A stretch of DNA of 64,000 nt from Psammoneis japonica (lineage: Eukaryota): the NCBI GenBank assembly GCA_008632985.1, contig QPGO01000196.1, forward strand, positions 62,001 through 126,000, given 5' to 3'. Below are positions 1-64,000 of the stretch, one piece after another. Both the position numbers and the translations under genes were made by a program. The notes under the pieces are model-generated. The model worked only from the letters and a program-made list of their open reading frames with translations. It did no database searches and was not told the origin of the DNA. Within the stretch, counting starts at the first letter, position 1. Every line of letters starts with the position of its first letter.

Positions 1-2
1 CA

Positions 3-502
3 GAGCATGCACGTCGGCACTCTGGGGAGAATGGGAGTACAGCGCCCAGAATTTCAGCTCTGTTCATTGCAATGTGTGCCAAAGTATGCGAACGCGGCTA
101 CATTCCTTTTGTGGTCGCACCCGTGGAAGCTGACATGCAAGCCGGTCGGGAAACTTAGTCAGCGGTTGTATGATGTGCCATGACTCGGATCATGTTGGGT
201 ACGGCGCAAGGAAGATTCTCATTGTAGACAGCTGGGGAAAGGAAGACCTCAGGTTAATTGATGTGGACACACTGCTCACAGATGATGTGGCAACCAACTA
301 TCCACTTTATGCCGTGATCAAGCGACATGACGTAATTGTCGTGCACCGGTGGGCCGCCGTGATGGGCTGTGACGTGACGGAGAATGGGAGTGGAATCCGT
401 GGCGTTGGACCTGATGGTGGATGTGAAAGCTTAACAACAGAGGATTTTGTGGCTGCTTTGTTGAATTGCTTGGTGGGCAATGCGGCATGTCAAGCAGGAT
501 AA
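3..502 (+). pseudogene. XPG/FEN1/EXO1-family 5' nuclease fragment (XPG-I + H3TH), disrupted
   Basis: Frame 3 reads IPFVVAPVEADMQ, then a stop and frameshift lead to MCHDSDHVGYG and AVMGCD...GIRGVGP. These match the family motifs APxEADAQ / DSD / GCDY..GIG. Confidence 0.7.
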
Positions 503-589
503 GGTCTATGCTATCACAAAGCCGTTGCAATGTGGACTCAGTGTCATCATTGGGGCGTCGGGCGACCCACTCCCAAACCAGCTGCTATC

Positions 590-1200
590 TCTGGGGGTGT
601 GGAAATAAAAGTAACATCATTGGAAAGCTCTCATTCTGTAGATGGTGTTCTAGCTATTGATTGTGTCATAATTTTAAATCTTTCTAAAGCAACGCCTACT
701 CAAGCAAAAGTCACTGGGATTCTGGCGCGCAAGTGCGGGGTCGGCAGGACATGTGGACGAGAATTCGGATCTGTTAGGGGCATGGAAATAAAAATAACAT
801 CATCATAAAGCTCTCGTTCCGTAGATGATGTTATTGCCATTGATTGTGTTATAATTCCAGTTTTTGCTAAAGCAACGCCCACTCAAGCAAAACGCACTGG
901 CATTTTGTGGCGCGCAAGTGCGGGGTCGGTAGGACATGTGGACGAGAATTCGGATCTGTTGGGGGTGTGGAAATAAAAATAACATCATTAGAAAGCTCTT
1001 GTTCTCCAGATGATGTCATTGCCATAGCTTGTGCCATAACTCCAAGTTCTTCTAAAGCAACGCCTGCTTGAGCAAAACGCACCAGGATTTTGGCGCGCAA
1101 CTGCGGGATCGTCGTGACATCTGGATGCCGATTCGGATCTGCTGGGGTCACAGAAATAAATGTCACAACATTGCAAAGCTTTCATTCTATAAATAATGTT
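590..1200. repeat. Diverged tandem repeat, ~183-184 bp period, ~3.3 copies
   Basis: (G)GAAATAAA recurs at ~601, 784, 969 and 1152. GGCGCGCAAGTGCGGG and TTCGGATCTG recur at the same spacing. Confidence 0.85.
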
Positions 1201-1374
1201 TAATCCATTGTAGTTTACATCAAGCGCATCTGAATGGTGACGGCTCGGGCGAGGAAGGCTCGGGCGTGGAAAGCTCAGGCGACAAAAGCTGAGTAAGAAC
1301 AATGCTAAAATAACACTGAGAACATTGCAGTGAATCTAGTTCACCCTTCAAATGCATAGAAGCGGTTCACATAA

Positions 1375-1830
1375 AAGCCATTCCAACTGTTTTTGTTGAG
1401 ATCCAAGTCAAGGTATCGTGCACAATGGACATGACGCGGTTACAGCATCCAGCACGCCGAACAATGAGGATGAGACGCGACATTGGTCACGCTCAACTGC
1501 AAGGATACGTGAAGAAACAATTCAAATGTGCCATGATAGACTGTAATTGTTGTGTAAAAGTCATTCCTGGTGATTTTGTTGAGTTCCATGCGGAGCTATC
1601 GTGAACAATCGTCTCGACGCGGTTCTGGCACGCCCCCGACCACAACGAGGGTGCGACGCGAGATTAATCACGCTCAACTGTAAGCCCAAATAAACAAATG
1701 ATTCAAATACACGACAATGTTCCACAATTGTCATGTACAAGCCATTCCAGGTGATTTTTGTTGAGTCCAAAGTCGAGCTTCAAGCTGCAGGCATCATGCA
1801 CCATCGACATGCGGTTCCCACTTCCCGCTG
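1375..1830. repeat. Second, highly diverged ~180 bp tandem repeat (~2.5 copies)
   Basis: CATTCC...TTTTGTTGAG recurs at ~1379, 1562 and 1743. CACGCTCAACTG recurs at ~1488 and 1669. Confidence 0.6.
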
Positions 1831-2309
1831 CGTGGTCGCTGAGGACAAGTCACCATCCACAACTCAATCCACATCACTCATAAAAGAAACAATGCTTCGA
1901 ACAATAGAGTGTCAACACCTTGCTCTACAACATGACACCACACAAACGACTGTGAGCAAGACAATGGCAGAGGCAACAACCCCAAAAACATCAAAACACG
2001 ACATGGCACCATGTGATGCACAAACACTGCTGAACACAATGAATTTTCTCACCATAATGTCACAATTAGTACACAACAGTCATAGGTCGGCGGTGTGGAG
2101 CCAATCGTCTTCGAAATGAGCGTCGCAGAGACGAACGCCATTTTCACTGTTGGTGATTTTTGAATTTGTGCTCTCGTCGTTGGAAAAGTACCAGAAGCTA
2201 CGGGGCGTGGTCTGATGTCCGCAGGGAGAGTTGCAACAAGAAATTCTGCCCAATGCAATTTCCGCTTGATGTACAGTCTGTCCGCATCCAGGCAAAAATC
2301 TTGAAATGA

Positions 2310-2858
2310 AGAAAGGTCTATGGCAGTGTAGGCAGCAGCCAACATTTCGGCGGTGATGGCTTCATGCTCCCTAATTAGGTAGATAAGGGGTGCGCCAGTA
2401 ACGGCACTGCGGTGGTGGTGCAGTTCGGTCTCCAGTGACTCTTGGAAGGTGGACCAGTCATGTGGATTCTTGAGTTCCATGGCCGTCTTGGTAGCCGATT
2501 CGTCATCCGAGTCTGCTGACTTGAATTGTTCCAGTTCTGTGAGATGTGCCGTCCATGTCCCAATGACGTCACCAGTAAAGGGAGCTGCAGTCGGCTGTTG
2601 ATTCCGGGCTCTGCGGCAGTCAATCCATGCGCGTAGTGCCTTGAACTTGCGATTCGCCAGGTATGGGAAGCGGACTTGGGGGTCAGCGGCGGTGTCCATG
2701 CTCTTCATGATGCCCTTAGTCACATCAGTGATCTCTGCCAAAGGGACCTGTTCCAAGTCCTCAATGGCAGTAAAGCCTTGACCGGCTATGTAGGCACGCG
2801 TCTGCGCATTGTATCCACAACACGTAAGACAAGCGGTAAAGGCTGCGGCAGCGGCCAT
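2310..2858 (-). pseudogene. gag: Truncated gag N-terminus of a second, probably CoDi-like, copia lineage
   Basis: ORF 2049..2858 contains DWSTFQESLETEL...TGAPLIYLIRE, a PLxYxIR motif typical of diatom copia gag. Resemblance is lost after ~TAIDL, and no LTR pair was found. Confidence 0.55.
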
Positions 2859-3099
2859 GGTGTGTCAGTAGTTATTCACGTTTCGACGCGTGAGCATCCA
2901 CTTGTGTGAGTGGAGAAAAGTGAGAAAATGTGTGGTTCTCGTGCCGATTTGGCGGTTTCTACTTAGCGAACCCACGAGCAGGCGATGTTACCCCCAAGCA
3001 ATAATTTCCAACTGACATGTATCCACATGTACAGTGTCTAAGCAGTTTGACAACGTATTTTGATTTATCAAATGTACATGATCAAATGACAGACCTCAA

Positions 3100-3905
3100 T
3101 GCATAAATCATAATGTTATCTCTTTCATGACATTTGCTGCTAAGTCTGTGCATTTGGTGGACACTTCCTTGATCTCGAACCATCCGGTTGCCAGATCGAT
3201 CATAGTGACCGCCCATAATTGCAAGGTGTCCTTTCCGCGTCTTTGGATTTTATAGGGGCCCATCACATCATATCTGTGCATAGAGTCTCCCATGGAATTA
3301 TCTCAGTGACCTTTTCTGGTAGCTTCCCACAATGCTGCATTCGGCATTTTGTCCTCTGGCATAGTTCGCACTTAACGCATGTAGAATGCACCGTAGACCT
3401 CATGCTAGGCCAGTAGAAGTGCTGGGCAATAGATGTTTCTGTATGTGCCTCACCTGGATGACACAGTGTTTTGTGGTGCCATTCAGTTAATGGAACCTGC
3501 AATGACTGTGGCACTGCAATTTTGTCCTTATGACACATTAACTGTTGTGATGACCCCCCCCCCACGATGCGCTCGAATGGAGTAGTCAGACGAGTCCTCA
3601 GCTCATGACAGCTGGCGCTTGTCCTGTTGTTGCTCTTTTTGGATGTGCTTGAAGCTAACAGGCAGAGGTGTGGTGTCTAGCGTGTCTGCATTGAAAGCTT
3701 CATGTAAGGGACAACTCGATGGAGTGTGCTCTACATCCGGATTGGATTCAGAAGGCAAAGGTGGTGCTAGCCAAAGGCGACTAAGAGCATCAGCGACCAG
3801 GTTATGGGTGCCCTTAACACTTCGTAATTCGGGACCGTATTCTTCACATGTGAACTGCCAGTGCATCAGGCGTTCAGCATTGAATGCTCTGTGTAAGATT
3901 TTTAT
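3100..3905 (-). pseudogene. pol: Ty3/gypsy pol fragment (RNase H C-terminus, integrase zinc-binding domain and core start), frameshifted
   Basis: Motifs GTHNLVADALSRL, WHHKTLCHPG..HFYWP..CELCQ, PWETLCTD and TMIDLATGWFEI lie in three frames and resemble the pol of element B. Confidence 0.85.
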
Positions 3906-4132
3906 GATCAGCATGCTACAGAAAGAATAAACAGGCGTCAGATGCCAGTTTCCTGGCGTTTTACCGGTAAAACAATCATGTAGAAAAGCACACAATTTTA
4001 AAAAAGAGATGAGGTTGGATCGAAAAATGTGACAGAGATGCACAAAAACACGACACAACACGACAAGCGACAATGGTGACCATGTGGGGATAAAAACAAT
4101 ATCCACACTAATTTCAGGCATGCTGCAGCAAC

Positions 4133-7100
4133 TGCAGTGTGCGACTGTCACACACACATTTGTGATTGTGTGTCATTCATGTGTCAATCGCACCACAGTC
4201 GTGGATGCGCACAAAGGACAGAACGATCACACAGAGTTGATTGGATGTCGAGAATTGCAAATACGATCGATTGACGATGTTGACATCTTGCGTGTCAATG
4301 GCAATCGCATCCGGACAATCTGTTGTCACGAACATGTTCTCCGAAAGGCCTTTTGTCTGTAGAAGCAGTGCAGAAGCTTTAGGCCATTGAGAACTCGTTC
4401 GGAGAAACCAAAAATCATAGAGCAAAATTTAATCTCATAATTTCCACTTTTCGTACACTATTCTACTTTCGTTTACACTCGTTCTTCGAGCATAGTGCAT
4501 TGTGTATACACACCACAGAAGGTAAAAAGCATGGAAAATGAAGATTTTAACTAATGTGCCTTTGTAAATTCTTCTATAAACAGGAGCGAATCGCATCAGT
4601 TCTGCTGGAATCGATTTCCGAGCGGAAGAAGCTCAATCCGAGCAGTGCCTCAAGATGGAACGCTGTTTTTCGTCTACCAGACAAGAGGATTCGCTCTAAT
4701 ACGGTCTATTCCAAGCACCCAAGGATCAAGGGCTCTCAAGTACACCGCATTATCAAAAAATCTACACCAAGTCATGGTTGCAGAGAATGCAAGTTCCGAG
4801 TCGATCAGATCCGAGAAATACGTCTACCATGCAAGGAGAGACTATTGGAGAGTTTTTTGAGACCGAATCGATGATCCTCGAGTCCAAGGAGCAAGAGGGA
4901 ATCGTCGGAAAGTACCTCAAGCGTCTCATAACTCATGTCCTCCGAGGAAATGCACTTCAGAATCAGGGAAATTATTTTCAAGACGACCTGAAGAAACCAG
5001 AGCTGCTTGACAGCAAGAAAGCCTCTGTTAGACCCAAGAGGTCAATGATGAGAGTCTATGCGACCCTCAGATGGATTCTAAGTCGAATCTAGCGGGAAAC
5101 CGAGCGCTGATTTCTCAGCTATCACTCACACCGCAAGGATGGCAGCATCAGTCTACTGTCCAAAACAATCAACTATTGCAACTCATCCTTGATGAGCTGA
5201 TTAAGTTTTGAGTCATCTAAAGGTCGTTCATGACGTCCGTGACGAAAAAACATATCAACTCAGGCTCTGATAGCGCAGTTGGTTCCAAAATAAAAAAGGT
5301 TCCAAATTTGGTTCCAAAAATGGTCTCCCACATGGTGCCAGAACAATCCAAAGTGAATGCAAGGTCTTATCTTTGAAAAAAGAACACCTACATCACGGAT
5401 TGAAGCTATTCTAAAAATGAACTAGCAAAAGAGTGCAAGGGTGACTCTGAAAGAGACCCAAAAATGCGCCGTTCAAATGGCAATCGCATGCGGTCACGTC
5501 GCGATAACGAAAATGCCGCTCGCAAAAAAAGAGATGAACGTCATGATTGATCAGGCGGTTCAAAAAATACTCAAAGCGAGTTCCTTGAACAAAGAAAAAG
5601 AGCATAAGGGCAAAGAATCAGATTCTGATACCCTCAGTGAAGAAAAATACCAATTTGATCGGATGATCCAGACTGAATCCGAAGAATAATTTTGGTCTAT
5701 TCACGAATTATATGCTTTACTGGATATTAGGAAGCCTAGAAAAAAGGCAGAAATAATTCATACTAGTCCAGGAGTCATCATTTATATGAATACTTCCTTG
5801 GGAAAGGAGAAAAAAAAAAGCATCTACGTGTTCCTATCGATAACGGAACATCGTCAACCATAATTTTGCGCAAATTCGTGCGAAAGTTGAGAACACAAGA
5901 ATCCGCCACCAAAAACTTGGGAAACCAAGGGTGAGCTCTTTACGACTGATAGTAAACACCGAATTCAGTTCTCACTATGCGAAATTTAAGGCATACTGAT
6001 GTTCAAACAGTATATGTTGAAAACACCAAATTTTCTTCAGGTTCAAATGATATGATCATGGGACGCGACTTAATGTCCAGTCCTGCAAGTCATATTGGAC
6101 TACGCAAATGCAGAAATCTAATGGGAAGAAGCAATTACCTTATGAAGAATGTTCATACACTCTTCGATGCCGATGTTTTCAAGCTGAAAACCGATCACAT
6201 TGAAAAATATGACGCCGTGAATAGAGTTAATAACGGAACCAATGGTCCTCGACTCACATTGTCACGCCATCGATCTTAATCAAGTGACAACTACGGCGAT
6301 GCATCTAACCCAAATGAACACAACCAACTCAATCTTCTTCTTAAGAGGTTGAAATCGTTTTGAAAAGTTCCTCAGACGAATGTATGGGAAGCATCAGTGG
6401 ATCTCATCGTGGAAAATCTGACGCGATTCCACGACGCGTGAGAACCTTCTCCTATCATAGTCTTTGGAGGCGTCCAATCAAAAGGAGTTTGACCTATTAT
6501 GAAAGATTGAAGTCTTAAGAATGAAATTACTCTGAATAAGTCGCTCTGAGACTCATTGTCTAAAGAAAACAGGTCGAGTTCGACCGTATCCGACACTCAG
6601 AAGCTTAGTATAAGGTTCATACAGGTGGTGTATCCTTTACCCAATATTCAGGAAATACTATTGAAGCAAGAACGTTTCATATATGTAATCTATTTGATTC
6701 AAACATGGAATGCCACCATGTCAAATAAAAAAAAGCACACGTCGTGCTCACACGAAAATCATGCCGTGGGGAGAAAATGAGTACTATGGACTTCCAATGA
6801 GAATCTATAGAGCCCCAGATATTTTTATACAACACTTGAGTGAACTCATAACAGGTTTGAAGTTGTCAGAACGACTATATGTGATCGTTTGTGCCTGACA
6901 AAAGTAACTTCAAAATATCACCTGTACAAGCAACAGCTTAATACGGCATTCAAACGACTAGAACAGTCGCTTAGAAGGTTAACAACAAAAGTCCTTCACT
7001 ATTTAACTTGAAATAAACTATCAAGACTTCCATACGTAACGATATGCAATCGATTACAAAGAAAATGGAGGCGATTCAAGCAATCGCAACACGAGAAAAA

Positions 7101-8856
7101 CGTAAAGAACACTACGACATCTCGTTGTCATACGTTACTATTATCGAGACATGTAGTCTCAACGATCTCCTGTACAATACTAGCCAAATTCACCTCAATA
7201 AAGGTCAAACGGCAAAAGTACAAGTACGGAACGAAAAGTCTCCGAAAATATGGAGCGTATCAAATCAAAAACTATATTGTTATCATACACGGATTTCAAT
7301 ATTATACGTTACAACGGAAAAAAGAACTTCTGTCCATAGTGAAAACACTTATAAAATTCCGAAATATACTGTTTGGCCAACAGATTTATACATATACGGA
7401 TCATAAGACAAAACGGACAAAGTCATACGTTGACAACTTCAGTCCCGAATTAGAATACAACGAGGGCAAGGCGAACATCGTCGCGATAGACGCGATCAGC
7501 CGACTTACTATAGAAAATTGAATCCTACGACAATGTCCTACCGTTAAAACGGGATAAAGACATTCCCTCCAAATTGTCGGACGCGACATATCATACGAAC
7601 ACTTTTTGTGGAGGCGAGCGAGATCGAAAAATGCTCATGTCACAAGGATAAAATCGCCTTTTTAAAAGGACGATTTAGGAAAAAACAGTGACAGATTGGC
7701 ACACATTATACGTATCCACTTCACACTGGCAAAAGACAATCTCACAACACCCGTACGGTTGTATTGTACAATGTACGAGGCAAGACATTAAAACACACAT
7801 CATGTCGACACACGAGATGTGCCAAAGATCTAGAAAAAGAAAAAATTGACATTTATCCACTTAGTGCACGAAACCAGTGCCTTCGGAATGACAAAATAAC
7901 ACCGGTATGTCAGAAAGAAACGTCCAAATAATGATTAAAATCCAACTGATAGATGGTTGAAGTACAAAAAAAAAAATCCATAATGGAATTCATAACCATC
8001 ACAGGATTGATTATCAAGACGAAATGGTCATAATATCTTTGACCATCGTTTATTATTACTTATGAAACGTGGTAGTGCAGCAGAGCAATATGGCATATAA
8101 AGTAAGCCCGCCAAACTACATGAAATCCACAAGTAAGTAAGTGAACGCCATAATTAAGAGCGTACATTAAGTGCTGGGCACGATGCCATGTACAATCGAC
8201 ATCAGGAAAAACACTTACTCCAGGACAATTAGTCCTTGTGTTCATGTCAACAAGAACGTCAATGAGAGTGCTCGACGTAATGCTGTGTGTGTACATGTTA
8301 AGTGAGAAACAAACAATGTCACTCTCAAAAGACATTCGGAAATTGGAACGGCCCCATGTTGCCCACACAAAACAACAACAGTCATTGCCAATGGCACAAT
8401 GCAGTGAAAGTGGAGACATTATTGACACTGTCGATGTCCGTCGAATGATCCACTTACAAATGACTCTAATGTGCAATTAGGGAGGCGAATGCAGTGTGTG
8501 ACTGTCACACACACATTTGTGATTGTGTGTCATTCATGTGTCAATCGCACCACAGTCGTGGATGCGCACAAAGGACAGAACGATCACACAGAGTTGATCA
8601 GATGTCGAGAATTGCAAATACGATTGATTGACGATGTTGACATCTTGCGTGTCAATGGCAATCGCATCCGGACAATCTGTTGTCACGAACATGTTCTCCG
8701 AAAGGCCTTTTGTCTGTAGAAGCAGTGCAGAAGCTTTAGGCCATTGAGAACTCGTTCGGAGAAACCAAAAATCATAGAGCAAAATTTAATCTCATAATTT
8801 CCACTTTTCGTACACTATTCTACTTTTGTTTACACTCGTTCTTCGAGCATAGTGCA
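4133..8856 (+). mobile_element. Non-autonomous gypsy LTR element N1 (decayed relative of element B)
   Basis: 367 bp LTRs at 4133-4499 and 8490-8856 (TGCA...TGCA, near-identical). TSD CAAC at 4129-4132 and 8857-8860. PPT AGGGAGGCGAA precedes the 3' LTR. The interior holds only fragmented gag/pol remnants (MIMGRDLMSS, YPLPNIQ, IYTDHK-like). Confidence 0.93.
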
Positions 8857-9344
8857 CAACGACATAAACATGACAAGTGTAGCTGATACAATGTTTGGCT
8901 CACTTGTGTCTATCTAATGGCTCTAATCGATCATTCGAGATGATGCCATTGTCATCAATATCCTGTATTGTTGCTATGCGTAATTCACGTAGAAAATTGC
9001 AAAAAAAGCCATTGACAACGATGCTCTGAAATCAACCACAAACTGCATCCAGAGTCAACATGGGCGCACATCTATACTTGTTGCTCGCCACAAGACACAT
9101 ATAATGCGTTTTGTCTCACAAAAATTAGTCAATAGCGTCACCGGCGGCACGCCATTGTCAGCATCGAATGCCGTACAAAAAGCACGGGGACAACGGAAAT
9201 CGACTTCTTCTGTCGCATTTGTCTGTCTGTCGCCCATTTGTCTCGTAGAATCTACGAGAAAGTTCCCATACATTTTACGGTCTGTCCATGCTTCATCTGA
9301 CGCTTGTTTATTCCTGACAACCATTTATTCTGCGCGTACGGTAT

Positions 9345-9830
9345 TATATCGTGTGATGACCAAGGAGCATCGTTCGAAATTCTTTCAATGTCTCCACAAT
9401 GGCGAGCAATTCTGTCTTCGTTGTTGGATAATTTAATTGCGCACTATTAAGCTTTCTGCTATAAAATGCGATTGGTTTATTATCCTGGGATATAACTGCT
9501 CCCAATTGATATTTAGAGGCATTGCTGTGTATCTCAAATGGTTTATTAAAATCGGTGTGTGTTAATAAATAACACATCTTCTGAGAGTATCTTTTTAACG
9601 GTTTCAAACGCCTCATCTTCAACGGACGTCCATTCCCACTTAACAGTCTCGCTAACGAGTCGTGTTAGTGGAGCCAAGACTTCAGAACATCTAATCCACG
9701 TGTCGCGGCAGCAGTTTACTATACCTGTAAATGAGCGCAGGTCGCGCTTATTTGTAGGCTTCGCGATGCGTTTAATGGCGTCGACTTTTGTACTGTAGCA
9801 GGTATTGGCCGTATGGCTGGTATTTTGCTG
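9345..9830 (-). pseudogene. pol: Gypsy RT connection/RNase H fragment
   Basis: Reads DFNKPFEIHSNASKYQLGAVISQDNKPIAFYSRKLN...ELLAIVETLKEFR. Confidence 0.85.
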
Positions 9831-9986
9831 TCGCTATGTGGAGTGGGATTCTACGTAATCTAGTGTATAAAATGTAATTAGCTCTCAAATGTTGACAGTG
9901 AGCAAGATCAACCGTTATATCTTTGTCCCCGTACAAATTCTACAGCGGCTACATGATTTCGAAAATTCATGCAATGCTTCGAAGCA

Positions 9987-10500
9987 TTACAACATCGCCT
10001 TTGGCGATGCTGTTGATGCAAACTTGAAAGCAAAAGCAACAGTACACCGGTGCATCTTGTCAAGTGCAACGGGTCCAAATGTCACAGACCTCCCAGTTGG
10101 GAGTGGGTCCAAATTCATGGACCCTCTTTGTGTCCTCAACACATCCATTGTCAGTTGCATGGTAAGCCTGAGTGTGCCGTGGTGCTCTCTTTGCAAACTT
10201 ATGTGTGTGCTTGACAACACCTCATCCAACAAGCAGTGCCTAACCAATTTCTTGACATTCTCTTTTCCTATTTTCTGCGACAGGAAAAGGTTTCGATACT
10301 TACCTTTTGCACAAGCCCGAAGATATTCTGTGCATTCCCATGCCAATTCAGAATGGCATTTTGGAGTCAAGACCATGTGCACTCCCATGCGATGTGCGTG
10401 ATGCTGAAGCAGCATAGTTCCTTTTCGAGATATCTACACAAGAGGCAAGTATCTCCACAGGAAGAGTGTGCAATGAAGTGCTGTTACATTTTGAATTGTG
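9987..10500 (-). pseudogene. C-terminal fragment of an IS630/Tc1-like DDE transposase
   Basis: VLTPKCHSELA...EY...AKGKYR resembles the PKxHxEL..IE..W..AK..YR motif around the third catalytic residue. The fragment ends at the copia LTR. Confidence 0.5.
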
Positions 10501-10737
10501 AAATATAACAGAAAATGAAGATGACTGGGTGGAAGAAAACAACAACTCCTCACTGCTGTCTAAACAGCAGATGAGTCTCCATGCAGAGACCGTTACAGGA
10601 GCCGAAAGACTGGTGTCGTGACATCGGTGCTACTGTTATTATTCTTGTGAGCCGAGTGGCTCGAAAGCAAACTACATTGTGCGACGCACGCGGAACTAAG
10701 AGCACACATAATTATGTGTGATAAACTAAAATCTTGT

Positions 10738-13700
10738 TCAAATCCTGTCACTCCCCAGTTTGCTTGAGGGGTCAACAGCGATAGATTCAAAGTCGGATTG
10801 GTTGAAAGCCTTGGGGTCGAAGTTCCAAAACATTAGAGGATGAAGGAGGTTCCAGATTTGGGAGTAACCCCAATGCTTGCTGAGGATGTCAGCCGGGTTG
10901 TGGGAGCCTTCGATAAAATGAAACTCGAGGAAACTGGAGGCAATCGCCTCACGTACACGATGGAATGAGAGGGCAGTGTGTCGCTTGTGTAACTTGGAGT
11001 GCGGGATGGTGGCACTGTCCACAACTGACTTGTTGTCCCCAAACATGTAAAATGTTTCACGAATGGGAACACCAAGGTAACGTAAAGTGATGCGCAGATC
11101 AATGATCTGCTCAACGCACGTCCTTGCGGCAACAAACTCGGATCCATGCACAGTGGTCTCAACTGTTGCTTGTTTCTTAGAGAACCAATCAGCCAGAAAC
11201 TTGTTGAGGAAATGGAGGATGCCGGTGACAGAGCGTCCAGTGAGCATGCAATGGAACAAGTTTGCATCAACGTAGTGTGTGGTGGTGATGAACTTGCCAA
11301 GCGGCTTGGGTGCATCTTGCGGGAGCAGCTCTTCTACCTCCCCATACACAGATTGAGCCCAGTCATACACGGGCTTAGGGAGGTCCGAATAGTCGGGCTC
11401 CTTGGTGCGCACTCGGAGGGCGCCATGATGCATCTTGGAGAGGAATCCGCAGATGCGTTTGGCACGGTCTAGGTGGCCTTGGCGGGGCGCTGCACGGAAG
11501 CTAGACAGGGACATGACAGCCGTAGTAATGTTGATGCGACCTAGAGACACGGCCCATTGCAGGGATCCAATCAAGGATTGGAGTTGGTGGATGCCCTCCG
11601 GTTTGAGTAATTCGGAGGTGTCGAGCTCAGGGTGGTCACCCTTGTCAAGGGGTGAAAGCACATCAGTGCGGGGCTTCTCCCCAAAGAGACACGCGCAGTT
11701 GTCAACCATGCGCTCAATGTGCTTGCGGGGAGCAAGGCACAGGGTGCCGTCTGGGTCACGGGTGAAGTCGCAGCCAAGATAGAACTCCAATGGTCCAGTG
11801 CCCTTGAGATTGAACTTGCATTTCTCCATGAGGGTGTCTGCAAAAGCCTGGGGGTCCTTCATGGCGAAGGCTAGGTCATCCACATACACTGCCATGTATT
11901 CGTAGTGGTCACCATTCCTGCACAGCCAGATGTCGGGTTTGGCTTTGCATGGGAAGAAGCCTTCAGCACGCAAGCAATTGGCAAAGTGTTCATGCCATCT
12001 GAGGCCGGAGCTGCGGAGTCCATACAATGCCTTGTGGATGACAAGGATGTGTCCTTCCAGGTCGCCGAACTCGGGGCCTGCTATGATGTACAGTTTCTCC
12101 TTGGTCGTAGCTTTGAGGTAGGCATTCCCAATGTCAGTGGCCCAGGTCTCTAGTTCATTGAGTTCGGCCAGGAAGATCATCATTTGCAGGCCACGGAGAG
12201 ACACTACTCCGGAATGGACACTGTCGACGGGCACGTCTGTGAGGTGTCCATCGGCAACAAGCCTTGCTTTGTGCCGTCCGTCATGTTTGACGTCATAGAC
12301 GAGATGCACCCAGATCTTCTTGTGTCCTGATGGAGCACTGGAATCCTTGTGGTGTCCGCAGTCGTGGAAGACCTCGTACTCATCAAGCTGAGTCATCTCA
12401 AGGTCCCTTGCGTCTCCCCACTTGCAGTTGCCGTTGCACTCATCAAGGGCCATGGCATGCTTGTAGTCTTGTGGGACTTCATGCCCATGCTTGTATCGTG
12501 GCGCAGTGCGAAAGGAGCGTAACTTGGCTTGGTTGGCCATGCGGAATGGCTTCTTCTGATGAAGGGCTATCTTGCGAAAACGTATCCATCCTTCGGTTTC
12601 TAGAAGGCCGTGCTCACGCGCGTAGACAGCACAGGTGACGGGGTCGTCCTTGGCAATGATGGCAAGAGGTTCGGACGTAATCTCCCCATTCTCCCATTCA
12701 AGCATGACGTTGTAGCTTGAGCCTTTCCAAGAGGGATCATGGGGTCGCAATGGTCCTTCGTGCAACACGATGCGTCGAAACTTCCAGAGGGTGGTGTCCT
12801 CATCTTCTTGCTCAATGTGGTGCATGATGTTGTTGTAGGCTAGGACTTCCTCGTATTCGTCATTGTTGACAGAGCAAATGAACTTGACCAATTCAGGGTT
12901 GTCTCCGATTTTCCAGTCGTGGTCCTCAACAGCTTTGACGATGCAGGCTCTGTGGCGTTGTCCATCCTCTTGTGGCTTCATGAGGAAGGTGTGTCCGATG
13001 ACATCCTCGGGGTCAAAGACCGGCATTTTGGGCATCCTGATCGCCTCCCCATCTGGTGAATCTGGCAAATCCTCAGAGTCGTGACGGGATTTAATGACAG
13101 GTTTAGCAGATTTCTTATCAGGAGGATCAAGACGCAGGTTTGGAGCAGACGGATCACGGGCAGAGCACACGTTGGAACGGTGGATAATCTTCTGAGTGTC
13201 ATCAGAAAGAATCTTGAACGTCATTTGGTGACCAACGTGTTCAGCGATGCCAATGAAGTGACCATGTAATTCACGGGATTTGGATGGCCAGTCGGAATCA
13301 TCCAGGTGGCAGCACACGTGTTCCCACCATTGAAAACGGAGGAGCGGGCTGATGTCGGGAGTAGAGCCGGACAGCACTTCGGTGGGAGTACACCAGTGGA
13401 GCTTGGCAGACACCGTGTGGTTGAGCACGAAGCACATGTACATCAGGGCGAGTAGCCAGGTGTAAGCCGGAGACCCAAAGCAATCCATGATGGTGTTGGC
13501 CATGGTCTTCACAGTTTGGCAGTGGCATTCAGCAAAATTCTGAAGCTGTTGGTGAGGCTTGCTTTGCCAACTAGAGATGAAGAGGGCACGAAGGATGCCA
13601 AGAACCTTGTTGCTGATCTCAACCTGAGCACGGTTGCTGATGAGCTTGGACGGGGCACCATGATTACGAATGTTGTCTTCGAGGGTGTTGACAAATTCTT

Positions 13701-15162
13701 TGTCAGTTTTGGTGCCATGGATGTCAGTGACAAGAGATTCCGTGCCGACAAAGAGCTGGGCACTGGTGCAACCAGAGTCAACAGCAGGGGTGTCGGAGCA
13801 GACCGTGTCGGTGGCAACGGGTTCATTACGTCGGTGGACATTGAGAGCCGGGTTGGGCGATTTGTACGCCTTTTTCAGGTGCGTGCTGGCTGGCATGCTG
13901 GCGCACTGCGTCGTGCAATCGAAAGTGCGGCGAACAGTGTCCTTCGGGAGAAAGCCAAAGTAAGGGCAGAGGGACTCAAAGTTGGGATCCTTGGGATTGA
14001 GTTTGCGCTCATGGCATTCGTAGAAGAAATCAGATGTCGGGAGCAGGTGATCATCAAGGAAGGAGTCTGTAAGCATGGCATTGTTGATGACATGGCGGTG
14101 ACGATAGTCACCGAACTCATCAAAGAGGTTGGTAGTTGGGTCATCTTGGAGGTCAGACACGGCATCATACCATGTCTCATTGTCCGTGAACTGGTGGTCA
14201 AGGACAGATGGATCCCATGTGTCATCACCAGCGAGAATGACATGCGGCAGAGTGTCCCATTCGGCATCGGTGTGCGGGCGCATGGCGATGCATGGGAGGC
14301 CGGCTTTAATGTCGATGGGAATGACGTATCCATCAATGGTGGTGATACGCTGCAGACCGTTGGGGACCTTGATGGACCGATCGTTGACATCGTGTTTGTA
14401 CCATTCGAGCTGGCTGCAAGAGTGCATTGTCGTCCCCTTTCCAGTGTAGGTGTGCTGGTGAAGGATGGCAATGGCAGGGCCGCATTGCATGTGGATGACA
14501 CCACCGGCAGTGACAACAGGAATGTCTGCCAGTTGATGATTGTCGACACCTTGGACGTCAACCTGGCAACCAGTGCAGACAATGACACGAACATCATCAC
14601 CGGCGATACCACCATTTGCACCACGGTCCACGAGAGCACCTTTGCGAGTTGACTTGTGGGTCGAGGCAGAGTAGACGACATTGTGGTTGTTGACGTGACG
14701 GCATTTATGGCCGTTGATCTCAATGTCAGTGTCATGGGGCTTCGCGTCGGGGTGGACGGAAGGTGCAGATCCGGGTGGTTTCTTGCCAGAACAGGTGGAA
14801 GGAGGACGTTCAGGTGCCAGGAGACGTTGCAAGTCACCGGGTGGCAGAGGCTTGCGCCTGGTGAGATGAGCCAGAATGGGGTTAGCATCGGCTGCATCGG
14901 CTGTAGCGTCGGATTGTGTGAAGGCTGACGTAAGATCGTGAGTGTTGGTGGACAAGTTGACATCGCCGTTGCTGCCAATGTGGAGGTCATGCAGGTTGAC
15001 TGCCATCAAGTCATGGCAGTTGCCGGTGTGGGCGGTGCGCGAGCCAAGAATGATGGCCTTGGTGGACTGGGGTGTAAGGTGTCCCAAATGCACTGATGGT
15101 CCGGCGGAATGCAACGCCATTGTTCCTTGGTGAGGGAAGTTCCGCGAGTTTGTGCAGCACAA
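10738..15162 (-). CDS. pol: Copia pol polyprotein (protease, integrase, RT, RNase H), open but heavily substituted
   Basis: 1474 aa ORF containing ALVDRGANGG, VATDTV, KARLVADG, TDIGNAYL, YVDDL, YVDANL, GDNKSVV and NPADILSK. It is frameshifted from the upstream gag part near 15010-15160. Confidence 0.92.
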   Translation of the reverse strand: MCCTNSRNFPHQGTMALHSAGPSVHLGHLTPQSTKAIILGSRTAHTGNCHDLMAVNLHDLHIGSNGDVNLSTNTHDLTSAFTQSDATADAADANPILAHLTRRKPLPPGDLQRLLAPERPPSTCSGKKPPGSAPSVHPDAKPHDTDIEINGHKCRHVNNHNVVYSASTHKSTRKGALVDRGANGGIAGDDVRVIVCTGCQVDVQGVDNHQLADIPVVTAGGVIHMQCGPAIAILHQHTYTGKGTTMHSCSQLEWYKHDVNDRSIKVPNGLQRITTIDGYVIPIDIKAGLPCIAMRPHTDAEWDTLPHVILAGDDTWDPSVLDHQFTDNETWYDAVSDLQDDPTTNLFDEFGDYRHRHVINNAMLTDSFLDDHLLPTSDFFYECHERKLNPKDPNFESLCPYFGFLPKDTVRRTFDCTTQCASMPASTHLKKAYKSPNPALNVHRRNEPVATDTVCSDTPAVDSGCTSAQLFVGTESLVTDIHGTKTDKEFVNTLEDNIRNHGAPSKLISNRAQVEISNKVLGILRALFISSWQSKPHQQLQNFAECHCQTVKTMANTIMDCFGSPAYTWLLALMYMCFVLNHTVSAKLHWCTPTEVLSGSTPDISPLLRFQWWEHVCCHLDDSDWPSKSRELHGHFIGIAEHVGHQMTFKILSDDTQKIIHRSNVCSARDPSAPNLRLDPPDKKSAKPVIKSRHDSEDLPDSPDGEAIRMPKMPVFDPEDVIGHTFLMKPQEDGQRHRACIVKAVEDHDWKIGDNPELVKFICSVNNDEYEEVLAYNNIMHHIEQEDEDTTLWKFRRIVLHEGPLRPHDPSWKGSSYNVMLEWENGEITSEPLAIIAKDDPVTCAVYAREHGLLETEGWIRFRKIALHQKKPFRMANQAKLRSFRTAPRYKHGHEVPQDYKHAMALDECNGNCKWGDARDLEMTQLDEYEVFHDCGHHKDSSAPSGHKKIWVHLVYDVKHDGRHKARLVADGHLTDVPVDSVHSGVVSLRGLQMMIFLAELNELETWATDIGNAYLKATTKEKLYIIAGPEFGDLEGHILVIHKALYGLRSSGLRWHEHFANCLRAEGFFPCKAKPDIWLCRNGDHYEYMAVYVDDLAFAMKDPQAFADTLMEKCKFNLKGTGPLEFYLGCDFTRDPDGTLCLAPRKHIERMVDNCACLFGEKPRTDVLSPLDKGDHPELDTSELLKPEGIHQLQSLIGSLQWAVSLGRINITTAVMSLSSFRAAPRQGHLDRAKRICGFLSKMHHGALRVRTKEPDYSDLPKPVYDWAQSVYGEVEELLPQDAPKPLGKFITTTHYVDANLFHCMLTGRSVTGILHFLNKFLADWFSKKQATVETTVHGSEFVAARTCVEQIIDLRITLRYLGVPIRETFYMFGDNKSVVDSATIPHSKLHKRHTALSFHRVREAIASSFLEFHFIEGSHNPADILSKHWGYSQIWNLLHPLMFWNFDPKAFNQSDFESIAVDPSSKLGSDRI

Positions 15163-18100
15163 GCTTGGATGATGTCAACATCACTGTCGATGTCAAAGGA
15201 TGCATCGTCATCAGGGTCATCAGGGACCAGGTCATGTTCATAGATGGCACGGCGCGGAGCGCGAGGAGCCGTCTTGGGGGTGAACATGCTGTCGTACTGT
15301 GCTGCAGCAGAAAGCAAGAGTCCACAGCACTCTTCATAAGAAAAGACCCTTTCCATTCTGCATGCGGAACTGATCTGCCTGATTCTTCACCGAACGGAGT
15401 TCTTCGATAGGATGAACGGCGTTCTCAAGCATGACACGTTTCTGGCCAGCAGAGAAATGGTCCATACCCGGGATAAGAGCTTCATACTTGCGAAAGCTGG
15501 TCCTGCCAGTAAAGCATGAAGGCATGGGTTGATCCTTTCCAGGTGCCATCACCGAGTCGAGCAGTGGTGCAATATGCGTTGTTATGTACGTTATATATAT
15601 GTATATCTATATATTAAATAAATTTATATTCCAATCGTACGTCAATCGTGGGTTCCTACAAAGGACAGATCGATCACACAGAACCACCACAACAACTACC
15701 AACCCCATGGACACCCTAATAATATATAAACAAGTTGATCGGATGTCGAAAATTGCAAATACGATCGATTGACGATGTTGACATCTTACGTGTCAATGGC
15801 AATCGTATCCGGACAATCTGTTGTCACGAACATATTCTCCGAAAGGCCTTTTGTCTGTAGAAGCAGTACAGAAGCTTTAGGCCATTGAGAACTCGTTCGG
15901 AGAAACCAAAAATCACAAAGTAAAATTTAATCTCATAATTTTCACTTTTCACACTTGATTCTACTTTCGTTTATACTCGTTCTTCGAGCATGGTGCATTG
16001 TGTATACACACCACAGAAGGTAAAAACGCGGAAAATGAAAATTTTAACTTATGTGCCTTTGTAAATTCTTCCATGAGCAGGCATGAAATGCATCAGTTCT
16101 GCTGGAATCGATTTCCAAGCGGAAGCAGCTCAATCCGAGCAGCACCTCAAGATGGAACATTGTTTTTTGTCTGCAAGACAAGAGGATTCGTTCTGATACG
16201 ATCCATTCCAAGTACCTCAGGACCAAGGACTCTACAAGTGCACAGCATTATCGAAATATCCACACCAAGTCATGGTTGTGTAGAATTTCAAGTCTTGAGT
16301 CGATCAGGTCCAAGAAATGTATCTACTGTGCAAGGAGAGACTGTTGGAGAGTTTTTAGAGACCGAATCGACAAGCCTCGAGTCCAAAGAGCAAGAAGGAA
16401 CCGTTGGAAAGTACCTCAAGAGTCTCTTATCTCATGTCTTTCCAGGAATTGCACTTCAGAATCAGAATTATTTTTTTCGAGATGATCTGAAGAAACCAAA
16501 GGCTCTCAGCAGCAAGAGAGTGCCTATTCGACCCAAGAGGTCAATGAAGAGCGTCTGTACGACCCTTCAATCGATTCTAAGTTGAATCTAGCGGGAAACC
16601 GAGCCGTGAGCTGTTGGCTATCACTCGCACCGCAAGGATGGCAGCATCAGTCTACTGTCCAAAACAATCAACTATTGCAACTCATCCTTGATGAGCTGTT
16701 TAAGTTTTGAGTCATCTAAAGGTTGTTCATGACGTCCATGACGAAAAAACATATCAACTCAGGCTCTGATGGCGCAGTTGGTTCCAAAATAAAAAAGGTT
16801 CCAAATTTGGTTCCAAAAATGGTCTCCCACATGGTACCTGAATAATCCAAAGTGAATAAAAGGTGCAATCCTTGAAAAAAGAACACCTGCATCACGAATT
16901 GAAGCTATTCTAAAAATGAACTAGCGAAAGAACGCCGTGGACACATTCAGCGTGATCCGAAACGGCGCCGTTCTAATGGCAATCGCACGTGGCGTCGCGA
17001 CAACGAAAATGCCGCTCGCAAAAAAAGAGTTGAACATCATGATTGATCAGGCAGTTCAAAAAAATACTCAAAGCGAGTTCCTTGAACAAGAAAAACAGCA
17101 AAAGAGTGCAAGGGTGGCTCTGAAAGAGACCAAAAAAAAACATGATGCTCTAAATAGCAATCGCACGCGGTCGTGTGACGATGGCAGAAATGCCTCTGTG
17201 AAAGAGGAATTGAACTCCACAGTTACTAGGTAGTTCACAAAAACTATCAAAGCGAGTTCCTTGGCAAAGGAACGAGAAAATAAGAGCGAAAATTACGACT
17301 CTAAAATGCTTAATGAATAAAACTATCAATTTGGAAAAATTGACCCGATCGATTCCGATCAAAAATTTTATACTCTCAAGGAGCATAACTCGACACAGGA
17401 CATCTGGCAATCCAGAAAAAGCATCACAGTATGTTGTGCTAGTCCCATTGTCACGGTTTATGTGACTGCTTCTCTGAGAAAAGCAAAAAATAAGCTTCAA
17501 CGTGTTCTTCTCGATAAAGAACATCGTCGACCCATAATTTTGCGCAAATTCGTGCGAAAGTTGAGAACACAAGAATCCGCCACCAAAAACTTGGGAAACC
17601 AAGGGTGAGCTCTTTACGACTGATAGTAAACACCGAATTCAGTTTCTCACTGTGCAAATTTAAGACATGCTGACATTAAAACAGAACATGTTGACAACAC
17701 AAAATCTTCTTCAAGTTCATATGATGTGATCATGAGACGCGACTTAATGTCCAGTCTTGAAATCACATTGGACCATGCGAATGAAGAAATCAAAGAGGAA
17801 GAAGCAACTACATCTATGGAGATCTTCGAAGCCAATGTTTCCAGCTGAATGCCGATCACATTGAAAAACACGACGCCGTGAATAGAGTTAACAACGGAAC
17901 CAATGGTTCTCGACTCACATTGTCACACTTCTAATCTCAATGATGTGACAGCTGAGGCAACTCGTCTGACTCCAGAGGAGCAGAAGCCATTGACCTTCCC
18001 TTTTAAAAGATTTAAATCTCTTTTCGATGGTTCTCTAGGCGAATGGACCGGAAAACCTCGCAGTGAAATCTGGCTCGAAACCGCATCATGCGAAAGGTTT

Positions 18101-18594
18101 CCTGTTTCTACAAGCCTTGGAGGTGATTCGTAAGGAGATTGAAAGGCTCTGTAAGCTAAAAGTCCTAAAGAAAAATAAACCATTCTAAATGGACAGCTCC
18201 ACCCTTTAAAAAATAGAAAAATGGTCGAAGCTCGGTTTCTGTCCGACTTTCGTGAACTGAATAAGAGGCCAGTACGCGCGCGGTGTCCTCTACCAAATAT
18301 TCAGGATATACTTCAGAAACTAGAAGGTTCACATATATGACCTCACTTGATTTGAATGTGGGACACTGTCACATCAAATTAAAAAAGCACATGTCATGCC
18401 AACACGAAAATCATGCCGTGGGGAGAAAAAAAGTGCTGTGGACTTCCTGTGAGAAGCCACAGAGCCCCAGATATTTTTAAACAACACATGAGTGAACTCA
18501 TAACAGGTTTGAAGTTGTCAGAACGACCGTATATGATCGTTTGTGCCTGACAAAGAGTGACTTCAAAATGTCACCTGTGAAAGTGACAGCTTAA

Positions 18595-19092
18595 CCCTTC
18601 AACCACCAGGGGAGCAAATCTCCACGGGTGGAGATTTGCTCTACTTAAGGATGTGTGACGTGTCATGCAATTTTATAATAATATAATGAACGTGGTATAA
18701 AAATGTCATGTCACGTAGAATCTATGTAAAGTGTACCACGTGCATTTACTTGTTGGGAGCAAATCTCCACCGGTGGAGATTTGCTCCGAGGGTGTGGTAT
18801 TATTGGTCTATTTGCGACAGTAATTCATGATAACCTGCATTGTTAAAGGTTGAGATTTAGTTCCTCTCTATTCATAGATGTAGCTTGCAAAAAACCCGGT
18901 GTTAAAAGTCGACATTGAACTTTCTAAATTACAAAAAGGGTTCCCCGAGATCTTCGGCGAATGCGCATTCCAAAACAAAATCGCGCGAATTCAATATTAT
19001 CCATATCTGAAATTACTTCATTTACTATATTTGTGACGTAAGGGAGCAAATCTCCACCCGTGGAGATTTGCTCAAGTCCGGTGGTTGAAGGG
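18595..19092. mobile_element. Non-autonomous piggyBac-like element
   Basis: TTAA on both sides (18591-18594, 19093-19096) and a 13 bp TIR CCCTTCAACCACC. The empty TTAA site is visible in N1 at ~6938. Three internal GAGCAAATCTCCAC..GTGGAGATTTGCTC palindromes. Confidence 0.9.
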
Positions 19093-20234
19093 TTAATTCG
19101 GCATTCAAACGACTAGAACAGTCGCTTAGAAGGTTAACAACAAAGGTCCTTCACTATTTAACTTGAAATAAACTATCAAGACTTCCATACGTAACGACAT
19201 GTAATCGATTGCAATAAAATGGAGGCGATTCAAGCAATCGCAACACGAGAAAAACGTAAAGAACACTACGACATCTCGTCGTTATATGTTACTACTATCG
19301 AGACATGTAGTCTCAACGATCTCCTGTACAATGCTAGCCAAATTCACCTCAATAAAGGTCAAACGGCAAAAGCACAACTACGGAACGAAAAGTCTCCAAA
19401 AATGTGGAGCGTGTCAAATCAAAAACTATATTGTTATCATACACGTATTTCAATGTTATACGTTACAACGGAAAAAAGAACTTCTGTCCATAGTGAAAAC
19501 ACTTATAAAATTCCGAAATATGCTGTTTGGCCAACAGATTAATATACACACGGATCATAAGACGCAACGGACAAAGTCATACGTTGACGACTTAAAATAA
19601 AGAATTACTGTCCCAAAATAATATACATCGAGGGCAAGGCGAACATCATCTCGATAGACGCAATCAGCCGACTTACTATAAAGAAAATTGAATCCTACGA
19701 CAATGTCCTACCGTTAAAACAGGATAAAGACATTCCCTCCAAATTGGCGGACGCGACATATCATACGAACACTTTTTGTGGAGGCGAGCGAGATCGAAAA
19801 ATGCTCATGTCATAAGGATAAATCGCCTTATTAAAGGACGGTTAGAAAAAAACTCTGTGACAGATTGGTGTGTCATACGACATTACAGTGTCCACTTCAC
19901 ACTGGCAAAAGACAATCTCACAACACCCGTATCGTTGTACTGTACAATGTACGAGGCAAGACATAAATAACTTATCATGTCGACACACGAGATGTGCCAA
20001 AGATTCAGAAGAAGAAAAGAAATGTGGACGTTTATCCACATAGTGCACGAAAGCAGTGCCTTCGGAATGACATAATAACACCGGCATGTCAAAAAGGAAA
20101 CGTCCAAATGACGGTTAACATCCAACTGATAGATGGTTGAAGTACAAAAATCCATAATGGAATTCATAACCATCACAGGATTAATTATCAAGACGAAATG
20201 GTCGTGTCCTTGACCATCGTTAATTACTACTTAA

Positions 20235-20628
20235 GGGTGGTCGGTTGCCACTTTTTTTAGCTCGAATTCGGCCGAATAGCTCGTATTTTGCATGATTTTT
20301 CCTGAATTTCACCGTGCTTCACCGTGGTGAAAACAACAAGCCATAAGTCTGTGACAGAGGTGGTCCGTCTACCAACTCTCATTTATTTTATGTTTGTCAT
20401 GTATCAAAGATTGTATGTACATGAAAAGTTGGTAGACGGCAAACTACGTTTTTGAGAAATGTCGATGATTGTCATCATCGTCGTGCTTCGGTCGCGGTGG
20501 TGATGGTTCTCGTTTTCGTGCACGATCGGGTGTGACTATGAATAATTCTTGTATTCAAAAATAAACACCATAAAAAACCTTATTCAAATGCAATGGTAAT
20601 TTTAGGATAAACGCGGGGATGACCCCCC
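20235..20628. mobile_element. Small TTAA-flanked DNA element with GGG...CCC termini (Kolobok- or Harbinger-like)
   Basis: TTAA|GGGTGGTC...GACCCCCC|TTAA. The segment is absent from the homologous N1 site at ~8060. Confidence 0.75.
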
Positions 20629-21988
20629 TTAAGAAACGTGGTAGTGCAGCAGAGCAATGTGGCATGTGAAGTAAGCCCGCCAAACTACACGAAATCCACA
20701 AGCAAGTAAGTGAACGCCATAAACAAGAGAGCACATCGAGTGCTGGGCAATGTGCCATGTACAATCGACACCATGAAAAAACAACAGGACAATTGGTCCT
20801 TGTTTTCACATGAACAACAGAACGTCAGAGAGAATGCTCGACGCAATGCTGTGTGTGCACATGTATAGAGCGTGAGACAAACAAGGCACTCTCGAAAGAC
20901 ATGCTGGAACATCATCAGCAGCATGCAGCAATTGCAGTACATCCTACGCATCATACTGCTACGCAAACTACACCTGGACAATTAGTCTTCAGAGACATGA
21001 CATTTAACGTCCAACATGTCGCAGACTGGAAATTAATCCAGCAGCGAAAACAAGAAATCATAAATAAAAATAACGTTCGAGAGAATGCTCGACATGCTCC
21101 TTATACGTACAGAGCAGGAGAGAAGGTGCTACTCGAAAAAGACTCGCAGAAGTTAGAACAGCCCTATGTTGGACCGTATGTAATAACAACGGCACACACT
21201 AATGGCACAGTACAGATCAAACGCAGTGACGTCATTGACACTGTCAATGTCCATCGGATAACACCGTTTAACAACTGACTCTAATGTGCAATTAGGGAGG
21301 CGAATGCAACATGCGTTGTTATGTACGTATTACATGTGTATATCTATATATTTTAAATAAAAGTACACTTCAATCGTACGTCAATCGTGGGTTCGTACGA
21401 AGTACAGATCGGTCACGCAGATAAATTTATGTTCCAATCGTACGTCAATCGTGGGTTCGTACAAAGGACAGATCGATCACACAGAGTTGATCAGATGTCG
21501 AAAATTGCAAATACGATCGATTGACGATGTTGACATCTTACGTGTCAACAGCAATCGTATCCGGACAATCTGTTGTCACGAATATATTCTCCGAAAGGCC
21601 TTTTGTCTGTAGAAGCAGTGCAGAAGCTTTAGGCCATTGAGAACTCGTTCGGAGAAACCAAAAATCACAGAGTAAAATTTAATCTCATAATTATCACTTT
21701 TCACACTTGATTCTACTTTCGTTTATACTCATTCTTCGAGCACAGTGCAGTGGTGAGGTATGCGTGAGAAGGGTGGAGGACTCCAGGGATGAGTGGAAGT
21801 AAGGGCGTACTTGGACAGGTCACGATACACCGCTTGAGAATCAGAGGAGCCGACGTATTGACGAACAAGTGCCTTGCCTTTGTCATTCTGCAAGATCCGT
21901 TCGAACACTGCGAACATGTACTTCTGTTGTTCATCAAACAGGGCCTTGTCCTCAGCTGTAGAGGGCTTGTACGTCGGATCGAGAATGC

Positions 21989-22378
21989 GACGCGTTCCAG
22001 GTCTAGGTGGGACCTCGCACTGCTGAACTGTGACATCGACAGTTTTTTGAATCTCGTCGTATGTCGCGCACGTAGATTTCTACGTGATTTTTTCGATATT
22101 TTGTGTCATTTTACGGTACACTTATTGAGCGATCCGTCCAACAACTTTTGACATTTTTTGTTACAGCGCGATTCTATAATGTCTTAAGAATCGCGTAGGG
22201 CAGGCGAATTTGCAAAAACGTCGAGTGGTAAGAGGCCTAATTGTACCACAAACTTGGCCGTTTATTTGATGTTGAAGATAAATATATCCATTAATTAAAT
22301 TCTCGTACTACGGAGCTCGCACGTAGAATTCTACGGGCCCAATGTCACACGGAGTCCCACCTAGGGCTGGAACGCGTC
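21989..22378. mobile_element. MITE family M, copy 1
   Basis: TIR GACGCGTTCCAG..CTAGGTGGGA and 4 bp TSD ATGC. It interrupts copia gag. Confidence 0.92.
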
Positions 22379-25300
22379 ATGCGTGCAACGTCTTGGGAGC
22401 GGGCCTGTGCGATGATGGAGGTGTGCCACGTGTGCCACTGTTTGTCGGACTTGAGAAGCGCGAAGGTAAGTGGGTCGCGTTTGATGCCTCGTTTAAAGTC
22501 ACGTACGGGATCACGTGGTTTGGGTGGCAACGAGCCAGGAGTGGGAGCAGATGGTGCTGTACCCATGGAGAGGGACGCCACATACTCTCAGGGCTAAGAC
22601 GATAGTTGGTGAACTCCTCTTGTGTGAACAATTGAGGGTCATTGCTAACATCCGCACCACTGCGCGCTTTTACCGTGTACAGGCTAATTAGCACAGCTAT
22701 CTGTGCTTTGTAACCACATAGCAAGGGCATTTGATTGGTGGGCATTTGATTGGTGCCGTCGTTGTACACAAGGGCATCCAATTGCGTTGGAGTAAAAGTG
22801 AAAAGGTCCTGATACGAATCAGTTCCATCAATGTTTAGGGCTGAGCGCAATGGACTGTCTGTGGCTTGATTCAGAACAGTGCCTAGAATGTGCTCGAGGC
22901 CATTGATTTGTTGTTGCCTGGTGAGAACCATGTTGCAGCTAGGTGGATGTCGGAACTAGCTAGAGTCCGAGTGTGGGCTTGAAATGACTTGAAACTTGAC
23001 TTGAATCTTGACTTGATGTCTTGCACTATCTCAAGAGTCAGAAACCGCCGGGCTATGCTATCCCATTCGTAGTTAAGTGCTAAGCTTCCTATCCGGTCCG
23101 TAGAGTTGTGCCGGCACATCCGAACCCGCAGCTGGTGATGCTTTGGGTTGCTTGAGAGCGGAGCAATGGGTTAAAAGCCCCTGCTGACAAGCTAACCAGA
23201 GGTGGACAAGACCTCTGAACCGTTCTTATTTTATGTCGGTTGGATAACCCAATCAGGCCGGCCAAATTTGGCACTGTGGAGGGATGAACAAACGTGGGAA
23301 ATGCACCCTCGCCCCAACGCAGGCTGTGATCACGAATTGCTTCCTCTCACAGTTGTCCTCGTGGACCCTGGAGGACTGTAGAAGACCAGCAATCCAGTGC
23401 AGATACGAGGCGGTAGACTTGGCGTGCGTAGAGCAGAGCCAGAGTCAGGGATTTATGTTGTGTGCGCGTGAACGCGTGCCGATGTATTGGCAGGATCCGC
23501 TGCAAGGAATCTGGAATCTCGGATGTCTGAGAATTCAGGAATTCCTGGCCAAACAAATATCCGTTGAACAAACACATCCAATGATGGGAGGCATCGGACA
23601 AATCCAAACGTGTAGATTTAATCCAGCATTCAGCAGTGAAGAAGGTAGACACACACTTCCACCGCCAACGGTGCGCATCGTCGAAAATTTCTCGATGACG
23701 ATGATGAACGCTCAATGGACAATAAAGAGCAAGACTGTTAATCTAACAGAAAATGAAGATGACTGGGTGGAAGAAAACAATAACTCCTTACTGCTGTCTA
23801 AATGGCAGATGAGTCTCCGTGCAGAGACCGTTACAGGAGCCGAAAGACTGGTGTCGTGATATCGGTGCTACTGTTGTTATTCTTGTGAGCCGAGTGGCTC
23901 GAAAGCAAACTACATCGCGCGACGCCCGCGGAACTAGGAGCACACATAATTATGTGTGATAAACTAAAATCTTGTTCAAATCCTGTCAAAATAATTGTTG
24001 GCAGTTGCTGGTGCCTCTAATGCCGTCGTCGCTTGATGCCACCCTTGGCTTTGCTCTCTTCTACCGATGCCACGTGGGCAGGTAGGGCCTAGACCTGTTC
24101 GTTCTTGAATGTAAACAAACTATTCTAGAGCTATGACAGCAGTGCTTGCACTCCTTCGATTAGTTTAGTGGTGTTGTTTAGGGTGTGCATTCAGAGACGA
24201 AACTTGCACCCCTTCCTGTCTACCTGCTACTCAAACCAAACATACATCTATTGGTGGAGAAGGCGCAAGTAGCCAATTCGTTCTTAAAGCGAGCAGACGG
24301 CAGTGTAGATAAGCCTCTGGTAGCACAACAATGAGCCATCATCATTGGCGATTCAAAAGTATGATGTCAATTGATTGACAGAAAGCTGCAATCCTTAAAA
24401 TCGTCTTGTCCTAAATTGCACCCATTAAAAGTGCTCCCACAATGCCCTTGCTGATGCTCGGTGGCAAAGAATGACTTGGGTTTGCAAGATCATGACAAAC
24501 GTCAGTGTTTTTTGCCAAAGACTTGGATCCGACAAAGTGATTGAGATTCTCGTGTCCAAACGGAGCTTCGGGAGTTTGCAATCCTTGAAACGTCTTGCAG
24601 GCTGGTACAGAACCGGGATGCACGGGCTTTATTTTCGTCCTTGAGTTGCTTCAAGTAATTTATAAAGTCGGGAAAGGGGTTGGGCTTGACTGCCATGTTG
24701 GCATTCCGTTTCGTACAAATTCACCCCGTCAGCAACAATGTTGTTCTCTTCCGTCAAACTCGAAACCCCGTTGACACTGCCTCACGGCTTCTTCAATTGT
24801 CTACCCCCATTTTCGACTCTCTCATCATTGATGTTGAATTTTGTATTGCAGTGCTCTGCCCACAGGTCTACTGGCATCCATTGATTCTGAACGCGAGAAT
24901 CCAAGAACAGTCGATGCATGTGTTTTGATGCAAACGATTTTCGGACATCAGACATGATGGGTTTTTGCACTTCGGCCCTCAGGGAGCTTCACAGGTGGGT
25001 TGGTAAGGTGGGTATAGGTCATAGTGCTAAAAGCCATGGATTTTCAAGAAGCTGTGAGCATCATCGTCGAGGGACCGGGCACGTGATAATTCTTGTGCTT
25101 TTTGTTTTCATTACAGCAGTGGTTGCAACGTCACCTAGTGGCGCGGGGGGAGGGACAGACGCGGGGCAATGCGGAACTGAGTCATGTAGGTAGGAAAAGG
25201 GATGGATTTCGAGTTGGGGTTTGATGTTTGCGATTGTAGTTTGGTGGAGTAGCGGGTTAGTTGGTCAGCGAGCGACTTGGCAATCACGAGGCTCAGGCTC

Positions 25301-25924
25301 TGTAGACCCCATTGTGATGGTGTTGAGGAGTGGTGGGTTGGGCCAAAGCATTCAGCAGAGATGGTTTGCCAAGTGGCGGTGGCGGCAGGGAGGATGGCAG
25401 ACGGGGATTGTTGGCCTAGTAATTCGATGCGGTGTGGCACCGACACGTAAGATGTCAACATCGTCAATCGATCGTATTTGCAATTTTCGACATCCGATCA
25501 ACTCTGTGTGATCATTCTGTCCTTTGTACGTATCCACGACTGTGGTACGATTGACATGTAAATTATATATAATTATGAATATGCACACAACAGTTGCACA
25601 CTGCATTCGCCTCCCTAATTGCACATTAGAGTTATTCGTTAAGTGGAATAATTTGACGGACATTGACATTGTCAATGATGTCTCCACGTTAACTGAATGA
25701 GATAGGCACATGTACTTTATGACCGAGTGTGCCCTCTCTGATGTGTGTATATTAACTAACGTATTAGATATTCAGGAAGCCGTTAGAAGTCAGTTCCGAT
25801 CAGCGATTGCGCTGATCGGGTCTCTTCTCGGTTCTCCCACAACTTTTTATCAAGTCATCTCAAGCTAGATCTTGCACTGTAATTACAGTCGTTGTTATAG
25901 CTTGTTCATTGCATTATCAACTTT

Positions 25925-26128
25925 ATGACAACGCGAGGAGTGTTATCGAGAAGAGAGAAAATTTATTTACGAGCTCGTGCAGAAAATTTCATTCGAAGTC
26001 AATCAGAATCGCAGCGTGGTTGCACTCGTGAAATTGGCGATTCGGAGCAGCGTTTGTTCGAACTCGAATCTCGTATTGCCACTCTTGAATTTGTCATTGT
26101 TTGGTTGTTGATTGTTCTCGTTGTGTGA
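25925..26128 (+). CDS. Small upstream ORF (ORF0) of element C: basic + coiled-coil, hydrophobic C-terminus
   Basis: 67 aa, similar to ORF 37763..37978 at the same position in element D (LSRREKIYLRARA vs LTKREKRELRARA). Confidence 0.65.
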   Translation: MTTRGVLSRREKIYLRARAENFIRSQSESQRGCTREIGDSEQRLFELESRIATLEFVIVWLLIVLVV

Positions 26129-26201
26129 TTCAATTGGGAACGTTTTATTTCGTTTATCTTGTGGATTGTTGATTATTTGATCGCTGAAATTGTTCATCGC
26201 C

Positions 26202-27389
26202 ATGCATCAAGAAGCCTTGGAGAAAGCGTGTATTGAACATAAAACCAAATTCGTGGATTCTGAGCTACAGGAAGTGAAGCTCACTCAAACCTTCGATGAT
26301 GGCACTAAAATTTCAAAAATGTGTCCTATTTTCACAGGAGAGCATGGAATTGAATCATTGTTGCACGTGGAGGATAGGTTCCGGAAGGTGGCAAGACAGC
26401 TGGATTATGACACCGGAACGGAATTATTTGATGCTTTCGAGGATTGTCTCCAGGGAACAGCGGAGGCAAAATGGCAGAACATTACCGCGGGTATCCCACA
26501 GAATCAACGGATGGTAGCTCGATTTGATCAGGCTATCTCAGCCTGTTATCTACACTGTGTGAAACCAACAGCTCGCGACACGATGAAGATGCATTTGCCC
26601 ACTTGCAAAAAGCCTTACTCAGCGGAATCTGAAACTCATGTTGATCGTATGGAGACGTTGTTTTGTCACACTAACCGTTTGCCTGGTACCGTTCCTGCAC
26701 TTACAGAGCAGGAGCAGAAAAATATCATCTTTTATACCTTCCCTTTGACCTGGCAGCAGTCCTACATTCGTGCGGGCAAGAACCTTGTTACGGATTCTAT
26801 GGTGGATATCCAAGCCTACATGAGTAATGAGAAAGTGTTTGCCGATGGTCAAGATAACAAGAAACGCAAGTCCAGTAATGGCAATGGAGGGAACTCCAGT
26901 AACAAAAAGGGTAACCGTGACAAGAAGGATGGCAAGGGCCAACCGAAGGCAGGTGACCCGTGTCCGGTCCCGTGGCACCATGGAAGGCATGCGTGGGGCC
27001 AATGTTGTGATAATCCAAACAACCCTAAATTTCGTGGGCCTCAGAACCGTGGCGGTTGAGGAGGAGGCCGTGGCGGTGGACGCTTTGGTGGTCGTGGTAA
27101 CCAGAACCAAGGAGGTCATGGCACCTGTTATAACAACAACAATGGAAATCAAAATAACAATGGCAACCAAGGTGGTGGTCAACATTATTATAATGAAAAC
27201 AACAACCGTGGAGGCCAAGGACAGGCCGACGGATGTGCTGCTCAAGCAGACAATATGAATGATAACAACCAGGCTCGAGAAGCTCCTCGTGGTGATGTGC
27301 ACCATTTCGATATGATCGGACGAGGCCCTCCACGATGCGGAGGTGTGGTGAGGTTTCAGCCGGACGGGCAGTTTCCTCGGCAGTTCTGA
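26202..27389 (+). pseudogene. gag: Gag of element C, with a premature TGA at 27057
   Basis: Homologous to D gag (EVKLTQ, HGIE.LL.VEDRFRK, RMETL). It has a CPVPWHHGRHAWGQC knuckle. The RGG/Asn-rich tail continues in frame past the stop. Confidence 0.85.
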
Positions 27390-29799
27390 GAAGAAGGAGC
27401 TGAATGCTCCGGAGCTGAATGCTCCCAATTGCCTATGAGAGAAGTGTTTGTTGAAGAAAATGATTGTGTTTTACCTGAATGAAATGATGAATGTTTTGCT
27501 TTTGATTGTTTTGAAAACCCTGACGAATTGTTACCTGTTGAATTTGAAAATACTGCAGAAAATTACATGAATGAAGAGGGGGATGTGTTTGATCAAGATG
27601 CATTTGAACACAACATTCCTCTCCCCAAAATGAGTTCGCAAGTCTCGCGTACCGCATTGGTTCCATCTACACTACTTGTTGCAAAATCAATACAACGGCA
27701 TGAGTCGAATCGTGTGATGCGTGTTTTGTTCGATTCGGGTGGTTCTCACACTATGATTTCGTCTCAAGTTTTACCTCGAGGAGCCGCACCATCCATTGAC
27801 GAACATGGAGTCCGAGCTTTTCAAACCATGGCAGGTCCTTTCCAATCGGGTCGTTGGGTGGCCTTGAGTGACATCGTGTTACCGGAATTCGACAAAACTA
27901 GGAGGATTGACGGCTGTGTGGCTCACGCATTTGATGCTCCGTGTGCGTATGACATCATTTTGGGTTGAGATTTCTTGGACAAGATTGGTCTCAACCTGAA
28001 CTATGACACGAGGACACTACATTGGCTAGACCGTGTGATCCCAATGAAGGAACCTCGTCATTGGTCCAAATCCTGCAATTGGCATGTGGCTTTAGATCGA
28101 ATGGATGAATTTGATGAAGATTGTGAAGACGAGTTGGACTATGGATACGATGATGGATGTGATAACTACATGCTCGACGCCAAGTATGAAGCAACGGATC
28201 CAGCGGAAGTGGTTCGGAACTTAGATCATCTCATGGAAGAGCAAAAGAAGAAGCTGTTAGCGGTGTTGGAAAAACATTCGACCTTGTTTGACGGAACTTT
28301 GGGGCACTATCCTCATGAAAAGGTACACCTCGAAGTGGATGAAAATGCTGTTCCATGTCACTCAAAACCATTTCCTGTTGCTCGAGTCAATGAAGAAGCG
28401 TTCAAAAAGGAACTAAAGCATTTGGTGAATCTCGGCGTACTTCGACCATGTGGACCTATGGAATGGGCAGCCGGCACCTTCATTGCTCCAAAGAAGGACG
28501 GCCGAGTACGATGGGCACCCGATTTTCGGGAGCTCAACAAGGTCCTTAAGCGAAAAGCACATCCTCTACCAGTTATTCAAGATGTGCTACAAAGGAGAGC
28601 GGGATACAAGTTCTTCACGAAATTGGATCTCACTGTGTTCTACTGCAATTTGGAGCTGGACGATGAAAGCAAGGAGCTCGCTACGATTGCAACTCCGTAC
28701 GGGAAGTTCCAGCATTGTCGTATGGCTGTGGGATTAAAACCAGCTCCGGATGTTGCTCAGTCCATCATTGAAAAGATTTTGCATGGTTTGGATGTTGAAA
28801 CTTACATTGATGACATTGGCGCATTTGACACTGACTTTGATTGCCATCTCTCTCGTCTTGACAAGGTGCTACATCGTCTCGAGGAGAATGGTTTGAAAGT
28901 TAACCCGTTGAAATGCGAGTGGTGTGTCCAAGAAACCGATTTTCTAGGGCATTGGCTTACTCCAACTGGCATTAAACCGTGGAAAAAGAAGGTCGAGGCG
29001 ATCCTACGAATGCAACCTCCACGGGATGCTACTCAGCTCCGGTCGTTTCTCGGTGCAGTGACCTGTTGTCGTAATGTGTGGCCTCGCCGTTCTCACCTGC
29101 TTGCACCTCTGACTGAATTGACAGGCAAGAGTCAGTTCCAATGGACAGAATCATGTCAGAAAGCGTTCAAGGAGATGAAGGCGGTAATCGCGGCGGAAGC
29201 GTTGATGGCCTGCCCTAACCATAACCTGCCATTCCATGTCTACACTGATGCATCAGACTACCAGATGGGCGCCGCTATCATTCAAGATGGTAAACCTGTA
29301 TGGATCCGCCTTCGGAGGGGAAGAGCCTTGGGCCAAGTGGCAAACGCAAAGGAAAAATTGTTCATTTTGAAAAGTTGGATTCCAAGGAACTGTGCACTAT
29401 GCTCGAAGAACGAGTGTAAACGAAAGTAGAACGAAGTTCAAAAAGTGAAAATTATGAGAATTATTTCTACGCAATCATTTTGGGTTTCTCCGAACGGGTT
29501 CTCAATAGCCTAAACCTTTTGTACTGCTCCTGCAGACAAAAGGCCTTTCGGAGAATATGATCGTGACAACAGATTGTCCGGATACGATTGACATTGACAC
29601 ATAAGATGTCAACATCATCGTACGATCGCATTTGCGATTCTCGACATCCGATCACTTCTGCGTGACCGATCTGTACTTCGTACGAACCCACGATTGACGT
29701 ACGATTGAAGTGTACTTTTATTTAAAATATATAGATATACACATGTAATACGTACATAACAACGCATGTTGCATTCGCCTCCCTAATTGCACATTAGAG

Positions 29800-32700
29800 T
29801 CAGTCGTTAAACGGCATTATCCGACGAATATTGACAGTGTCAATAACGTCACCGCGTTTGATCTGCACTGTGCCATTAGTATGTACCGTTGTTATTTCGT
29901 ACGGTCCAACATAGGGCTGTTCTAATTTTTGCGAGTCTTTCTCGAGTAGTATCTTTTCTCCTACTCTGTACGTGTAAGGAGTACGTCGAGCATTCTCTCG
30001 AGCGTTATTTTTATTTATGATTTCTTATTTTCGCTGCTGGATTAATTTCCAGTCTGCGACATGTTGGACGTTAAATGTCATGTCTCTATTGAAGACTAGT
30101 TGTCCTGGTGTAGCTTGCATAGTGGTATGATACGTAGAACGTACCGCAAATGCTACCGCTGATAGTATTCCAGCGAAAGGATCCTCAGCATCTAGAGGTG
30201 TATGTTGCAAATCAAATGTATGGAGCATGTTCCCCAGCACTTGATGTACGCGTTCAATAATTGCGTTTGCTTGTGGATTTCGTGTAGTTATAGGCTTGAC
30301 TTTAATGCCATAATCATCTTGCACCATTTCTCTAAATTGGTGTCCGATGAACTCACTTCCACAGTCATATGTAATTAACGATGGCCAAGGATATCTACTT
30401 AACCATGTTCGTTCTAGCAGTCCAGCTACAGTTATGGACTCCTTATTTGGGATTTCCACGACTTCAAACCATCCGGTTGCTGGATCGATCATTGTTAAAC
30501 ATTTCAGGACTAGGGGTTCTTTCTTTCCCTTACAACGTATTTTGTATGGCCCAATAAGGTCCACACATAGTCGTTCCCATGGTACGGATTCTGCGCACTT
30601 AGGAGGTAAATGTCCACATTTCTTGTGTTTCTTTTTGAATTTTTGGCACGTCTCACATCTCAACACGTATTTTCGTATGTCTTCACGTAAGGTGGACCAC
30701 CACAGGTGTTGTGAGATTGTTTCTTCTGTTCGATTTATGCCAGGGTGAAGAAGGTACGTATGACACCAATCTATCACTGCCTTTTGTAACGTCCTCGGGA
30801 TGACAATTTTATCCTTATGACATATGAGCAACCGGTCTCGCTCGCCTCCACGAAAAGTCTTCGTATGAAACGTCTTATTTGACAATTGGGAGAGAATGTC
30901 TTTGTCCCGTTTTTGTTCATAATCAAGAACTTTGTAATTTAACGGAAAGACATTGTCGTAGGATTTTGGCAGGACCTTTTCAGCTAGCTCTTCTGTGCTG
31001 AGGGTTTCCATAGGTTCTATTTTCTTCACAGTAAGTCGGCTAATCGCATCTGCGACAATATTTGCCTTGCCCTCAAGGTGTGTTATTTTGGGACTGTATT
31101 CTTCTATTATTAGACGCCAACGCATGACTCTGTCCGTTGTGAAATTTTTATGTGTGAGATTTTTGTGATCCGTGTATATATTTATCTGTTGGCCAAACAG
31201 CACATTACGGAACTCTTTTAACGTCTCCACTATGGACAATAGTTCTTTTTCCGTTGTAGTATAACGCGTCTGCGCTCCATTCAGCTTGCGGCTGTAGAAG
31301 GCAATTGGTCGGTTTTTCTGAGTAATAACCGCCCCCAATTGAGAATTACTAGCATCAGTATATATCTCAAAGGGCACATTAAAATTCGGGTATGATAACA
31401 GCATATCTTTGGAGATGATGCGCTTCATATTTTCGAAGGCTTTTTGTTCTGTTTCGGTCCATTGCCACTTTACTTGGGTAGAAGTGAGTTTGGCTAAAGG
31501 AGCTAAAACATGAGATCGTCGAGGCCACATGTCTCGATAGTAGTTGATCATGCCGATAAAGCGTCGCAATTCCTTGCGAGTTTTAGGAGTTGCGATCGCG
31601 TGAATCGCTTCTACTTTTTTTGGAATCGGACTGATGCCCTTACGGGTGACATGAAAGCCTAGATAGTCTACTTCGGGTTTAGCGAAAAAGGACTTCTCGG
31701 CGTTGACCTTCAATCCGGCTTGTTCTAGGCATAAGAACACCGTTTCAAGCTTCTTGAGGTGGTCTTGAAAATCACCTTTTGTAAGACACAATATATCATC
31801 AATGTAAGTTCTGACGAACTCCAGACCTGCCATGAGCTCACTCATGTGCTCTTGGAAAATATCTGGAGCTCCACAGATTCCCATCGGGAGTCTACAGTGC
31901 TCATATTTGCCCCAAGGCATGACGATCGTGCACAAGCGACGTGCATGCGGCGTCAATTCGACATGATAGTATCCCATGTTTAAATCTAGGGACGTTGCAT
32001 ACATGAAGCCTTCGAGCTTCTGTAACATATCCTGAATATTGGGCAGAGGAAACGGAGTACGAATTAACCTCTTATTTAGCTCACGAAAGTCAGATAAGAA
32101 CCGAACTCTACCATTTTTCTTGGGTTGAATAAAGGTTGGAGCCGCCCATTCAGAACAGTTTATTTTTCTTAAGACTTTCAACTTGCATAGTCTTTCAACC
32201 TCCTTACGAGCAGTCGCCTCCAAGGCTTGTGGTGCGGGAAATGGTTTGGCATGATACGGACTCACGCCCGATTTCAACTTCAAATCCACCGGTTTCCCGG
32301 TCCATTTGCCTAGAGAACCATTGAAAAGGTTTTCAAATCTTTTTAAGAGGAAGTTCAGCTGCTTCTGCTCTTCAGGAGTTAGATGAGTAGCTGCTGCAGT
32401 CACATTATTGAGGTTTGCAGAGTGACAGTCTGAGTCAAGGATCCGATTGACCCTGTCATTAAGACCAATCACTGCATGAGATTCCTCAATATGATCGGCA
32501 ATCAACTTAAAAACATCGGCATCGAAGAGTGCATCAACATTCTTCATAGGAGTAGTTGCATCTTCCCATTTAATCTCTTCATTCGAGAAGTCCAACATTG
32601 TCCCAAGACTTGACATTAAGTCGCGTCCCATGATCATGTCATAACGACTCAAAGAAGAAGGGGAGTTGTCAACATGTGCCGTTGTTTCAATCATCTTATG

Positions 32701-33000
32701 TTTGTCAAATTCGGGTAAGGAGAATTGGATCTTACATCGACTGTCAGTCGTAAAGAGCCCTCCTTTGGTTTCCCAGAGTTTGGTGGCGGATACTTTGGTT
32801 CTGAGTTTCCGCGTGAATTTGCGCAAAATTATGGTTGACGATGTTCCGCTATCGAGGAGAACGCGTAGAGGCTTATTTTTCGCTTTACCTAATGAAGCAT
32901 TCATATAGGCGACGACTGCTGGACTAGCATGAATTACTTTGGCCCTTTTTCTGGGCTTCCTAATATCCAGTAGAGCGTAAGACTCCTCTTGCGGTGCAAG
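29800..33000 (-). CDS. pol: Pol of element B (PR-RT-RH-IN), with one premature TAA at 30025
   Basis: LLDSGTS, LDLNMGYY, YIDDIL, YTDAS, HPG..CETCQ, VDLIGP and NPQANAIIER are present. The frame continues after the TAA to a TGA at 29800. Confidence 0.93.
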
Positions 33001-34155
33001 TCATTCCTCAGAATCACTGCGCGTCATTTTTTCAAACTGACAATTCTCCTCGTCAAGGGTGTCAGAATCATAATCTTTGCTCTTGTGCTTTTTATCATTG
33101 TTCGAGGAACTCGCTTTGAGCATTTTTTGAACTGCTTGGATCGCCATAGCATTCAACTCTTCTTTGCGAGCGGCGTTGTCGTTATCGCGACGAGACCACG
33201 TGCGCTTGCCATTTGAACGGCGCCGTTTTGGGTCGGGTTCATAGTTCCCACGGCGTTCTTTCGCAAGTCTTTTGATCGACCAGCACTTGTCCGTGTTGTG
33301 AGTGGATTTCTCGCATGAAATGCACCACTTCTCGGACTGAGATTTTTCGGTGCCATGTTGGTGACCATTTTTGGAACCACGTTGGGAACCACTCTTGGCT
33401 TTTGATGCAGCACCGCCACTGCCATCAGCCTTGGCATGAATGCCATCGAATATGTCTTCTGCGACCTCTAGGCGTTCCAAGAACTCAACCAACTCGTCAC
33501 AGGTATGTTTCAAAATTTCGAAACCCTGGACGGTCGACTGACGCTGCCACTTTCGAGGTGCAAGATTGAAGAGGATGTCCTTGAGCTCGTCGTCCTCGAT
33601 CTTCTGTTCCTTCCCAAAGGGAGGATAGAACTTGAGGTCTTCGTTGACTTCCTGGACCCAAGCAGCAATTTCGCGCACTTTCATGGACTCCGGCTTCTTG
33701 AGATCACGACGCAAATAACGTTTCTGCACCGAAAGTGCGTTCTTGGGAAACACATGCCTCGTGAGATGTTGTAGGCATTTCTCGAAGCTTCCTTCCGCAG
33801 ATTCGTCTTCAAGGTTCGCTGCCGCATTCTCGAAAGCACGTAGAGCGTCTCCTTGGAGTAACACACGCATGAGACGAAACTTATCAGATTGCTTCCTGAC
33901 ATTCTGGCCCACTAGAAGTTGATCGTAGCTCTTGAGAAATTCGATGAACTTGGGGACACCTTGTTTCTTGTAGCACTCGACATTGATGGTGTAGGTACGG
34001 CTATCCTTCTTCTCGGGATGAAAACGTTGCTCCATCTTGAGGCACTGGCTCGGTTTGAGGCTCTTCGGCTCGGAGTTCGATTCCAGCGGTTGAGGAACGA
34101 TTTTCTCCTGCCTTAACGAAGTTTTAGCGTTGGTTACATGAGGTGAAAGCTTCAT
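33001..34155 (-). CDS. gag: Gag of element B
   Basis: Open ORF from ATG at 34155 with LLQGDAL..F, QKRYLRR and a CxxC-H-C knuckle (CISCEKSTHNTDKC). Confidence 0.88.
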   Translation of the reverse strand: MKLSPHVTNAKTSLRQEKIVPQPLESNSEPKSLKPSQCLKMEQRFHPEKKDSRTYTINVECYKKQGVPKFIEFLKSYDQLLVGQNVRKQSDKFRLMRVLLQGDALRAFENAAANLEDESAEGSFEKCLQHLTRHVFPKNALSVQKRYLRRDLKKPESMKVREIAAWVQEVNEDLKFYPPFGKEQKIEDDELKDILFNLAPRKWQRQSTVQGFEILKHTCDELVEFLERLEVAEDIFDGIHAKADGSGGAASKAKSGSQRGSKNGHQHGTEKSQSEKWCISCEKSTHNTDKCWSIKRLAKERRGNYEPDPKRRRSNGKRTWSRRDNDNAARKEELNAMAIQAVQKMLKASSSNNDKKHKSKDYDSDTLDEENCQFEKMTRSDSEE

Positions 34156-35335
34156 CTTGAACTTATTACCTTCTGTGGTGTGTATACACAATGCACTATG
34201 CTCGAAGAACGAGTGTAAACGAAAGTAGAACGAAGTTCAAAAAGTGAAAATTATGAGAATTATTTCTACGCAATCATTTTGGGTTTCTCCGAACGGGTTC
34301 TCAATAGCCTAAACCTTTTGTACTGCTCCTGCAGACAAAAGGCCTTTCGGAGAATATGATCGTGACAACAGATTGTCCGGATACGATTGATATTGACACA
34401 TAAGATGTCAACATCATCGTACGATCGCATTTGCGATTCTCGACATCCGATCACTTCTGCGTGACGGATCTGTACTTCGTACGAACCCACGATTGACGTA
34501 CGATTGAAATATACTTTTATTTAATGTGTAGATATACACACATAATACATGCATAACAACGCACATTGCAACTGAGCAAAGCCGAGGAAGAGGAAGATTT
34601 GGAGTTGGGCGCTTGCAGGTTCAAGTGTTGCCGTGCTCCGGTTGATCCTTCTGATGAGTCTCACGCCGCCTTTTCCTCTCTGCTTGATGAGCCTGAATTG
34701 TTTGAATGCTTTTTGAATTACCCGACGCTGGACGAAATGCCGAATCCTACTGAGATGCTAAGGATACAACAGTTCCAGTTCGAAGACCTCCAACTGAATC
34801 AGCAAAGACAACAAAATCAGCAGCAGTTCGTGGTCAAGATTGTGAATCATCGCCCCCTGATTTGTTGTCGTTTGCATCTGAATGATCCGCCTGGAGCCTG
34901 GAAAATTTGCATTCCTGCTGCGTTGTTGCCGGACACCATTGCATGGTGCCATCACGCATTGGGCCATTGTGGAGTCGTGCGATTGTATGAAAGTATTCGG
35001 ACTCATGTGCATCATCCTGCATTGCATCGACGTTGTAACGAATTTGTTTGCGATGCGTGTCAACGATTTAAACAACTGGGTCCTGGATGTGGAGAGTTAC
35101 CTCAACGTCAAGCACCTTTGGCTCCGTGGACGGAAGTAGCGGTTGATCTCATTGGACCGTGGAAAACACCGATTCAAGACCAAGAGATTGAATTCAGCAC
35201 TCTCACTTGCATTGATGCTGTCACTGGATTGACTGAACTCGTGCGCATTGACAACAAAACTTCTCAGCATGTGACTAACAAGTTTCGCAACCTTTGGTTA
35301 GCTCGTTATCCCAGACCGAATCGATGCATCCATGA

Positions 35336-35727
35336 GACGAGTTCCAGGTCTAGGTGGGACCTCGTATACTGCTGAACTGTGACATCGATAGTTTTTTGAA
35401 TCACGTCGTATGTCGCGCACATAGATTTCTACGTGATCTTTTCGATATTTTGTGTCATTTTACGGTACACTTATTGAGCGATCCGTCCAACAACTTTTGA
35501 CATTTTTTGTTACAGCGCGATTCTATAATGTCTTAAGAATCGCGTAGGGCAGGTGCATTTGCAAAAACGTCGAGTGGCAAGAGGCATAATTGTACCACAA
35601 ACTTGGCTGTTTATTTGATGTTGAAGATAAATATATCCATTAATTAAATTCTCGTACTACGGAGCTCGCACGTAGAATTCTACGGGCCCAATGTCACACG
35701 GAGTCCCACCTAGGACTGGAACCCATC
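35336..35727. mobile_element. MITE family M, copy 2
   Basis: Near-identical to 21989-22378. TSD ATGA. It splits the integrase of element C. Confidence 0.92.
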
Positions 35728-36156
35728 ATGACAATGGTGGAGAATTCATTGGTTGGGAGTTCCAAATGCTACTAAATCAAGCGGGCATTGCTGATGCGCC
35801 GACGATGTCTCGAAATCCTACAGCCAACTCCATTTGTGAACGAATGCACCAGATGGTAGCTGACATCTTACGTACTGTGGTTGTCACTAACCCACCTTTA
35901 AATGTTCAACAGGCCAAGCAGATTGTGGACGATGCCCTTGCTACAGCCTCTTATGCTTTACGATGCTCCCACTCAAGGTCTGTGGGTGTTTCAAGTGGAG
36001 CTCTAGTGTTTCAACATGATATGATTTTGGACTTACCAGTTATCTCTGACCTTGCTACGATGCAAGCCAACCGACAAGCATTGATCGATGAGAATCTACG
36101 ACGACAGAATGCAAAGCGCCATTCCCACGATCATCTAGTTGGTCAAGATGTATTAA

Positions 36157-36602
36157 CACCCGCATCCACGGATTCACCAGGCAACACTCGGGTATGGCAA
36201 AAAGTGTGCATTTGGTCAAAATCGATTATTGAGTGCAAATGGTGGCATCTTTGGGGTCCCTTTAGTGAGCCGAACACGCACATTTCTCATCTGACCATCA
36301 CAGGTCGTCTTACGGGGTGTCAAAATGTCGTGCTTTAATGTGTGAATTTTCAATTTTATATAACCTTGGTGGCTGGATACATTATATAACAATTAATTTT
36401 CAAGACGCGTCAAAGCACGACGTTTTGACACCCCCCATAAGACGGACCCATGATGGTCAAATGAGAAATGTGCGTGTTCGGCTCACTAAAGGGACCCTAA
36501 AGACACCACCATTTGCACTCAATGATCAATTTTGACCAAATGCACACTTTTTGCCATACCCGACTTTTGCCAATTTTGCCTGGTGAATCCTTGGATGCGG
36601 TG
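36157..36602. mobile_element. TTAA-flanked foldback element with long TIRs (piggyBac-like target site)
   Basis: TTAA|CACCCGCATCCACGGATTCACCAGGCAA...TTGCCTGGTGAATCCTTGGATGCGGTG|TTAA. The inverted arms are ~180 bp. Confidence 0.88.
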
Positions 36603-37762
36603 TTAATCAAGTCGGTGGATCCTTCAAAGTTGGAAGAACGAGCCTGTGGTCCGTTTCGAATTGTACAAGTCCATGTCAACGGGACTGTTTCGGTGCTGCG
36701 AGCACCGCACGTTATTGAGCGAATTAACATTCGCCGCATGGTGCCGTATCGGAGTTGAGGGTTTTTTCCCAACGTCTGGGTTCCCTTCTCCGTGCGCATT
36801 GGGTTTGAATTTTAATCAAGTGGTTCCAATGGTGCGCGTGTTCCTTGCACCATGGAGGGGAAGAGTGAATGAGATAGGCACATGTACTTTATGACCGAGT
36901 GTGCCCTCTCTGATGTGTGCACATTAACTGACGTATTAGACATTTAGGAAGCCGTTAGAAGTCAGTTCCGATCAGCGATTGCACTGATCGGGTCTCTTCT
37001 CGGTTCTCCCACAACTTTTTATCAAGTCATCTCAAGCTAGATCTTGCATTAACTGTATTGTGCTATTAGCAATGACTGTTGTTGTTTTATAGGCCAGCAT
37101 AGGGCCGTTTCAATTTCCAAATGTCTTTCGAGAGTGTCATGGTTTGTCTCACGCTCTATGTGCATATATAACGCTCTATGTGTATGCATATATATAAATA
37201 TACTGTAGTATTGCGTCGAGCATTCTCTCTGACATTATTTTGTTCATGTGGACACAAGGACCAATTGTCCTGCTGTTCTTTCATGGTGTCGATTGTACAT
37301 AGCATTCTGCCCAGGAAGTCGCCGCAAAAGCGTGGAAAGTCTGTCGCGGATACTTTCCACTTTATTAATTATATCTATATACAAAAAAATATAACACAAT
37401 ATTAATTTGTTATGAATAACTTATATATTCCTTTTTATATTGCCCTTACAACCTAAGTAATTTTGGTTCGAAACCGTTGAGTGATAATGTTTATATAAAG
37501 TGATAAAGTGTTCATTAAGAAAGGGTCATTATGACCGTTTTTGATCAATGACTTTCCACGATAGAATTACTGCAATGTCTCGCACCTTATTTTTCTGATA
37601 CACAGTATTAATGAACCTATTAGATATAACGGAAGCCGTTGTAACGGGCTTCGCTGAAAGCGACCCTCGTTACCTCGGTCTTTCGCTCACAAATTTTGTT
37701 ATCACTGAAGTCTTTATCTCGTTAGACCTTGCACTGTAATTACAGTCGATTCAAAGAACTGG

Positions 37763-37978
37763 ATGGAGACTAGGAACAATACAAACAAATTGACTAAACG
37801 TGAGAAAAGAGAACTACGCGCAAGAGCAGCAGTTTGGGCTATTGAGCACCAGAAACAAGTACAACAACGTAAACGACACGAACAGAATTTGGCGAGCCGA
37901 GTGCATCATTTGGAGTCAAAGGTAGAGTCCCTGGAGAGGACTATTGAACAATTGTATTCCCTTTTTCATGATGAGTGA
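37763..37978 (+). CDS. Small upstream ORF (ORF0) of element D: basic + coiled-coil
   Basis: 71 aa ATG-initiated ORF similar to C ORF0. Its end overlaps the gag start (ATGATGAGTGA). Confidence 0.65.
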   Translation: METRNNTNKLTKREKRELRARAAVWAIEHQKQVQQRKRHEQNLASRVHHLESKVESLERTIEQLYSLFHDE

Positions 37979-39188
37979 ATCGTTGAAGGAGCCTTGCATT
38001 AGCTATGAAGCTAAATTTGAGCATTCTGACTTGGAGGAAGTGAAATTGACCCAATCGCATGATGACGGTAGTACTCGTACAAAAAAGTGTCCGCGTTTTG
38101 ATGGTACTCATGGCATTGAAGCATTGTTATTCGTTGAGGATCGTTTTCGTAAAATTGCTGTGAAATTGGAGTACACTACTGGCGAGGAGTTGTTCGAAAA
38201 TTTCGAGGAAGTGCTTACGGATACTGCAGAGGACAAGTGGGCGAACTTGACCAATGCAATTGACGATGCCGATAAAACTGTCGAGCGTTTTGATCAGGAA
38301 ATCAATCGTTTTTACTTGTCTTATTGTGATAATGAAGCGCGTGATACGATGATTGAATATTTGTTAACTTTGAAGAAACCATTCAAATCTGAAGTACAGG
38401 CGCATGCAGATCGCATGGAAACCTTGATTCGGTGCTCCAACAAACTACCAGGAAATACTCCTCAAGTCAACGAAGCTCAGAAGAAAAAGATGATATTCGA
38501 TAGCTTTCCTCGTCCGTGGCGTGAGATGTATACTCGAGCAGGACGAGCGATAGCGAACGATACTCTCGCTGAGATCATTAGTTATGTGAACAACGAGAAA
38601 TCTTTTGCTGACAAGAGTAGCAACAAGAAGCAGGACAAGAAGAGGAAAAGCAATAGTGCTTCGTCTCAAGCTTCAAGACGCTCTCGTGGCAATAGTGGTA
38701 GAACGGATCCAGAATCTAGATGCCCGGTACATACGAATCACGACCACAAGTGGAAGGATTGTATTTTGAATCCAGAAAGCCAAAACTGTCGACCAAGGTC
38801 CGACCGTGGCGGTCGTAGCGGAGGTCGTGGTGGAGGCCGAGGAAACTACCAAGGTAGAGGACCCCAAGGTCGAGGCGGTCGTGGCAACTTCCAAGGTCGA
38901 GGACGTGGTAATTATGGTAATCAAGGAGGACATGGAGGCCGAGGTTACGGCAATTATAACAACTCCCAGAATTCTCAAGGGAATGGATCCTATTACCAAA
39001 ATCAAAACGGCACCCAAGCCAACAGTGATACCCAAGGCTATGGAAATCCGGCTGGAGCAGCTCCTCCTGGTGGTTGGCAAATGGAGTCGCACCATTTTGA
39101 TCAAGGAGGGCCTCGTGAGATGCGAGGTGGAAATGGATACGATCAGAACGGTCGTACCCATCAAGGCCAACGAAGTTGGCGTAATTGA
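37968..39188 (+). CDS. gag: Gag of element D
   Basis: Open ORF with a CPVHTNHDHKWKDC knuckle and an RGG/NQGY-rich tail. Homologous to C gag. Confidence 0.88.
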   Translation: MMSESLKEPCISYEAKFEHSDLEEVKLTQSHDDGSTRTKKCPRFDGTHGIEALLFVEDRFRKIAVKLEYTTGEELFENFEEVLTDTAEDKWANLTNAIDDADKTVERFDQEINRFYLSYCDNEARDTMIEYLLTLKKPFKSEVQAHADRMETLIRCSNKLPGNTPQVNEAQKKKMIFDSFPRPWREMYTRAGRAIANDTLAEIISYVNNEKSFADKSSNKKQDKKRKSNSASSQASRRSRGNSGRTDPESRCPVHTNHDHKWKDCILNPESQNCRPRSDRGGRSGGRGGGRGNYQGRGPQGRGGRGNFQGRGRGNYGNQGGHGGRGYGNYNNSQNSQGNGSYYQNQNGTQANSDTQGYGNPAGAAPPGGWQMESHHFDQGGPREMRGGNGYDQNGRTHQGQRSWRN

Positions 39189-42100
39189 CAAGGGACGGAA
39201 GTGCCCAAGTCAGAGCGTGTCGCTCAATCTTTTTATGTTTCGTGTGATCGTGAAGAAAATATATGTTTTAATGTTGATGACAATGTGGGAGACCTGATGG
39301 AATCTTATACTATGAATGAAGAAAAATTGGGCGGCGTTTTGGAGTACGCTGTACCAACCCCTAAAACTACGACTCCTAAACCATTGAATGTGGTGCCAAC
39401 GACGTTGATGGCGGCGCGTGCCATTCAAAATCAAGAGAGTAAGCGAGTGTTACGAGTGCTATTGGATTCAGGAGGTACTAACACTCTTGTTCATTCTCGA
39501 GTTTTGCCGAAGGGAGCGAATCCAACCATGAACGATGAAGGACGGTTGAGCTTTCAGACGGTAGCCGGACGATGTGAATCCTCCCGATACGTTATTATGA
39601 AAGACTTGACATTGCCAGAATTTGACAAGTCAAAACAAGTCGATAGTATTGCGGCTCAAGTTTTTGATGCCCCATGCAAGTATGATTTAATTTTGGGACA
39701 AGACTTTTTGTCGAAAGCCGGAATCGTGCTTGATTTTCGATTTGGAATAATAAAGTGGTTGGAAACGTCGATCCCAATGAAGCAATCCAATCATTGGAAC
39801 TCAGTTCAGAATTGGTTGGATACACTGGAAGACGACGGAGAGGACGAAGACGATGAGGAAGCCTTCGGACAATCTTTTATGATGGACGCCAAATACGAAA
39901 AAGTATCATCCGCGAAAGTGGCGCAAGCTCAAACTCACTTAACTCAAGAACAACGTGATGAGCTACAAGCAGTGCTTGAAAAGCATGAAACCCTCTTTGA
40001 TGGAACGCTTGGTAAATATCCGCATGAGACTGTTCACTTGGAAGTTGATCCTAACGCTGTTCCCTTCCATTCTAAGGCTTATGAGGTATCCAAGAGGGAT
40101 GAAGCCGTTTTTAAGAAAGAACTACAGCATTTATGTAATATTGGCGTACTGGAACCAGTGGGACCAACTGAATGGGCAGCCGGAACTTTTGTAACTCCCA
40201 AAAAGGATGGACGAGTTCGATGGGTATCCAATTTTCGAGAGTTGAACAAGGTACTCAAACGAAAGGTCTATCCTCTACCGATCATTCAAGACGTTATTCA
40301 CCGACGCTCAGGATACAAGTACTTGACCAAGTTGGACCTCACTATGTTTTATTATCATATCGAGCTTGACGAAGAATCCAAGGATTTGTGTGCTATTGTT
40401 ACTCCGTTTGGAAAATTTCGATATTGTCGATTGGCCATGGGTTTGAAAACCTCTCCCGATATTGCTCAAGCCATCATTGAAAAAGTGGTAAAAGGAATCG
40501 ATGTTGAAACTTACATCGATGATATTGCTCAATTTGATGATTCGTTTGATGCTCACATACGTCGACTCGATGAGCTGTTATCCAGACTAGAAGAGAACAA
40601 TCTGAAAATTAACCCACTCAAGTGTGAATGGTGTGTCCAAGAGACGGATTTTTTAGGCCATTGGCTCACGCCTACAGGAGTCCGACCGTGGAAGAAGAAA
40701 GTGGAAGCGGTGCTACGAATGCAACCACCTAAAACTATGACACAACTACGATCGTTTATCGGTGCAGTAACTTATTATCGCAACATGTGGCCTCGTCGCT
40801 CACACGTGCTCGCTCCACTCACGAAGTTGACAGGCAAGAGCAAGTTGGAATGGACCCCTGAATGTCAACGAGCCTTTGAAGATATGAAAACTTTGATGCT
40901 GGACGACACCCTTTGGGTCTACCCGAATCATAACAAGCCATTCCATATTTATACTGACTCTTCGGACTATCAGATGGGAGCCGTAATTATGCAAGACGGG
41001 AAACCAGTAGCTTGCTGGTCCCGGAAACTCAGCGCAGCACAACAGAACTACTCTACGATTGAAAAAGAATTATTGGCGGTGGTAATGTGTTTCAAAGAAT
41101 TTCGAAGCATGTTATTTGGAGCTGACTGTACTGTTTTTACGGATCATAAAAATCTCACCTTTCGTACGCTCAATTCTCAACGAGTTCTTAGGTGGCGACT
41201 CTTCTTGGAAGATTTTGCCCCAACTTTCGAATACGTTGATGGCAAAGATAATCTTTTGGCGGATTGTTTTTCAAGATTGCCGCATATGGACCCTCCTACG
41301 GAAGGGAAGTGTGCTCCTAACAAGGGCAAGCTAATTGATTTTAAGACGATCAACCCTGCTATGCTACCGCATGAAGAAGAACTGGACGACCAAAACAGTG
41401 TGTCTCATTTTTCCTATCGTCGTAAAGAACCATCTCCATTTTATTCTTCTGTCGTGGACGACCCCGAATTGTGTGAATCATTTTTGAACTATCCTTCTCT
41501 CGAGGAAATGCAAAACCCTACAACTGTGCAACGAATTCAAGAGTACCAATTCGTCGACGTGGAGCTGAACAATGTGCGACAACAATATCCAGAACGCTTC
41601 GTTGTGGAACATGTGAATCAGCGTCCTGTAATTTGTTATTGTGCTCGACCGAATGATCCTCCGACTGCGTGGAAAATTTGTATTCCAACAGCGTTGCTGC
41701 ATGATATCATACGATGGCATCATAGGATTTTGGGACATGCAGGAGTGCACCGAATGCATTCCACTATTGGCGCACATTTCTGTCATCCTGCCCTTCGTCA
41801 ATCCTGTGAGAGATTTCATTGTGCTGATTGTCAACGTTTGAAAACTTTAGGCCCTGGACATGGGGACCTACCTGAACGGGAAGCGCCTTTATTACCATGG
41901 ACGGAAGTTGCGGTTGACCTCATCGGTCCCTGGAAAATTGAAATTCAAAACCATGAAATTGAATTCAACGCTTTGACTTGTATTGATGCCGTTTCGAATG
42001 TGACTGAACTTGTTCGTATCGACAACAAAACCTCGTCTCACATTGCTCAACAATTTGAAAATTGTTGGTTGTCTCGTTATCCTCTTCCTAACCGGTGTAT

Positions 42101-42683
42101 CCATGACAATGGTGGAGAATTCATTGGAGAGGACTTTCAATTGTTATTGCAACGAGCAGGAGTGGAAGACGCTCCGACTATGTCGCGAAATCCACAAGCC
42201 AATGCGGCATGCGAGCGTATGCATCAAACTGTTGGAAATGTCTTACGCACTTTGCTTCATGTTTATCCTCCACAGAATGTTGAGCAGGCTAATCAACTAG
42301 TGGACAATGCATTGGCAACCGCCATGCATGCAATGCGATGTGCGGTTTCTCGTGCTCTCAAGATATCACCCGGTGCTATGGTTTTTCAACGTGACATGAT
42401 TCTTGACTTACCGGTCCTAGCCGATCTTGCTACCATTCAAGAACACCGACAAGCGATTGTTAATGCGAATCTCCGTCGAGCCAACGCTAAACGCCGATCC
42501 TACGATTTTCAAGTTGGCGGACAAGTTCTACTCAAGGCTATCGACCCAACCAAGCTCGAGCCACGAGCTCACGGTCCATATCCTATCGTTCAAGTACACG
42601 CTAACGGTACACTTACGATCCAACGTACACCTCATGTGACAGAACGATTGAACACACGTCGCGTCGTACCGTATCATACCTGA
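39189..42683 (+). CDS. pol: Pol of element D (PR-RT-RH-IN), fully open and in frame after the gag TGA
   Basis: LLDSGG, YIDDI, YTDSSDYQMG, FTDHKNL, HAG..CADCQ, VDLIGP, HDNGGEF and NPQANAACER are present. Confidence 0.95.
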   Translation, partial: QGTEVPKSERVAQSFYVSCDREENICFNVDDNVGDLMESYTMNEEKLGGVLEYAVPTPKTTTPKPLNVVPTTLMAARAIQNQESKRVLRVLLDSGGTNTLVHSRVLPKGANPTMNDEGRLSFQTVAGRCESSRYVIMKDLTLPEFDKSKQVDSIAAQVFDAPCKYDLILGQDFLSKAGIVLDFRFGIIKWLETSIPMKQSNHWNSVQNWLDTLEDDGEDEDDEEAFGQSFMMDAKYEKVSSAKVAQAQTHLTQEQRDELQAVLEKHETLFDGTLGKYPHETVHLEVDPNAVPFHSKAYEVSKRDEAVFKKELQHLCNIGVLEPVGPTEWAAGTFVTPKKDGRVRWVSNFRELNKVLKRKVYPLPIIQDVIHRRSGYKYLTKLDLTMFYYHIELDEESKDLCAIVTPFGKFRYCRLAMGLKTSPDIAQAIIEKVVKGIDVETYIDDIAQFDDSFDAHIRRLDELLSRLEENNLKINPLKCEWCVQETDFLGHWLTPTGVRPWKKKVEAVLRMQPPKTMTQLRSFIGAVTYYRNMWPRRSHVLAPLTKLTGKSKLEWTPECQRAFEDMKTLMLDDTLWVYPNHNKPFHIYTDSSDYQMGAVIMQDGKPVACWSRKLSAAQQNYSTIEKELLAVVMCFKEFRSMLFGADCTVFTDHKNLTFRTLNSQRVLRWRLFLEDFAPTFEYVDGKDNLLADCFSRLPHMDPPTEGKCAPNKGKLIDFKTINPAMLPHEEELDDQNSVSHFSYRRKEPSPFYSSVVDDPELCESFLNYPSLEEMQNPTTVQRIQEYQFVDVELNNVRQQYPERFVVEHVNQRPVICYCARPNDPPTAWKICIPTALLHDIIRWHHRILGHAGVHRMHSTIGAHFCHPALRQSCERFHCADCQRLKTLGPGHGDLPEREAPLLPWTEVAVDLIGPWKIEIQNHEIEFNALTCIDAVSNVTELVRIDNKTSSHIAQQFENCWLSRYPLPNRCIHDNGGEFIGEDFQLLLQRAGVEDAPTMSRNPQANAACERMHQTVGNVLRTLLHVYPPQNVEQANQLVDNALATAMHAMRCAVSRALKISPGAMVFQRDMILDLPVLADLATIQEHRQAIVNANLRRANAKRRSYDFQVGGQVLLKAIDPTKLEPRAHGPYPIVQVHANGTLTIQRTPHVTERLNTRRVVPYHT

Positions 42684-43310
42684 GGTTAAGGGTTTTCTCC
42701 CCAACATTTGGGTTTCCCTTCTATCCTCATCCATTGAAATTTAAATTTTTTGAGTCCCGCATGATTCTCGACACTCGAATCATGGAAGGGAAGAGTGCAG
42801 TGTCTCGCACCTTATTTTTCTGATATATAGTATTAATGAACCTATTAGATATAACGGAAGCCGTTGTAATGGGCTTCGCTGAAAGCGACCCTCGTTACCT
42901 CGGTCTTTCGCTCACAAATTTTGTTATCACTGAAGTCTTTATCTCGTTAGACCTTGCAATTACATCGTGGAATACATTCCACGATGCTGTCGTGGAAAGT
43001 GAAGACTTTCCACGATACAATCGTGGAAAGTCATATGACTTTCCACGATGACTTTCCACCTTTCGAGGCTTATGTAAATGCCCGTAAAATAGGGTCATAT
43101 GACAAAATTTTGATCTCATCGCAACGCCTTGATGCCTACCTACCATACAAATCTTGCCATTTTCCAACGATTTTGGAACAACTCCCTCTCCAAAATCCAA
43201 GCCGTTACCTGCCTGCAAGGCCCAGTTCTTTCCCGCTTTACCGTTCGCCATGTACATGTACACCACTCCACTAGGCGATGTAGTGCATGAACTTCTCACA
43301 AGCGCATACT

Positions 43311-43706
43311 GACGCGTTCCAGCCCTAGGTGGGAGCTCGTAGCACTGACGTGTGACACAAATAATTTTTATCATCCGTCGTATGTTTCGCACGTACATTT
43401 CTACGTGTGATATTTAAAAAAAATTGTCCAGACTTGCTGTTTTGCGAAGCCCCAGACGTTTTACATGACGCATTTATAGAAACAATAATGCGCCAGTTAC
43501 ATTCTTCAATGTCTGAAGAATGTAACTGGCTAAGTAAAAATCGATGTACTTCAATCATGTGCGAGTTTTTGCGTTCGCAAAATTGCCTCATTTTCTGTTG
43601 GCGAACATTGACATTCTAATTACCGTATAATTTTACTACGGAGCTCGCACGTAGAATTCTACGGGCCCAATGTCACACGGATTCCCACCTACGTCTGGAA
43701 CGCGTC
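43311..43706. mobile_element. MITE family M, copy 3
   Basis: TIR GACGCGTTCCAG..TAGGTGGGA. TSD TACT/TGCT. The empty site is seen in the duplicated segment at ~54982. Confidence 0.9.
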
Positions 43707-43801
43707 TGCTGTATAGCTAGATCGTAGCTAACCCACTGCTGTAGACATTACGTCACCACTAACAAATATCCTAAATCTTGTTATTCCCTCACTAAAGCTG
43801 A

Positions 43802-44884
43802 TCATTCTACTTTCAAGCCTTTATTTACCTTTTCCGTGATGTATTCCATTGCATCATTTTGCTTGGACTTACCCACCTTTGTGTTGCCCAAAGTAATGGC
43901 GACACGTTGCATCACAGCATCTGTAACTCGGTACAGCTCTTGGCCTTCATGAACAAACTTCTTTCCCTTGAAGGACGCCCACTTCGTCTCGAGGAATCCT
44001 TCTTGGTTAGCGTAATAACGCGTGGAGAGCACGACACTTTCCGGGAAGCGCAAAATGAATTGACGGACGCCAGCACCATGGATGCTGCCATCCTCCTCGT
44101 CACGCAGCTTTTGCGCAAACTTCTTATTTTTCATTTCAGTCTGGCTGCAGGCATCACACCAGTCTGTGGCCTTCACATGATAGAGATGATATTTGTGCCT
44201 GTACTGATACGGCGCCGACGGAACTGTCATCAAGATGTCCGTCTCCAAGACAACCTGAGCCCGGCAGTTGTTCATGAAGAAGTCCTGAGCATGGGTGGAA
44301 TAGTTCACTATGTCAAAACCTTTGTGAACTTTTCCATCATCCACAGGACTGTCTTTGTCCCTAAAGAAGGTGATCCCAAGGTTGCCAAATATGTCGTGGT
44401 TGGTCGGATTGTCGAGGTCCACCATAACCACCTTCAAACCTGTGGCAGAAGAAAGCAACACCAAATGGCAAGTTGTGTTGAGTATCCTCACCGGAAGAGT
44501 CAGTGTCAAATCCTGACATGAGTCGTGCTGTGGATCTCTCGGCCGGTTTGAACGCCGAGGTTTGCGAGATGTCGACAGCACTCTGCTTCTGGAAGCGAGA
44601 GATAATGACGAATGCGTTGGCGAATTTTTTCTCTCAAATCAGATCCAGGTGGCCCGAAGAGATCACTTTGCCCTTTGCAAAGCCTGCAAATGTGAAGGTG
44701 ATATGGGAGTCGTTGCTGCCCAAATGCAAGCCCGCCCGATTCCTCAATGTGTGTGATGAGTTCGCACTCGAGTTCTAATGGAAGTCCACAGCTGTTAGAC
44801 CATTGAACTTGTTGCTGACAGTTGCCAATAGTAGTACCGCTGTCTTCTGCTGTTTTTGTGTCACTTGGGGTGTTCCCGTCCATG
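43802..44884 (-). pseudogene. Harbinger-element accessory ORF A (unknown function), frameshifted; second copy at ~55077-56183
   Basis: Overlapping ORF pieces (LITHIEESGG..CKGQSDLFGPPGSDLREKIRQRI; VVMVDLDNP..HKGFDI) are retained in both core copies. Confidence 0.5.
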
Positions 44885-45125
44885 AGCAATGCACAGCGAC
44901 ATGAAACAAAAGTTTTCGCTGAAGCCAGCCGATCTCTTGGAAGAGCAATCTGGTTTGTTGAAAGCGCACCAAAAACATCTGCAACGCATTGGATTTCAAT
45001 AAATAAATATAACGGTTGGAATTCTGGGGGCAATTGAACTTTCTAAGTAGAAAGATGCCGTTAATGGTTGGATTTTTTCGCGTGACTGAATTTTCGCTCG
45101 TCTTTCCAAAAACCGACGATGCACC

Positions 45126-46052
45126 ATGATGGGCCGAATGGAGAAACGACAAACAAAAGACCGCCCAAAGAAATGGGAGGAGCCGACAAAGAAGATGGGA
45201 GGAGATAAGGAGAGGCCACCTGCAAAAAAACAGAGCGAGGAAGCAGCTCGGTGGAGGAAAAGCTCAGCAAAAGCTCTGCTTCAGCAGGATCTCCAACAAG
45301 GCCAGATCCCACTTGATGCGGCTACCATGAGTGCCGAGGACATATGGTGGCAACGTACAGAGTTTGTCGACTTCAGCTTTGACTTTTTTAAAGCCCGTTT
45401 GGGTGTGCTATCGCAACAAAATATTCAAGGAAACTCACCCAGAGCTGGCACTACCGCAGCACGTCACAGGTGGCAGGAAATCCCGAATGAAGGAGGAGAA
45501 AGCAGCGGATAAGGCAAAAAAGGAAGAAGCAAAAAAGAAGCATTCACAAGAAGCAATTTTGTGGAGGAAAGGTGGGCTAAGGCATCTCCTCCAGCAAGAT
45601 CTCTGTCGAGGGGAAATCCCAGTTGACGACAGTGGCATGACTGCTGATGAAGCATGGTGGCAATGCCCAGAATATACCGAGTTCAGCCTTGAGTTCTTCG
45701 AGGCTCGTTTGGAGCACTATAGAGAAAAAGCATGCATGGAAAATCATCAAGCTGCTGCTGATGAGCTAGCACTGGCTCATGACAGGTGGCTGTTCCCCAA
45801 GAAGCCAACCAATTCCATCGGCAAGCCTCGATGGAAGGATCTTTGGCAGAGAAATATTTGAAGATAGACATTGACAAGGAAAAGCACACAGTGCTTGCAC
45901 CACGAGAACTTCGCAAAACCCGTGAAGAGCACCAGGTATTCGAGCTGGAGGTGTTCAGAAAGCACATTCACCAAGAGGTGAAAAAGCGAAAATACATTGC
46001 GTGGTGCAAGAACGATGCAGAGAAGAAGGCAAAGGGAGAAAAGAAGCAGTAA
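45126..46052 (+). pseudogene. Harbinger-element accessory ORF B with three W-x-x-S-x-A-K-x-LL-x-x-DL helical repeats; second copy at 56426-57346
   Basis: WRKSSAKALLQQDL..G.IP..W..R.EF..F..RL, WRKGGLRHLLQQDL..GEIP..WW..PEY..F..RL and W-GSLAEKYLKIDI..REE...FRKHI are joined by frameshifts. Confidence 0.55.
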
Positions 46053-46086
46053 CTTTCCAGAAACTACCTAATTAGTAGCTGCCACC

Positions 46087-46401
46087 TTATTCCACCACCA
46101 TGCCATCCCCACGCTTTTTCTTCTTGGCGCCACCCTCCATGGTCGTCTTGAATGATGCGAGCAAGCGATCCGCAAGTTTCTTGACATCGCTCTCGTCAAG
46201 TCCCATCTTGCCAAACTTCCTGGCGAGCACATCGACTTCTTCTAAAGGCTGCATCTCCTTGATAAACTTCTTCTTGATGTAGAAACTGACGTCCTTTTCA
46301 TACAAAAGCACCTTGACCTTCTGCGCGGTGATCTTTTTCACCCTTCCCCATTCGCCTTGGTGTTCTCCACCGACAATGTCAATGCTTCCTTTGGCAATCA
46401 T
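46087..46401 (-). CDS. Small KOW-motif-like ORF C; second copy at ~57369-57701
   Basis: KGSI(V)DVVGGEHQGEWGRVKKITAQKVKVLL resembles the KOW consensus (G..V.V..G...G..G.V). It is open in both copies. Confidence 0.5.
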   Translation of the reverse strand: MIAKGSIDIVGGEHQGEWGRVKKITAQKVKVLLYEKDVSFYIKKKFIKEMQPLEEVDVLARKFGKMGLDESDVKKLADRLLASFKTTMEGGAKKKKRGDGMVVE

Positions 46402-46639
46402 GGTGGCCTTTTCTGTTCCAATTGTGGATTGTGATTTGACTGCGAGTGTGAGCTATGTAGTGCTGTGCTGTAGCATGGACCGTGAGCGTGTGGAACTACA
46501 TTTGCACACTGCAATTGTAGCCTACCCAATCTATACGGCAAACCTGTCGAACATTTAAGTCCCACAAAATCTTGACTATTTTTATAGCTACGCGAGGGTA
46601 AGAGCCACAATTCCACAACAAAATTCACTGGTCCGCACG

Positions 46640-47290
46640 ATGCTTCGTATGTCGAGTAGTCAAGTGCTGCGGGTTGGCCTGCAGCTCTATGGAGTTGACA
46701 TCCATCACCAGAAACGGTCATCTGAGGCGGGTGACATCCGTCGATTCAAAAAAGTCTACGGCTCTAGCCCTGAAGTTTGCAAGAAAATTTTTCATGACCT
46801 CCAAATGACCAAGGTAGAAGCGGCAAGGATTGATCCGGCAGACATCTGTCTCGACTGTTTCTTTATGGCCATGAATTTCCTAAAACTGTGTGAAACGGAG
46901 GAAGTCCGCTCGGCCACTTTTGATGCATCTGAAAATACAATGCGCAAGTGGGTATGGCATTATGTTAGAAGGATTCAAGCACTCAAGAAAGAAAATATTG
47001 TCTGGCCAGACAAATGGAACCGCACTGCAAGCGACGTACCTGTTTTTCTCTTCTCCGTGGATGGTGTCCACTGCAGGCAAAACACCCGCTGTATTCAAAA
47101 CACAAGGAGCACTACTCTCATAAGTTCAAGCAAGCAGGTTTGACTTTTATGAGCTCGCCATGTCGATTCATGAGGATCAACTTGTGTGGATGTGTCGGCC
47201 ATTCCCAGCCTCAAAGCATGACATCACGATGTTCCAGGAGAAGCTTCTAAAAAAGATTGCACCTGGGAAACGTGCAATCGGTGACAAGGG
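46640..47290 (+). pseudogene. PIF/Harbinger (DDE_Tnp_4-like) transposase, frameshifted and 3'-truncated
   Basis: SVDGVHCR, YSHKFKQAGL, YELAMSI..LVW...FPASKHDITMF and AIGDKG are read across frameshifts. The sequence is cut at GDKG by the tandem array. Confidence 0.8.
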
Positions 47291-47736
47291 TTGAGGTCAC
47301 TTGCTTGACGAAGTCACCCCACCTACATTCGATAACCCCGATAAACATGTATGAACACTTCAATGATGAGGTGCGAAGGGGGGCTGCTTCGCAGTCGACC
47401 CCAACTCGGCAAGCGTCCTCTTACATAACAACCCATGATAGGAAGGGGGGTGTTCTAAAGGCTGCATCTCCTTGATAAACTTCTCAAACATTGGAAAGCT
47501 CTAAGTAAAACACTCAGAACACGCACAAAGCCATGGCAACCCCCAAGGGAGCAGAGGTGCTGATCACACCTTGAAGCTGCGAACCCAATGCAGAAGACAA
47601 GGCGACGTTCATGGTCCCGCGTCTGCAAGCACACCTGCTCGAGCCCACGTGCCAGCAGGACAGGACCTCTGGGCACTGGCAAACCACCAGCACTCAGAAT
47701 AAATTAGATGCTCTGATTGGTCCCCAACGTGTCAGT

Positions 47737-47809
47737 GAAAAGGTAAGCTCAGTGGTAGAGCTTCGCCGATCATAGGACGAGGCCGGGGGTTCGAGTCCCT
47801 CCCTTTTTC
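47737..47809 (+). ncRNA. tRNA-like / pseudo-tRNA Pol III cassette (also at 48464-48536 and 54629-54701)
   Basis: Box A-like AGCTCAGTGGTAGAGC and box B GGTTCGAGTCC. Acceptor stem GAAAAGG/CCTTTTT, D stem GCTC/GAGC and T stem GGGGG/CCCTC. The anticodon arm is non-canonical. Confidence 0.7.
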
Positions 47810-48703
47810 CGTACACACGTGCTTGAACCGGCAACCCGGAAACGGGTTGAGGTCACTTGCTTGACGAAGTCGCCCCACCTACATTCGATAACCCCGATAA
47901 ACATGTATGAATACTTCAATAATGAGGTGCGACGGGGGGCTGCTTCGCAGTCGACCCCAACTCGGCAAGCGTCCTCTTACATAACAACCCATGATAGGAA
48001 GGGGGGTGTTCCCTAACAGAACCCTACCCTACACCGTGCGAACCCTAACCCTGGGCACAGCAAGGAAGGGGGGCGTTCCCTAACCGAACCCTACCCTACA
48101 CCGTGCGAACCCTAACCCTGGGCAGTGCACCCTAACTGGAACCCCAGCAGTTAGGAACGGGTGGCCCTATCCCACTTAGGGAAGGGCGCGGCAGTGACGC
48201 CTTCGATTAAGCAAACATTGGAAAGCTCTAAGTAAAACACTCAGAACACGCGCAAAGCCATGGCAACCCCCAAGGGAGCAGAGGTGCTGATCACACCTTG
48301 AAGCAGCGAACCCAATGCAGAAGACAAGGCGACGTTCATGGTCCCACGTCTGCAAGCACACCTGCTCGAGCCCACGTGCCAGCAGGACAGGACCTCTGGG
48401 CACTGGCAAACCACCAGCACTCAGAATAAATTAGATGCTCTGATTGGTCCCCAACGTGTCAGTGAAAAGGTAAGCTCAGTGGTGGAGCTTCGCCGATCAT
48501 AGGACGAGGCCGGGGGTTCGAGGCCCTCCCTTTTTCCGTACACACGTGCTTGAACCGGCAACCCGGAAACGGGTTGAGGTCACTTGCTTGACGAAGTCGC
48601 CCCACCTACATTCGATAACCCCGATAAACATGTATGAATACTTCAATAATGAGGTGCGACGGGGGGCTGCTTCGCAGTCAACCCCAACTCGGCAAGCGTC
48701 CTC

Positions 48704-51700
48704 GACGCGTTCCAGACGTAGGTGGGAATCCGTGTGACATTGTGCACTGTGCTCGAAGAATGAGTGTAAACGAAAGTAGAATAGTGTACGAAAAGTGGAA
48801 ATTATGAGATTAAATTTTGCTCTTTGATTTTGGTTTCTCCGAACGAGTTCTCAATGGCCTAAAGCTTCTGTGCTGCTTCTACAGACAAAAGGCCTTTCGG
48901 AGAATATAATCGTGACAACAGATAGTCCGAATACGATTGCTTTTGACACATAAGATGTCAGCATCGTCCATCGATCGTATTTGCGATTTTCGACTTCCGA
49001 TCAACTCTGTGTGATCGTTCTGTCCTTCGCACGCATCCACGACTATGGCACGATTGACACATAAATGATGTGTAATCACATGTATGTACACAACAGTCGC
49101 GTGCTGCATTCGCCTCCCTAATTGCACATTAGAGTCATTTGTTAAGTGGATTATTCGACGGATATTGACAGTGTCAATAATGTCTCCACGTTCACTGTAT
49201 TGTGCCATTAGTGATGACTGTTGTCGTTTTGTATAGGCCATGTGGGGCCGTTCCAATTTCCGAATGTCTTATGAGAGTGACATCGTTTGTTTCTCACTTT
49301 ATATATATATGTATACACAGTATTACGTCGAGTATTCTCGTTGACGTTCTTTGTTGATATGAACACAAGGACCAATTGTCCTGCAGTGTTTTTCATGATA
49401 TCGATTGTACCTGGCATTATGCCCAGTGCTTGATGTACGCTCTTTTAATTATTATGGCGTTCACTTTACTTGTGGAGTTCGTGTAGTTCTGGCTGGCTAA
49501 CTTTATATGTGCCATGTTGCTCTGCTGCACTTCCACGTATCGTAAGTAATTAACGATGGTCAAGGATATTTTCTAACCATTTCGTCTTGATAATCCTGGG
49601 ATGGTTATGGATTCCTTTATGGATTTCTTTATTACTTCAACCATCTTTCCTTTGGATTTGATCGTTATTTGGACGTTTCTTTTTGACATACCGGTGACAT
49701 TTCGTCATTCCGAAGGCACTGCTTTTGTGCACTATTCGGATAAATAATGTCCATTTTTGTGTTTTGTTTCTGAATCTTTGGCACATCTCGTGTGACGTTA
49801 TTTATGTCTTGCCTCGTACATCGTACATTACAATCGTACGGGTGCTGTGAGATTGTCTTTTGCCAATGTGAAGTAGGTGCATATAATGTATGCCAATCTG
49901 TCACTGATTTTTTCTTTAACCGTCCCTAAATAAGGCGATTTTTTCCTTATGACATGAGCATTTTTGATCTCGCTCGCCTCCACGAAAAGTGTTCGTATGA
50001 TATGTCGAGTCCGACAATTTGGAGGAAATGTCTTTATCCCATTTTGTTCAGTGTCGAGAACTTTGCAATTTAACGGAAAGACATTGTCGTAGGATTTTGG
50101 TAGGACCTTTTCAGCTAACTCTTCTGTGCTGAGGTTTTCCATAGGTTCTATTTTTTTATAGTAAGTCGGCTGATCGCTCTTGCGACGACGTTCGCCTTGT
50201 CCTCGATGTATTTTAATTCGGGACTGAAATTTTTATTTTAAGTCGTCAACGCATGACTATGTCCGTTGTGTGTTATGAACCGTGTGTATAATAATCTGTT
50301 GGCCAAACAGTATATTCCGGGAATTATTAAGTGTTTCCACTATGGACAGAAGTTCTTTTTCCGTTGTGACTTGAATGTTACAATACCATGTTTGATAATG
50401 ACATAGTTTTTGATATGATGCGCTCCATATTTTCGGAGACTTTTCGTTCTGTACTTGTCCTTTTGCCGTTTGACCTTTATTGAGGTGGATTTGGCTAGAA
50501 ATGTACAGGAGATCATTGAGACTACATGTCTTTATAGTAGTAACGTATATCGACAAGCTGTCGTAATATTCTTTACGTTTTGCTCAATGTTGCGATTGCC
50601 GGAATCGCCTCCATTTTCTTTGTAATCGGATGTATACCGTTACGTATGGAAGTCTTGATAATATTTTTCAAGTTAAGTAGTGAAGGACTTTTGTTTGTTA
50701 ACCTTCAAAGCGACTGTTCTAGTCGTATGAATGCCATTTCAAGTTTTTCTTGTACAGGTGACATTTTGAAGTTACTTTCTGTCAGGTATAAACGTTCATT
50801 CATAGTCGTTCTGACAACTTTAAACCTGTCATGAGTTTGCTCATGTGTTGTATGAAAATATCTGGGGCTCTATAGATTCTTGTTGGAAGTCTATAGCACT
50901 CGTTTTCCCCCACGGCATTATTCTGATGTGAGCACGACGTGTGCTTTCTTGATTTTACATCGTGGTGTTCCATGTTTGAATCGTAATTTCATTTTTAAAT
51001 CTTCAATCTTTCATAATTGGTTAAATTCCTTTCAAATGGACGCCTCCAAAGACTATGATAGGAGAAGGTTCTCACACGTCGCGTAATCGCGTCAGATTTT
51101 TCATGGTGAGATCCACTGGTTCTTCCCATTCATTTGTCCAATGAACTTTTTCAAAAGGATTTTAAACCTCATAAGAAGGAGACTGAGTGGTTTATCTTCT
51201 TTTGGTTTAGATGTATTGCTGTAGCTGTCACTTGATTAGAATCGACGGTGTGATAATGTGAGTCGAGAACCATCGGTCTCGTTATTAACTCTATTCACTG
51301 GGTGATATTTTTCAATGTGATCGGCATTCAGCTGGAACATTTTTGTATCGAAGAGTGCATCAACATTCTTCATAGGGTAATTGCTTCATTCCCATTTGAT
51401 TTCTTCAATTGCGTAGTCTAGTATGATTGCAAGACTGGACATTAAGTCGCGTCCCATGATCATGTCATTCGACCTTGAAGGGTATTTGGTGTTATTGACA
51501 TGTGCTGTTTGAATATCAGTAAGTCTTAAATTCGCGTAGTGAGAACTGAATTCGGTGTTTACTATCAGTCGTAAAGAGCTCACCCTTGGTTTCCCAAGTT
51601 TTTTGGTGGCGGATATTTTGGTTCTCAACTTTCGCACGATTTTGCGTAAAATCATGGGCTGACGATGTTCTTTATCGAGAGAACACGTAGAAGCTTATTT

Positions 51701-53738
51701 TTTGCTTTTCTCAGAGTAGCAGTCATATAGACAGCGAGAATAGGACTCGCACAACATACTGTGATGCTTTTTCTGGGTTTCCAGACATCCTGTAACGCGT
51801 TATACTCCTCGAGCGGTATAAATTTTTGATCGGACTCGATCGGGTCAATTTTTCTAAATTGATAGTTTTATTCGCTAAGCGTTTTAGAGTCTTAATTTTT
51901 GCTCTTGCGCTTTTTATCTTTGTTCGAAGAACTCGCTTTGAGTATTTTTTTGAACTGCTTGGATAACCACAGCATTCAACTCTTCTTTGCGAGAGGCATT
52001 ATCGTTATCGCGACGCGACCGCGTGCGATTGCCATTTGAACTGTGCCGTTTTGGATCACATTTATCGTGTCCACGGCGTTCTTTCGCTAGTTCTTTTGCA
52101 GAATAGCCTGAATCCGTGATGCAGGTGTTCTTTATTGAAAGATTGGACCTTGCATTCACTTTGGATTGTTCTGGCACCACACAGGAGACCATTTTTGGAA
52201 CCAAAATTGGAACCTTTTTGATTATGGAATCAACTGCGCTATCAGAGCCTGAGTTGATAAATTTTTTTGTCACAGACGTCCTTGCCGACCTCTAGACGAC
52301 TCAAACCTCAATCAGCTTGTCAAGGGTATGATCCAGTAGTTCAACATTTTGGACAGTAGGCTGATGCTGCCATCCTTGCGGTGCGAGTGATAGCTGATAA
52401 CTCAGCGCTCGTTTTCCCGCTAGATTCGACTTAGAATCGATCTGAGGGTCATATAGACTCTCATCATTGACCTCTTGGGTCTATCAGAGGCTTCTTTGCT
52501 GTTGAGCGGCTCTGGTTTCTTCAGGTCGTCTCGAAAATAATTTCCCTGATTCTGAAGTGCATTTCCTCAGAGGACATGAGTTATGAGACGCTTGAGGTAC
52601 TTTCCAACGATTCCCTCTTGCTCCTTGGACTCGAGGATCATCGATTCGGTCTCAAAAAACTCTCCAATAGTCTCTCCTTGCATGGTAGACGTATTTCTCG
52701 GATCTGATCGACTCGGAACTTGCATTCTCTGCAACCATGAATTGGTGTAGATTTTTTGATAATGCGGTGTACTTGAGAGCCCTTGATCCTTGGGTGCTTG
52801 GAATAGACCGTATTAGAGCGAATCCTCTCGTTTGGTAGACGAAAAACAGCGTTCCATCTTGAGGTACTGCTCGGATTGAGCTTCTTCCGCTCGGAAATCG
52901 ATTCCAGCAGAACTGATGCGATTCGCTCCTGTTTATAGAAGAATTTACAAAGGCATGTTAGTTAAAATTTTCATTTTCCGTGCTTTTTACCTTCTGTGGT
53001 GTGTATACACAATGCACTATGCTCGAAGAACGAGTGTAAACGAAAGTAGAATAGTGTACGAAAAGTGGAAATTATGAGATTAAATTTTGCTCTTTGATTT
53101 TGGTTTCTCCGAACGAGTTCTCAATGGCCTAAAGCTTCTGTGCTGCTTCTACAGACAAAAGGCCTTTCGGAGAATATAATCGTGACAACAGATAGTCCGA
53201 ATACGATTGCTTTTGACACATAAGATGTCAGCATCGTCCATCGATCGTATTTGCGATTTTCGACTTCCGATCAACTCTGTGTGATCGTTCTGTCCTTCGC
53301 ACGCATCCACGACTGTGGCACGATTGACACATAAATGATGTGTAATCACATGTATGTACACAACAGTCGCATACTGCAATTGGGCCCGTAGACTTCTACG
53401 TGCGAGCTCCGTAGTAATTTATATGGTAATTAAAATGTCAATGATCGCCAACAGAAAATGAGGCAATTTTGCGAACGCACAAACTCGCACATGATTTAAG
53501 TGCATCATTTTTTACTTAGCCAGTTACATTCTTCAGACATTGAAGAATGTAACTGGCGCATTATTGTTTCTATAAATTTGTCATATAAAACGTCTGGGGC
53601 TTCGCAAAACAGCGAGTCTGGACAATTTTTTTTAAATATCACAAGTAGAAATCTACGTACGAAACATACGACGGATGATAAAAATTATTGTTGTCACACG
53701 TCAGTACTACGAGCTCCCACCTAGGGCTGGAATGCGTC
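48704..53738. mobile_element. MITE family M, copy 4, split by N3
   Basis: Left TIR at 48704 and right TIR ending at 53738. TSD CCTC. The halves rejoin across ATTG. Confidence 0.9.
48743..53378 (-). mobile_element. Non-autonomous gypsy N3
   Basis: 366 bp near-identical LTRs at 48743-49108 and 53013-53378. TSD ATTG. The decayed interior is collinear with N1. Confidence 0.94.
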
Positions 53739-53791
53739 CCTCTTACATGACAACCCATGATAGGAAGGGGGGTGTTCCCTAACCGAACCCT

Positions 53792-54186
53792 GACGCGTTC
53801 CAGACGTAGGTGGGAATCCGGGTGACATTGGGCCCGTAGACTTCTACGTGCGAGCTCCGTAGTAAAATTATACGGTAATTAAAATGTCAATGATCGCCAA
53901 CAGAAAATGAGGCAATTTTGCGAACGCACAAACTCGCACATGATTGAAGTACATCATTTTTTACTTAGCCAGTTACATTCTTCAGACATTGAAGAATGTA
54001 ACTGGCGCATTGTTGTTTCTATAAATTTGTCATATAAAACGTCTGGGGCTTCGCAAAACAGCAAGTCTGGACAATTTTTTTTAAATGTCACACGTAGAAA
54101 TCTACGTACGAAACATACGACGGATGATAAAAATTATTGTTGTCACACGTCAGTACTACGAGCCCCACCTAGGGCTGGAACGCGTC
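53792..54186. mobile_element. MITE family M, copy 5
   Basis: Same TIRs. TSD CCCT/CCCC. Near-identical to copy 4. Confidence 0.9.
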
Positions 54187-54795
54187 CCCCACCCTACACC
54201 GTGCGAACCCTAACCCTGGGCACAGCAAGGAAGGGGGGCGTTCCCTAACCGAACCCCACCCCACACCGTGCGAACCCTAACCCTGGGCAGTGCACCCTAA
54301 CTGGAACCCCAGTAGTTAGGAACGGGTGGCCCTGTCCCACTTAGGGAAGGGCGCGGCAGTGACGCCTTCGATTAAGCAAACATTGGAAAGCTCTAAGTAA
54401 AACACTTAGAACACGCGCAAAGCCATGGCAACCCCCAAGGGAGCAGAGGTGCTGATCACACCTTGAAGCCGCGAACCCAATGTAGAAGACAAGACAACGT
54501 TCATGGTCCCGCGTCTGCAAGCACACCTGCTCGAGCCCACGTGCCAGCAGGACAGGACCTCTGGGCAATGGCAAACCACCAGCACTCAGAATAAATTAGA
54601 TGCTCTGATTGGTCCCCAATGTGTCAGTGAAAAGGTAAGCTCAGTGGTGGAGCTTCGCCGATCGTAGGACGAGGCCGGGGGTTCGAGTCCCTCCCTTTTT
54701 CCGTACACACGTGCTTGAACCGGCAACCCGGAAACGGGTTGAGGTCACTTGCTTGACGAAGTNCGCCCCACCTACATTCGATAACCCCGATAAAC

Positions 54796-57700
54796 ACAAC
54801 GCCTTGATGCCTGCCTGCCATACAAATCTTGCCATTTTCCAACGATTTTGGAACAACTCCCTCTCCAAAATCCAAGCCATTACCTGCCTGCAAGGCCCAG
54901 TTCTTTCCCGCTTTACCGTTCGCCATGTACATGTACACCACTCCACCAGGCGATGTAGTGCGTGAACTTCTCACAAGCGCATGCTCTATAGCTAGATCGT
55001 AGCTAACCCACTGCTGTAGACATTACGTCACCACTAACAAATATCCTAAATCTTGTTGTCCCTCACTAAAGCTGATCATTCTACTTTCAAGCCTTAATTT
55101 ACCTTTTCCGTGATGTATTCCATTGCATCATTTTGCTTGGACTTACCCATCTTTGTGTTGCCCGAAGTGATGGCGACACGTTGCATCACAGCATCTGTAA
55201 CTCGGTGCAGCTCTTGGCCTTCATGAACAAACTTCTTTCCCTTGAAGGACGCCCACTTCGTCTCGAGGAATCCTTCTTGGTTAGCGTAATAACGCGTGGA
55301 GAGCATGACACTTTCCGGGAAGCACAAAATGAATTGACGGATGCCAGCACCATGGATGCTGCCATCCTCCTCGTCACGCAGCTTTTGCGCAAACTTCTTA
55401 TTTTTCATTTCAGTCTGGCTGCAGGCATCACACCAGTCTATAGCCTTCACATGATAGAGATGATATTTGTGCCTGCACTGATACGGCGCTGACGGAACTG
55501 TCATCAAGATGTCCGTCTCCGAGACAACTGAGCCCGGCAGTTGTTCATGAAGAAGTCCTGAGCATGGGCGGAATAGTTCACTATGTCAAAACCTTTGTGA
55601 ACTTTTCCATCATCCACAGGACTGTCTTTGTCCCTAAAGAAGGTGATCCCAAGGTTGCCGAATGTGTCGTGGTTGGTCGGATCGTCGAGGTCCACCATAA
55701 CCACCTTCAAACCTGTGGCAGAAGAAAGCAACACCAAATGGCAAGTTGTGTCGAGTATCCTCGCCGGAAGAGTCAGTGTCAAATCCTGACATGGCGGTGT
55801 TGGACTTCTGTTGGTGGTGAGTCGTGCTGTGGATCTCTCGGCCGGTTTGAACGCCGAGGTTTCCGAGATGTCGACAGTGCTCTGCTTCTGGAAGCGAGCG
55901 ATAATAACGAATGCGTTGGCGAATTTTTTCTCTCAAATCAGATCCAGGTGGCCCGAAGAGATCACTTTGCCCTTTGCAAAGCCTGCAAACGTGAAGGTGA
56001 TGTGGGAGTCGTTGCTGCCCAAATGCAAGCCCGCCCGATTCCTCAATGTGTGTGATGAGTTCGCACTCGAGTTCTAATGGAAGTCCACAGCTGTTGGACC
56101 ATTGAACTTGTTGCTGACAGTTGCCAACAGTAGTACCGCTGTCTTCTGCTGTTTTTGTGTCACTTGGGGTGTTCCCGTCCATGAGCAATGCACAGCGACA
56201 TGAAACAAAAGTTTTCGCTGAAGCCAGCCGATCTCTTTGGAAGAGCAATCTGGTTTGTTGAAAGCGCACCAAAAACATCTGCAACGCATTGGATTTCAAT
56301 AAGTAAATATAACGGTTGGAATTCTGGGGGCAATTGAACTTCCTAAGTAGAAAGATGCCGTTAACGGTTGGATTTTTTCGCGTGACTGAATTTTCGCTCG
56401 TCTTTCCAAAAACCGACGATGCACCATGATGGGCCGAACGGAGAAACGACAAACAAAAGACCGCCCAAAGAAATGGGAGGAGCCAACAAAGAAGATGGGA
56501 GGAGATAAGGAGAGGCCACCTGCAAAAAAACAGAGCGAGGAAGCAGCTCGGTGGAGGAAAAGCTCAGCAAAAGCTCTGCTTCAGCAGGATCTCCGACAAG
56601 GCCAGATCCCACTTGATGCGGCTACCATGAGTGCCGAGGACATATGGTGGCAACGTACAGAGTTTGTTGACTTCAGCTTTGACTTTTTTTAAAGCCCGTT
56701 TGGTGTGCTATCACAACAAAATATTCAAGGAAACTCACCCAGAGCTGGCACTACCACAGCACATCACAGGTGGCAGGAAATCCCGAACGAAGGAGGACAA
56801 AGCAGCGGATAAGGCAAAAAAGGAAGAAGCAAAAAAGAAGCATTCACAAGAAGCAATTTTGTGGAGGAAAGGTGGGCCAAGGCATCTCCTCCAGCAAGAT
56901 CTCCGTCGAGGGGAAATCCCAGTTGACGACAGTGGCATGACTGCTGATGAAGCATGGTGGCAACGCCCAGAATATACCGAGTTCAGCCTTGAGTTCTTCG
57001 AGGCTCGTTTGGAGCACTATAGAGAAAAAGCATGCATGGAAAATCATCAAGCTGCTGCTGATGAGCTAGCACTGGCTCATGACAGGCGGCTGTTCCCCAA
57101 GAAGCCAACCAATTCCATTGGCAAGCCTCGATGGGATCTTTGGCAGAAAAATATTTGAAGACAGACATTGACAAGGAAAAGCACACAGTGCTTGCACCAC
57201 GAGAACTTTGCAAAACCCATGAAGAGCACCAGGTATTCGAGCTAGAGGTGTTCAGAAAGCACATTCACCAAGAGGTGAAAAAGCGAAAATACATTGCGTG
57301 GTGCAAGAACGATGCAGAGAAGAAGGCAAAGGGAGAAAAGAAGTAGTAACTTTCCAGAAACTACCTAATTAGTAGCTGCTACCTTGTTCCACCACCATGC
57401 CATCCCCACGCTTTTTCTTCTTGGCGCCACCCTCCATGGTCGTCTTGAATGATGCGAGCAAGCGATCCGCAAGTTTCTTGACATCGCTCTCGTCAAGTCC
57501 CATCTTGCCAACCTTCCTGGCGAGCACATCGACTTCTTCTAAAGGCTGCATCTCCTTGATGAACTTCTTCTTGATGTAGAACGTGTCGTCCTTTTCATGC
57601 AAAAGCACCTTGACCTTCTGCGCGGTGATCTTTTTCACCCTTCCCCATTCGCCTTGGTGTTCTCCACCGACAACGTCAACGATACTTCCTTTGGCAATCA

Positions 57701-58296
57701 TGGTGGCCTTTTCTGTTCCAATTGTGGATTGTGATTTGACTGCGAGTGTGAGCTGTGTAGTGCTGTGCTGTAGCATGGACCGTGAGCATGTGGAACTACA
57801 TTTGCACACTACAATTGTAGCCCACCTAATCTATACGGCAAACCTGTCGAACATGTAAGTCCCACAAAATCTTGACTATTTTTATAGCTACGCGAGGGTA
57901 AGAGCCACAATTCCACAACAAAATTCACTGGTCCGCACGATGCTTCATATGTCGAGTAGTCAAGTGCTGCGGGTTGGCCTGCAGCTCTATGGAGTTGACA
58001 TCCATCACCAGAAACGGTCATCTGAGGTGGGTAACATCCGTCGATTCAAAAAAGTCTATGGCTCTAGCCCTGAAGTTTGCAAGAAAATTTTTCATGACCT
58101 CCAAATGACCAAGGTAGAAGCGGCAAGGATTGATCCAGCAGACATCTGTCTCGACTATTTCTTTATGGCCATGAATTTCCTAAAACTGTATGAAACGGAG
58201 GAAGTCCGCTCGGCCACTTTTGACGCATCTGAAAATACAATGCGCAGGTGGGTATGGCATTATGTTAGAAGGATTCAAGCACTCAAGAAAGAAAAA
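54796..58296 (+). repeat. Direct duplication of the Harbinger core 43121-~46995
   Basis: Starts CAACGCCTTGATGCC as at 43121 and is collinear apart from the MITE and small indels. Confidence 0.92.
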
Positions 58297-58410
58297 ATCC
58301 TTTCGGAGACGTTTCGCCACGGCATCAAGAAGCATCGACGATGCTTCGAGGCCGTGTGCATGATTGCGCAGTGCCAGTTGGAATGTGGCTCACCCCTCTT
58401 TGACATTTAG
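57940..58410 (+). pseudogene. Harbinger transposase copy 2: N-terminus fused to C-terminus, catalytic core deleted
   Basis: Near-identical N-terminus to 46640 up to LKKE, then ILSETFRHGIKKHRRCFEAVCMIAQ..LFDI. Confidence 0.75.
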
Positions 58411-59640
58411 AGTGTGACGTCACATCACGATGTTTCTAGTAGTCATTAACATTTAACAAATGACTTTCCACGATGAGTGGTCATTAATGACTTTCCACGA
58501 TATTTAATGACTTTCCACGATAGCATCGTGGAAAGTAAAGACTTTCCACGATGGAAATGAATCGTGGAATACTTTCCACCATGCGACTACCTTCCGTTAA
58601 ATTATGACTGCATTGAATAATCATTACATACATTAATTAAATGTGTTTGAATTAATGGGGCAGTAAGTATTTTTTCAACGGACAGTGAGAGGGCAACATG
58701 TGGATTCAGATGTCCTCTTCACGTAATCCCATAGTAGATTCTATACTGAGAAGTACGAGCGTGCCCAGTACGACACTCAACGTACTTTCCACGCTTTTGC
58801 GGCGACTTCCAGTACTCGATGTACGCTCTTGTTTATGGCGGTCACTTACTTGTGGATTTCGTGTAGTTTGGCGGGCTTACTTTATGTGCCACATTGCTCT
58901 GCTGCACTACCACATTTCACAAGCAATTAACGATGGTCAAGGACATGACCATTTCGTCTTGATAATCAATCCTGTGATGGTTATGAATTCCATTATGGAT
59001 TTTTTGTACTTCAACCATCTATCAGTTGGATTTTAATCATGATTTGGACGTTTCTTTTTGACATGCCGGTGCTATTTTGTCATTCCGTAGGCACTGCTTT
59101 CGTGCACTAAGTGGATAAATGTCCATTTTTCTTTTCTTTTTCTGAATCTTTGGCACATCTCGTGTGTCGACATGATAAGTTATTTATGTCTTGCCTCGTA
59201 CATTGTACAATGCAACCGTATGGGTGTTGTGAGATTGTCTTTTGCCATTGTGAAGTGGATGCATATAATGCACACCAATCTGTCACTGTTTTTTCCTAAC
59301 CGTCCTTTAATGAGGTGATTATATCCTCATGACATGAGCATTTTTCGATCTCACTCGCCTCCATGAAAAGTGTTCGTATGACATGTTGCGTCCAACAATT
59401 TGGAGGGAATGTCTTTATCCCGTTTTAACGGCAGGACAGTGTCGTAGGATTCAATTTTCTACACCATAGTAAGTCAGCTGATCGCGTCTATCATGACGAT
59501 GTTCGCCTTGCCCTCGATGCATTTTAATTCGGGACTAAAGTTTTCTATAGTAAGTCGCCAACGTATGACTTTGTCCGTTGTGTCTTATGATCTGTATGTG
59601 TGTTAATCTGTTGGCCAAACAGTGTGTTTCGGAATTTTAT

Positions 59641-62203
59641 CATTCAGTGAGGGCGCGTGAAAAACCCGGGTGTGATGCGTGTTTTTTCACTTTGGCGAAG
59701 GCCATTGAGCTGTTATCAAATTTATTTGATCACTAAGACGTGTGTTCACTGTTTCTCCTTTATCATGATCGTTGATCAATGAATCAACAGTTGCAATGGT
59801 CCGAACAGTTGCGGTGTTGCTGCCTCCAACACGTGAAGGGGCGTGACGCCTGGGGCACTCGGGGAATTTTCCCGGGTTTTTATGTGTGCTTCGTGCCCGT
59901 AGAAGTTGTACGGTGCTGCACTGCAACTCACGACGAAAAAGGCAACACGCGAGCCTTGTTGCCGCAGTGACAACAGAATGCACCAATAGAACAACAAACG
60001 TTGGTTTCTCGTCATGCCATCGAGTTTACAGCATCAACAGCAATTAGGTACGGCTGAGGAGGCAGAAGTGGGATCCTCACCATTGAGCATTCGAGGCTTG
60101 ATGGTCGCTGGTGTGGGTGGTGATGACGCGACAGAAGTATGTTTTTTACAGGTGACCATAGCAGAGGCCGACTGAGAGGGAGACGGCAGCGACAGTGGAG
60201 TAGAACATTGTCAGCTCAAGACCAACAACACTTGAAACACCTCTGTGTAGCAATAAAATGACAGAAACACTCACATTCTGTTAATTCACCATCTTCATCC
60301 CCATCACCAGAATTTTTGATTGTTGCACACAAGAGCATCGTGAGGCCTCCCGACCCACTGGCATTATTAATGTTTGCATTTCACCCATGAAAGATGAGAA
60401 GCAGTAACTCTCAAGAGCACCAGTAGTGAGTTTTAGACACTGCAGAAATAAAGGGAATGGAGAGAGTAAAAACAATGTAGCCGCACATGCCTTGAGCACC
60501 GCAGAAAAGGATTGACGTCATCATTCTTTGAAAAGACTCATCAAAATGCTATGAAGCATTCAGCACATTCATCAGCTCAAGAATGTCAATATAAACAACT
60601 GTGTGTAACAAAATGACAGGAAAGCTCACATTCAGTCAATTTGATTGTTGCGTTCGAGAGTGTCGCAATCGCGAAGTCGCGTCGCTGTGCATCCCGACCA
60701 CTGGCATTTTTGGTTGTTGCATCTCAATGAGTTGAATTGTTCAGCATCTGAACCACAGCAGGAAAGAGGAGAAATGGTAAGTCTCAGACAAAAAAGAAAG
60801 AAAGGGAATGCAGAGAGAATCAAAATAATGTTGGCACATGCCTTCTGTGTCGCACAGTGCATTGGCGTGTTGTAGCGGCATTCCGACCACCAGTGTTCCA
60901 CTAGCATTTTGATTCTTGCATTTTAACATCTTGAATTACTCAGCATCTGAACCACAGAAGGCAAGAGCAGAAATATTAAGTCTTAGACAACAAAGAAACA
61001 AAGGGAGAATCACAATAATGTGGCACAAACCTGGAGTGTCGCACAGTGCATCGGCGTGCACCGGCATCCCGACCAACAGCATTCCACCACTGTTTTTTTT
61101 AATCTCCCATTTCAATGTCTTGAATTTATCATCACCTGAGCCAGCAGGCAAGAGGACGAATAGCAAGCCTCAGTTAGCAAGGGAAAAAAGGGAGAATCAA
61201 AAAAACACCGCACATGCCTTGAGTGTCGCACGGTGTGTGCTGGCATCCCGATCAACAGTGTTCTACTAGCATTTTTGATTCCTCCATTTCAACATCTTGA
61301 ATTGCTCGGCAACTGAACTACAGCAGGCAAGAGGAAAAGTAATAAATCTCAGACAAGAAAGAAACAAAGTGAAAATCAACACAATGCCGCACACACCTTG
61401 AGCATCGCATGGCGTGCACCGGCATCCCGACCAATGGATTCCAATAGTGTTTTTGATTCCTCCATTTCAATGTCTTGAATTGCTCAGCAACCCTCTTGTA
61501 GCAGACAAGAGGAACAATAACAAGTCTCAGACAACAACAAAAAAACAAAGTGAAAATCAAAATAATGTTGCACACACTTGAGCATCTCATGGCGTGCACC
61601 GGTGTCACGACAACTGGAACTCGACTAGCAGCATTATTGATTGTTGCATTTTAAAATTGGTTAAATTGCTCTGCACCTGGCTATAGCAGGCAAGAGGAGA
61701 AATGGTAACTGTCAGACAAAAAGGAAACAAAGGCAATGCAGAGAAAATCAAAATGATGGTCTTGTTTCGCTGTCATCGGCATTTGCGCAAAACCTTAAGT
61801 GTGTGGTCGTGAACGTTTCGTAAGAGAAAAAAGAAGCATTCTTAGAAAATGCAGCAATGCTGTACACAGAATACACACATGTGTCATTGTACTTGCATGC
61901 CTTGCGGCATCGTACCGACTCAATCGCATCGTGGCTTTGCCACTGTCACCATTTATGCCGACTCCATTGTTGTTTCACTGTCGTTGCTGTTTATTGTCAC
62001 CTCTTGTACTCATCCTGCGATGAATTCTACGCAGACAAAAACCAGGCGTGATGCCCCGGTGCTTCACACCCGCGTTATTTATGCGGGTGTGACACCCCAG
62101 GTGTCACACCCCATAAAAAAAGGGGGTGTGATGCCTGTTTCTGAATCCGGGCGTCACGCCTACCCAGGCGTGACACCCGTGCGAAATGCGCCCTCACTGA
62201 ACG
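59641..62203. mobile_element. Non-autonomous TIR element of 2.56 kb with a probable 2 bp TSD
   Basis: TIR CATTCAGTGAGGGCGC / GCGCCCTCACTGAACG with flanks AT/AC. The host N4 sequence resumes (GGAATTTTAT|AAGTGTTTTCAC). Subterminal GCGTGAC(A/G)CC repeats. Confidence 0.82.
60640..61760. repeat. ~180-188 bp diverged tandem repeat, ~6 copies, inside the TIR element
   Basis: A GCATCCCGAC-like motif recurs at ~60689, 60878, 61064, 61243, 61422 and 61602, each followed by AGTCTCAGACAA-like motifs. Confidence 0.82.
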
Positions 62204-64000
62204 ACAAGTGTTTTCACTATGGACAGAAGTTCTTTTTTCCGTTGTAACGTATAACATTGAAATTCGTGCATGACAACAACATGGTTTTTGATTTGATGCG
62301 CTCCACATTTTCGGAGACTTTTCATTCTGTACTTGCACTTTTGCTGTTTGACCTTTATTAAGGTGAATTTGGCTAGCATTGTACAGGAGATTGTTGAGAC
62401 TACATGTCTTGATAGTAGTAACGTATAACGACGAGATGTTGTCGTGTTCTTTACGTTTTTCTCGTGTTGCGATTACCTGAATCGCCTCCATTTCCTTTGT
62501 AATTGATTGCATGTCGTTACGCATGGAAGTCTTGATAGTTTATTTCAAGTTAAGTAGTGAAGGACTTTTGTTGTTAACCTTCTAAGCAACTGTTCTAGTT
62601 GTGTGATGCCGTTTCAAGCTTTTCTTGTACTGGTGACATTTTGAAGTCACTTTTTGTCAGGTATAAACGATCATATATAGTCTTTCTGACAACTTCAAAC
62701 CTGTTATGAGTTCACTCATGTGTTGTATAAAAATATCTGGGGCTCTATAGCTTCTCATTGGAAGTTCATAGTGCTCATTTTCTCCCCACGGCATGATTTT
62801 CGTGTTGGCACGACATGTGCTTTTATAATTTGATGTGACAATGTCCCACATTCAAATCGAGTGAGGTTGTATATATGAAATTTCTGAAGTATATCCTGAA
62901 TGTTTGGTAGAGGATGCGGTGCACGTACTGGCCTCTTATTCAGTTCACGAAAGTCGGACAGAAACCGAGCTTCAACCATTTTTCTATTTTTTAAAGGTTG
63001 GAGCTGTCCATTCAGAATAGTTTATTTTTCTTTAGGACTTTTAGCTTACAGAGCCTTTCAATCTACTTACGAGTCGCCTCCAAGGCTTGTAGAAACAGGA
63101 AACCTTTTGCCTGACATGGTTTTGAGCCAGATTTCACTGCGAGGTTTTCCGGTCCACTTGCCTAGAGAACCATCAAAAAGAGTTTTAAATCTTTTCAAAG
63201 GGAAGATCAATTGCTTCTGCTCCTCTGGAGTCAGATGAGTTGCCGCAGCTGTCACATTATTGAGATTAGCAGTGTGATAATGTGAGTAGTCGAGGACCAT
63301 TGGTTCAGTTGTTAACTCTATTCACGGTGTCACATTTTTCAATGTGATCAGCATTCAGCTGGAAACATCAGCTTCGAAGAGTGGATCAACATTCTTCATA
63401 GATGTAGTTGCTTCTTCCTCTTTGATTTCTTCATTTGCATGGTCCAATGTGATTTCAAGACTGGACATTAAGTCGCATCTCATGATCGTGTCATATGGAC
63501 TTGAAGAAGAACAATTTTTATCAACACATGATGTTGTTTGTATCATCATATGCTTGTCAATTTCAGGCAAAGAGAACTGTATTGAACAGCGACTATCAGC
63601 CGTGAAGAGTCACCCTCGGTTTCCCAAGTTTTGGTGGCGGACTTCATTCTCACTTCCGTGTGAATTTGCGCAAAATTATGGATGACAATGTTCTTTAACA
63701 AAAAGAATGGCGTTGAAGCTTATTTTTTGCTTTCCTCAGAGAAGTGCTCATATGAACAGCGAGGATAGGACTAGCACAACATGCTATGATGCTTTTTCTG
63801 GATTGCCAGACGTCCTGTAATGCGTTATACTCCTCGAGTGGTATAAATTTTTGATCGGAATCGATCGGATCAATTTTTCCGAATTGACAGTTTCGTTCAC
63901 TAAGTGTTTTAGAGTCGTAATTTTTGTTCTTATTTTTACGTTCCTTTGCCGAGGAACTCATTTTTATTGTTTTTGTGAACTGCCCAGTCACTGTGGCATT

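Follow-up and report, generated by a model that had tools for sequence, protein, structure and literature searches.

Results

Repeats and retrotransposons of the window

The stretch of Psammoneis japonica DNA that we analysed (64,000 nucleotides of contig QPGO01000196.1, hereafter the window, whose own coordinates are used below) is repeated or repeat-derived throughout, and neither a host gene nor evident single-copy DNA was found within it. The segment 25694–42958 is made up of three Ty3/gypsy elements, C, D and B, the last being nested inside C. In all three, the LTRs are paired and end in TG..CA, a target-site duplication is present and the pol domains run RT, RNase H, integrase; the classification is based on these features.

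Element C (25694–37048, forward strand, interrupted by B) is bounded by a 183-bp 5′ LTR (25694–25876) and its 3′ partner (36866–37048), which are 96.7% identical, have TG..CA ends and are flanked by the 5-bp duplication TTAAC. Its internal part upstream of B (25877–29392) carries a gag-like ORF and the start of the protease/RT/RNase H region, with Pfam matches to RVT_1 and RT_RNaseH_2 within 27969–29429. The part downstream of B (34571–36865) holds RNase H/integrase remains, with an Integrase_H2C2 match within 34557–35375, and a foreign piece of ~400 bp (35332–35730) that is 95.7% like 21985–22381. Element B (29393–34570, reverse strand) belongs to a family related to copies A1, A2 and A4 described below; its LTRs (29393–29773 and 34192–34570) are 96.3% identical and its duplication is the 4-bp ACTG. 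A copia identity for B was considered and rejected, as the Pfam matches, in the order RT, RNase H, integrase, make it a gypsy element. Element D (37571–42958, forward strand) is the least decayed copy, with LTRs (37571–37733 and 42796–42958) of 97.5% identity, the 5-bp duplication ATTAC and a pol ORF of 1164 amino acids in which Pfam recognised RT, RNase H and integrase.

Elsewhere in the window lie a copia element (10741–15174, reverse strand) with an open ORF of 1478 amino acids matching RVT_2 in Pfam, and three copies of family A, to which the family of B is related: A1 (4129–8859, forward strand; duplication CAAC), A2 (15568–21752, forward strand) and A4 (48740–53382, reverse strand; duplication ATTG). 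The LTRs of A1 and of A4 are each 98.6% identical. The U3 region of A1 contains CACACA/TGTGTG runs that may result from microsatellite slippage. An unclassified direct repeat of 3.3 kb is present in two forward-strand copies (43707–46998 and 54982–58298) with 96.5% identity; its ORFs gave no credible Pfam family, only two weak matches below the curated cut-offs. When 21 further ORFs of the window were searched with Pfam, all matches were to TE domains except three below threshold that are ascribed to chance.

Tyrosine codons and dinucleotide composition

An earlier note on this DNA had reported that conserved tyrosines of the elements repeatedly read as histidine or cysteine, and methionine as valine, and had attributed this to loss of TpA within 25694–42958. 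All 15 peptide motifs that it quoted are present in the window, in D (40263–40931), C (28554–29222), B (30604–31905, reverse strand) and the copia element (11134–12492, reverse strand). The range thus holds for the motifs of C, D and B, whereas those of the copia element lie outside it. The underlying codon changes are as claimed (TAT>CAT, TAT>TGC, TAT TAT>TGT TGT, TAC>TGC and ATG>GTG). In the example given as aatATG, ATG did change to GTG, but the codon before it reads AAC in D, and only C has AAT there. All three examples from B exist, but two of them (KCGHLP and DWCH) fall in a poorly alignable stretch and are untraceable to tyrosine.

The composition of the window, at 45% GC, is poor in TpA (observed/expected 0.59) and rich in CpA/TpG (1.25), and the two ratios were negatively correlated across 1-kb windows (−0.57). 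The TpA ratio was 0.48 and 0.53 in the upstream and downstream internal parts of C, respectively, and 0.46 in the copia region. The rho_TA value was at most 0.43 in 12 of the 64 1-kb windows, and 3 of the 64 passed both cut-offs given in the available text of a preprint on Bigelowiella natans (10.64898/2026.01.13.699255).

Depletion of TpA extends to synonymous positions, even where a copy's frame is open. In D, the fraction of T at codon boundaries was 0.53 before A and 0.69 before other bases; in the copia element, T|A boundaries numbered 28 and C|A boundaries 251. Intact metagenome relatives had rho_TA values of 0.41–0.46 at 4 of 10 loci. A protein atlas offered weak taxonomic hints only, towards Bacillariophyta, Platyhelminthes and Rotifera, and a cluster search with six relatives returned no informative name. 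The active lineages have therefore long been under this pressure of TpA loss, which is compatible with a genome-wide bias as well as with aimed editing.

Polarity and context of the substitutions

To polarise the substitutions, we aligned C, D and the copia element (10741–15174) with 120 outgroup polyproteins per family and kept the columns whose residue is shared by 80% or more of them, excluding those with a change of more than one step or with several one-step routes (23 in copia). In the pooled data, A:T>G:C changes had occurred at 33 of 243 TpA sites and at 6 of 1029 sites outside TpA (odds ratio 27, p = 3e-19). At these columns the codon containing TA was the ancestral one, losses outnumbering gains by 33 to 2. 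The earlier note's view that TpA had been lost rather than gained, and in a context-specific manner, is therefore supported, and equal rates in TpA and non-TpA contexts are refuted. CpG decay was evident at 32 of 338 sites, as compared with 9 of 1080 for the remaining G:C>A:T changes (2/397 for CpA/TpG>TpA and 7/683 for others), and 32 transversions accompanied the two classes of change. As had been proposed, CpG decay is thus accompanied by a context-specific A:T>G:C process at TpA that differs from both RIP and methyl-cytosine decay; TpA losses are not explained by CpG decay, while CpA and TpG are fed by both processes.

Each of the three elements showed the effect. In D, TpA was lost at 7 of 88 sites, with 0 of 279 for other A:T>G:C changes; in the copia element the corresponding values were 13/80 and 3/496, and CpG decay affected 24 of 162 sites. 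Element C had lost 13 of 75, so that the suggestion that C is more affected than D stands as a trend only (p = 0.09). The ratio of TpA to CpG events was 20:8 in C and D together and 13:24 in copia (p = 0.006; raw events, not corrected for opportunity). In dead copies, the changes had destroyed conserved Tyr, Met and Ile residues.

Family A, the fourth family, was polarised by parsimony among its copies, A1, A2 and A4 included, using private changes, and also with B as the outgroup. By copy parsimony, A>G changes after T were found at 61 of 248 sites (0.246), as opposed to 89 of 1294 (0.062–0.083 each) after the other 5′ neighbours. With B as the outgroup, the values were 35/211 and 34/1201 (0.028–0.029 elsewhere), and TpA losses numbered 35 and gains 15, despite CpA sites being commoner.

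The two products of TpA loss were equally frequent, with 45 TA>TG and 44 TA>CA changes, that is, 45 A>G and 44 T>C on the sense strand. The changes were not clustered (runs-test z = 0.54, −1.30 and 0.35), and a search among them for strand-coherent runs found none. A pyrimidine 3′ to the affected A was mildly favoured, TAY being changed at 44 of 456 sites and TAR at 20 of 372 (p = 0.026).

Differences between young repeat pairs

We compared 11 young repeat pairs at 6445 sites of clean context, leaving out the gappy LTR pair of A2. Transitions numbered 60 at YpA, 55 at YpG, 4 at YpC and 7 at YpT; thus, 60 were of the CpA/TpA kind, 55 of the CpG/TpG kind and 11 in other contexts. Between the copies of the 3.3-kb repeat, the corresponding numbers were 26, 34, 2 and 3. 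The signature is therefore also present in noncoding LTRs and in the unclassified repeat.

The statement that paired LTRs differ mostly by TA<->CA/TG and CpG transitions was confirmed. The LTRs of C (183 bp) have six differences, five of TA<->CA/TG and one at CpG; those of D (163 bp) have four, comprising two TA<->CA, one at CpG and one other. The LTRs of B include a place where a single ancestral TpA now reads CA in one and TG in its partner, and in family A the forms TA, CA and TG co-occur in 49 aligned dinucleotide columns. Because paired LTRs differ in this manner, the TpA changes postdate insertion.

We also polarised 39 differences between paired LTRs by means of other LTR copies. Nineteen were ambiguous, as the copies vary at these places, and one had no outgroup; the rest gave 4 TpA>CpA, 3 CpG>TpG, 2 CpA>TpA, 7 other transitions and 4 transversions, a sample too small for use. 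Some of the calls classed as other are TpA sites whose neighbour had changed as well.

Variants in sequencing reads

Contigs from a public sequencing run (X1), which may come from the very sample that was assembled and so is not independent support, contained D-family copies that differ from D at 291 places; in 167 of them, D has A or T and the other copies G or C. A listing of 40 of the differing places includes 30 A>G/T>C changes, of which 24 were at TpA, as compared with ~18% expected. The variants occurred at depths of hundreds to thousands, and 221 of 1613 aligned pieces were at least 99% identical to D. Nothing from two further runs (X2 and X3) aligned to D, and no RNA run was listed as containing it.

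Discussion

Loss of TpA to CpA/TpG in dead or dying retrotransposons, about as fast as the loss of CpG, is a real and unusual signature. Its polarity, context, strand symmetry and post-insertion timing are shown, as is its occurrence in four TE families and one unclassified repeat. The earlier note had presented it as a new phenomenon, a "reverse RIP"; this claim has been overtaken by a 2026 preprint on the marine alga Bigelowiella natans (Mettrop et al., bioRxiv, 10.64898/2026.01.13.699255), whose available text describes A:T>G:C hypermutation, at TpA only, in NCLDV and virophage DNA integrated in the genome and itself draws the comparison with RIP. There, 230 of 231 mutations in two viral regions were A>G or T>C, on TpA; the activity occurred in only some lines; an ADAT2-like DNA adenine deaminase was named as a candidate; and coding sequences poor in TpA showed an enrichment of reverse-transcriptase and DDE domains. 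Neither "retrotransposon" nor "LTR" occurs as a word in the available text of that preprint. Our literature search found no other paper on TpA>CpA/TpG hypermutation of transposons.

As far as the available text of the preprint allows the comparison, the two systems share the concentration of A:T>G:C changes at TpA, the occurrence of TpG and CpA as strand mirror images and the long-term combination of low TpA with high CpA+TpG. They differ in that the B. natans mutations were measured directly, by mutation accumulation on single-copy viral insertions, whereas ours are deduced from fixed differences; in the targets, which here are Ty3/gypsy, copia and unclassified repeats; and in the LTR-pair dating and the TAY over TAR flank preference obtained here. 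Moreover, other types of mutation are not nearly absent in our data, since the old insertions gave background CpG decay and transversions time to accrue. Fungal RIP is likewise a dinucleotide-specific transition hypermutation of repeats with a load varying by copy, but it changes C to T at CpA, raises TpA and AT and makes stop codons, whereas here TpA falls, GC stands at 45%, no stops are made and CpA/TpG seldom becomes TpA. APOBEC, too, leaves its deaminase imprint in LTR retrotransposons and retroviruses that have integrated; according to the available part of PMC4866542, however, APOBEC edits minus-strand cDNA before integration and leaves strand-specific, clustered G>A changes, unlike the symmetric, unclustered and post-insertion changes described here. 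Hyper-editing of repeat-derived dsRNA by ADAR resembles our case in its A>G changes and its 5′ U/T preference (as given in the available text of 10.64898/2026.01.13.699255), but acts on RNA, in clusters and on one strand, whereas the present changes are heritable, lie in DNA on both strands and prefer a 3′ pyrimidine. Methyl-CpG decay is present as a second process.

Could the signature have arisen otherwise? The TpA step may be intrinsically hypermutable throughout the genome, by polymerase or repair error or by spontaneous damage at a flexible step, and be visible here because the window is all repeats. We consider this unlikely but worth serious attention: copies that have open frames and were presumably active until recently are depleted in synonymous TpA, as are the intact metagenome relatives, the changes lack clustering and strand bias, and all families and the unclassified repeat are alike affected. 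On the other hand, the loss of 0.136 per site and the gain of 0.005 would lead neutral DNA to an equilibrium of ~0.02 TpA per CpA+TpG, and the window stands at 0.29, so that the pressure must be recent or non-uniform; the ratio of TpA to CpG events is unequal between families; and in B. natans, according to the available preprint text (10.64898/2026.01.13.699255), the signature is restricted to two regions, at ~1000-fold the background, the remaining genome being AT-biased. Selection against TpA, through UpA-sensitive RNA decay, codon usage or avoidance of stops, would also deplete synonymous TpA in open frames, and TpA is under-represented in most genomes; the loss of conserved Tyr, Met and Ile from dead copies, the occurrence of changes in a repeat lacking any recognised gene as well as in LTRs, and the differences between the LTRs of single insertions make it most improbable.

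Unpolarised CA<->TA differences would look identical if the TA forms were derived by a RIP-like process or by non-CpG methyl-cytosine decay (CpA>TpA), but the excess of losses at conserved columns and in the family A parsimony, together with a TpA-poor, CpA/TpG-rich composition that is the opposite of RIP, leaves such mis-polarisation with hardly any credence. A-to-I editing of retrotransposon RNA by an ADAR- or ADAT-like enzyme, carried into new copies by reverse transcription, would accord with the preference of ADAR for U 5′ of the edited A (stated in the available text of 10.64898/2026.01.13.699255) and with the predominance of A>G in the differences of D from its family. It is largely refuted by the strand symmetry, with both Tyr>His and Tyr>Cys present, and by TpA differences between LTRs that were identical at integration; the affected non-coding repeat and the lack of clusters also speak against it, and we give it a very small chance. 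Systematic miscalls are possible at modified bases on some platforms, and X1 may be the assembly's own sample; nevertheless, an artefact of sequencing or assembly caused by base modification at TpA is highly unlikely, as the changes are copy-specific, each copy keeping most of its TpA and losing different ones, and as the X1 contigs show variants at high depth and include pieces nearly identical to D.

Our overall reading, which we hold to be probable, is a TpA hypermutation at the DNA level, of the same kind as in B. natans, likely caused by an adenine deaminase and presumably with silenced or foreign DNA singled out. A post-insertion, strand-symmetric hypermutability of TpA marks every repeat family of the window; TpA changes to TpG or CpA some 15 to 27 times as fast as other A:T>G:C transitions occur, with a mild preference for TAY over TAR, and a separate hypermutability converts CpG to TpG or CpA. 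By analogy with the B. natans preprint, whose available text describes hypermutation of foreign DNA in the genome by A:T>G:C changes at TpA alone, the process may be episodic and locally aimed, with silenced or foreign DNA presumably singled out. Adenine deamination is a plausible mechanism, as that text also proposes: the most likely chemistry would be conversion of adenine to hypoxanthine at 5′-TA by a putative ADAT2/TadA-like deaminase, hypoxanthine being read as G at replication. Because TpA is self-complementary, lesions on A and on T are indistinguishable by sequence. A processive single-strand deaminase might leave strand-coherent clusters, and their absence is a point against this reading.

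A broader version, which we put forward tentatively and with some doubt, is that editing of DNA at TpA serves generally to defend against transposons and mirrors RIP. Its targets would be LTR retrotransposons as well as integrated viruses, both here and in the organisms that carry the environmental metagenome relatives; an ADAT2/3-like adenine deaminase would edit chromosomal DNA at 5′-TAY and leave seemingly intact "ghost" ORFs riddled with Tyr>His/Cys.

Some consequences are practical. Since the changes never create stop codons and remove TAA and TAG, long open frames persist in mutated copies, and long ORFs in repeats of such genomes are no sign of function. Dating by LTR divergence should mask TpA as well as CpG sites, and RIP indices read backwards in such genomes. 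If the process is aimed, the fixed retrotransposon differences described here, as distinct from mutation-accumulation lines, would independently provide a second line of support for a genome defence of eukaryotes based on mutating adenine (or thymine) in DNA. LTR pairs would then offer a datable post-insertion readout, the TAY preference would constrain candidate enzymes, and the targets of the defence would widen from viral insertions to LTR retrotransposons.

Repeat content of the window

Nested repeats are piled up throughout the 64-kb window, which has a GC content of 45%. Three Ty3/gypsy LTR retrotransposons share TG..CA ends and the pol order of RT, RNase H and integrase. Element C (25694–37048, + strand; 183-bp LTRs 96.7% identical, target-site duplication TTAAC) is split by the insertion of element B (29393–34570, − strand; 380-bp LTRs 96.3% identical, duplication ACTG) and also interrupted by a foreign piece of ~400 bp (35332–35730). 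Element D (37571–42958, + strand) has 163-bp LTRs that are 97.5% identical and the duplication ATTAC. Copies of B's family (family A) lie at 4129–8859 (A1), 15568–21752 (A2) and 48740–53382 (A4), with fragments near 58809–64000. A copia element, which the earlier note had included in its signature, is present at 10741–15174 (− strand), but this position falls outside the range of that note (25694–42958). It has an open frame of 1478 aa with an RVT_2 domain and is probably truncated, its relatives having ~1850–1900 aa.

An unclassified 3.3-kb direct repeat (43707–46998 and 54982–58298; copies 96.5% identical) extends to ~3.5–3.9 kb when taken as 43122–46998 and 54797–58298. These copies are 11.3 kb apart and bracket A4 together with a number of short pieces in tandem or inverted arrangement (43311–43706, 47485–48703 and 53379–54796). 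No credible Pfam family was found for its ORFs, and it may represent either a segmental duplication or the paired LTRs of a large non-autonomous element. Pfam revealed no host gene among 21 further ORFs of the window.

Other features include a palindrome in the 3′ part of C (36152–36607; 456 bp matching its own reverse complement at 81%) and, upstream of A1, a degraded ORF with an Integrase_H2C2 domain (3266–3676, − strand), which points to another gypsy remnant within 1–4100, a region with TpA O/E (observed/expected) of 0.53 and CpA of 1.47. A tandem array within the interruption of A5, a further copy of family A (60696–61758; period ~180–200 bp, units ~73–79% alike), is among the TpA-poorest and CpA/TpG-richest 1-kb windows. 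The sole ambiguous base is one N at 54763.

Differences between young repeats

The earlier note proposed that TpA had been replaced with CpA or TpG in the repeats. Every motif and codon that it quoted was found, except that in its 'aatATG->aatGTG' example, where the ATG to GTG change holds, the preceding codon is AAT in C but AAC in D. Its description of the paired LTRs also matched, with five of the six differences in C being TA<->CA/TG and one CpG, and those in D comprising two TA<->CA, one CpG and one other. Since nonsynonymous transitions in Tyr codons yield only His or Cys, the quoted Tyr examples alone are no proof, and the test must therefore be one of rates by context.

We counted transitions with unchanged context in 12 young pairs (LTR pairs and other repeats, 91–99% alike). 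There were 67 at YpA (CpA<->TpA), 59 at YpG (CpG<->TpG), 9 at YpT and 7 at YpC, besides 61 transversions and 31 transitions with an altered neighbour. When the gappy A2 LTR pair was left out, the remaining 11 pairs (6445 sites) gave 60 YpA, 55 YpG, 4 YpC and 7 YpT transitions and 28 transversions. On the assumption that the YpA differences represent losses of TpA, 11.0% of TpA sites differed, as compared with 0.5–0.9% for YpC/YpT; the value for CpG sites was 8.4%. Copies of the 3.3-kb repeat followed the same pattern (YpA 26, YpG 34, others 5).

TpA is lost rather than gained

Private changes in A1, A2 and A4 were polarised by copy parsimony, with neighbours required to be invariant. A>G occurred at 61/248 sites after T (0.246), and at 0.062, 0.083 and 0.066 after A, C and G, respectively; C>T occurred at 41/259 sites before G (0.158) and 40/374 before A (0.107). 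Once B was required to match the majority, TpA stood at 35/211 (0.166) versus 0.028–0.029, with CpG at 0.120 and CpA>TpA at 0.045. TA, CA and TG co-occur in 49 dinucleotide columns of family A; for instance, two neighbouring Tyr codons read TAC TAT in A1, CAC TGT in B, TGC TGT in A2, TGC TAT in A4 and CAC TAT in A5. Likewise, the two LTRs of B have AACATG and AATGTG, respectively, in place of an ancestral AATATG.

Polarisation by protein outgroups, which is independent of the DNA alignment, used 120 polyproteins for the C/D family (46–65% identical to D) and 120 for copia. In columns where at least 80% of the outgroups shared a residue, we inferred the single-nucleotide step behind each difference of the element, with all possible nonsynonymous transitions as the denominator. 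TpA loss, other A:T>G:C changes, CpG decay and CpA/TpG>TpA changes amounted to 13/75, 3/254, 5/80 and 1/103 in C, 7/88, 0/279, 3/96 and 0/105 in D, and 13/80, 3/496, 24/162 and 1/189 in copia, respectively. Pooled, TpA loss (33/243) exceeded other A:T>G:C changes (6/1029; odds ratio 27, p 3e-19) and TpA gain (2/397; odds ratio 31, p 8e-13), with CpG decay at 32/338. These odds ratios show that TpA was lost, the direction opposite to RIP, and the TpA-loss observation is thus confirmed, the earlier note having been right on both polarity and context.

Character of the process

The losses were strand-symmetric (TA>TG 45 versus TA>CA 44), with Tyr frequently changed both to Cys and to His, and showed no clustering (runs-test z 0.54, −1.30 and 0.35). 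A mild preference for a pyrimidine 3′ of the A was seen (TAY 44/456 versus TAR 20/372, p 0.026). Noncoding DNA was also affected, and the differences between paired LTRs place the changes after integration. TpA O/E is 0.59 in the window, with CpA/TpG at 1.25; in older-looking parts TpA O/E is 0.44–0.53, and CpA or TpG reaches as much as 1.5. Stop codons cannot arise through the process, and TAA and TAG are lost to it, in keeping with the abundance of long ORFs on either strand.

In the TpA-poorest parts, long ORFs are common in all frames, as expected with TAA and TAG erased. An antisense ORF of 398 aa lies within copia (13456–14649, + strand), and the copia frame itself is open despite 59 conserved columns with an assignable one-step change and 23 further changed columns for which the step was not assignable.

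The variants were also present in read-derived contigs of the public sequencing run X1, although X1 is possibly the assembly's own sample and hence no independent proof. D's family (37049–42795) is high-copy there, with a summed word depth of 550–4100 as compared with ~65 for kilobase-long single-copy-like contigs; part of D itself is in X1. Contigs aligned to D at 85% likeness or more differed from it at 291 places (A>G 99, T>C 68, G>A 40, C>T 27, transversions 57), and among 40 places listed, A>G and T>C changes together numbered 30, 24 of them at TpA in D (expected, ~18%). D has thus been mutated less than the bulk of its family. At many places with TpA in D, every aligned contig had the G/C form, so some losses are common to most family copies.

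Exposure of active lineages

Open frames are themselves already poor in synonymous TpA. In D, xTA/(xTA+xTG) was 0.36 versus 0.70 for xAA/(xAA+xAG), and the T fraction at codon boundaries was 0.53 before A versus 0.69 before other bases; C gave 0.21–0.32 versus 0.68–0.73, and copia codon boundaries had 28 T|A versus 251 C|A. Among 10 related loci from environmental metagenomes, rho_TpA (the dinucleotide O/E) was 0.41–0.46 in four relatives of D (L001, L002, L004 and L008), which had CpA+TpG of 1.26–1.37, and 0.65–0.80 in the other six; L001, L002 and L008 carry ORFs of 504–1134 aa. The hosts of these four may be subject to the same pressure. Part of the loss thus accrued in lineages still under selection, as would be compatible with pressure across the genome or with aimed pressure that active copies withstand through selection. 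At a loss of 0.136 and a gain of 0.005 per site, the ratio of TpA to CpA+TpG would be ~0.02 at equilibrium; in the window it is 0.29, and the sequences are therefore a long way from that state.

Relation to known systems

RIP fails the defining feature tested, CpA/TpG>TpA numbering just 2/397, and APOBEC editing and ADAR editing are likewise each contradicted on a defining feature that was tested. A full-text literature search matched a single report of TpA hypermutation, a preprint on viral insertions in Bigelowiella natans (10.64898/2026.01.13.699255). According to this preprint, 231 of 302 single-nucleotide mutations in mutation-accumulation lines fell in two integrated viral regions, 230 of the 231 being A>G or T>C on TpA, at a rate of ~6e-7 per site per generation, ~1000-fold that of the remaining genome, and in some lines only. 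Reverse-transcriptase and DDE domains are enriched in its TpA-poor coding sequences, and an ADAT2-like protein is the proposed DNA adenine deaminase, with amphioxus and trypanosome ADAT2 work cited; neither 'retrotransposon' nor 'LTR' occurs in its text. The window repeats resemble that system in the defining features covered by the analysis, namely restriction to TpA, occurrence of both strand outcomes and the footprint in composition. CpG decay and transversions are additionally present in these old insertions, unlike in its young mutations.

A process of this kind has thus already been described in the 2026 preprint, and putative genome defence is a plausible reading of the signature. In the present case LTR retrotransposons and an unclassified repeat are the substrates, to which the analysis adds the post-insertion timing, the TAY preference, the co-occurring CpG decay and the preservation of ghost ORFs.

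Follow-up and report, generated by a model that had tools for sequence, protein, structure and literature searches.

The stretch of DNA analysed in this study (the window, 64,000 nucleotides of contig QPGO01000196.1 of Psammoneis japonica) contains two related retrotransposons, designated C (25694-37048) and D (37571-42958), whose features described below all lie on the plus strand. The limits of both elements were fixed by comparison of the window with itself, using LTR pairs, TSD and polypurine tract (PPT); the palindrome that is the subject of this report was not used. Element C is bounded by two 183-bp LTRs, a TG...CA 5' LTR at 25694-25876 and its 3' partner at 36866-37048, which match at 96.7% and are accompanied by the TSD TTAAC. 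Its polypurine tract, GGAGGGGAAGAG, lies at 36854-36865 and abuts the 3' LTR. Element D has 163-bp LTRs, a TG...CA 5' LTR at 37571-37733 and a 3' LTR at 42796-42958 (97.5% match, TSD ATTAC), and its polypurine tract, GGAAGGGAAGAG, at 42784-42795, likewise abuts the 3' LTR. D is intact, and C is interrupted by a nested gypsy element and by an insert of approximately 400 bp. The gag ORF of D (37968-39188, 406 aa) had protein-atlas neighbours that included retrotransposon gag and Ty3 capsid clusters, and a Pfam search with it gave no match. The pol ORF of D (39297-42683) showed the order protease, reverse transcriptase, RNase H and integrase in Pfam, with the following matches by residue: Asp_protease_2 at 51-137 and rve at 881-961, both of which fall under the Pfam curated cut-offs (the protease match being weak); RVT_1 at 301-456; RT_RNaseH at 545-640; and Integrase_H2C2 at 796-850. 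A match to RT_RNaseH_2 was also obtained. The pol proteins of C and D are 58% identical. From their LTRs, TSD, PPT and pol domain order, C and D are Ty3/gypsy LTR retrotransposons. They share with ordinary tRNA-primed Ty3/gypsy elements the TG...CA LTRs, a 5-bp TSD, the PPT, gag and a pol of the protease-RT-RNase H-integrase type, but they differ in having no TGG-starting site for the CCA end of a tRNA.

At the position of the PBS, beginning with base 1 past the LTR-terminal CA, both elements instead carry the putative PBS equivalent CTGTAATTACAG, a perfectly self-complementary 12-mer located at 25877-25888 in C and at 37734-37745 in D. Together with the flanking A and T, it forms the 14-mer ACTGTAATTACAGT in both elements (25876-25889 and 37733-37746). 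The earlier note on this DNA had described the identical 12-mer, its extension to 14 bp and the strong divergence of the surrounding LTRs and leaders, and each of these points was confirmed. When the LTR and leader of C were aligned with those of D, the two agreed in 117 of 250 columns, and a 21-nt block consisting of CTTGCA, the palindrome and TCG was identical throughout. With up to one mismatch allowed, CTGTAATTACAG was found nowhere else in the whole window; 0.10 matches were expected from dinucleotide shuffles, and at least two matches occurred in 1 of 100 shuffles. C and D are homologous, as the pol identity indicates, and the common 12-mer was therefore inherited. It is regarded as exceeding chance because it was kept amid diverged LTRs and leaders and because of the survey of relatives presented below.

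A second gypsy family is represented in the window by four copies, A, B, X and E, all of which have the perfect palindrome TGTGTATACACA one base past the 5' LTR. On the plus strand, the palindrome is located at 4501-4512 in A (5' LTR at 4133-4499) and at 15999-16010 in B (LTR end at 15997). On the minus strand, it is located at 34179-34190 in X (5' LTR at 34192-34570), which is nested in C, and at 53000-53011 in E (5' LTR at 53013-53378). X and D share 36.6% identity in pol. A Copia element is present in the window as well. A palindrome at +1 or +2 past the LTR was present in all six window elements that have both LTRs (C, D, A, B, X and E).

The distribution of the palindrome was examined in relatives from metagenomes. 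Among 8000 candidates scored in metagenome-derived protein sets, 711 were relatives of the D pol at E up to 0.001, and the metagenome contigs, scanned with 20 aligned pol sequences as the query, yielded 412 confirmed stretches. The best 80 of these 412 stretches, which represent 78 loci with pol 41-58% identical, formed the survey sample. No relative was found in viral contigs, and none of the metagenome contigs had a poly(A) end or a poly(T) start. The junction of 5' LTR and leader is reached in 54 of the 78 loci, and a perfect palindrome of 10-14 nt stands there in every one of the 54. In five loci (L004, L024, L065, L071 and L072), the only LTR visible is a 3' LTR with flank behind it, and three of the five give independent confirmation of where the LTR ends in a palindrome-bearing sister locus. 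Two loci are equivocal: in L032 a 10-mer lies five bases past a candidate end, and in L063 there is an 8-mer only. The remaining 17 stop short of the junction, seven of them so judged by coordinates alone. Among the 78 loci, no junction without a palindrome was seen where the junction was clearly visible, and no related family lacking the palindrome, which the earlier note had named as something that would speak against its reading, was found in this set. Furthermore, in L008, L019, L027 and L057 the LTR end is known independently because unrelated flank follows the 3' LTR, and all four of these loci have the palindrome. Its sequence is CTGTAATTACAG in L008, as in C and D, TGTAATTACA in both L019 and L027, and TTTTGATCAAAA in L057. 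Across the loci, with the junction palindromes counted, the density of palindromes is 1.24 per kb for lengths of 10 nt or more and 0.47 per kb for lengths of 12 nt or more.

The 60 elements with a junction (54 loci and the six of the window) have 22 distinct central 12-mers, of which 14 are perfect palindromes and 8 have a perfect inner 10-mer; counted by element, the 12-mer is perfect in 50 and the 10-mer in 10. MAFFT lined the 20-mers up on the CA of the LTR and not on the centre of the palindrome, and base pairs were therefore counted on centre-aligned windows, with the 41 distinct 20-mers aligned on the dyad centre. At pairs 1 to 5, Watson-Crick pairing held in all 41 sequences, with the four pair types all represented at each position. 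The Watson-Crick share fell to 31/41 at pair 6 (with two further G-T pairs), 8/41 at pair 7, where the final A/T extends the helix, and 0/41 at pair 8, so the helix is sharp-ended. The value of 41/41 is not an artefact of selection because all junction-bearing loci qualified. In addition, G-U was absent from the inner five pairs in 60/60 elements. In a quick maximum-likelihood IQ-TREE tree of the RT region (80 rows), the palindrome types track clades and double changes recur, such as that from TT|AA to TA|TA; CTGTTTAAACAG versus CTGTTATAACAG is a double change that recurs at several places on the tree. The sister of C and D, L001, has CTATTCGAATAG, which differs at three pairs with both sides changed in each. 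Compensatory changes that preserve self-complementarity, which the earlier note had suggested seeking in related families, are thus present across the survey, and every one of the 60 junction-bearing elements is palindromic. Judging from these alignments, the conserved feature is self-complementarity and not sequence. When anchored on the CA, the palindrome begins at +1 or +2, and the first two bases are C/T and then T in about 90% of cases. A one-base gap past the LTR is usual where integrase trims the cDNA end. A reading of the palindrome as a miniature pair of LTR ends or a mimic of the circle junction was considered and rejected; its halves are unlike the LTR termini beyond TG/CA, and several variants have no TG...CA.

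The site was then compared with the places where a pairing partner is known in other self-priming elements. In Tf1/sushi elements, the primer site is complementary to the first 11 or so nucleotides of the transcript of the same element, a segment that lies within the 5' LTR. No such complement was detected here when the 16-nt site was compared with the 300 nt upstream, which were taken as a block and not from a mapped transcript start (mean z -0.17, n=58, 3/58 below -2), and the longest exact complement in this region was 4-7 nt. The lack of a complement in the LTR argues against priming of the Tf1 type, the ordinary self-priming mechanism against which the earlier note had set its proposal; unlike the Tf1/sushi site, the site in these elements has only another copy of itself as a partner. 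A downstream partner of the GalEa type was not detected either when the site was compared with the 120 nt downstream (mean z +0.51, n=60, 1/60 below -2). The longest exact downstream complement was 4-5 nt in 54 of the 60 elements and 7 nt at most, and this lack of a downstream complement argues against a hairpin like that of fungal GalEa elements.

A primer supplied from outside the element, whether an internal part or half of a host tRNA or another small RNA, as in copia or Ty5, would make the palindromy incidental. The six window elements have no TGG at +1 to +5, none occurs in the 41 distinct junction sequences, and the earlier note was right that it is missing from the first bases past the C and D LTRs. 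No variant starts with TGG, and consequently no variant can pair with a CCA end; this test used the TGG start as its criterion. The search for tRNA genes covered the window and 20 of the 78 loci, in which ARAGORN detected none, and this coverage leaves room for a primer of this kind. Searched at gathering scores, Rfam gave a single tRNA-like match, within a repeat, and reading the sequence at 47700-47840 by eye, with no computed comparison, revealed no run complementary to the palindrome. Priming from an internal part of a tRNA does occur in some LTR elements, which also favours this explanation. An internal tRNA-Lys site is mentioned in PMC5445492. However, the 22 variants with paired changes would each require a matching palindromic primer in each family, and, by reasoning only, a gap-free palindrome of 12 nt is ill-suited to a tRNA arm, which needs a loop. 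An outside primer is given a very small probability.

Pairing of the palindrome with itself could take place within one RNA or between two. The homoduplexes of the 22 variants were predicted at -10.4 to -20.2 kcal/mol, and the intramolecular hairpin was predicted at 0.0 kcal/mol in 15 of the 22 and at -1.0 to -2.0 kcal/mol in the other seven. The earlier note had proposed that the primer arises from either an intermolecular duplex or a hairpin. The first of these gains support from the homoduplex energies, whereas the second is weakened, no hairpin being predicted in 15/22 variants. In the hairpin version, a snap-back, the RNA would be cut 3' of the palindrome and its end would fold back on the same molecule to prime U5-R. 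The geometry of this fold works, with the last base of the palindrome pairing with the first base past the LTR; a hairpin of 4 bp is predicted in the seven variants noted above, and a hairpin is often drawn at the tip of the loop in the minimum-free-energy folds. Nevertheless, every variant, including those with a hairpin at 0.0 kcal/mol, has a homoduplex of -10 kcal/mol or better, and all 5-6 pairs are held as Watson-Crick pairs, including the central ones, which would be unable to pair in a hairpin loop. Snap-back priming is thus considered quite improbable, and the duplex between two RNAs is preferred to the hairpin because the predicted homoduplexes are strong and no hairpin is predicted in 15/22 variants.

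The setting of the palindrome in the RNA was also predicted. In a feature that the earlier note had not described, the 30-nt flanks on its two sides pair with each other, with a mean z of -1.75 and 46% of values below -2 (59 elements). After dereplication at 80% identity, the mean z was -1.79, with 19/45 below -2 and 2/45 above 0. Control sites displaced by 400, 700 and 1000 nt gave a mean z of -0.04, with 4% below -2 (n=151). The arms of the stem vary by family. In the minimum-free-energy fold of the C palindrome with 30 nt on each side, the predicted U5 arm is CAAGCTA (25861-25867) and the predicted leader arm is TAGCTTG (25898-25904). In D, the predicted U5 arm is AGTCTTTATCT (37709-37719; flank-flank duplex -16.2 kcal/mol, z -1.98) and the leader arm in the minimum-free-energy fold is GGATGGAGACT (37761-37771), and in L028 the arms are CTGCATAGA and TCTGTGCAG. 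RNAalifold, applied to two diverged groups, recovered the flank stem weakly; in one group it gave a U5-leader stem with four doubly changed pairs, and in the other, where indels misalign the flanks, it gave no outer U5-leader stem and nothing beyond a short helix that spans the palindrome and the bases right beside it. The claim of a stem consequently rests on the shuffle and displaced-site controls and not on RNAalifold. The predicted U5-leader stem would close a loop of approximately 25-30 nt in which the palindrome is displayed. Primer sites have a setting of this kind in retroviruses and, reportedly from the work of Lin and Levin (1998), in Tf1, and kissing-loop dimer sites have it too (PMC11381356).

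This setting raises the alternative that the palindrome is solely a signal for dimerisation or packaging, like the retroviral DIS or the PAL6 sequence of Ty3, and that priming occurs by other means. Palindromes in apical loops drive the dimerisation of HIV-1 and Ty3 RNA (PMC11381356). The palindrome of the present elements resembles these sites as a self-complementary sequence of the 5' leader that is predicted to lie in a stem-closed loop, atop a stem-loop, and that could join two RNAs. However, the known dimer sites are 6 nt long and stand apart from a normal tRNA primer site, whereas the palindrome here is 10-14 nt long and occupies the position of the primer site. The known dimer sites also tolerate G-U, which is missing from the five inner pairs throughout the 60 elements. 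Moreover, the 3' edge of the LTR records the start of minus-strand synthesis, and for this reason the primer must anneal at +1 to +3, that is, at the palindrome; no other conserved candidate for a primer site adjoins the LTR. A role in dimerisation alone is therefore regarded as unlikely, and a role of the palindrome in priming is favoured.

A site that acts at the level of DNA was also weighed. The palindrome could be bound by a dimeric DNA-binding protein of the host or the element, or it could form a cruciform in the integrated or linear DNA. Watson-Crick symmetry without G-U resembles a DNA palindrome, and the leaders of C and D contain an ORF for a small basic coiled-coil protein. On the other hand, this ORF is absent in the relatives examined, in which gag begins 20-100 nt past the palindrome. 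The existence of 22 variants, with the sequence itself unconserved, is unlike a protein recognition site, the G-U pairs that the flanking stems do contain point to RNA, and the fixed offset of +1 or +2 from the LTR end would be left without a reason. A DNA-level site is accordingly hardly probable at all.

With moderate confidence, and with no stronger leaning than that, we propose that the palindrome takes the place of the PBS in a broad Ty3/gypsy clade whose members make no use of a tRNA 3' end, and that it pairs with itself between two RNAs, a cut in the duplex giving the primer. From the observed position and covariation of the palindrome, the observed lack of other partners and the predicted flank stem, we infer a dimer, a cut and a priming step. 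The primer would end in 10-12 bases equal to the palindrome, a sequence that is not known from any RNA but that of the element. Two genomic RNAs packaged together would expose their palindromes and pair at them, forming an RNA duplex of 10-14 bp, which would be a dimer contact as well. One strand would then be cut at the 3' edge of its own palindrome, by analogy with the RNase H cut in Tf1, and the new 3'-OH would prime the copying of U5-R on the partner RNA. In the families with the palindrome at +2, integrase would remove the additional base, as it does in other LTR elements. The lack of G-U in the inner pairs would fit a site that pairs again as DNA during plus-strand transfer. A precedent for a primer made by cutting an RNA duplex is provided by Tf1 (PMC7175516).

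Some features of the site and of such a scheme run against the proposal. The duplexes are rich in AU and merely 10-14 bp long. A duplex with dyad symmetry invites cuts in both strands, after which both templates would be without the site. Additionally, the RNA primer (R-U5-palindrome) would be long, and it would have no obvious terminator for plus-strand strong-stop DNA unless a second cut were made.

A narrower suggestion, which we advance tentatively and consider somewhat doubtful, is that reverse transcription in these elements depends on dimerisation, with the primer site and the dimer site being the same and the cut leader of one RNA priming the other RNA. If priming in trans took place, it could be a third mode of LTR priming, besides the use of a tRNA and the fold-back of Tf1. 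Gypsy elements of a large and widespread group would then have dispensed with the host tRNA primer in a manner different from that of Tf1, and genome dimerisation would be tied directly to the start of reverse transcription. No host RNA would be required, and defences that target tRNA primer sites would miss such elements. In particular, there would be no target for the small RNAs from tRNA 3' ends, which are reported to repress LTR elements through the primer site. Annotation pipelines that require a site complementary to a tRNA would score such elements as lacking a primer site.

With respect to known systems, the open literature, to which the search was confined, yielded no account of gypsy elements with a palindromic primer site; the only related reports to emerge were that on GalEa Copia elements and one on bivalve TRIM elements that cites it. 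PMC7175516 cites the Cryptococcus study of Goodwin and Poulter for 'novel mechanisms of priming'. The elements described here would belong with the tRNA-independent, self-priming LTR elements that have a palindromic site after the LTR, and they differ from the closest precedent, described below, in superfamily, in having no downstream partner, in palindrome length and in the breadth of covariation. Tf1 and Tf2, of the Tf1/sushi group, resemble them in belonging to the Ty3/gypsy superfamily, in using no tRNA primer and in having their own RNA as the primer (putatively so here), freed by a cut in a duplex (PMC7175516). A stem on the U5 side beside the primer site, which is predicted here, is a further resemblance.

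The closest precedent is the palindromic site of GalEa Copia elements. In these fungal elements (Pezizomycotina), the Conserved Hairpin Site (CHS) is a 10-nt palindrome that includes the last A of the LTR, CTGATCAGT or CTAATTAGT, and it needs a second conserved 9-mer, CHSeq2, located 12-41 bp downstream, with which it forms a hairpin containing an A/A mismatch; the authors found no model that fitted it (PMC5445492). Both groups lack a site of the tRNA type and a complement of the Tf1 type, and both have a short palindrome right after the 5' LTR with variants that arose by paired substitutions. In C and D, the palindrome also includes the final A of the LTR, as ACTGTAATTACAGT shows. However, the GalEa elements are Ty1/copia elements, whereas the present elements are Ty3/gypsy, with the integrase after the RNase H. 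Moreover, the palindrome here has no downstream complement like CHSeq2, is 10-14 nt long compared with 10 nt, is far more varied, and has the extension by the final A and T in only 8 of the 41 distinct sequences. If the proposed trans-priming were true, it would offer a testable mechanism for the GalEa Copia palindromic site. The GalEa CHS is also cited in a paper on bivalve TRIM elements.

Between the palindrome, the identical self-complementary 12-mer that directly follows the 5' LTR in the two related plus-strand Ty3/gypsy elements C and D, and the gag gene, each element carried a small leader ORF of approximately 70 amino acids (window 37763-37978 in D and about 25925-26125 in C). In both elements, this ORF encoded a basic stretch (REK..LRARA) and, C-terminal to it, a heptad region resembling a coiled coil; Pfam gave no match for either ORF. 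In D, the leader ORF overlapped the start of gag. Moreover, the leader ORF was absent from the metagenome relatives examined, the palindrome-bearing loci related to D through pol, in which gag started 20-100 nt 3' of the palindrome.

Besides the palindrome block, the LTRs of C and D shared only one other well-conserved stretch, TATTAGATAT..GGAAGCCGTT, which was located at 25750-25784 in C and at 37606-37640 and 42831-42865 in D. This stretch is probably a TATA-like promoter together with the start region. In addition, a stable hairpin was found 3' of it in the LTRs of both elements.

The window also harbored a Ty1/copia element on the minus strand (10502-23988), which contained a 1478-aa ORF with an RVT_2 domain, a pair of 249-bp LTRs that were 95% identical, and the target site duplication TATTT. 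This element likewise lacked a TGG primer site. At its 5' LTR junction (23735-23749), read in element orientation on the minus strand, the 6 terminal bases of the LTR and the 9 bases after them formed the interrupted palindrome CTGTTA-GAT-TAACAG, which spanned the LTR end in this one element. Two copies of the junction sequence could pair with each other, with a central A-A mismatch flanked on either side by G-U pairs. The mismatch in this single copia element is reminiscent of the A/A mismatch that is conserved in the GalEa site, the palindromic Conserved Hairpin Site that follows the 5' LTR of fungal GalEa Copia elements.

Palindromes of at least 12 nt numbered 34 in the whole window, versus 16 +/- 4 in shuffled sequences. 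Two long perfect ones lay at 18756-18787 (32 nt) and at 43020-43049 (30 nt), the latter a short distance 3' of D in a region where CTTTCCACGAT motifs were repeated in both orientations on each side of the element. A repeat of approximately 400 bp interrupted the integrase region of C (35332-35730) and had another copy at 21985-22381 (96% identical); it carried the 14-nt palindrome CGTAGAATTCTACG approximately 60 nt from the right end of each copy, and the same 14-mer also occurred at 43650-43663. Candidate identities for this repeat are a solo LTR, a miniature LTR element and a MITE.

Two tRNA-like Rfam matches (47737-47809, 38.2 bits; 54629-54701, 34.6 bits), neither of which was called by ARAGORN, were situated within a repeated unit (47485-47976, 48212-48703 and 54377-54796) and may represent a tRNA-derived repeat or pseudogenes. 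Furthermore, a large segment was duplicated at 43122-46998 and 54797-58298, the copies lying 11.3 kb apart. The duplication comprised 3.3 kb at 96.5% identity and a further piece of 189 bp; very long LTRs and a segmental duplication are the candidate readings.

Follow-up and report, generated by a model that had tools for sequence, protein, structure and literature searches.

Two retroelements with a small open reading frame (ORF0) ahead of gag, here termed C and D, lie on the forward strand of the window, i.e., the whole 64,000-nucleotide stretch of Psammoneis japonica DNA that was analyzed. Element C is bounded by a 5' LTR of 183 nt (25694..25876), which begins with TG and ends with TTGCA, and by a 3' LTR (36866..37048) situated just after a purine tract, with the target duplication TTAAC on either side (25689-25693 and 37049-37053); it has decayed and is interrupted by a nested insertion, and its gag (26202..27059) is shortened to 285 aa. 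Element D extends from a 5' LTR of 163 nt (37571..37733) to a 3' LTR (42796..42958), has the target duplication ATTAC, and codes for a Gag of 406 aa (37968..39188) and, in the same frame with one stop codon between the two, for a PR-RT-RNase H-integrase Pol (39189..42683). The paired LTRs of the form TG..TTGCA, which are 97% identical in C and 98% identical in D, together with the 5-bp target duplications, mark both as LTR retrotransposons, and the order of Pfam domains in the Pol of D (Asp_protease_2, RVT_1, RT_RNaseH, Integrase_H2C2, rve) is that of the Ty3/gypsy group (Metaviridae), to which both belong, with Gag proteins 45% identical to each other. At the primer-site position, both carry the same perfect 14-nt palindrome, ACTGTAATTACAGT (25876-25889 in C and 37733-37746 in D, forward strand), which straddles the last base of the 5' LTR in each and occurs exactly twice in the window against a chance expectation of 0.19. 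A further gypsy element, E, is nested on the reverse strand (30025..34203, with gag at 34155-33001 and pol at 32904-30025) and provides a comparator. A search of the window with Rfam returned a single match, a tRNA at 47737-47809.

ORF0 starts with an ATG on the forward strand in both elements and codes for 67 aa in C (25925..26128) and 71 aa in D (37763..37978), in each case with a basic N-terminus followed by a heptad zipper. The placement of both frames between the palindrome and gag, as given in a preliminary description of this DNA, was borne out, as were the differing ends that it had reported: ORF0-C closes with a hydrophobic tail, FVIVWLLIVLVV, and stops 73 nt before gag, and the stop codon of ORF0-D (37976-78) falls within the ATGATG with which gag begins at 37968, giving an overlap of 11 nt. 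In both elements gag occupies the +1 frame relative to ORF0. Frames as long as ORF0 arose in 154/5000 shuffled leaders of C and 15/5000 of D. When the tail of C is read one base forward it becomes ...LLNLSLFGC*, which has SLF in common with the ...LYSLFHDE* of D. Going by the sequence, the tail could thus stem from a late 1-nt shift in a dead copy, but the ORF0 frame as it stands keeps the I/L positions of D in heptad register; the contrast between the hydrophobic tail of C and the polar tail of D might likewise be a late change in that copy.

The offset of gag by one frame in both elements and the overlap in D raise the question of whether ORF0 is simply the first part of Gag, fused to the rest by a frameshift or a splice, as the preliminary description had itself considered. 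However, in C there are gag-frame stops both inside the gap that separates ORF0 from gag and before it, so a single shift cannot fuse the two. Moreover, the starts of all 19 Gag proteins in the alignment fall in the same methionine region, with at most 3 extra residues, relatives without ORF0 have a complete gag, and no fused protein was found either among 1.84 billion representative sequences or in a search of longer candidates. That ORF0 is the beginning of Gag is accordingly very improbable.

The two ORF0 proteins are related to each other. BLASTP aligns them with 24/65 identical residues (37%, E 4e-5), confirming the shared L-S/T-K/R-REK-x2-LRARA and heptad motifs noted earlier, and their local alignment score of 57 was reached by none of 20000 shuffles (mean 25.4, maximum 54). 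Among the nine possible frame pairs of the two leaders, the ORF0 pair scores 63 and the other eight at most 33. The nucleotide sequences, as also stated in the preliminary description, have little identity (82/201 aligned bases, 41%). Of the 21 identical residues, 15 are specified by different codons, including AGA/CGT arginine swaps, and identity by codon position amounts to 43/51/28%, with the third position at the random level (Fisher p = 0.015 for positions 1 and 2 against 3); gag presents the same pattern at 61/69/39%. The use of different codons together with the randomized third positions indicates that the similarity has been selected at the level of the protein rather than the RNA. 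A value of dN/dS is not defined for this pair because dS is saturated in the NG86 estimate (dN 0.92). This comparison rests on two instances in one window, one of them, C, being a dead copy.

It might be argued that ORF0 is a chance frame or a non-functional remnant in a leader that is really non-coding and concerned with packaging or dimerization, with the residual similarity reflecting ancestry or composition. That no homologues were found, that relatives do without ORF0 and that one of the two copies sits in a dead element would all accord with this. Against it stand a protein identity of 31–37% confined to one frame pair, where the nucleotide and third-position identities are no higher than given above, the failure of shuffled sequences to attain the observed score, and a simulation of neutral divergence in which the frame stayed free of stops in 72/5000 runs and the 21 identical residues were attained in 1/5000. 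Further, the folding stability of the leader RNA is unexceptional (z = -1.66 in D and -0.03 in C), so RNA structure offers no explanation for the conservation. This reading is therefore already disfavored and has little probability left to it; codon usage, the identity by codon position and the neutral simulation support the earlier proposal of a selected microprotein.

The architecture of the protein is consistent in the two elements. AlphaFold2 predicts a single long helix in both proteins, from residue 12 to 69 for D (pLDDT 90.6) and from 9 to 66 for C (pLDDT 90.5). In D, 12 of the first 40 residues are K/R, and the zipper that follows comprises L43, L50, L57 and L64 together with V47, V54, I61 and F68, such that in residues 40-71 hydrophobic side chains occupy 8/10 a/d positions as against 2/22 elsewhere; in C, the corresponding series is L47, L54 and L61 with L44, I51, I58 and L65, and 8/9 a/d positions are hydrophobic. 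Among PDB sequences, the best matches are to constructs of the GCN4 zipper (E about 0.005). Prediction of a complex of two copies of ORF0-D gave a score of 0.24 against a mark of 0.32, a result that says nothing either way about dimerization. In its most likely mode of action, the peptide would form a coiled-coil oligomer and set its basic arms on nucleic acid.

The resemblance to the bZIP domain (PF00170, PF07716) claimed in the preliminary description holds for the fold, in that a basic helix runs on into leucine heptads within one predicted helix in both C and D. It does not extend to family membership: ORF0-D scores below the Pfam cutoffs (bZIP_2 15.7 bits, E 0.017, cutoff 22.3; bZIP_1 13.2 bits, cutoff 27.6) and ORF0-C has no Pfam bZIP match. 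The basic region of bZIP proteins is marked by invariant Asn and Arg residues at a set spacing ahead of the first zipper leucine, and upon reading both sequences no such pair was seen at that spacing before L43 of D or L47 of C. The basic-plus-zipper layout and the weak bZIP_2 match of D would fit a piece of a host gene for a basic-zipper transcription factor, captured by the element and carried as a passenger. Yet C lacks even this match, no cellular homologue was found, the sole database hit outside the pair is unrelated (see below), and the peptide is conserved across two families only 45% identical in Gag, which argues against a recent passenger; a host capture is thus improbable. A more elaborate possibility arises from the classical recognition geometry of a dimer of basic arms on a perfectly two-fold-symmetric site: ORF0 might recognize the 14-nt palindrome of its own element, as duplex DNA or as the RNA-RNA duplex that arises on pairing of two genomic RNAs at this site, and promote genome dimerization and tRNA-independent priming. 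If true, ORF0 would be a sequence-specific cofactor that a retroelement encodes for the start of its own reverse transcription, though we regard this as a long shot.

The distribution of ORF0 is narrow. The preliminary description had held that related families lacking the frame would speak against a selected accessory protein, and such families do exist: all 15 of the 15 related metagenomic loci have short leaders without ORF0, as does element E, whose 12-nt palindrome TGTGTATACACA sits just 27 nt ahead of its gag ATG and leaves no room for it. ORF0 is therefore a lineage-specific accessory rather than a feature of the clade, and is dispensable for this kind of element; the relatives without it nevertheless keep the palindrome. 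The existence of such close relatives means that its gain or loss will be datable once more genomes exist. In a sister clade of relatives, 7/8 loci have a non-homologous upstream ORF of 55-57 codons that overlaps gag.

Beyond the window, a phmmer search of 1.84 billion representatives with ORF0-D recovered a single match, P0018 (E 2.2e-4), and no true relative; P0018 was rejected as a homologue, being a MADF-domain protein whose score is summed over a repeated IESL..TLPQIQSVF motif. A profile of both ORF0 proteins run against 5.8 billion clusters gave nothing among 7 near-length and 1106 longer candidates. Scans of viral contigs with ORF0 produced 49 pattern matches and none confirmed, and for further gag relatives 193 matches in viral contigs and 2 in genome contigs, again with none confirmed in either. 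The best score in the ESM Atlas, 0.86, belongs to no family and is a lead only. When 792 family contigs from one DNA run (X1) were aligned to positions 37000-39400, none of the 12 indels listed of a total of 20 fell in ORF0; the 40 of 384 variant places listed are too few for an estimate of codon-position bias. Two joints in these data, each in a single contig (37747 to 37971 and 37769 to 37968), leave out precisely the stretch of ORF0 and may represent copies without ORF0 or copies in which it has diverged.

The leader between the two start codons is depleted of other ATGs. In C, none occurs over the 274 nt that separate the starts of ORF0 and gag (shuffle mean 6.3, with 0/2000 as low), and none over 202 nt in D (mean 2.2, 106/2000 as low, which is marginal taken alone). 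The contexts of the ORF0 ATG (aactttATGa and aactggATGg) have T at -3 in both elements, and the gag ATG of C has G at -3. The nearest ATG preceding ORF0 is 184 nt upstream in C and 152 nt upstream in D, no further downstream than TATA-like motifs of the LTRs, which are very short; from this we infer that the AUG of ORF0 would be the first of the genomic RNA. Such a layout fits a bicistronic genomic RNA, full-length and with ORF0 as its presumed first cistron: some scanning ribosomes would initiate at its weakly placed AUG and make the ORF0 protein, and the remainder, meeting no other AUG, would reach gag through leaky scanning. The overlap of stop and start in D could contribute some reinitiation as well.

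The same layout is compatible with a regulatory upstream ORF, translated to throttle or time the production of Gag, with a peptide that has no function of its own. The position of ORF0 directly ahead of gag, the overlap of its stop with the gag start in D and the ATG-free interval all agree with this, and the upstream ORFs of the sister clade suggest that such frames recur in these leaders. The leader of Rous sarcoma virus offers a familiar example in its three short upstream ORFs, which like ORF0 lie between the primer site and gag and are passed by ribosomes or followed by reinitiation; those, however, are a few codons each and conserved in position rather than as peptides. A peptide-independent regulator would be expected to keep its position while its sequence drifts freely, whereas in ORF0 it is the peptide, the heptad register and the basic motif that are kept and the synonymous sites that are randomized. 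Its 67-71 codons are also long for a purely regulatory frame. A role in regulation alone is thus on the unlikely side, albeit one to be taken seriously.

Taken together, ORF0 is probably a real, translated accessory gene, acquired by one sub-lineage of palindrome-primed diatom Ty3/gypsy elements. It would have been gained between the primer site and gag, and its product would be a protein of ~70 residues folded as one long alpha-helix, with an arginine/lysine-rich N-terminal half bearing the shared motif and a C-terminal half forming a four-heptad leucine zipper. Accessory genes are rare in LTR retrotransposons, and the ones that have been studied, such as sORF2 of flies and CERV of Cer1, have uncovered new steps in the life cycles of their elements. 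ORF0 presents a compact and testable case from an alga of the stramenopiles: a zipper peptide of 70 residues, selected at the level of the protein, coupled with a leader apparently built for leaky scanning, in elements wherein a palindrome replaces the tRNA primer site. Should the peptide be produced, it would offer a possible way into RNA packaging, dimerization or regulation in these elements; otherwise, some other cause must be sought for the signal of selection.

In the literature, no small zipper ORF upstream of gag was found described for gypsy elements of diatoms or other stramenopiles, and the passages found of the account of GyDi elements by Maumus et al. 2009 mention no such ORF (PMC2806351). 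The view of the preliminary description that such a frame falls outside the canonical gypsy layout nonetheless needs qualification, as small ORFs upstream of gag have precedents in gypsy elements of the Drosophila MDG1 group and of plants (PMC11952523, PMC6317226). In plants, Ty3/gypsy elements such as those of the Ogre lineage are described as having an additional forward ORF in their 5' part (eORF-5'F) whose presence follows lineage (PMC6317226). ORF0 is alike in being an extra, lineage-bound forward ORF at the 5' end, but at 67-71 codons in a leader of 221-312 nt it falls far short of the at least 250 codons used as the threshold of that survey. The closest precedent lies in the MDG1 group (412, mdg1, Stalker, Blood, Tabor), in which sORF1 and sORF2, of about 110 and 70 aa, follow the 5' LTR in forward orientation and precede gag, are carried on the unspliced full-length RNA, are lineage-specific within gypsy, have a reported low dN/dS and have had their proteins detected by mass spectrometry (PMC11952523). 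ORF0 is likewise small, forward and located in that interval, one frame rather than two, and the likeness is one of description, a relation in sequence not being expected. As described there, sORF1 is a predicted helix-turn-helix protein, and sORF2 is a membrane protein in which a polybasic region adjoins a hydrophobic transmembrane segment in the middle of the chain, usually with the N-myristoylation motif MGxxxS/T at the N-terminus (PMC11952523). ORF0-D differs from sORF2 in being a soluble, basic leucine-zipper helix that lacks any hydrophobic segment; such a stretch appears in ORF0-C only as its 12-residue C-terminal tail, and the two proteins start with METR (D) and MTTR (C) in place of that motif. 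The host differs too, being a unicellular alga, for which a transfer from soma to germline is meaningless.

The two small ORFs that lie between a palindrome and gag in a pair of Ty3/gypsy LTR retrotransposons, here termed ORF0-C (25925-26128, +; 67 aa) and ORF0-D (37763-37978, +; 71 aa), are recognizably related as proteins. Their host elements are in different states of preservation: element D (37571-42958, +) looks intact and element C (25694-37048, +) is decayed. Aligned by BLASTP over 65 columns from the first Met, the two products are 37% identical (E 4e-5), and both display the motif L-S/T-K/R-R-E-K-x-x-L-R-A-R-A in their first 40 residues, as the preliminary description had reported. 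None of 20000 shuffles of ORF0-D reached the observed local score of 57 (shuffle mean 25.4, maximum 54), and the outcome was unchanged when the hydrophobic tail of ORF0-C was removed. When both leaders were translated in three frames, the pairing of ORF0 with ORF0 alone scored high (63), the other eight frame pairs giving 13-33.

At the nucleotide level there is little resemblance, again as initially described: 82 of the 201 positions in the codon alignment are identical (41%). Identity at first, second and third codon positions is 43%, 51% and 28%, so that third positions are close to random and the first and second are not (positions 1 and 2 versus 3, Fisher p = 0.015). Different codons encode 15 of the 21 identical residues, and several of these synonymous pairs are two bases apart (Arg AGA/CGT and AGG/CGA; Leu TTG/CTC); dS between the two ORFs is saturated. 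The N-terminal 215 codons of gag present the same pattern at lower divergence, with 61/69/39% identity by position and different codons at 59 of 106 identical residues. When ORF0-D was allowed to diverge without constraint to 41% identity in 5000 simulated runs, a mean of 10.6 residues remained identical, the observed 21 were reached once, and the frame stayed free of stops in 72 runs. Folding of the leader RNA is unexceptional (z = -1.66 in D and -0.03 in C). Because the similarity is frame-specific, third positions are nearly random, codons are swapped beneath identical residues, neutral divergence seldom retains as many residues and RNA folding is ordinary, we conclude from these statistics that conservation acts on the peptide rather than on an RNA element. 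The earlier proposal of a selected microprotein, as opposed to a chance ORF, thus finds statistical support.

An alternative raised in the preliminary description, that ORF0 is a frameshifted or spliced N-terminus of gag, was checked and not borne out. The gag frame is +1 relative to ORF0 in both elements, and in C this frame contains stops on the way from the ORF0 region to the gag start codon. In an alignment of C and D with 17 relatives, drawn from 573 candidates, all gags begin at a common Met region with at most three added residues, save for one relative that starts later. Neither a search of 1.84 billion representative proteins of all lengths nor one of longer proteins found an ORF0-like sequence fused to anything. 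The gag-frame stops, the common Met and the lack of any fused protein in these searches speak against ORF0 as a piece of Gag.

The organization of the leaders bears on how a separate ORF0 and gag might both be translated. No ATG occurs in any frame between the ORF0 and gag start codons, over 274 nt in C (gag at 26202) and 202 nt in D (gag at 37968); dinucleotide shuffles of the C interval contain a mean of 6.3 ATGs, with 0 of 2000 as low, and those of D a mean of 2.2, with 106 of 2000 as low. The base at -3 of the ORF0 ATG is T in both elements, the gag ATG of C has G at this position, and gag of D opens with ATGATG, placing A at -3 of the second. The last ATGs upstream of ORF0, at 25741 in C and 37611 in D, fall at or before a TATA-like motif within the very short LTR, which makes the ORF0 AUG probably the first one in the genomic RNA. 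Such an arrangement is as expected for a bicistronic RNA in which ORF0 would be the first cistron and gag would be reached past it by leaky scanning, a reading that is well motivated by the sequence. In D, the end of ORF0 overlaps the gag start, as noted initially, and its stop lies within ATGATGAGTGA, which would also permit termination-reinitiation; the stop of ORF0-C is 73 nt upstream of gag, so the stop/start overlap is not common to both elements.

As for the peptide itself, AlphaFold2, run with an alignment of the ORF0-C and ORF0-D sequences only, predicts one unbroken helix, which in D covers residues 12-69 at a mean pLDDT of 90.6 and in C residues 9-66 at 90.5. Within residues 40-71 of D, hydrophobic residues take 8 of the 10 a/d heptad positions and 2 of the 22 others, with L43, L50, L57 and L64 at d and V47, V54, I61 and F68 at a; in the same register 8 of the 9 a/d positions of C are hydrophobic. 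The first 40 residues are basic, with 12 K/R to 5 D/E in D and 9 to 5 in C. A profile of the two sequences retrieved from the PDB generic coiled coils only, GCN4 zipper constructs ranking first (E about 0.005). In Pfam, D matches bZIP_2 at 15.7 bits, below the cutoff of 22.3, and C has no match; neither peptide shows the basic-region signature of bZIP proteins with the required spacing. The bZIP-like character originally suggested thus holds for the heptads and the predicted helix, and fails on family membership: on sequence criteria ORF0 resembles a basic zipper in outline and is not a demonstrable member of the bZIP family. The last 12 residues of C (FVIVWLLIVLVV) are indeed hydrophobic, as had been pointed out, while those of D are polar, C being known from one dead copy whose tail may not be native. 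Any function proposed for the peptide would follow from its shape.

Both host elements have very short LTRs ending in TTGCA, those of C being 183 nt (25694-25876), 97% identical and associated with the target duplication TTAAC, and those of D 163 nt (37571-37733), 98% identical, with ATTAC. They have in common a block, TATTAGATAT..GGAAGCCGTT, followed by a strong hairpin that differs in sequence between the families; this may mark the RNA start or an R/U5 signal. Between C and D, protein identity in gag is 45%. In D, gag (406 codons) and pol (1128 codons counted from the first ATG; protease, RT, RNase H, integrase) occupy one reading frame that is parted, within 39186-39300, by a single stop codon and is open right after it, which is, judging from the frames, a layout of the stop-codon readthrough type and not of the frameshift type. 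Contigs from the DNA sequencing run X1 differ from ORF0-D with best support at 37816, 37861 and 37955, all TA steps (cTA to cTG, gTA to gTG and TAt to CAt in contigs of the family); over the compared stretch A>G (114 places) and T>C (83) predominate, a pattern that would fit hypermutation directed at TA, and the D copy in the window looks like an unmutated one. In C, gag is shortened, and two insertions interrupt pol: gypsy element E, nested on the minus strand at about 29393-34700 with LTRs 99% identical to each other, and a repeat roughly 360 nt long. Copies of this repeat lie at 22019-22378, 35368-35727 and 43634-43706, the first two 97% identical, and one sits inside the integrase region of C. 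The segment 25435-25690, 5' of the 5' LTR of C, resembles the E LTR parts 29589-29858 and 34388-34542 with 75-83% similarity and in matching orientation; C may have inserted beside an E-like solo LTR. A Ty1/copia element is also present, marked by an ORF of 1460 codons (10738-15120, -) whose RT domain is of the copia type (RVT_2).

The 14-nt perfect palindrome ACTGTAATTACAGT begins on the final LTR base in C and D, where a tRNA primer site is usual, and occurs only at these two sites within the window; ORF0 starts 36 nt beyond it in C and 17 nt in D. Element E has a perfect 12-nt palindrome of its own, TGTGTATACACA, within 34150-34203 (-), immediately 3' of the 5' LTR ending ..AGTGCA and 27 nt upstream of its gag ATG. 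Its pol is 37% identical to that of D, and this distant gypsy family thus constitutes a second one in the window with a palindrome at the primer-site position.

Scanning metagenome contigs with the gag alignment yielded 15 loci on 14 contigs, near-identical ones included (L004 equals L005 in gag; L007 and L014 share a contig). All 15 keep the palindrome of C and D, that of L009 by motif search, and their leaders from palindrome to gag ATG span 26-97 nt, whereas the leader of C has 312 nt and that of D 221 nt. The preliminary description had named related families lacking the ORF as evidence against its proposal, and such families were found: neither the 15 loci nor element E has an ORF0-like frame, and tblastn of both ORF0 proteins against the loci gave nothing below E 0.5. 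On this distribution ORF0 is a lineage-specific accessory and not common to the clade. The gag tree, which has 30 rows and omits L012-L015 (gag pieces under 200 residues), places the gag-relative protein P0001 as sister of C (support 100/98) and D on an unresolved backbone (64/77). A single clade of C, P0001 and D is not rejected by the AU test (lnL difference 0.64, p = 0.44), and hence the sequences are compatible with ORF0 having been gained once, in an ancestor that C and D share; loss in other clades is possible. Eight loci of a sister clade (L006-L011, L014, L015) have another upstream ORF of 55-57 codons (MLINN...QLN*), about 100 nt before the gag ATG. It begins 6 nt past the palindrome, runs into the start of gag in a different frame and is kept in seven of the eight, L006 having a stop at codon 31. 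The leader there forms two hairpins, GTTAATGCTGATTAAC and TCGTCG..CGACGA, the latter seeming, from the aligned loci, to vary by compensatory pairs.

No homologues of ORF0 turned up in the searches made, C and D being the two instances available, and we found no literature report of such an ORF in gypsy elements of diatoms or other stramenopiles. The closest known counterparts are two small ORFs before gag in the Drosophila MDG1 group. Their sequences were already recognized in the 1980s, their reported dN/dS is low, and work of 2025 showed that unspliced RNA serves for their translation; sORF2 is described there as a FAST-like membrane protein and sORF1 as a nuclear helix-turn-helix candidate (PMC11952523). 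Plant gypsy lineages possess far larger forward extra ORFs in their 5' part (PMC6317226). Position and logic are common to ORF0, the MDG1-group ORFs and the plant extra ORFs, whereas ORF0 differs from sORF2 in fold class and from the plant ORFs in size.

Follow-up and report, generated by a model that had tools for sequence, protein, structure and literature searches.

Retroelements are defined in part by how their reverse transcription is initiated, and to our knowledge LTR elements have only two established ways of doing this, priming by a host tRNA and the fold-back of Tf1. A 64,000-nt stretch of the Psammoneis japonica genome (contig QPGO01000196.1, positions 62,001 to 126,000; hereafter, the window) contains retrotransposons in which the slot of the primer-binding site (PBS) is occupied by a perfect 12-nt palindrome, TGTGTATACACA. 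The locus thus raises the question of what a self-complementary sequence does in this slot and whether it could itself be the primer site. The initial annotation had proposed that selection acts on the self-complementarity of the 12-mer rather than on its letters.

Element B is located on the minus strand between a 5′ LTR (34192..34570) and a 3′ LTR (29393..29773), which are 96.3% identical to each other and are flanked by the 4-bp target site duplication (TSD) ACTG. Its gag and pol frames are open. The gag ORF (33004..34155, minus strand) encodes 384 amino acids without a match to any Pfam family and starts from an ATG at 34155, only 36 nt past the LTR. The pol ORF (30028..33000, minus strand) codes for reverse transcriptase (RT), RNase H and integrase, with the Pfam domains RVT_1 (293-451), RT_RNaseH (540-635), Integrase_H2C2 (734-790) and rve (809-909) following each other in this order. 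B pol ends early compared to N2 and relatives, and no chromodomain family is present among the five Pfam hits of this C-terminally truncated product. The polypurine tract (PPT) AGGGAGGCGAA (29774..29784, minus strand) adjoins the 3′ LTR, forming a AGGGAGGCGAA-TGCA junction.

Three further copies, which contain short ORFs only, were delimited in the same window: N1 on the plus strand (5′ LTR, 4133..4499; 3′ LTR, 8490..8856; TSD CAAC), N2 on the plus strand (5′ LTR, 15568..15997; 3′ LTR, 21305..21749; TSD GTGG) and N3 on the minus strand (5′ LTR, 53013..53378; 3′ LTR, 48743..49108; TSD ATTG). N1 and N3 are young, with 98.6% identity within their LTR pairs. The TGCA…TGCA LTR pairs, the TSDs, the RT-RNase H-integrase order in B and the PPT at the B 3′ LTR define these elements as Ty3/gypsy LTR retrotransposons.

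There are exactly four perfect matches to TGTGTATACACA in the window, at 34179..34190 in B and 53000..53011 in N3 (both minus strand) and at 4501..4512 in N1 and 15999..16010 in N2 (both plus strand). When read on the element strand, the junction is the same in all four copies: the LTR terminates with GAGCAT(A/G)GTGCA and is followed by a single T (34191 in B, minus strand), by TGTGTATACACA and then by CCACAGAAGGTAA, which in B forms part of the 36-nt leader ahead of the gag ATG (34166..34178, minus strand) and is invariant in B and N1-N3. Since the ends of the LTRs were set by LTR pairs and 4-bp TSDs, the 1-nt offset of the palindrome from the 5′ LTR is exact, and the position given in the initial annotation is borne out in every copy. 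The palindrome therefore occupies the precise slot of the minus-strand start, 0-1 nt past U5, the shorter distance being that of the second lineage described below.

The number of sites carries no such weight. Five sites with at most one mismatch to TGTGTATACACA were found in the window compared to 0.22 expected, and five were reached in none of 100 shuffles; because B, N1, N2 and N3 are homologous copies, this excess is a matter of shared descent and does not stand for four events that arose independently. The number of TGTGTATACACA sites alone is thus no evidence for function, B and N1-N3 being one family. Perfect 12-nt palindromes of any sequence are not rare as such, with 34 present in the window. 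Several of the other sites were considered and set aside. The one-mismatch site at 49308 was rejected as a 3′ partner, as it belongs to a decayed stretch of pol that the other copies do not conserve; TGTACATGTACA at 43251 and 54926 was not counted, being located about 130 nt inside an unclassified repeat, away from an LTR end; and the palindrome found at 10704 and again at 23942 is internal to the Copia LTR.

The invariance of the 12-mer among the four copies had been offered as a sign of selection. In the four-copy alignment, none of the 12 columns of TGTGTATACACA varies. The same is true of the 12 columns directly downstream, and just 1 of the 12 directly upstream is variable; the invariant run around the palindrome extends over 31 columns (from GTGCAT to CCACAGAAGGTAA) and is the longest among 345 alignment columns, with variable columns accumulating farther out (29/150 upstream and 57 downstream). 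Within the window, conservation of the palindrome thus does not exceed that of the sequence right next to it, formally the outcome that the initial annotation had named as speaking against its proposal, and what is conserved in B and N1-N3 is a unit made of the end of U5 and the start of the leader, going beyond the palindrome alone. Two supporting arguments also lost their force. The survival of mutable TpA steps in the 12-mer is unremarkable, as only 11 of 84 nearby TpA copy-sites have decayed to CpA or TpG, and eight intact ones are expected by chance (P about 0.33). Persistence in copies with a destroyed interior carries no weight either, for dead copies are under no selection and N1 and N3 are young. 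Taken together, the youth of N1 and N3, the lack of selection on dead copies and the equal invariance of the flanks make the constancy of the 12-mer within the window a weak argument.

A different palindrome occupies the same position in a second gypsy lineage of the window. In elements C (5′ LTR, 25694-25876; TSD TTAAC) and D (37571-42958; TSD ATTAC; gag and pol frames open), CTGTAATTACAG is found on the plus strand directly past an LTR that ends in …TTGCA, at 25877..25888 and 37734..37745, respectively. B is nested inside C, and the pol products of B and D are 39% identical. The offset of the palindrome from the LTR is 0 nt in C and D and 1 nt in B and N1-N3. Taken together with the A and T on either side, the C/D palindrome becomes a 14-mer whose A is the last base of the LTR; in B and N1-N3 the T spacer is unpaired, so that the final A of the LTR stays outside the palindrome.

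To extend the comparison, relatives were collected from public contigs. IMG/VR was scanned five times with pol alignments, which repeatedly yielded the same six loci, L002-L007; no outgroup with a normal tRNA primer site was found in these five scans. All six loci are assembled as circles with one LTR each and terminal overlaps of 87-127 nt, and the LTR ends in such one-LTR assemblies rest on the PPT and the TG…CA termini rather than on LTR pairs. A scan of GTDB genomes retrieved 34 loci in “bacterial” metagenome-assembled genomes (MAGs), of which nine (L013, L014, L015, L019, L024, L025, L029, L030 and L031) span the LTR/gag junction. The other 25 were set aside as short contigs, as starting inside gag, or as nested or chimeric. 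Among them, L017 begins 34 nt ahead of the gag ATG, its first bases being ATTCAG; the contigs of L018 and L039 start within an open gag frame; the sequence upstream in L041 is another element on the opposite strand; and L020 passes after about 750 nt into high-GC bacterial sequence joined to it. L001, a distant metagenome locus (20% identity), was left out of the analysis. Among sequencing runs available as contigs, the window is represented in one DNA run (0.47 of its words), with two more runs stemming from the same sample; no RNA run is listed.

Each of the 15 junctions (6/6 from IMG/VR and 9/9 from MAGs) carries a perfect palindrome 0-1 nt past the CA of the LTR, the palindromes having been located first by a palindrome scan and their position checked afterwards. 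The length is 12 nt, with 14 nt in L006. The layout common to the relatives consists of a PPT resembling GGGGRRGCGAR, the TG…CA LTR, a pyrimidine and the palindrome, and the distance from the palindrome to the gag ATG is 20-50 nt in most of them. A pyrimidine directly follows the LTR CA in 12/12 lineages. Background palindromes of at least 12 nt number 17 in the 76,173 nt of the relatives' loci (1 per about 4.5 kb), and the probability that one falls by chance into a slot of three positions is about 7e-4 per element.

The sequences that fill this slot differ widely. Apart from TGTGTATACACA in B/N and CTGTAATTACAG, which is shared by C, D, L030 and L031, we found TTTGTTAACAAA in L002 and L014, TTTGATATCAAA in L004, AATAACGTTATT in L003, TCTAATATTAGA in L005, AATAATATTATT in L006, AGTAATATTACT in L007, AGTGATATCACT in L013 and L029, TATCAATTGATA in L015 and L019, AGTCAATTGACT in L024 and TTATAATTATAA in L025. 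A tally anchored at the centre of the palindrome and covering the two lineages of the window (D included) and the relatives thus comprises 12 distinct 12-mers. Each of the 72 pair cells holds a Watson-Crick pair, G·U being absent throughout. Two to four pair types occur at each of the six pairs, so that all six covary, the central two included. Going outward beyond the sixth pair, Watson-Crick pairs are seen in 2/12, 0/12, 2/12 and 4/12 lineages, the seventh pair being at the level of chance.

The same picture emerged when seven lineages were aligned by MAFFT, gap-free and with the LTR end as the anchor; D was left out because it was placed one base out of register. Here, 42/42 cells are paired, and both sides have changed in five of the six pairs, while the four outer pairs are paired in 28.6% of cells. 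The covariation score was 0.633, compared to 0.195 ± 0.056 for shuffled alignments, none of 500 of which scored this high, and 0.07-0.18 when the partners were slid. Identity among the pol cores of eight lineages is 38-67%, and CTGTAATTACAG is kept across the C/D clade at 59-63% RT identity though the flanks differ. As the letters change in matched pairs among elements whose pol identity is 38-67%, the comparison argues that selection acts on self-complementarity and is sharply confined to 12 nt, a conclusion that we regard as well supported. The central proposal of the initial annotation is therefore upheld by evidence that was not part of it, namely, the covariation of twelve palindromes across lineages. 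The position of the palindrome further suggests that it may be a cis-requirement for replication.

What, then, could the palindrome pair with? The reading that we favor, and which we regard as equally likely to be right or wrong, is that the 12-mer is a tRNA-independent primer site acting via a 12-bp RNA-RNA duplex of two element RNAs. By default, an LTR element would be expected to have an ordinary primer site to which a tRNA, a fragment of one or some other host RNA binds. The complement of a palindrome is the same palindrome, so twelve palindromes would call for twelve host RNAs containing them, and TGG is absent from the first five bases past the LTR in 12/12 lineages, with no palindrome of the twelve starting with it. 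ARAGORN detected no tRNA genes in the 64-kb window. It is by argument only, from the absence of TGG and the need for twelve host RNAs, that tRNA priming is excluded, and we consider a host-RNA primer of any kind highly improbable. The missing tRNA site would also be expected if the 5′ end of the transcript folded back on the site, as in Tf1/sushi elements, or if the site formed a hairpin with a downstream box, as in GalEa elements. The whole LTR was scanned for a partner of the Tf1 type; the best duplexes were within the range of shuffled sequences in 10/10 elements, and at the lowest, a fraction of 0.065 of the shuffles was equally stable. An 8-nt word of the palindrome does occur at LTR position 31 in B, but it is missing in N1. 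A downstream partner stood out from shuffled sequences in L005 (at the 0.01 level), but complementarity was within the shuffled range in the other 9/10 elements, and no shared downstream word of at least 7 nt was found in the ten. With no chromodomain detected in the truncated pol of B in addition, pairing of either type appears very unlikely.

The alternatives that make use of self-complementarity itself are closer to the data. Were the RNA to be cut 3′ of the palindrome, the same molecule could snap back in cis, forming a 4-bp stem with a 4-nt loop; this requires the same symmetry in the same position, and hairpins are predicted in some lineages. Their predicted energies, however, are 0 to −1.4 kcal/mol compared to −9.4 to −15.8 kcal/mol for the self-duplex, and five of the ten elements folded yield no hairpin at all. 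The four central bases would make up the loop, yet they are complementary in every case and covary, which argues for a bimolecular duplex, since a hairpin would leave them unpaired. Snap-back priming is thus unlikely. Symmetry without a single G·U is also what a palindrome in DNA would display, and a dimeric protein of the host or the element could bind such a site in integrated or unintegrated DNA. The specificity of that protein would have to change with each of 12 sequences at 38-67% pol identity; symmetry stops sharply at 12 nt irrespective of sequence and is found behind the 5′ LTR only, in the transcribed leader; we rate this reading marginally lower than snap-back. The most substantial rival is that the palindrome serves dimerisation only, like PAL1/PAL2 of Ty1 or the retroviral DIS/PAL sequences, priming being achieved by some other, unrecognised means. 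In Ty1, leader sequences complementary to themselves have been proven to act as dimer contacts, and a palindrome in the PBS of MMTV is cited as another (PMC6844567); covariation and predicted homodimers fit this role and priming equally well. Nevertheless, the palindrome fills the sole place, 0-1 nt past the CA, that gives a primer a correct U5 end, the 36-nt leader of B contains no TGG-initiated site, and no sequence common to the lineages and adjoining the LTR was found besides the palindrome slot. The absence of G·U from 72 cells resembles a templated site more than an RNA helix, though this is merely suggestive. We therefore see dimerisation without priming as a minor but real possibility.

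Priming through a duplex of two element RNAs agrees with the predicted pairing. In 110-nt windows, the predicted homodimer uses all 12 palindrome pairs in 10/12 lineages, with 11 used in L013 and none in L003; several palindromes are almost pure A/U, and their duplexes are accordingly weak. Since the position of the primer sets the end of the finished DNA, a primer must pair at the first bases past the spacer, and the only partner available there is another copy of the site, which is why we propose that two element RNAs pair. In such a scheme, two element transcripts would join through the palindrome as a 12-bp antiparallel duplex, and cleavage of one of them would take place at the 3′ edge of the palindrome, in analogy to what RNase H does in Tf1. 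The 3′-OH so created, paired to the first base of the partner's palindrome, could then be extended through the spacer and U5-R to yield minus-strand strong-stop DNA. Plus-strand strong-stop DNA would later copy the 12 primer bases, and, owing to palindromy, this would regenerate the site for the second strand transfer. The cut would have to hit one RNA only; were both RNAs cleaved, neither could serve as a template that still has the site for that transfer. A mutation in one half-site would produce a heteroduplex whose repair could restore the previous palindrome or create another that is changed in both halves, and this could explain how a fast-evolving site stays perfectly Watson-Crick without G·U. 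Where transcription starts, where the RNA is cut and which molecule primes are all inferences of this model.

Several known systems resemble this arrangement in part. The closest published description appears to be the Conserved Hairpin Site (CHS) found in GalEa Copia elements of fungi, which, according to PMC5445492, is a palindrome of 9-10 nt with a complementary box 12-41 nt downstream and a fixed A/A mismatch. It takes one of two sequence forms in 85% of families; its authors propose no mechanism, suspect that it replaces the PBS and report finding no complement in the LTR (PMC5445492). The two share the lack of a tRNA primer site and a short palindrome adjoining the 5′ LTR, and the C/D 14-mer takes in the last A of the LTR. 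They differ in that the palindromes described here are 12-14 nt long, have no second box, exist in 12 sequence forms and belong to Ty3/gypsy elements, as judged from RVT_1 and the gypsy order of domains. Bivalve TRIMs have been discussed in CHS-like terms as well (PMC6934838).

Self-priming is stated in PMC6317226 to occur in Tf1 and to be predicted for the plant Tcn1 and TAR elements, and RNase H of Tf1 cuts an RNA duplex (as quoted in PMC5445492). The likeness to Tf1/sushi elements lies in tRNA-independent priming from element RNA, in a site of about 11-12 nt beside U5 and in an RNA duplex that needs to be cut. In Tf1, according to these sources, the transcript's first bases pair in cis with a site that is not palindromic, whereas here there is no LTR partner and the site can only pair with itself. 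With PAL1/PAL2 of Ty1 and the retroviral palindromes, of which the one in MMTV lies within the PBS, our elements share a self-complementary leader sequence that joins, or would join, two genomic RNAs (PMC6844567), and in relatives of B/N this self-complementarity has been preserved through compensatory change. Those elements retain a PBS complementary to a tRNA; here, the slot offers no candidate besides the palindrome. The diatom elements GyDi1 and GyDi2 (PMC2806351) are likewise Ty3/gypsy elements of stramenopile algae and may share a host group with ours. A comparison with the ESM Atlas did not point to a single host group, the nearest clusters being from Oomycota, Cnidaria and Bacillariophyta. 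Primer sites are not discussed in the main text of that paper (Maumus et al. 2009, PMC2806351), which has no match to “palindrom” or “tRNA” and a sole “PBS” that denotes a wash buffer. In the literature outside subscription journals, we found no account of Ty3/gypsy elements whose primer site is palindromic.

A broader proposal, to which we would give somewhat less than an even chance, is that these elements represent a third mode of priming beside that by tRNA and the self-priming of Tf1 in cis. Co-packaged RNAs would pair at a palindromic site and one would be cut to prime the other, so that the dimerisation contact would be the priming contact; returning the primer sequence to DNA in every cycle would turn half-site mutations into new perfect palindromes, and the site would mark an entire, widespread Ty3/gypsy clade of algae or protists. 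Such elements amount to six in the virus catalogue and 34 in bacterial genome bins, and LTR-finding software that demands a PBS complementary to a tRNA will mis-score or miss them. If the proposal is true, the element would be freed from host tRNAs, the packaging of two RNAs would find its rationale in the self-pairing 12-mer, and the unexplained hairpin site of fungal Copia elements would be accounted for.

The terminal CA of the LTR is always directly followed by a pyrimidine (T or C) in the 12 Ty3/gypsy lineages (B/N, C/D and their relatives) that each carry a distinct 12-nt palindrome in the primer-site slot; in two of the 12, this pyrimidine is the first base of the palindrome itself. When the LTRs and leaders of B and N1-N3, the copies of one family, were aligned, TpA was found to be changed to CpA or TpG in 11 of 84 copy-sites. 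Among the differences in the contigs of X1, a DNA sequencing run matching the window, A>G/T>C (872/847) predominated together with C>T/G>A (614/574). These changes are consistent with decay directed at TpA.

The 12-mer TGTACATGTACA, followed by CCAC, is present at 43251-43262 in one copy of an unclassified 3.3-kb repeat and at 54926-54937 in another. It is located ~130 nt beyond a repeat boundary, with no recognisable LTR end there, and the repeat that carries it has no Pfam matches. The CCAC at both positions matches that of B/N.

A Copia element (RVT_2, ORF 10741-15174) occupies positions 10502-23988 on the minus strand, with LTRs of the form TGACAG…CTGTTA and the target site duplication TATTT. 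The TGG site is absent after its 5′ LTR (junction near 23725-23745); in its place, an interrupted inverted repeat, CTGTTA|GAT|TAACAG, straddles the LTR end. N2 and further repeats are nested inside this element.

A MITE-like element of ~400 bp, whose terminal inverted repeats are GACGCGTTCCAG…/…CTGGAACGCGTC and which contains an internal 14-nt palindrome, was found at 21985-22381, 35332-35730, 53379-53740, 53827-54188 and, inverted, at 43311-43706. The summed depth of X1 contigs reached ~105,000 over 35477-36057, which overlaps the copy at 35332-35730, compared with ~2,000-4,000 in most bins elsewhere and up to ~13,600 over B. A contig corresponding to the empty site of the element (joint 35330>35727) is present as well.

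Public loci fetched as relatives of the gypsy elements turned out to be eukaryotic Ty3/gypsy retrotransposons filed under viral or bacterial labels: L002-L007, catalogued in IMG/VR as viral genomes, are circular assemblies of 4.9-5.8 kb with a single LTR, whereas L008-L041 are binned into bacterial MAGs of GTDB. Since each of L013 and L020 is terminal in an "actinobacterial" contig (of 251 kb and 145 kb, respectively), these look like chimeric joins.

The pol frame of B, which is nested in C, ends at ~30025-30030, ~70 codons short of where N2 and the relatives go on, with a stop at the position of a glutamine codon in N2 (near 21050); thus, B is also not fully intact. Contigs of X1 bridge both B (29387-34573), with 5,182-5,193 nt skipped, and D (37564-42958), with 5,393 nt skipped. 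It therefore follows that there are further copies or haplotypes in which the site is empty or holds a solo LTR.
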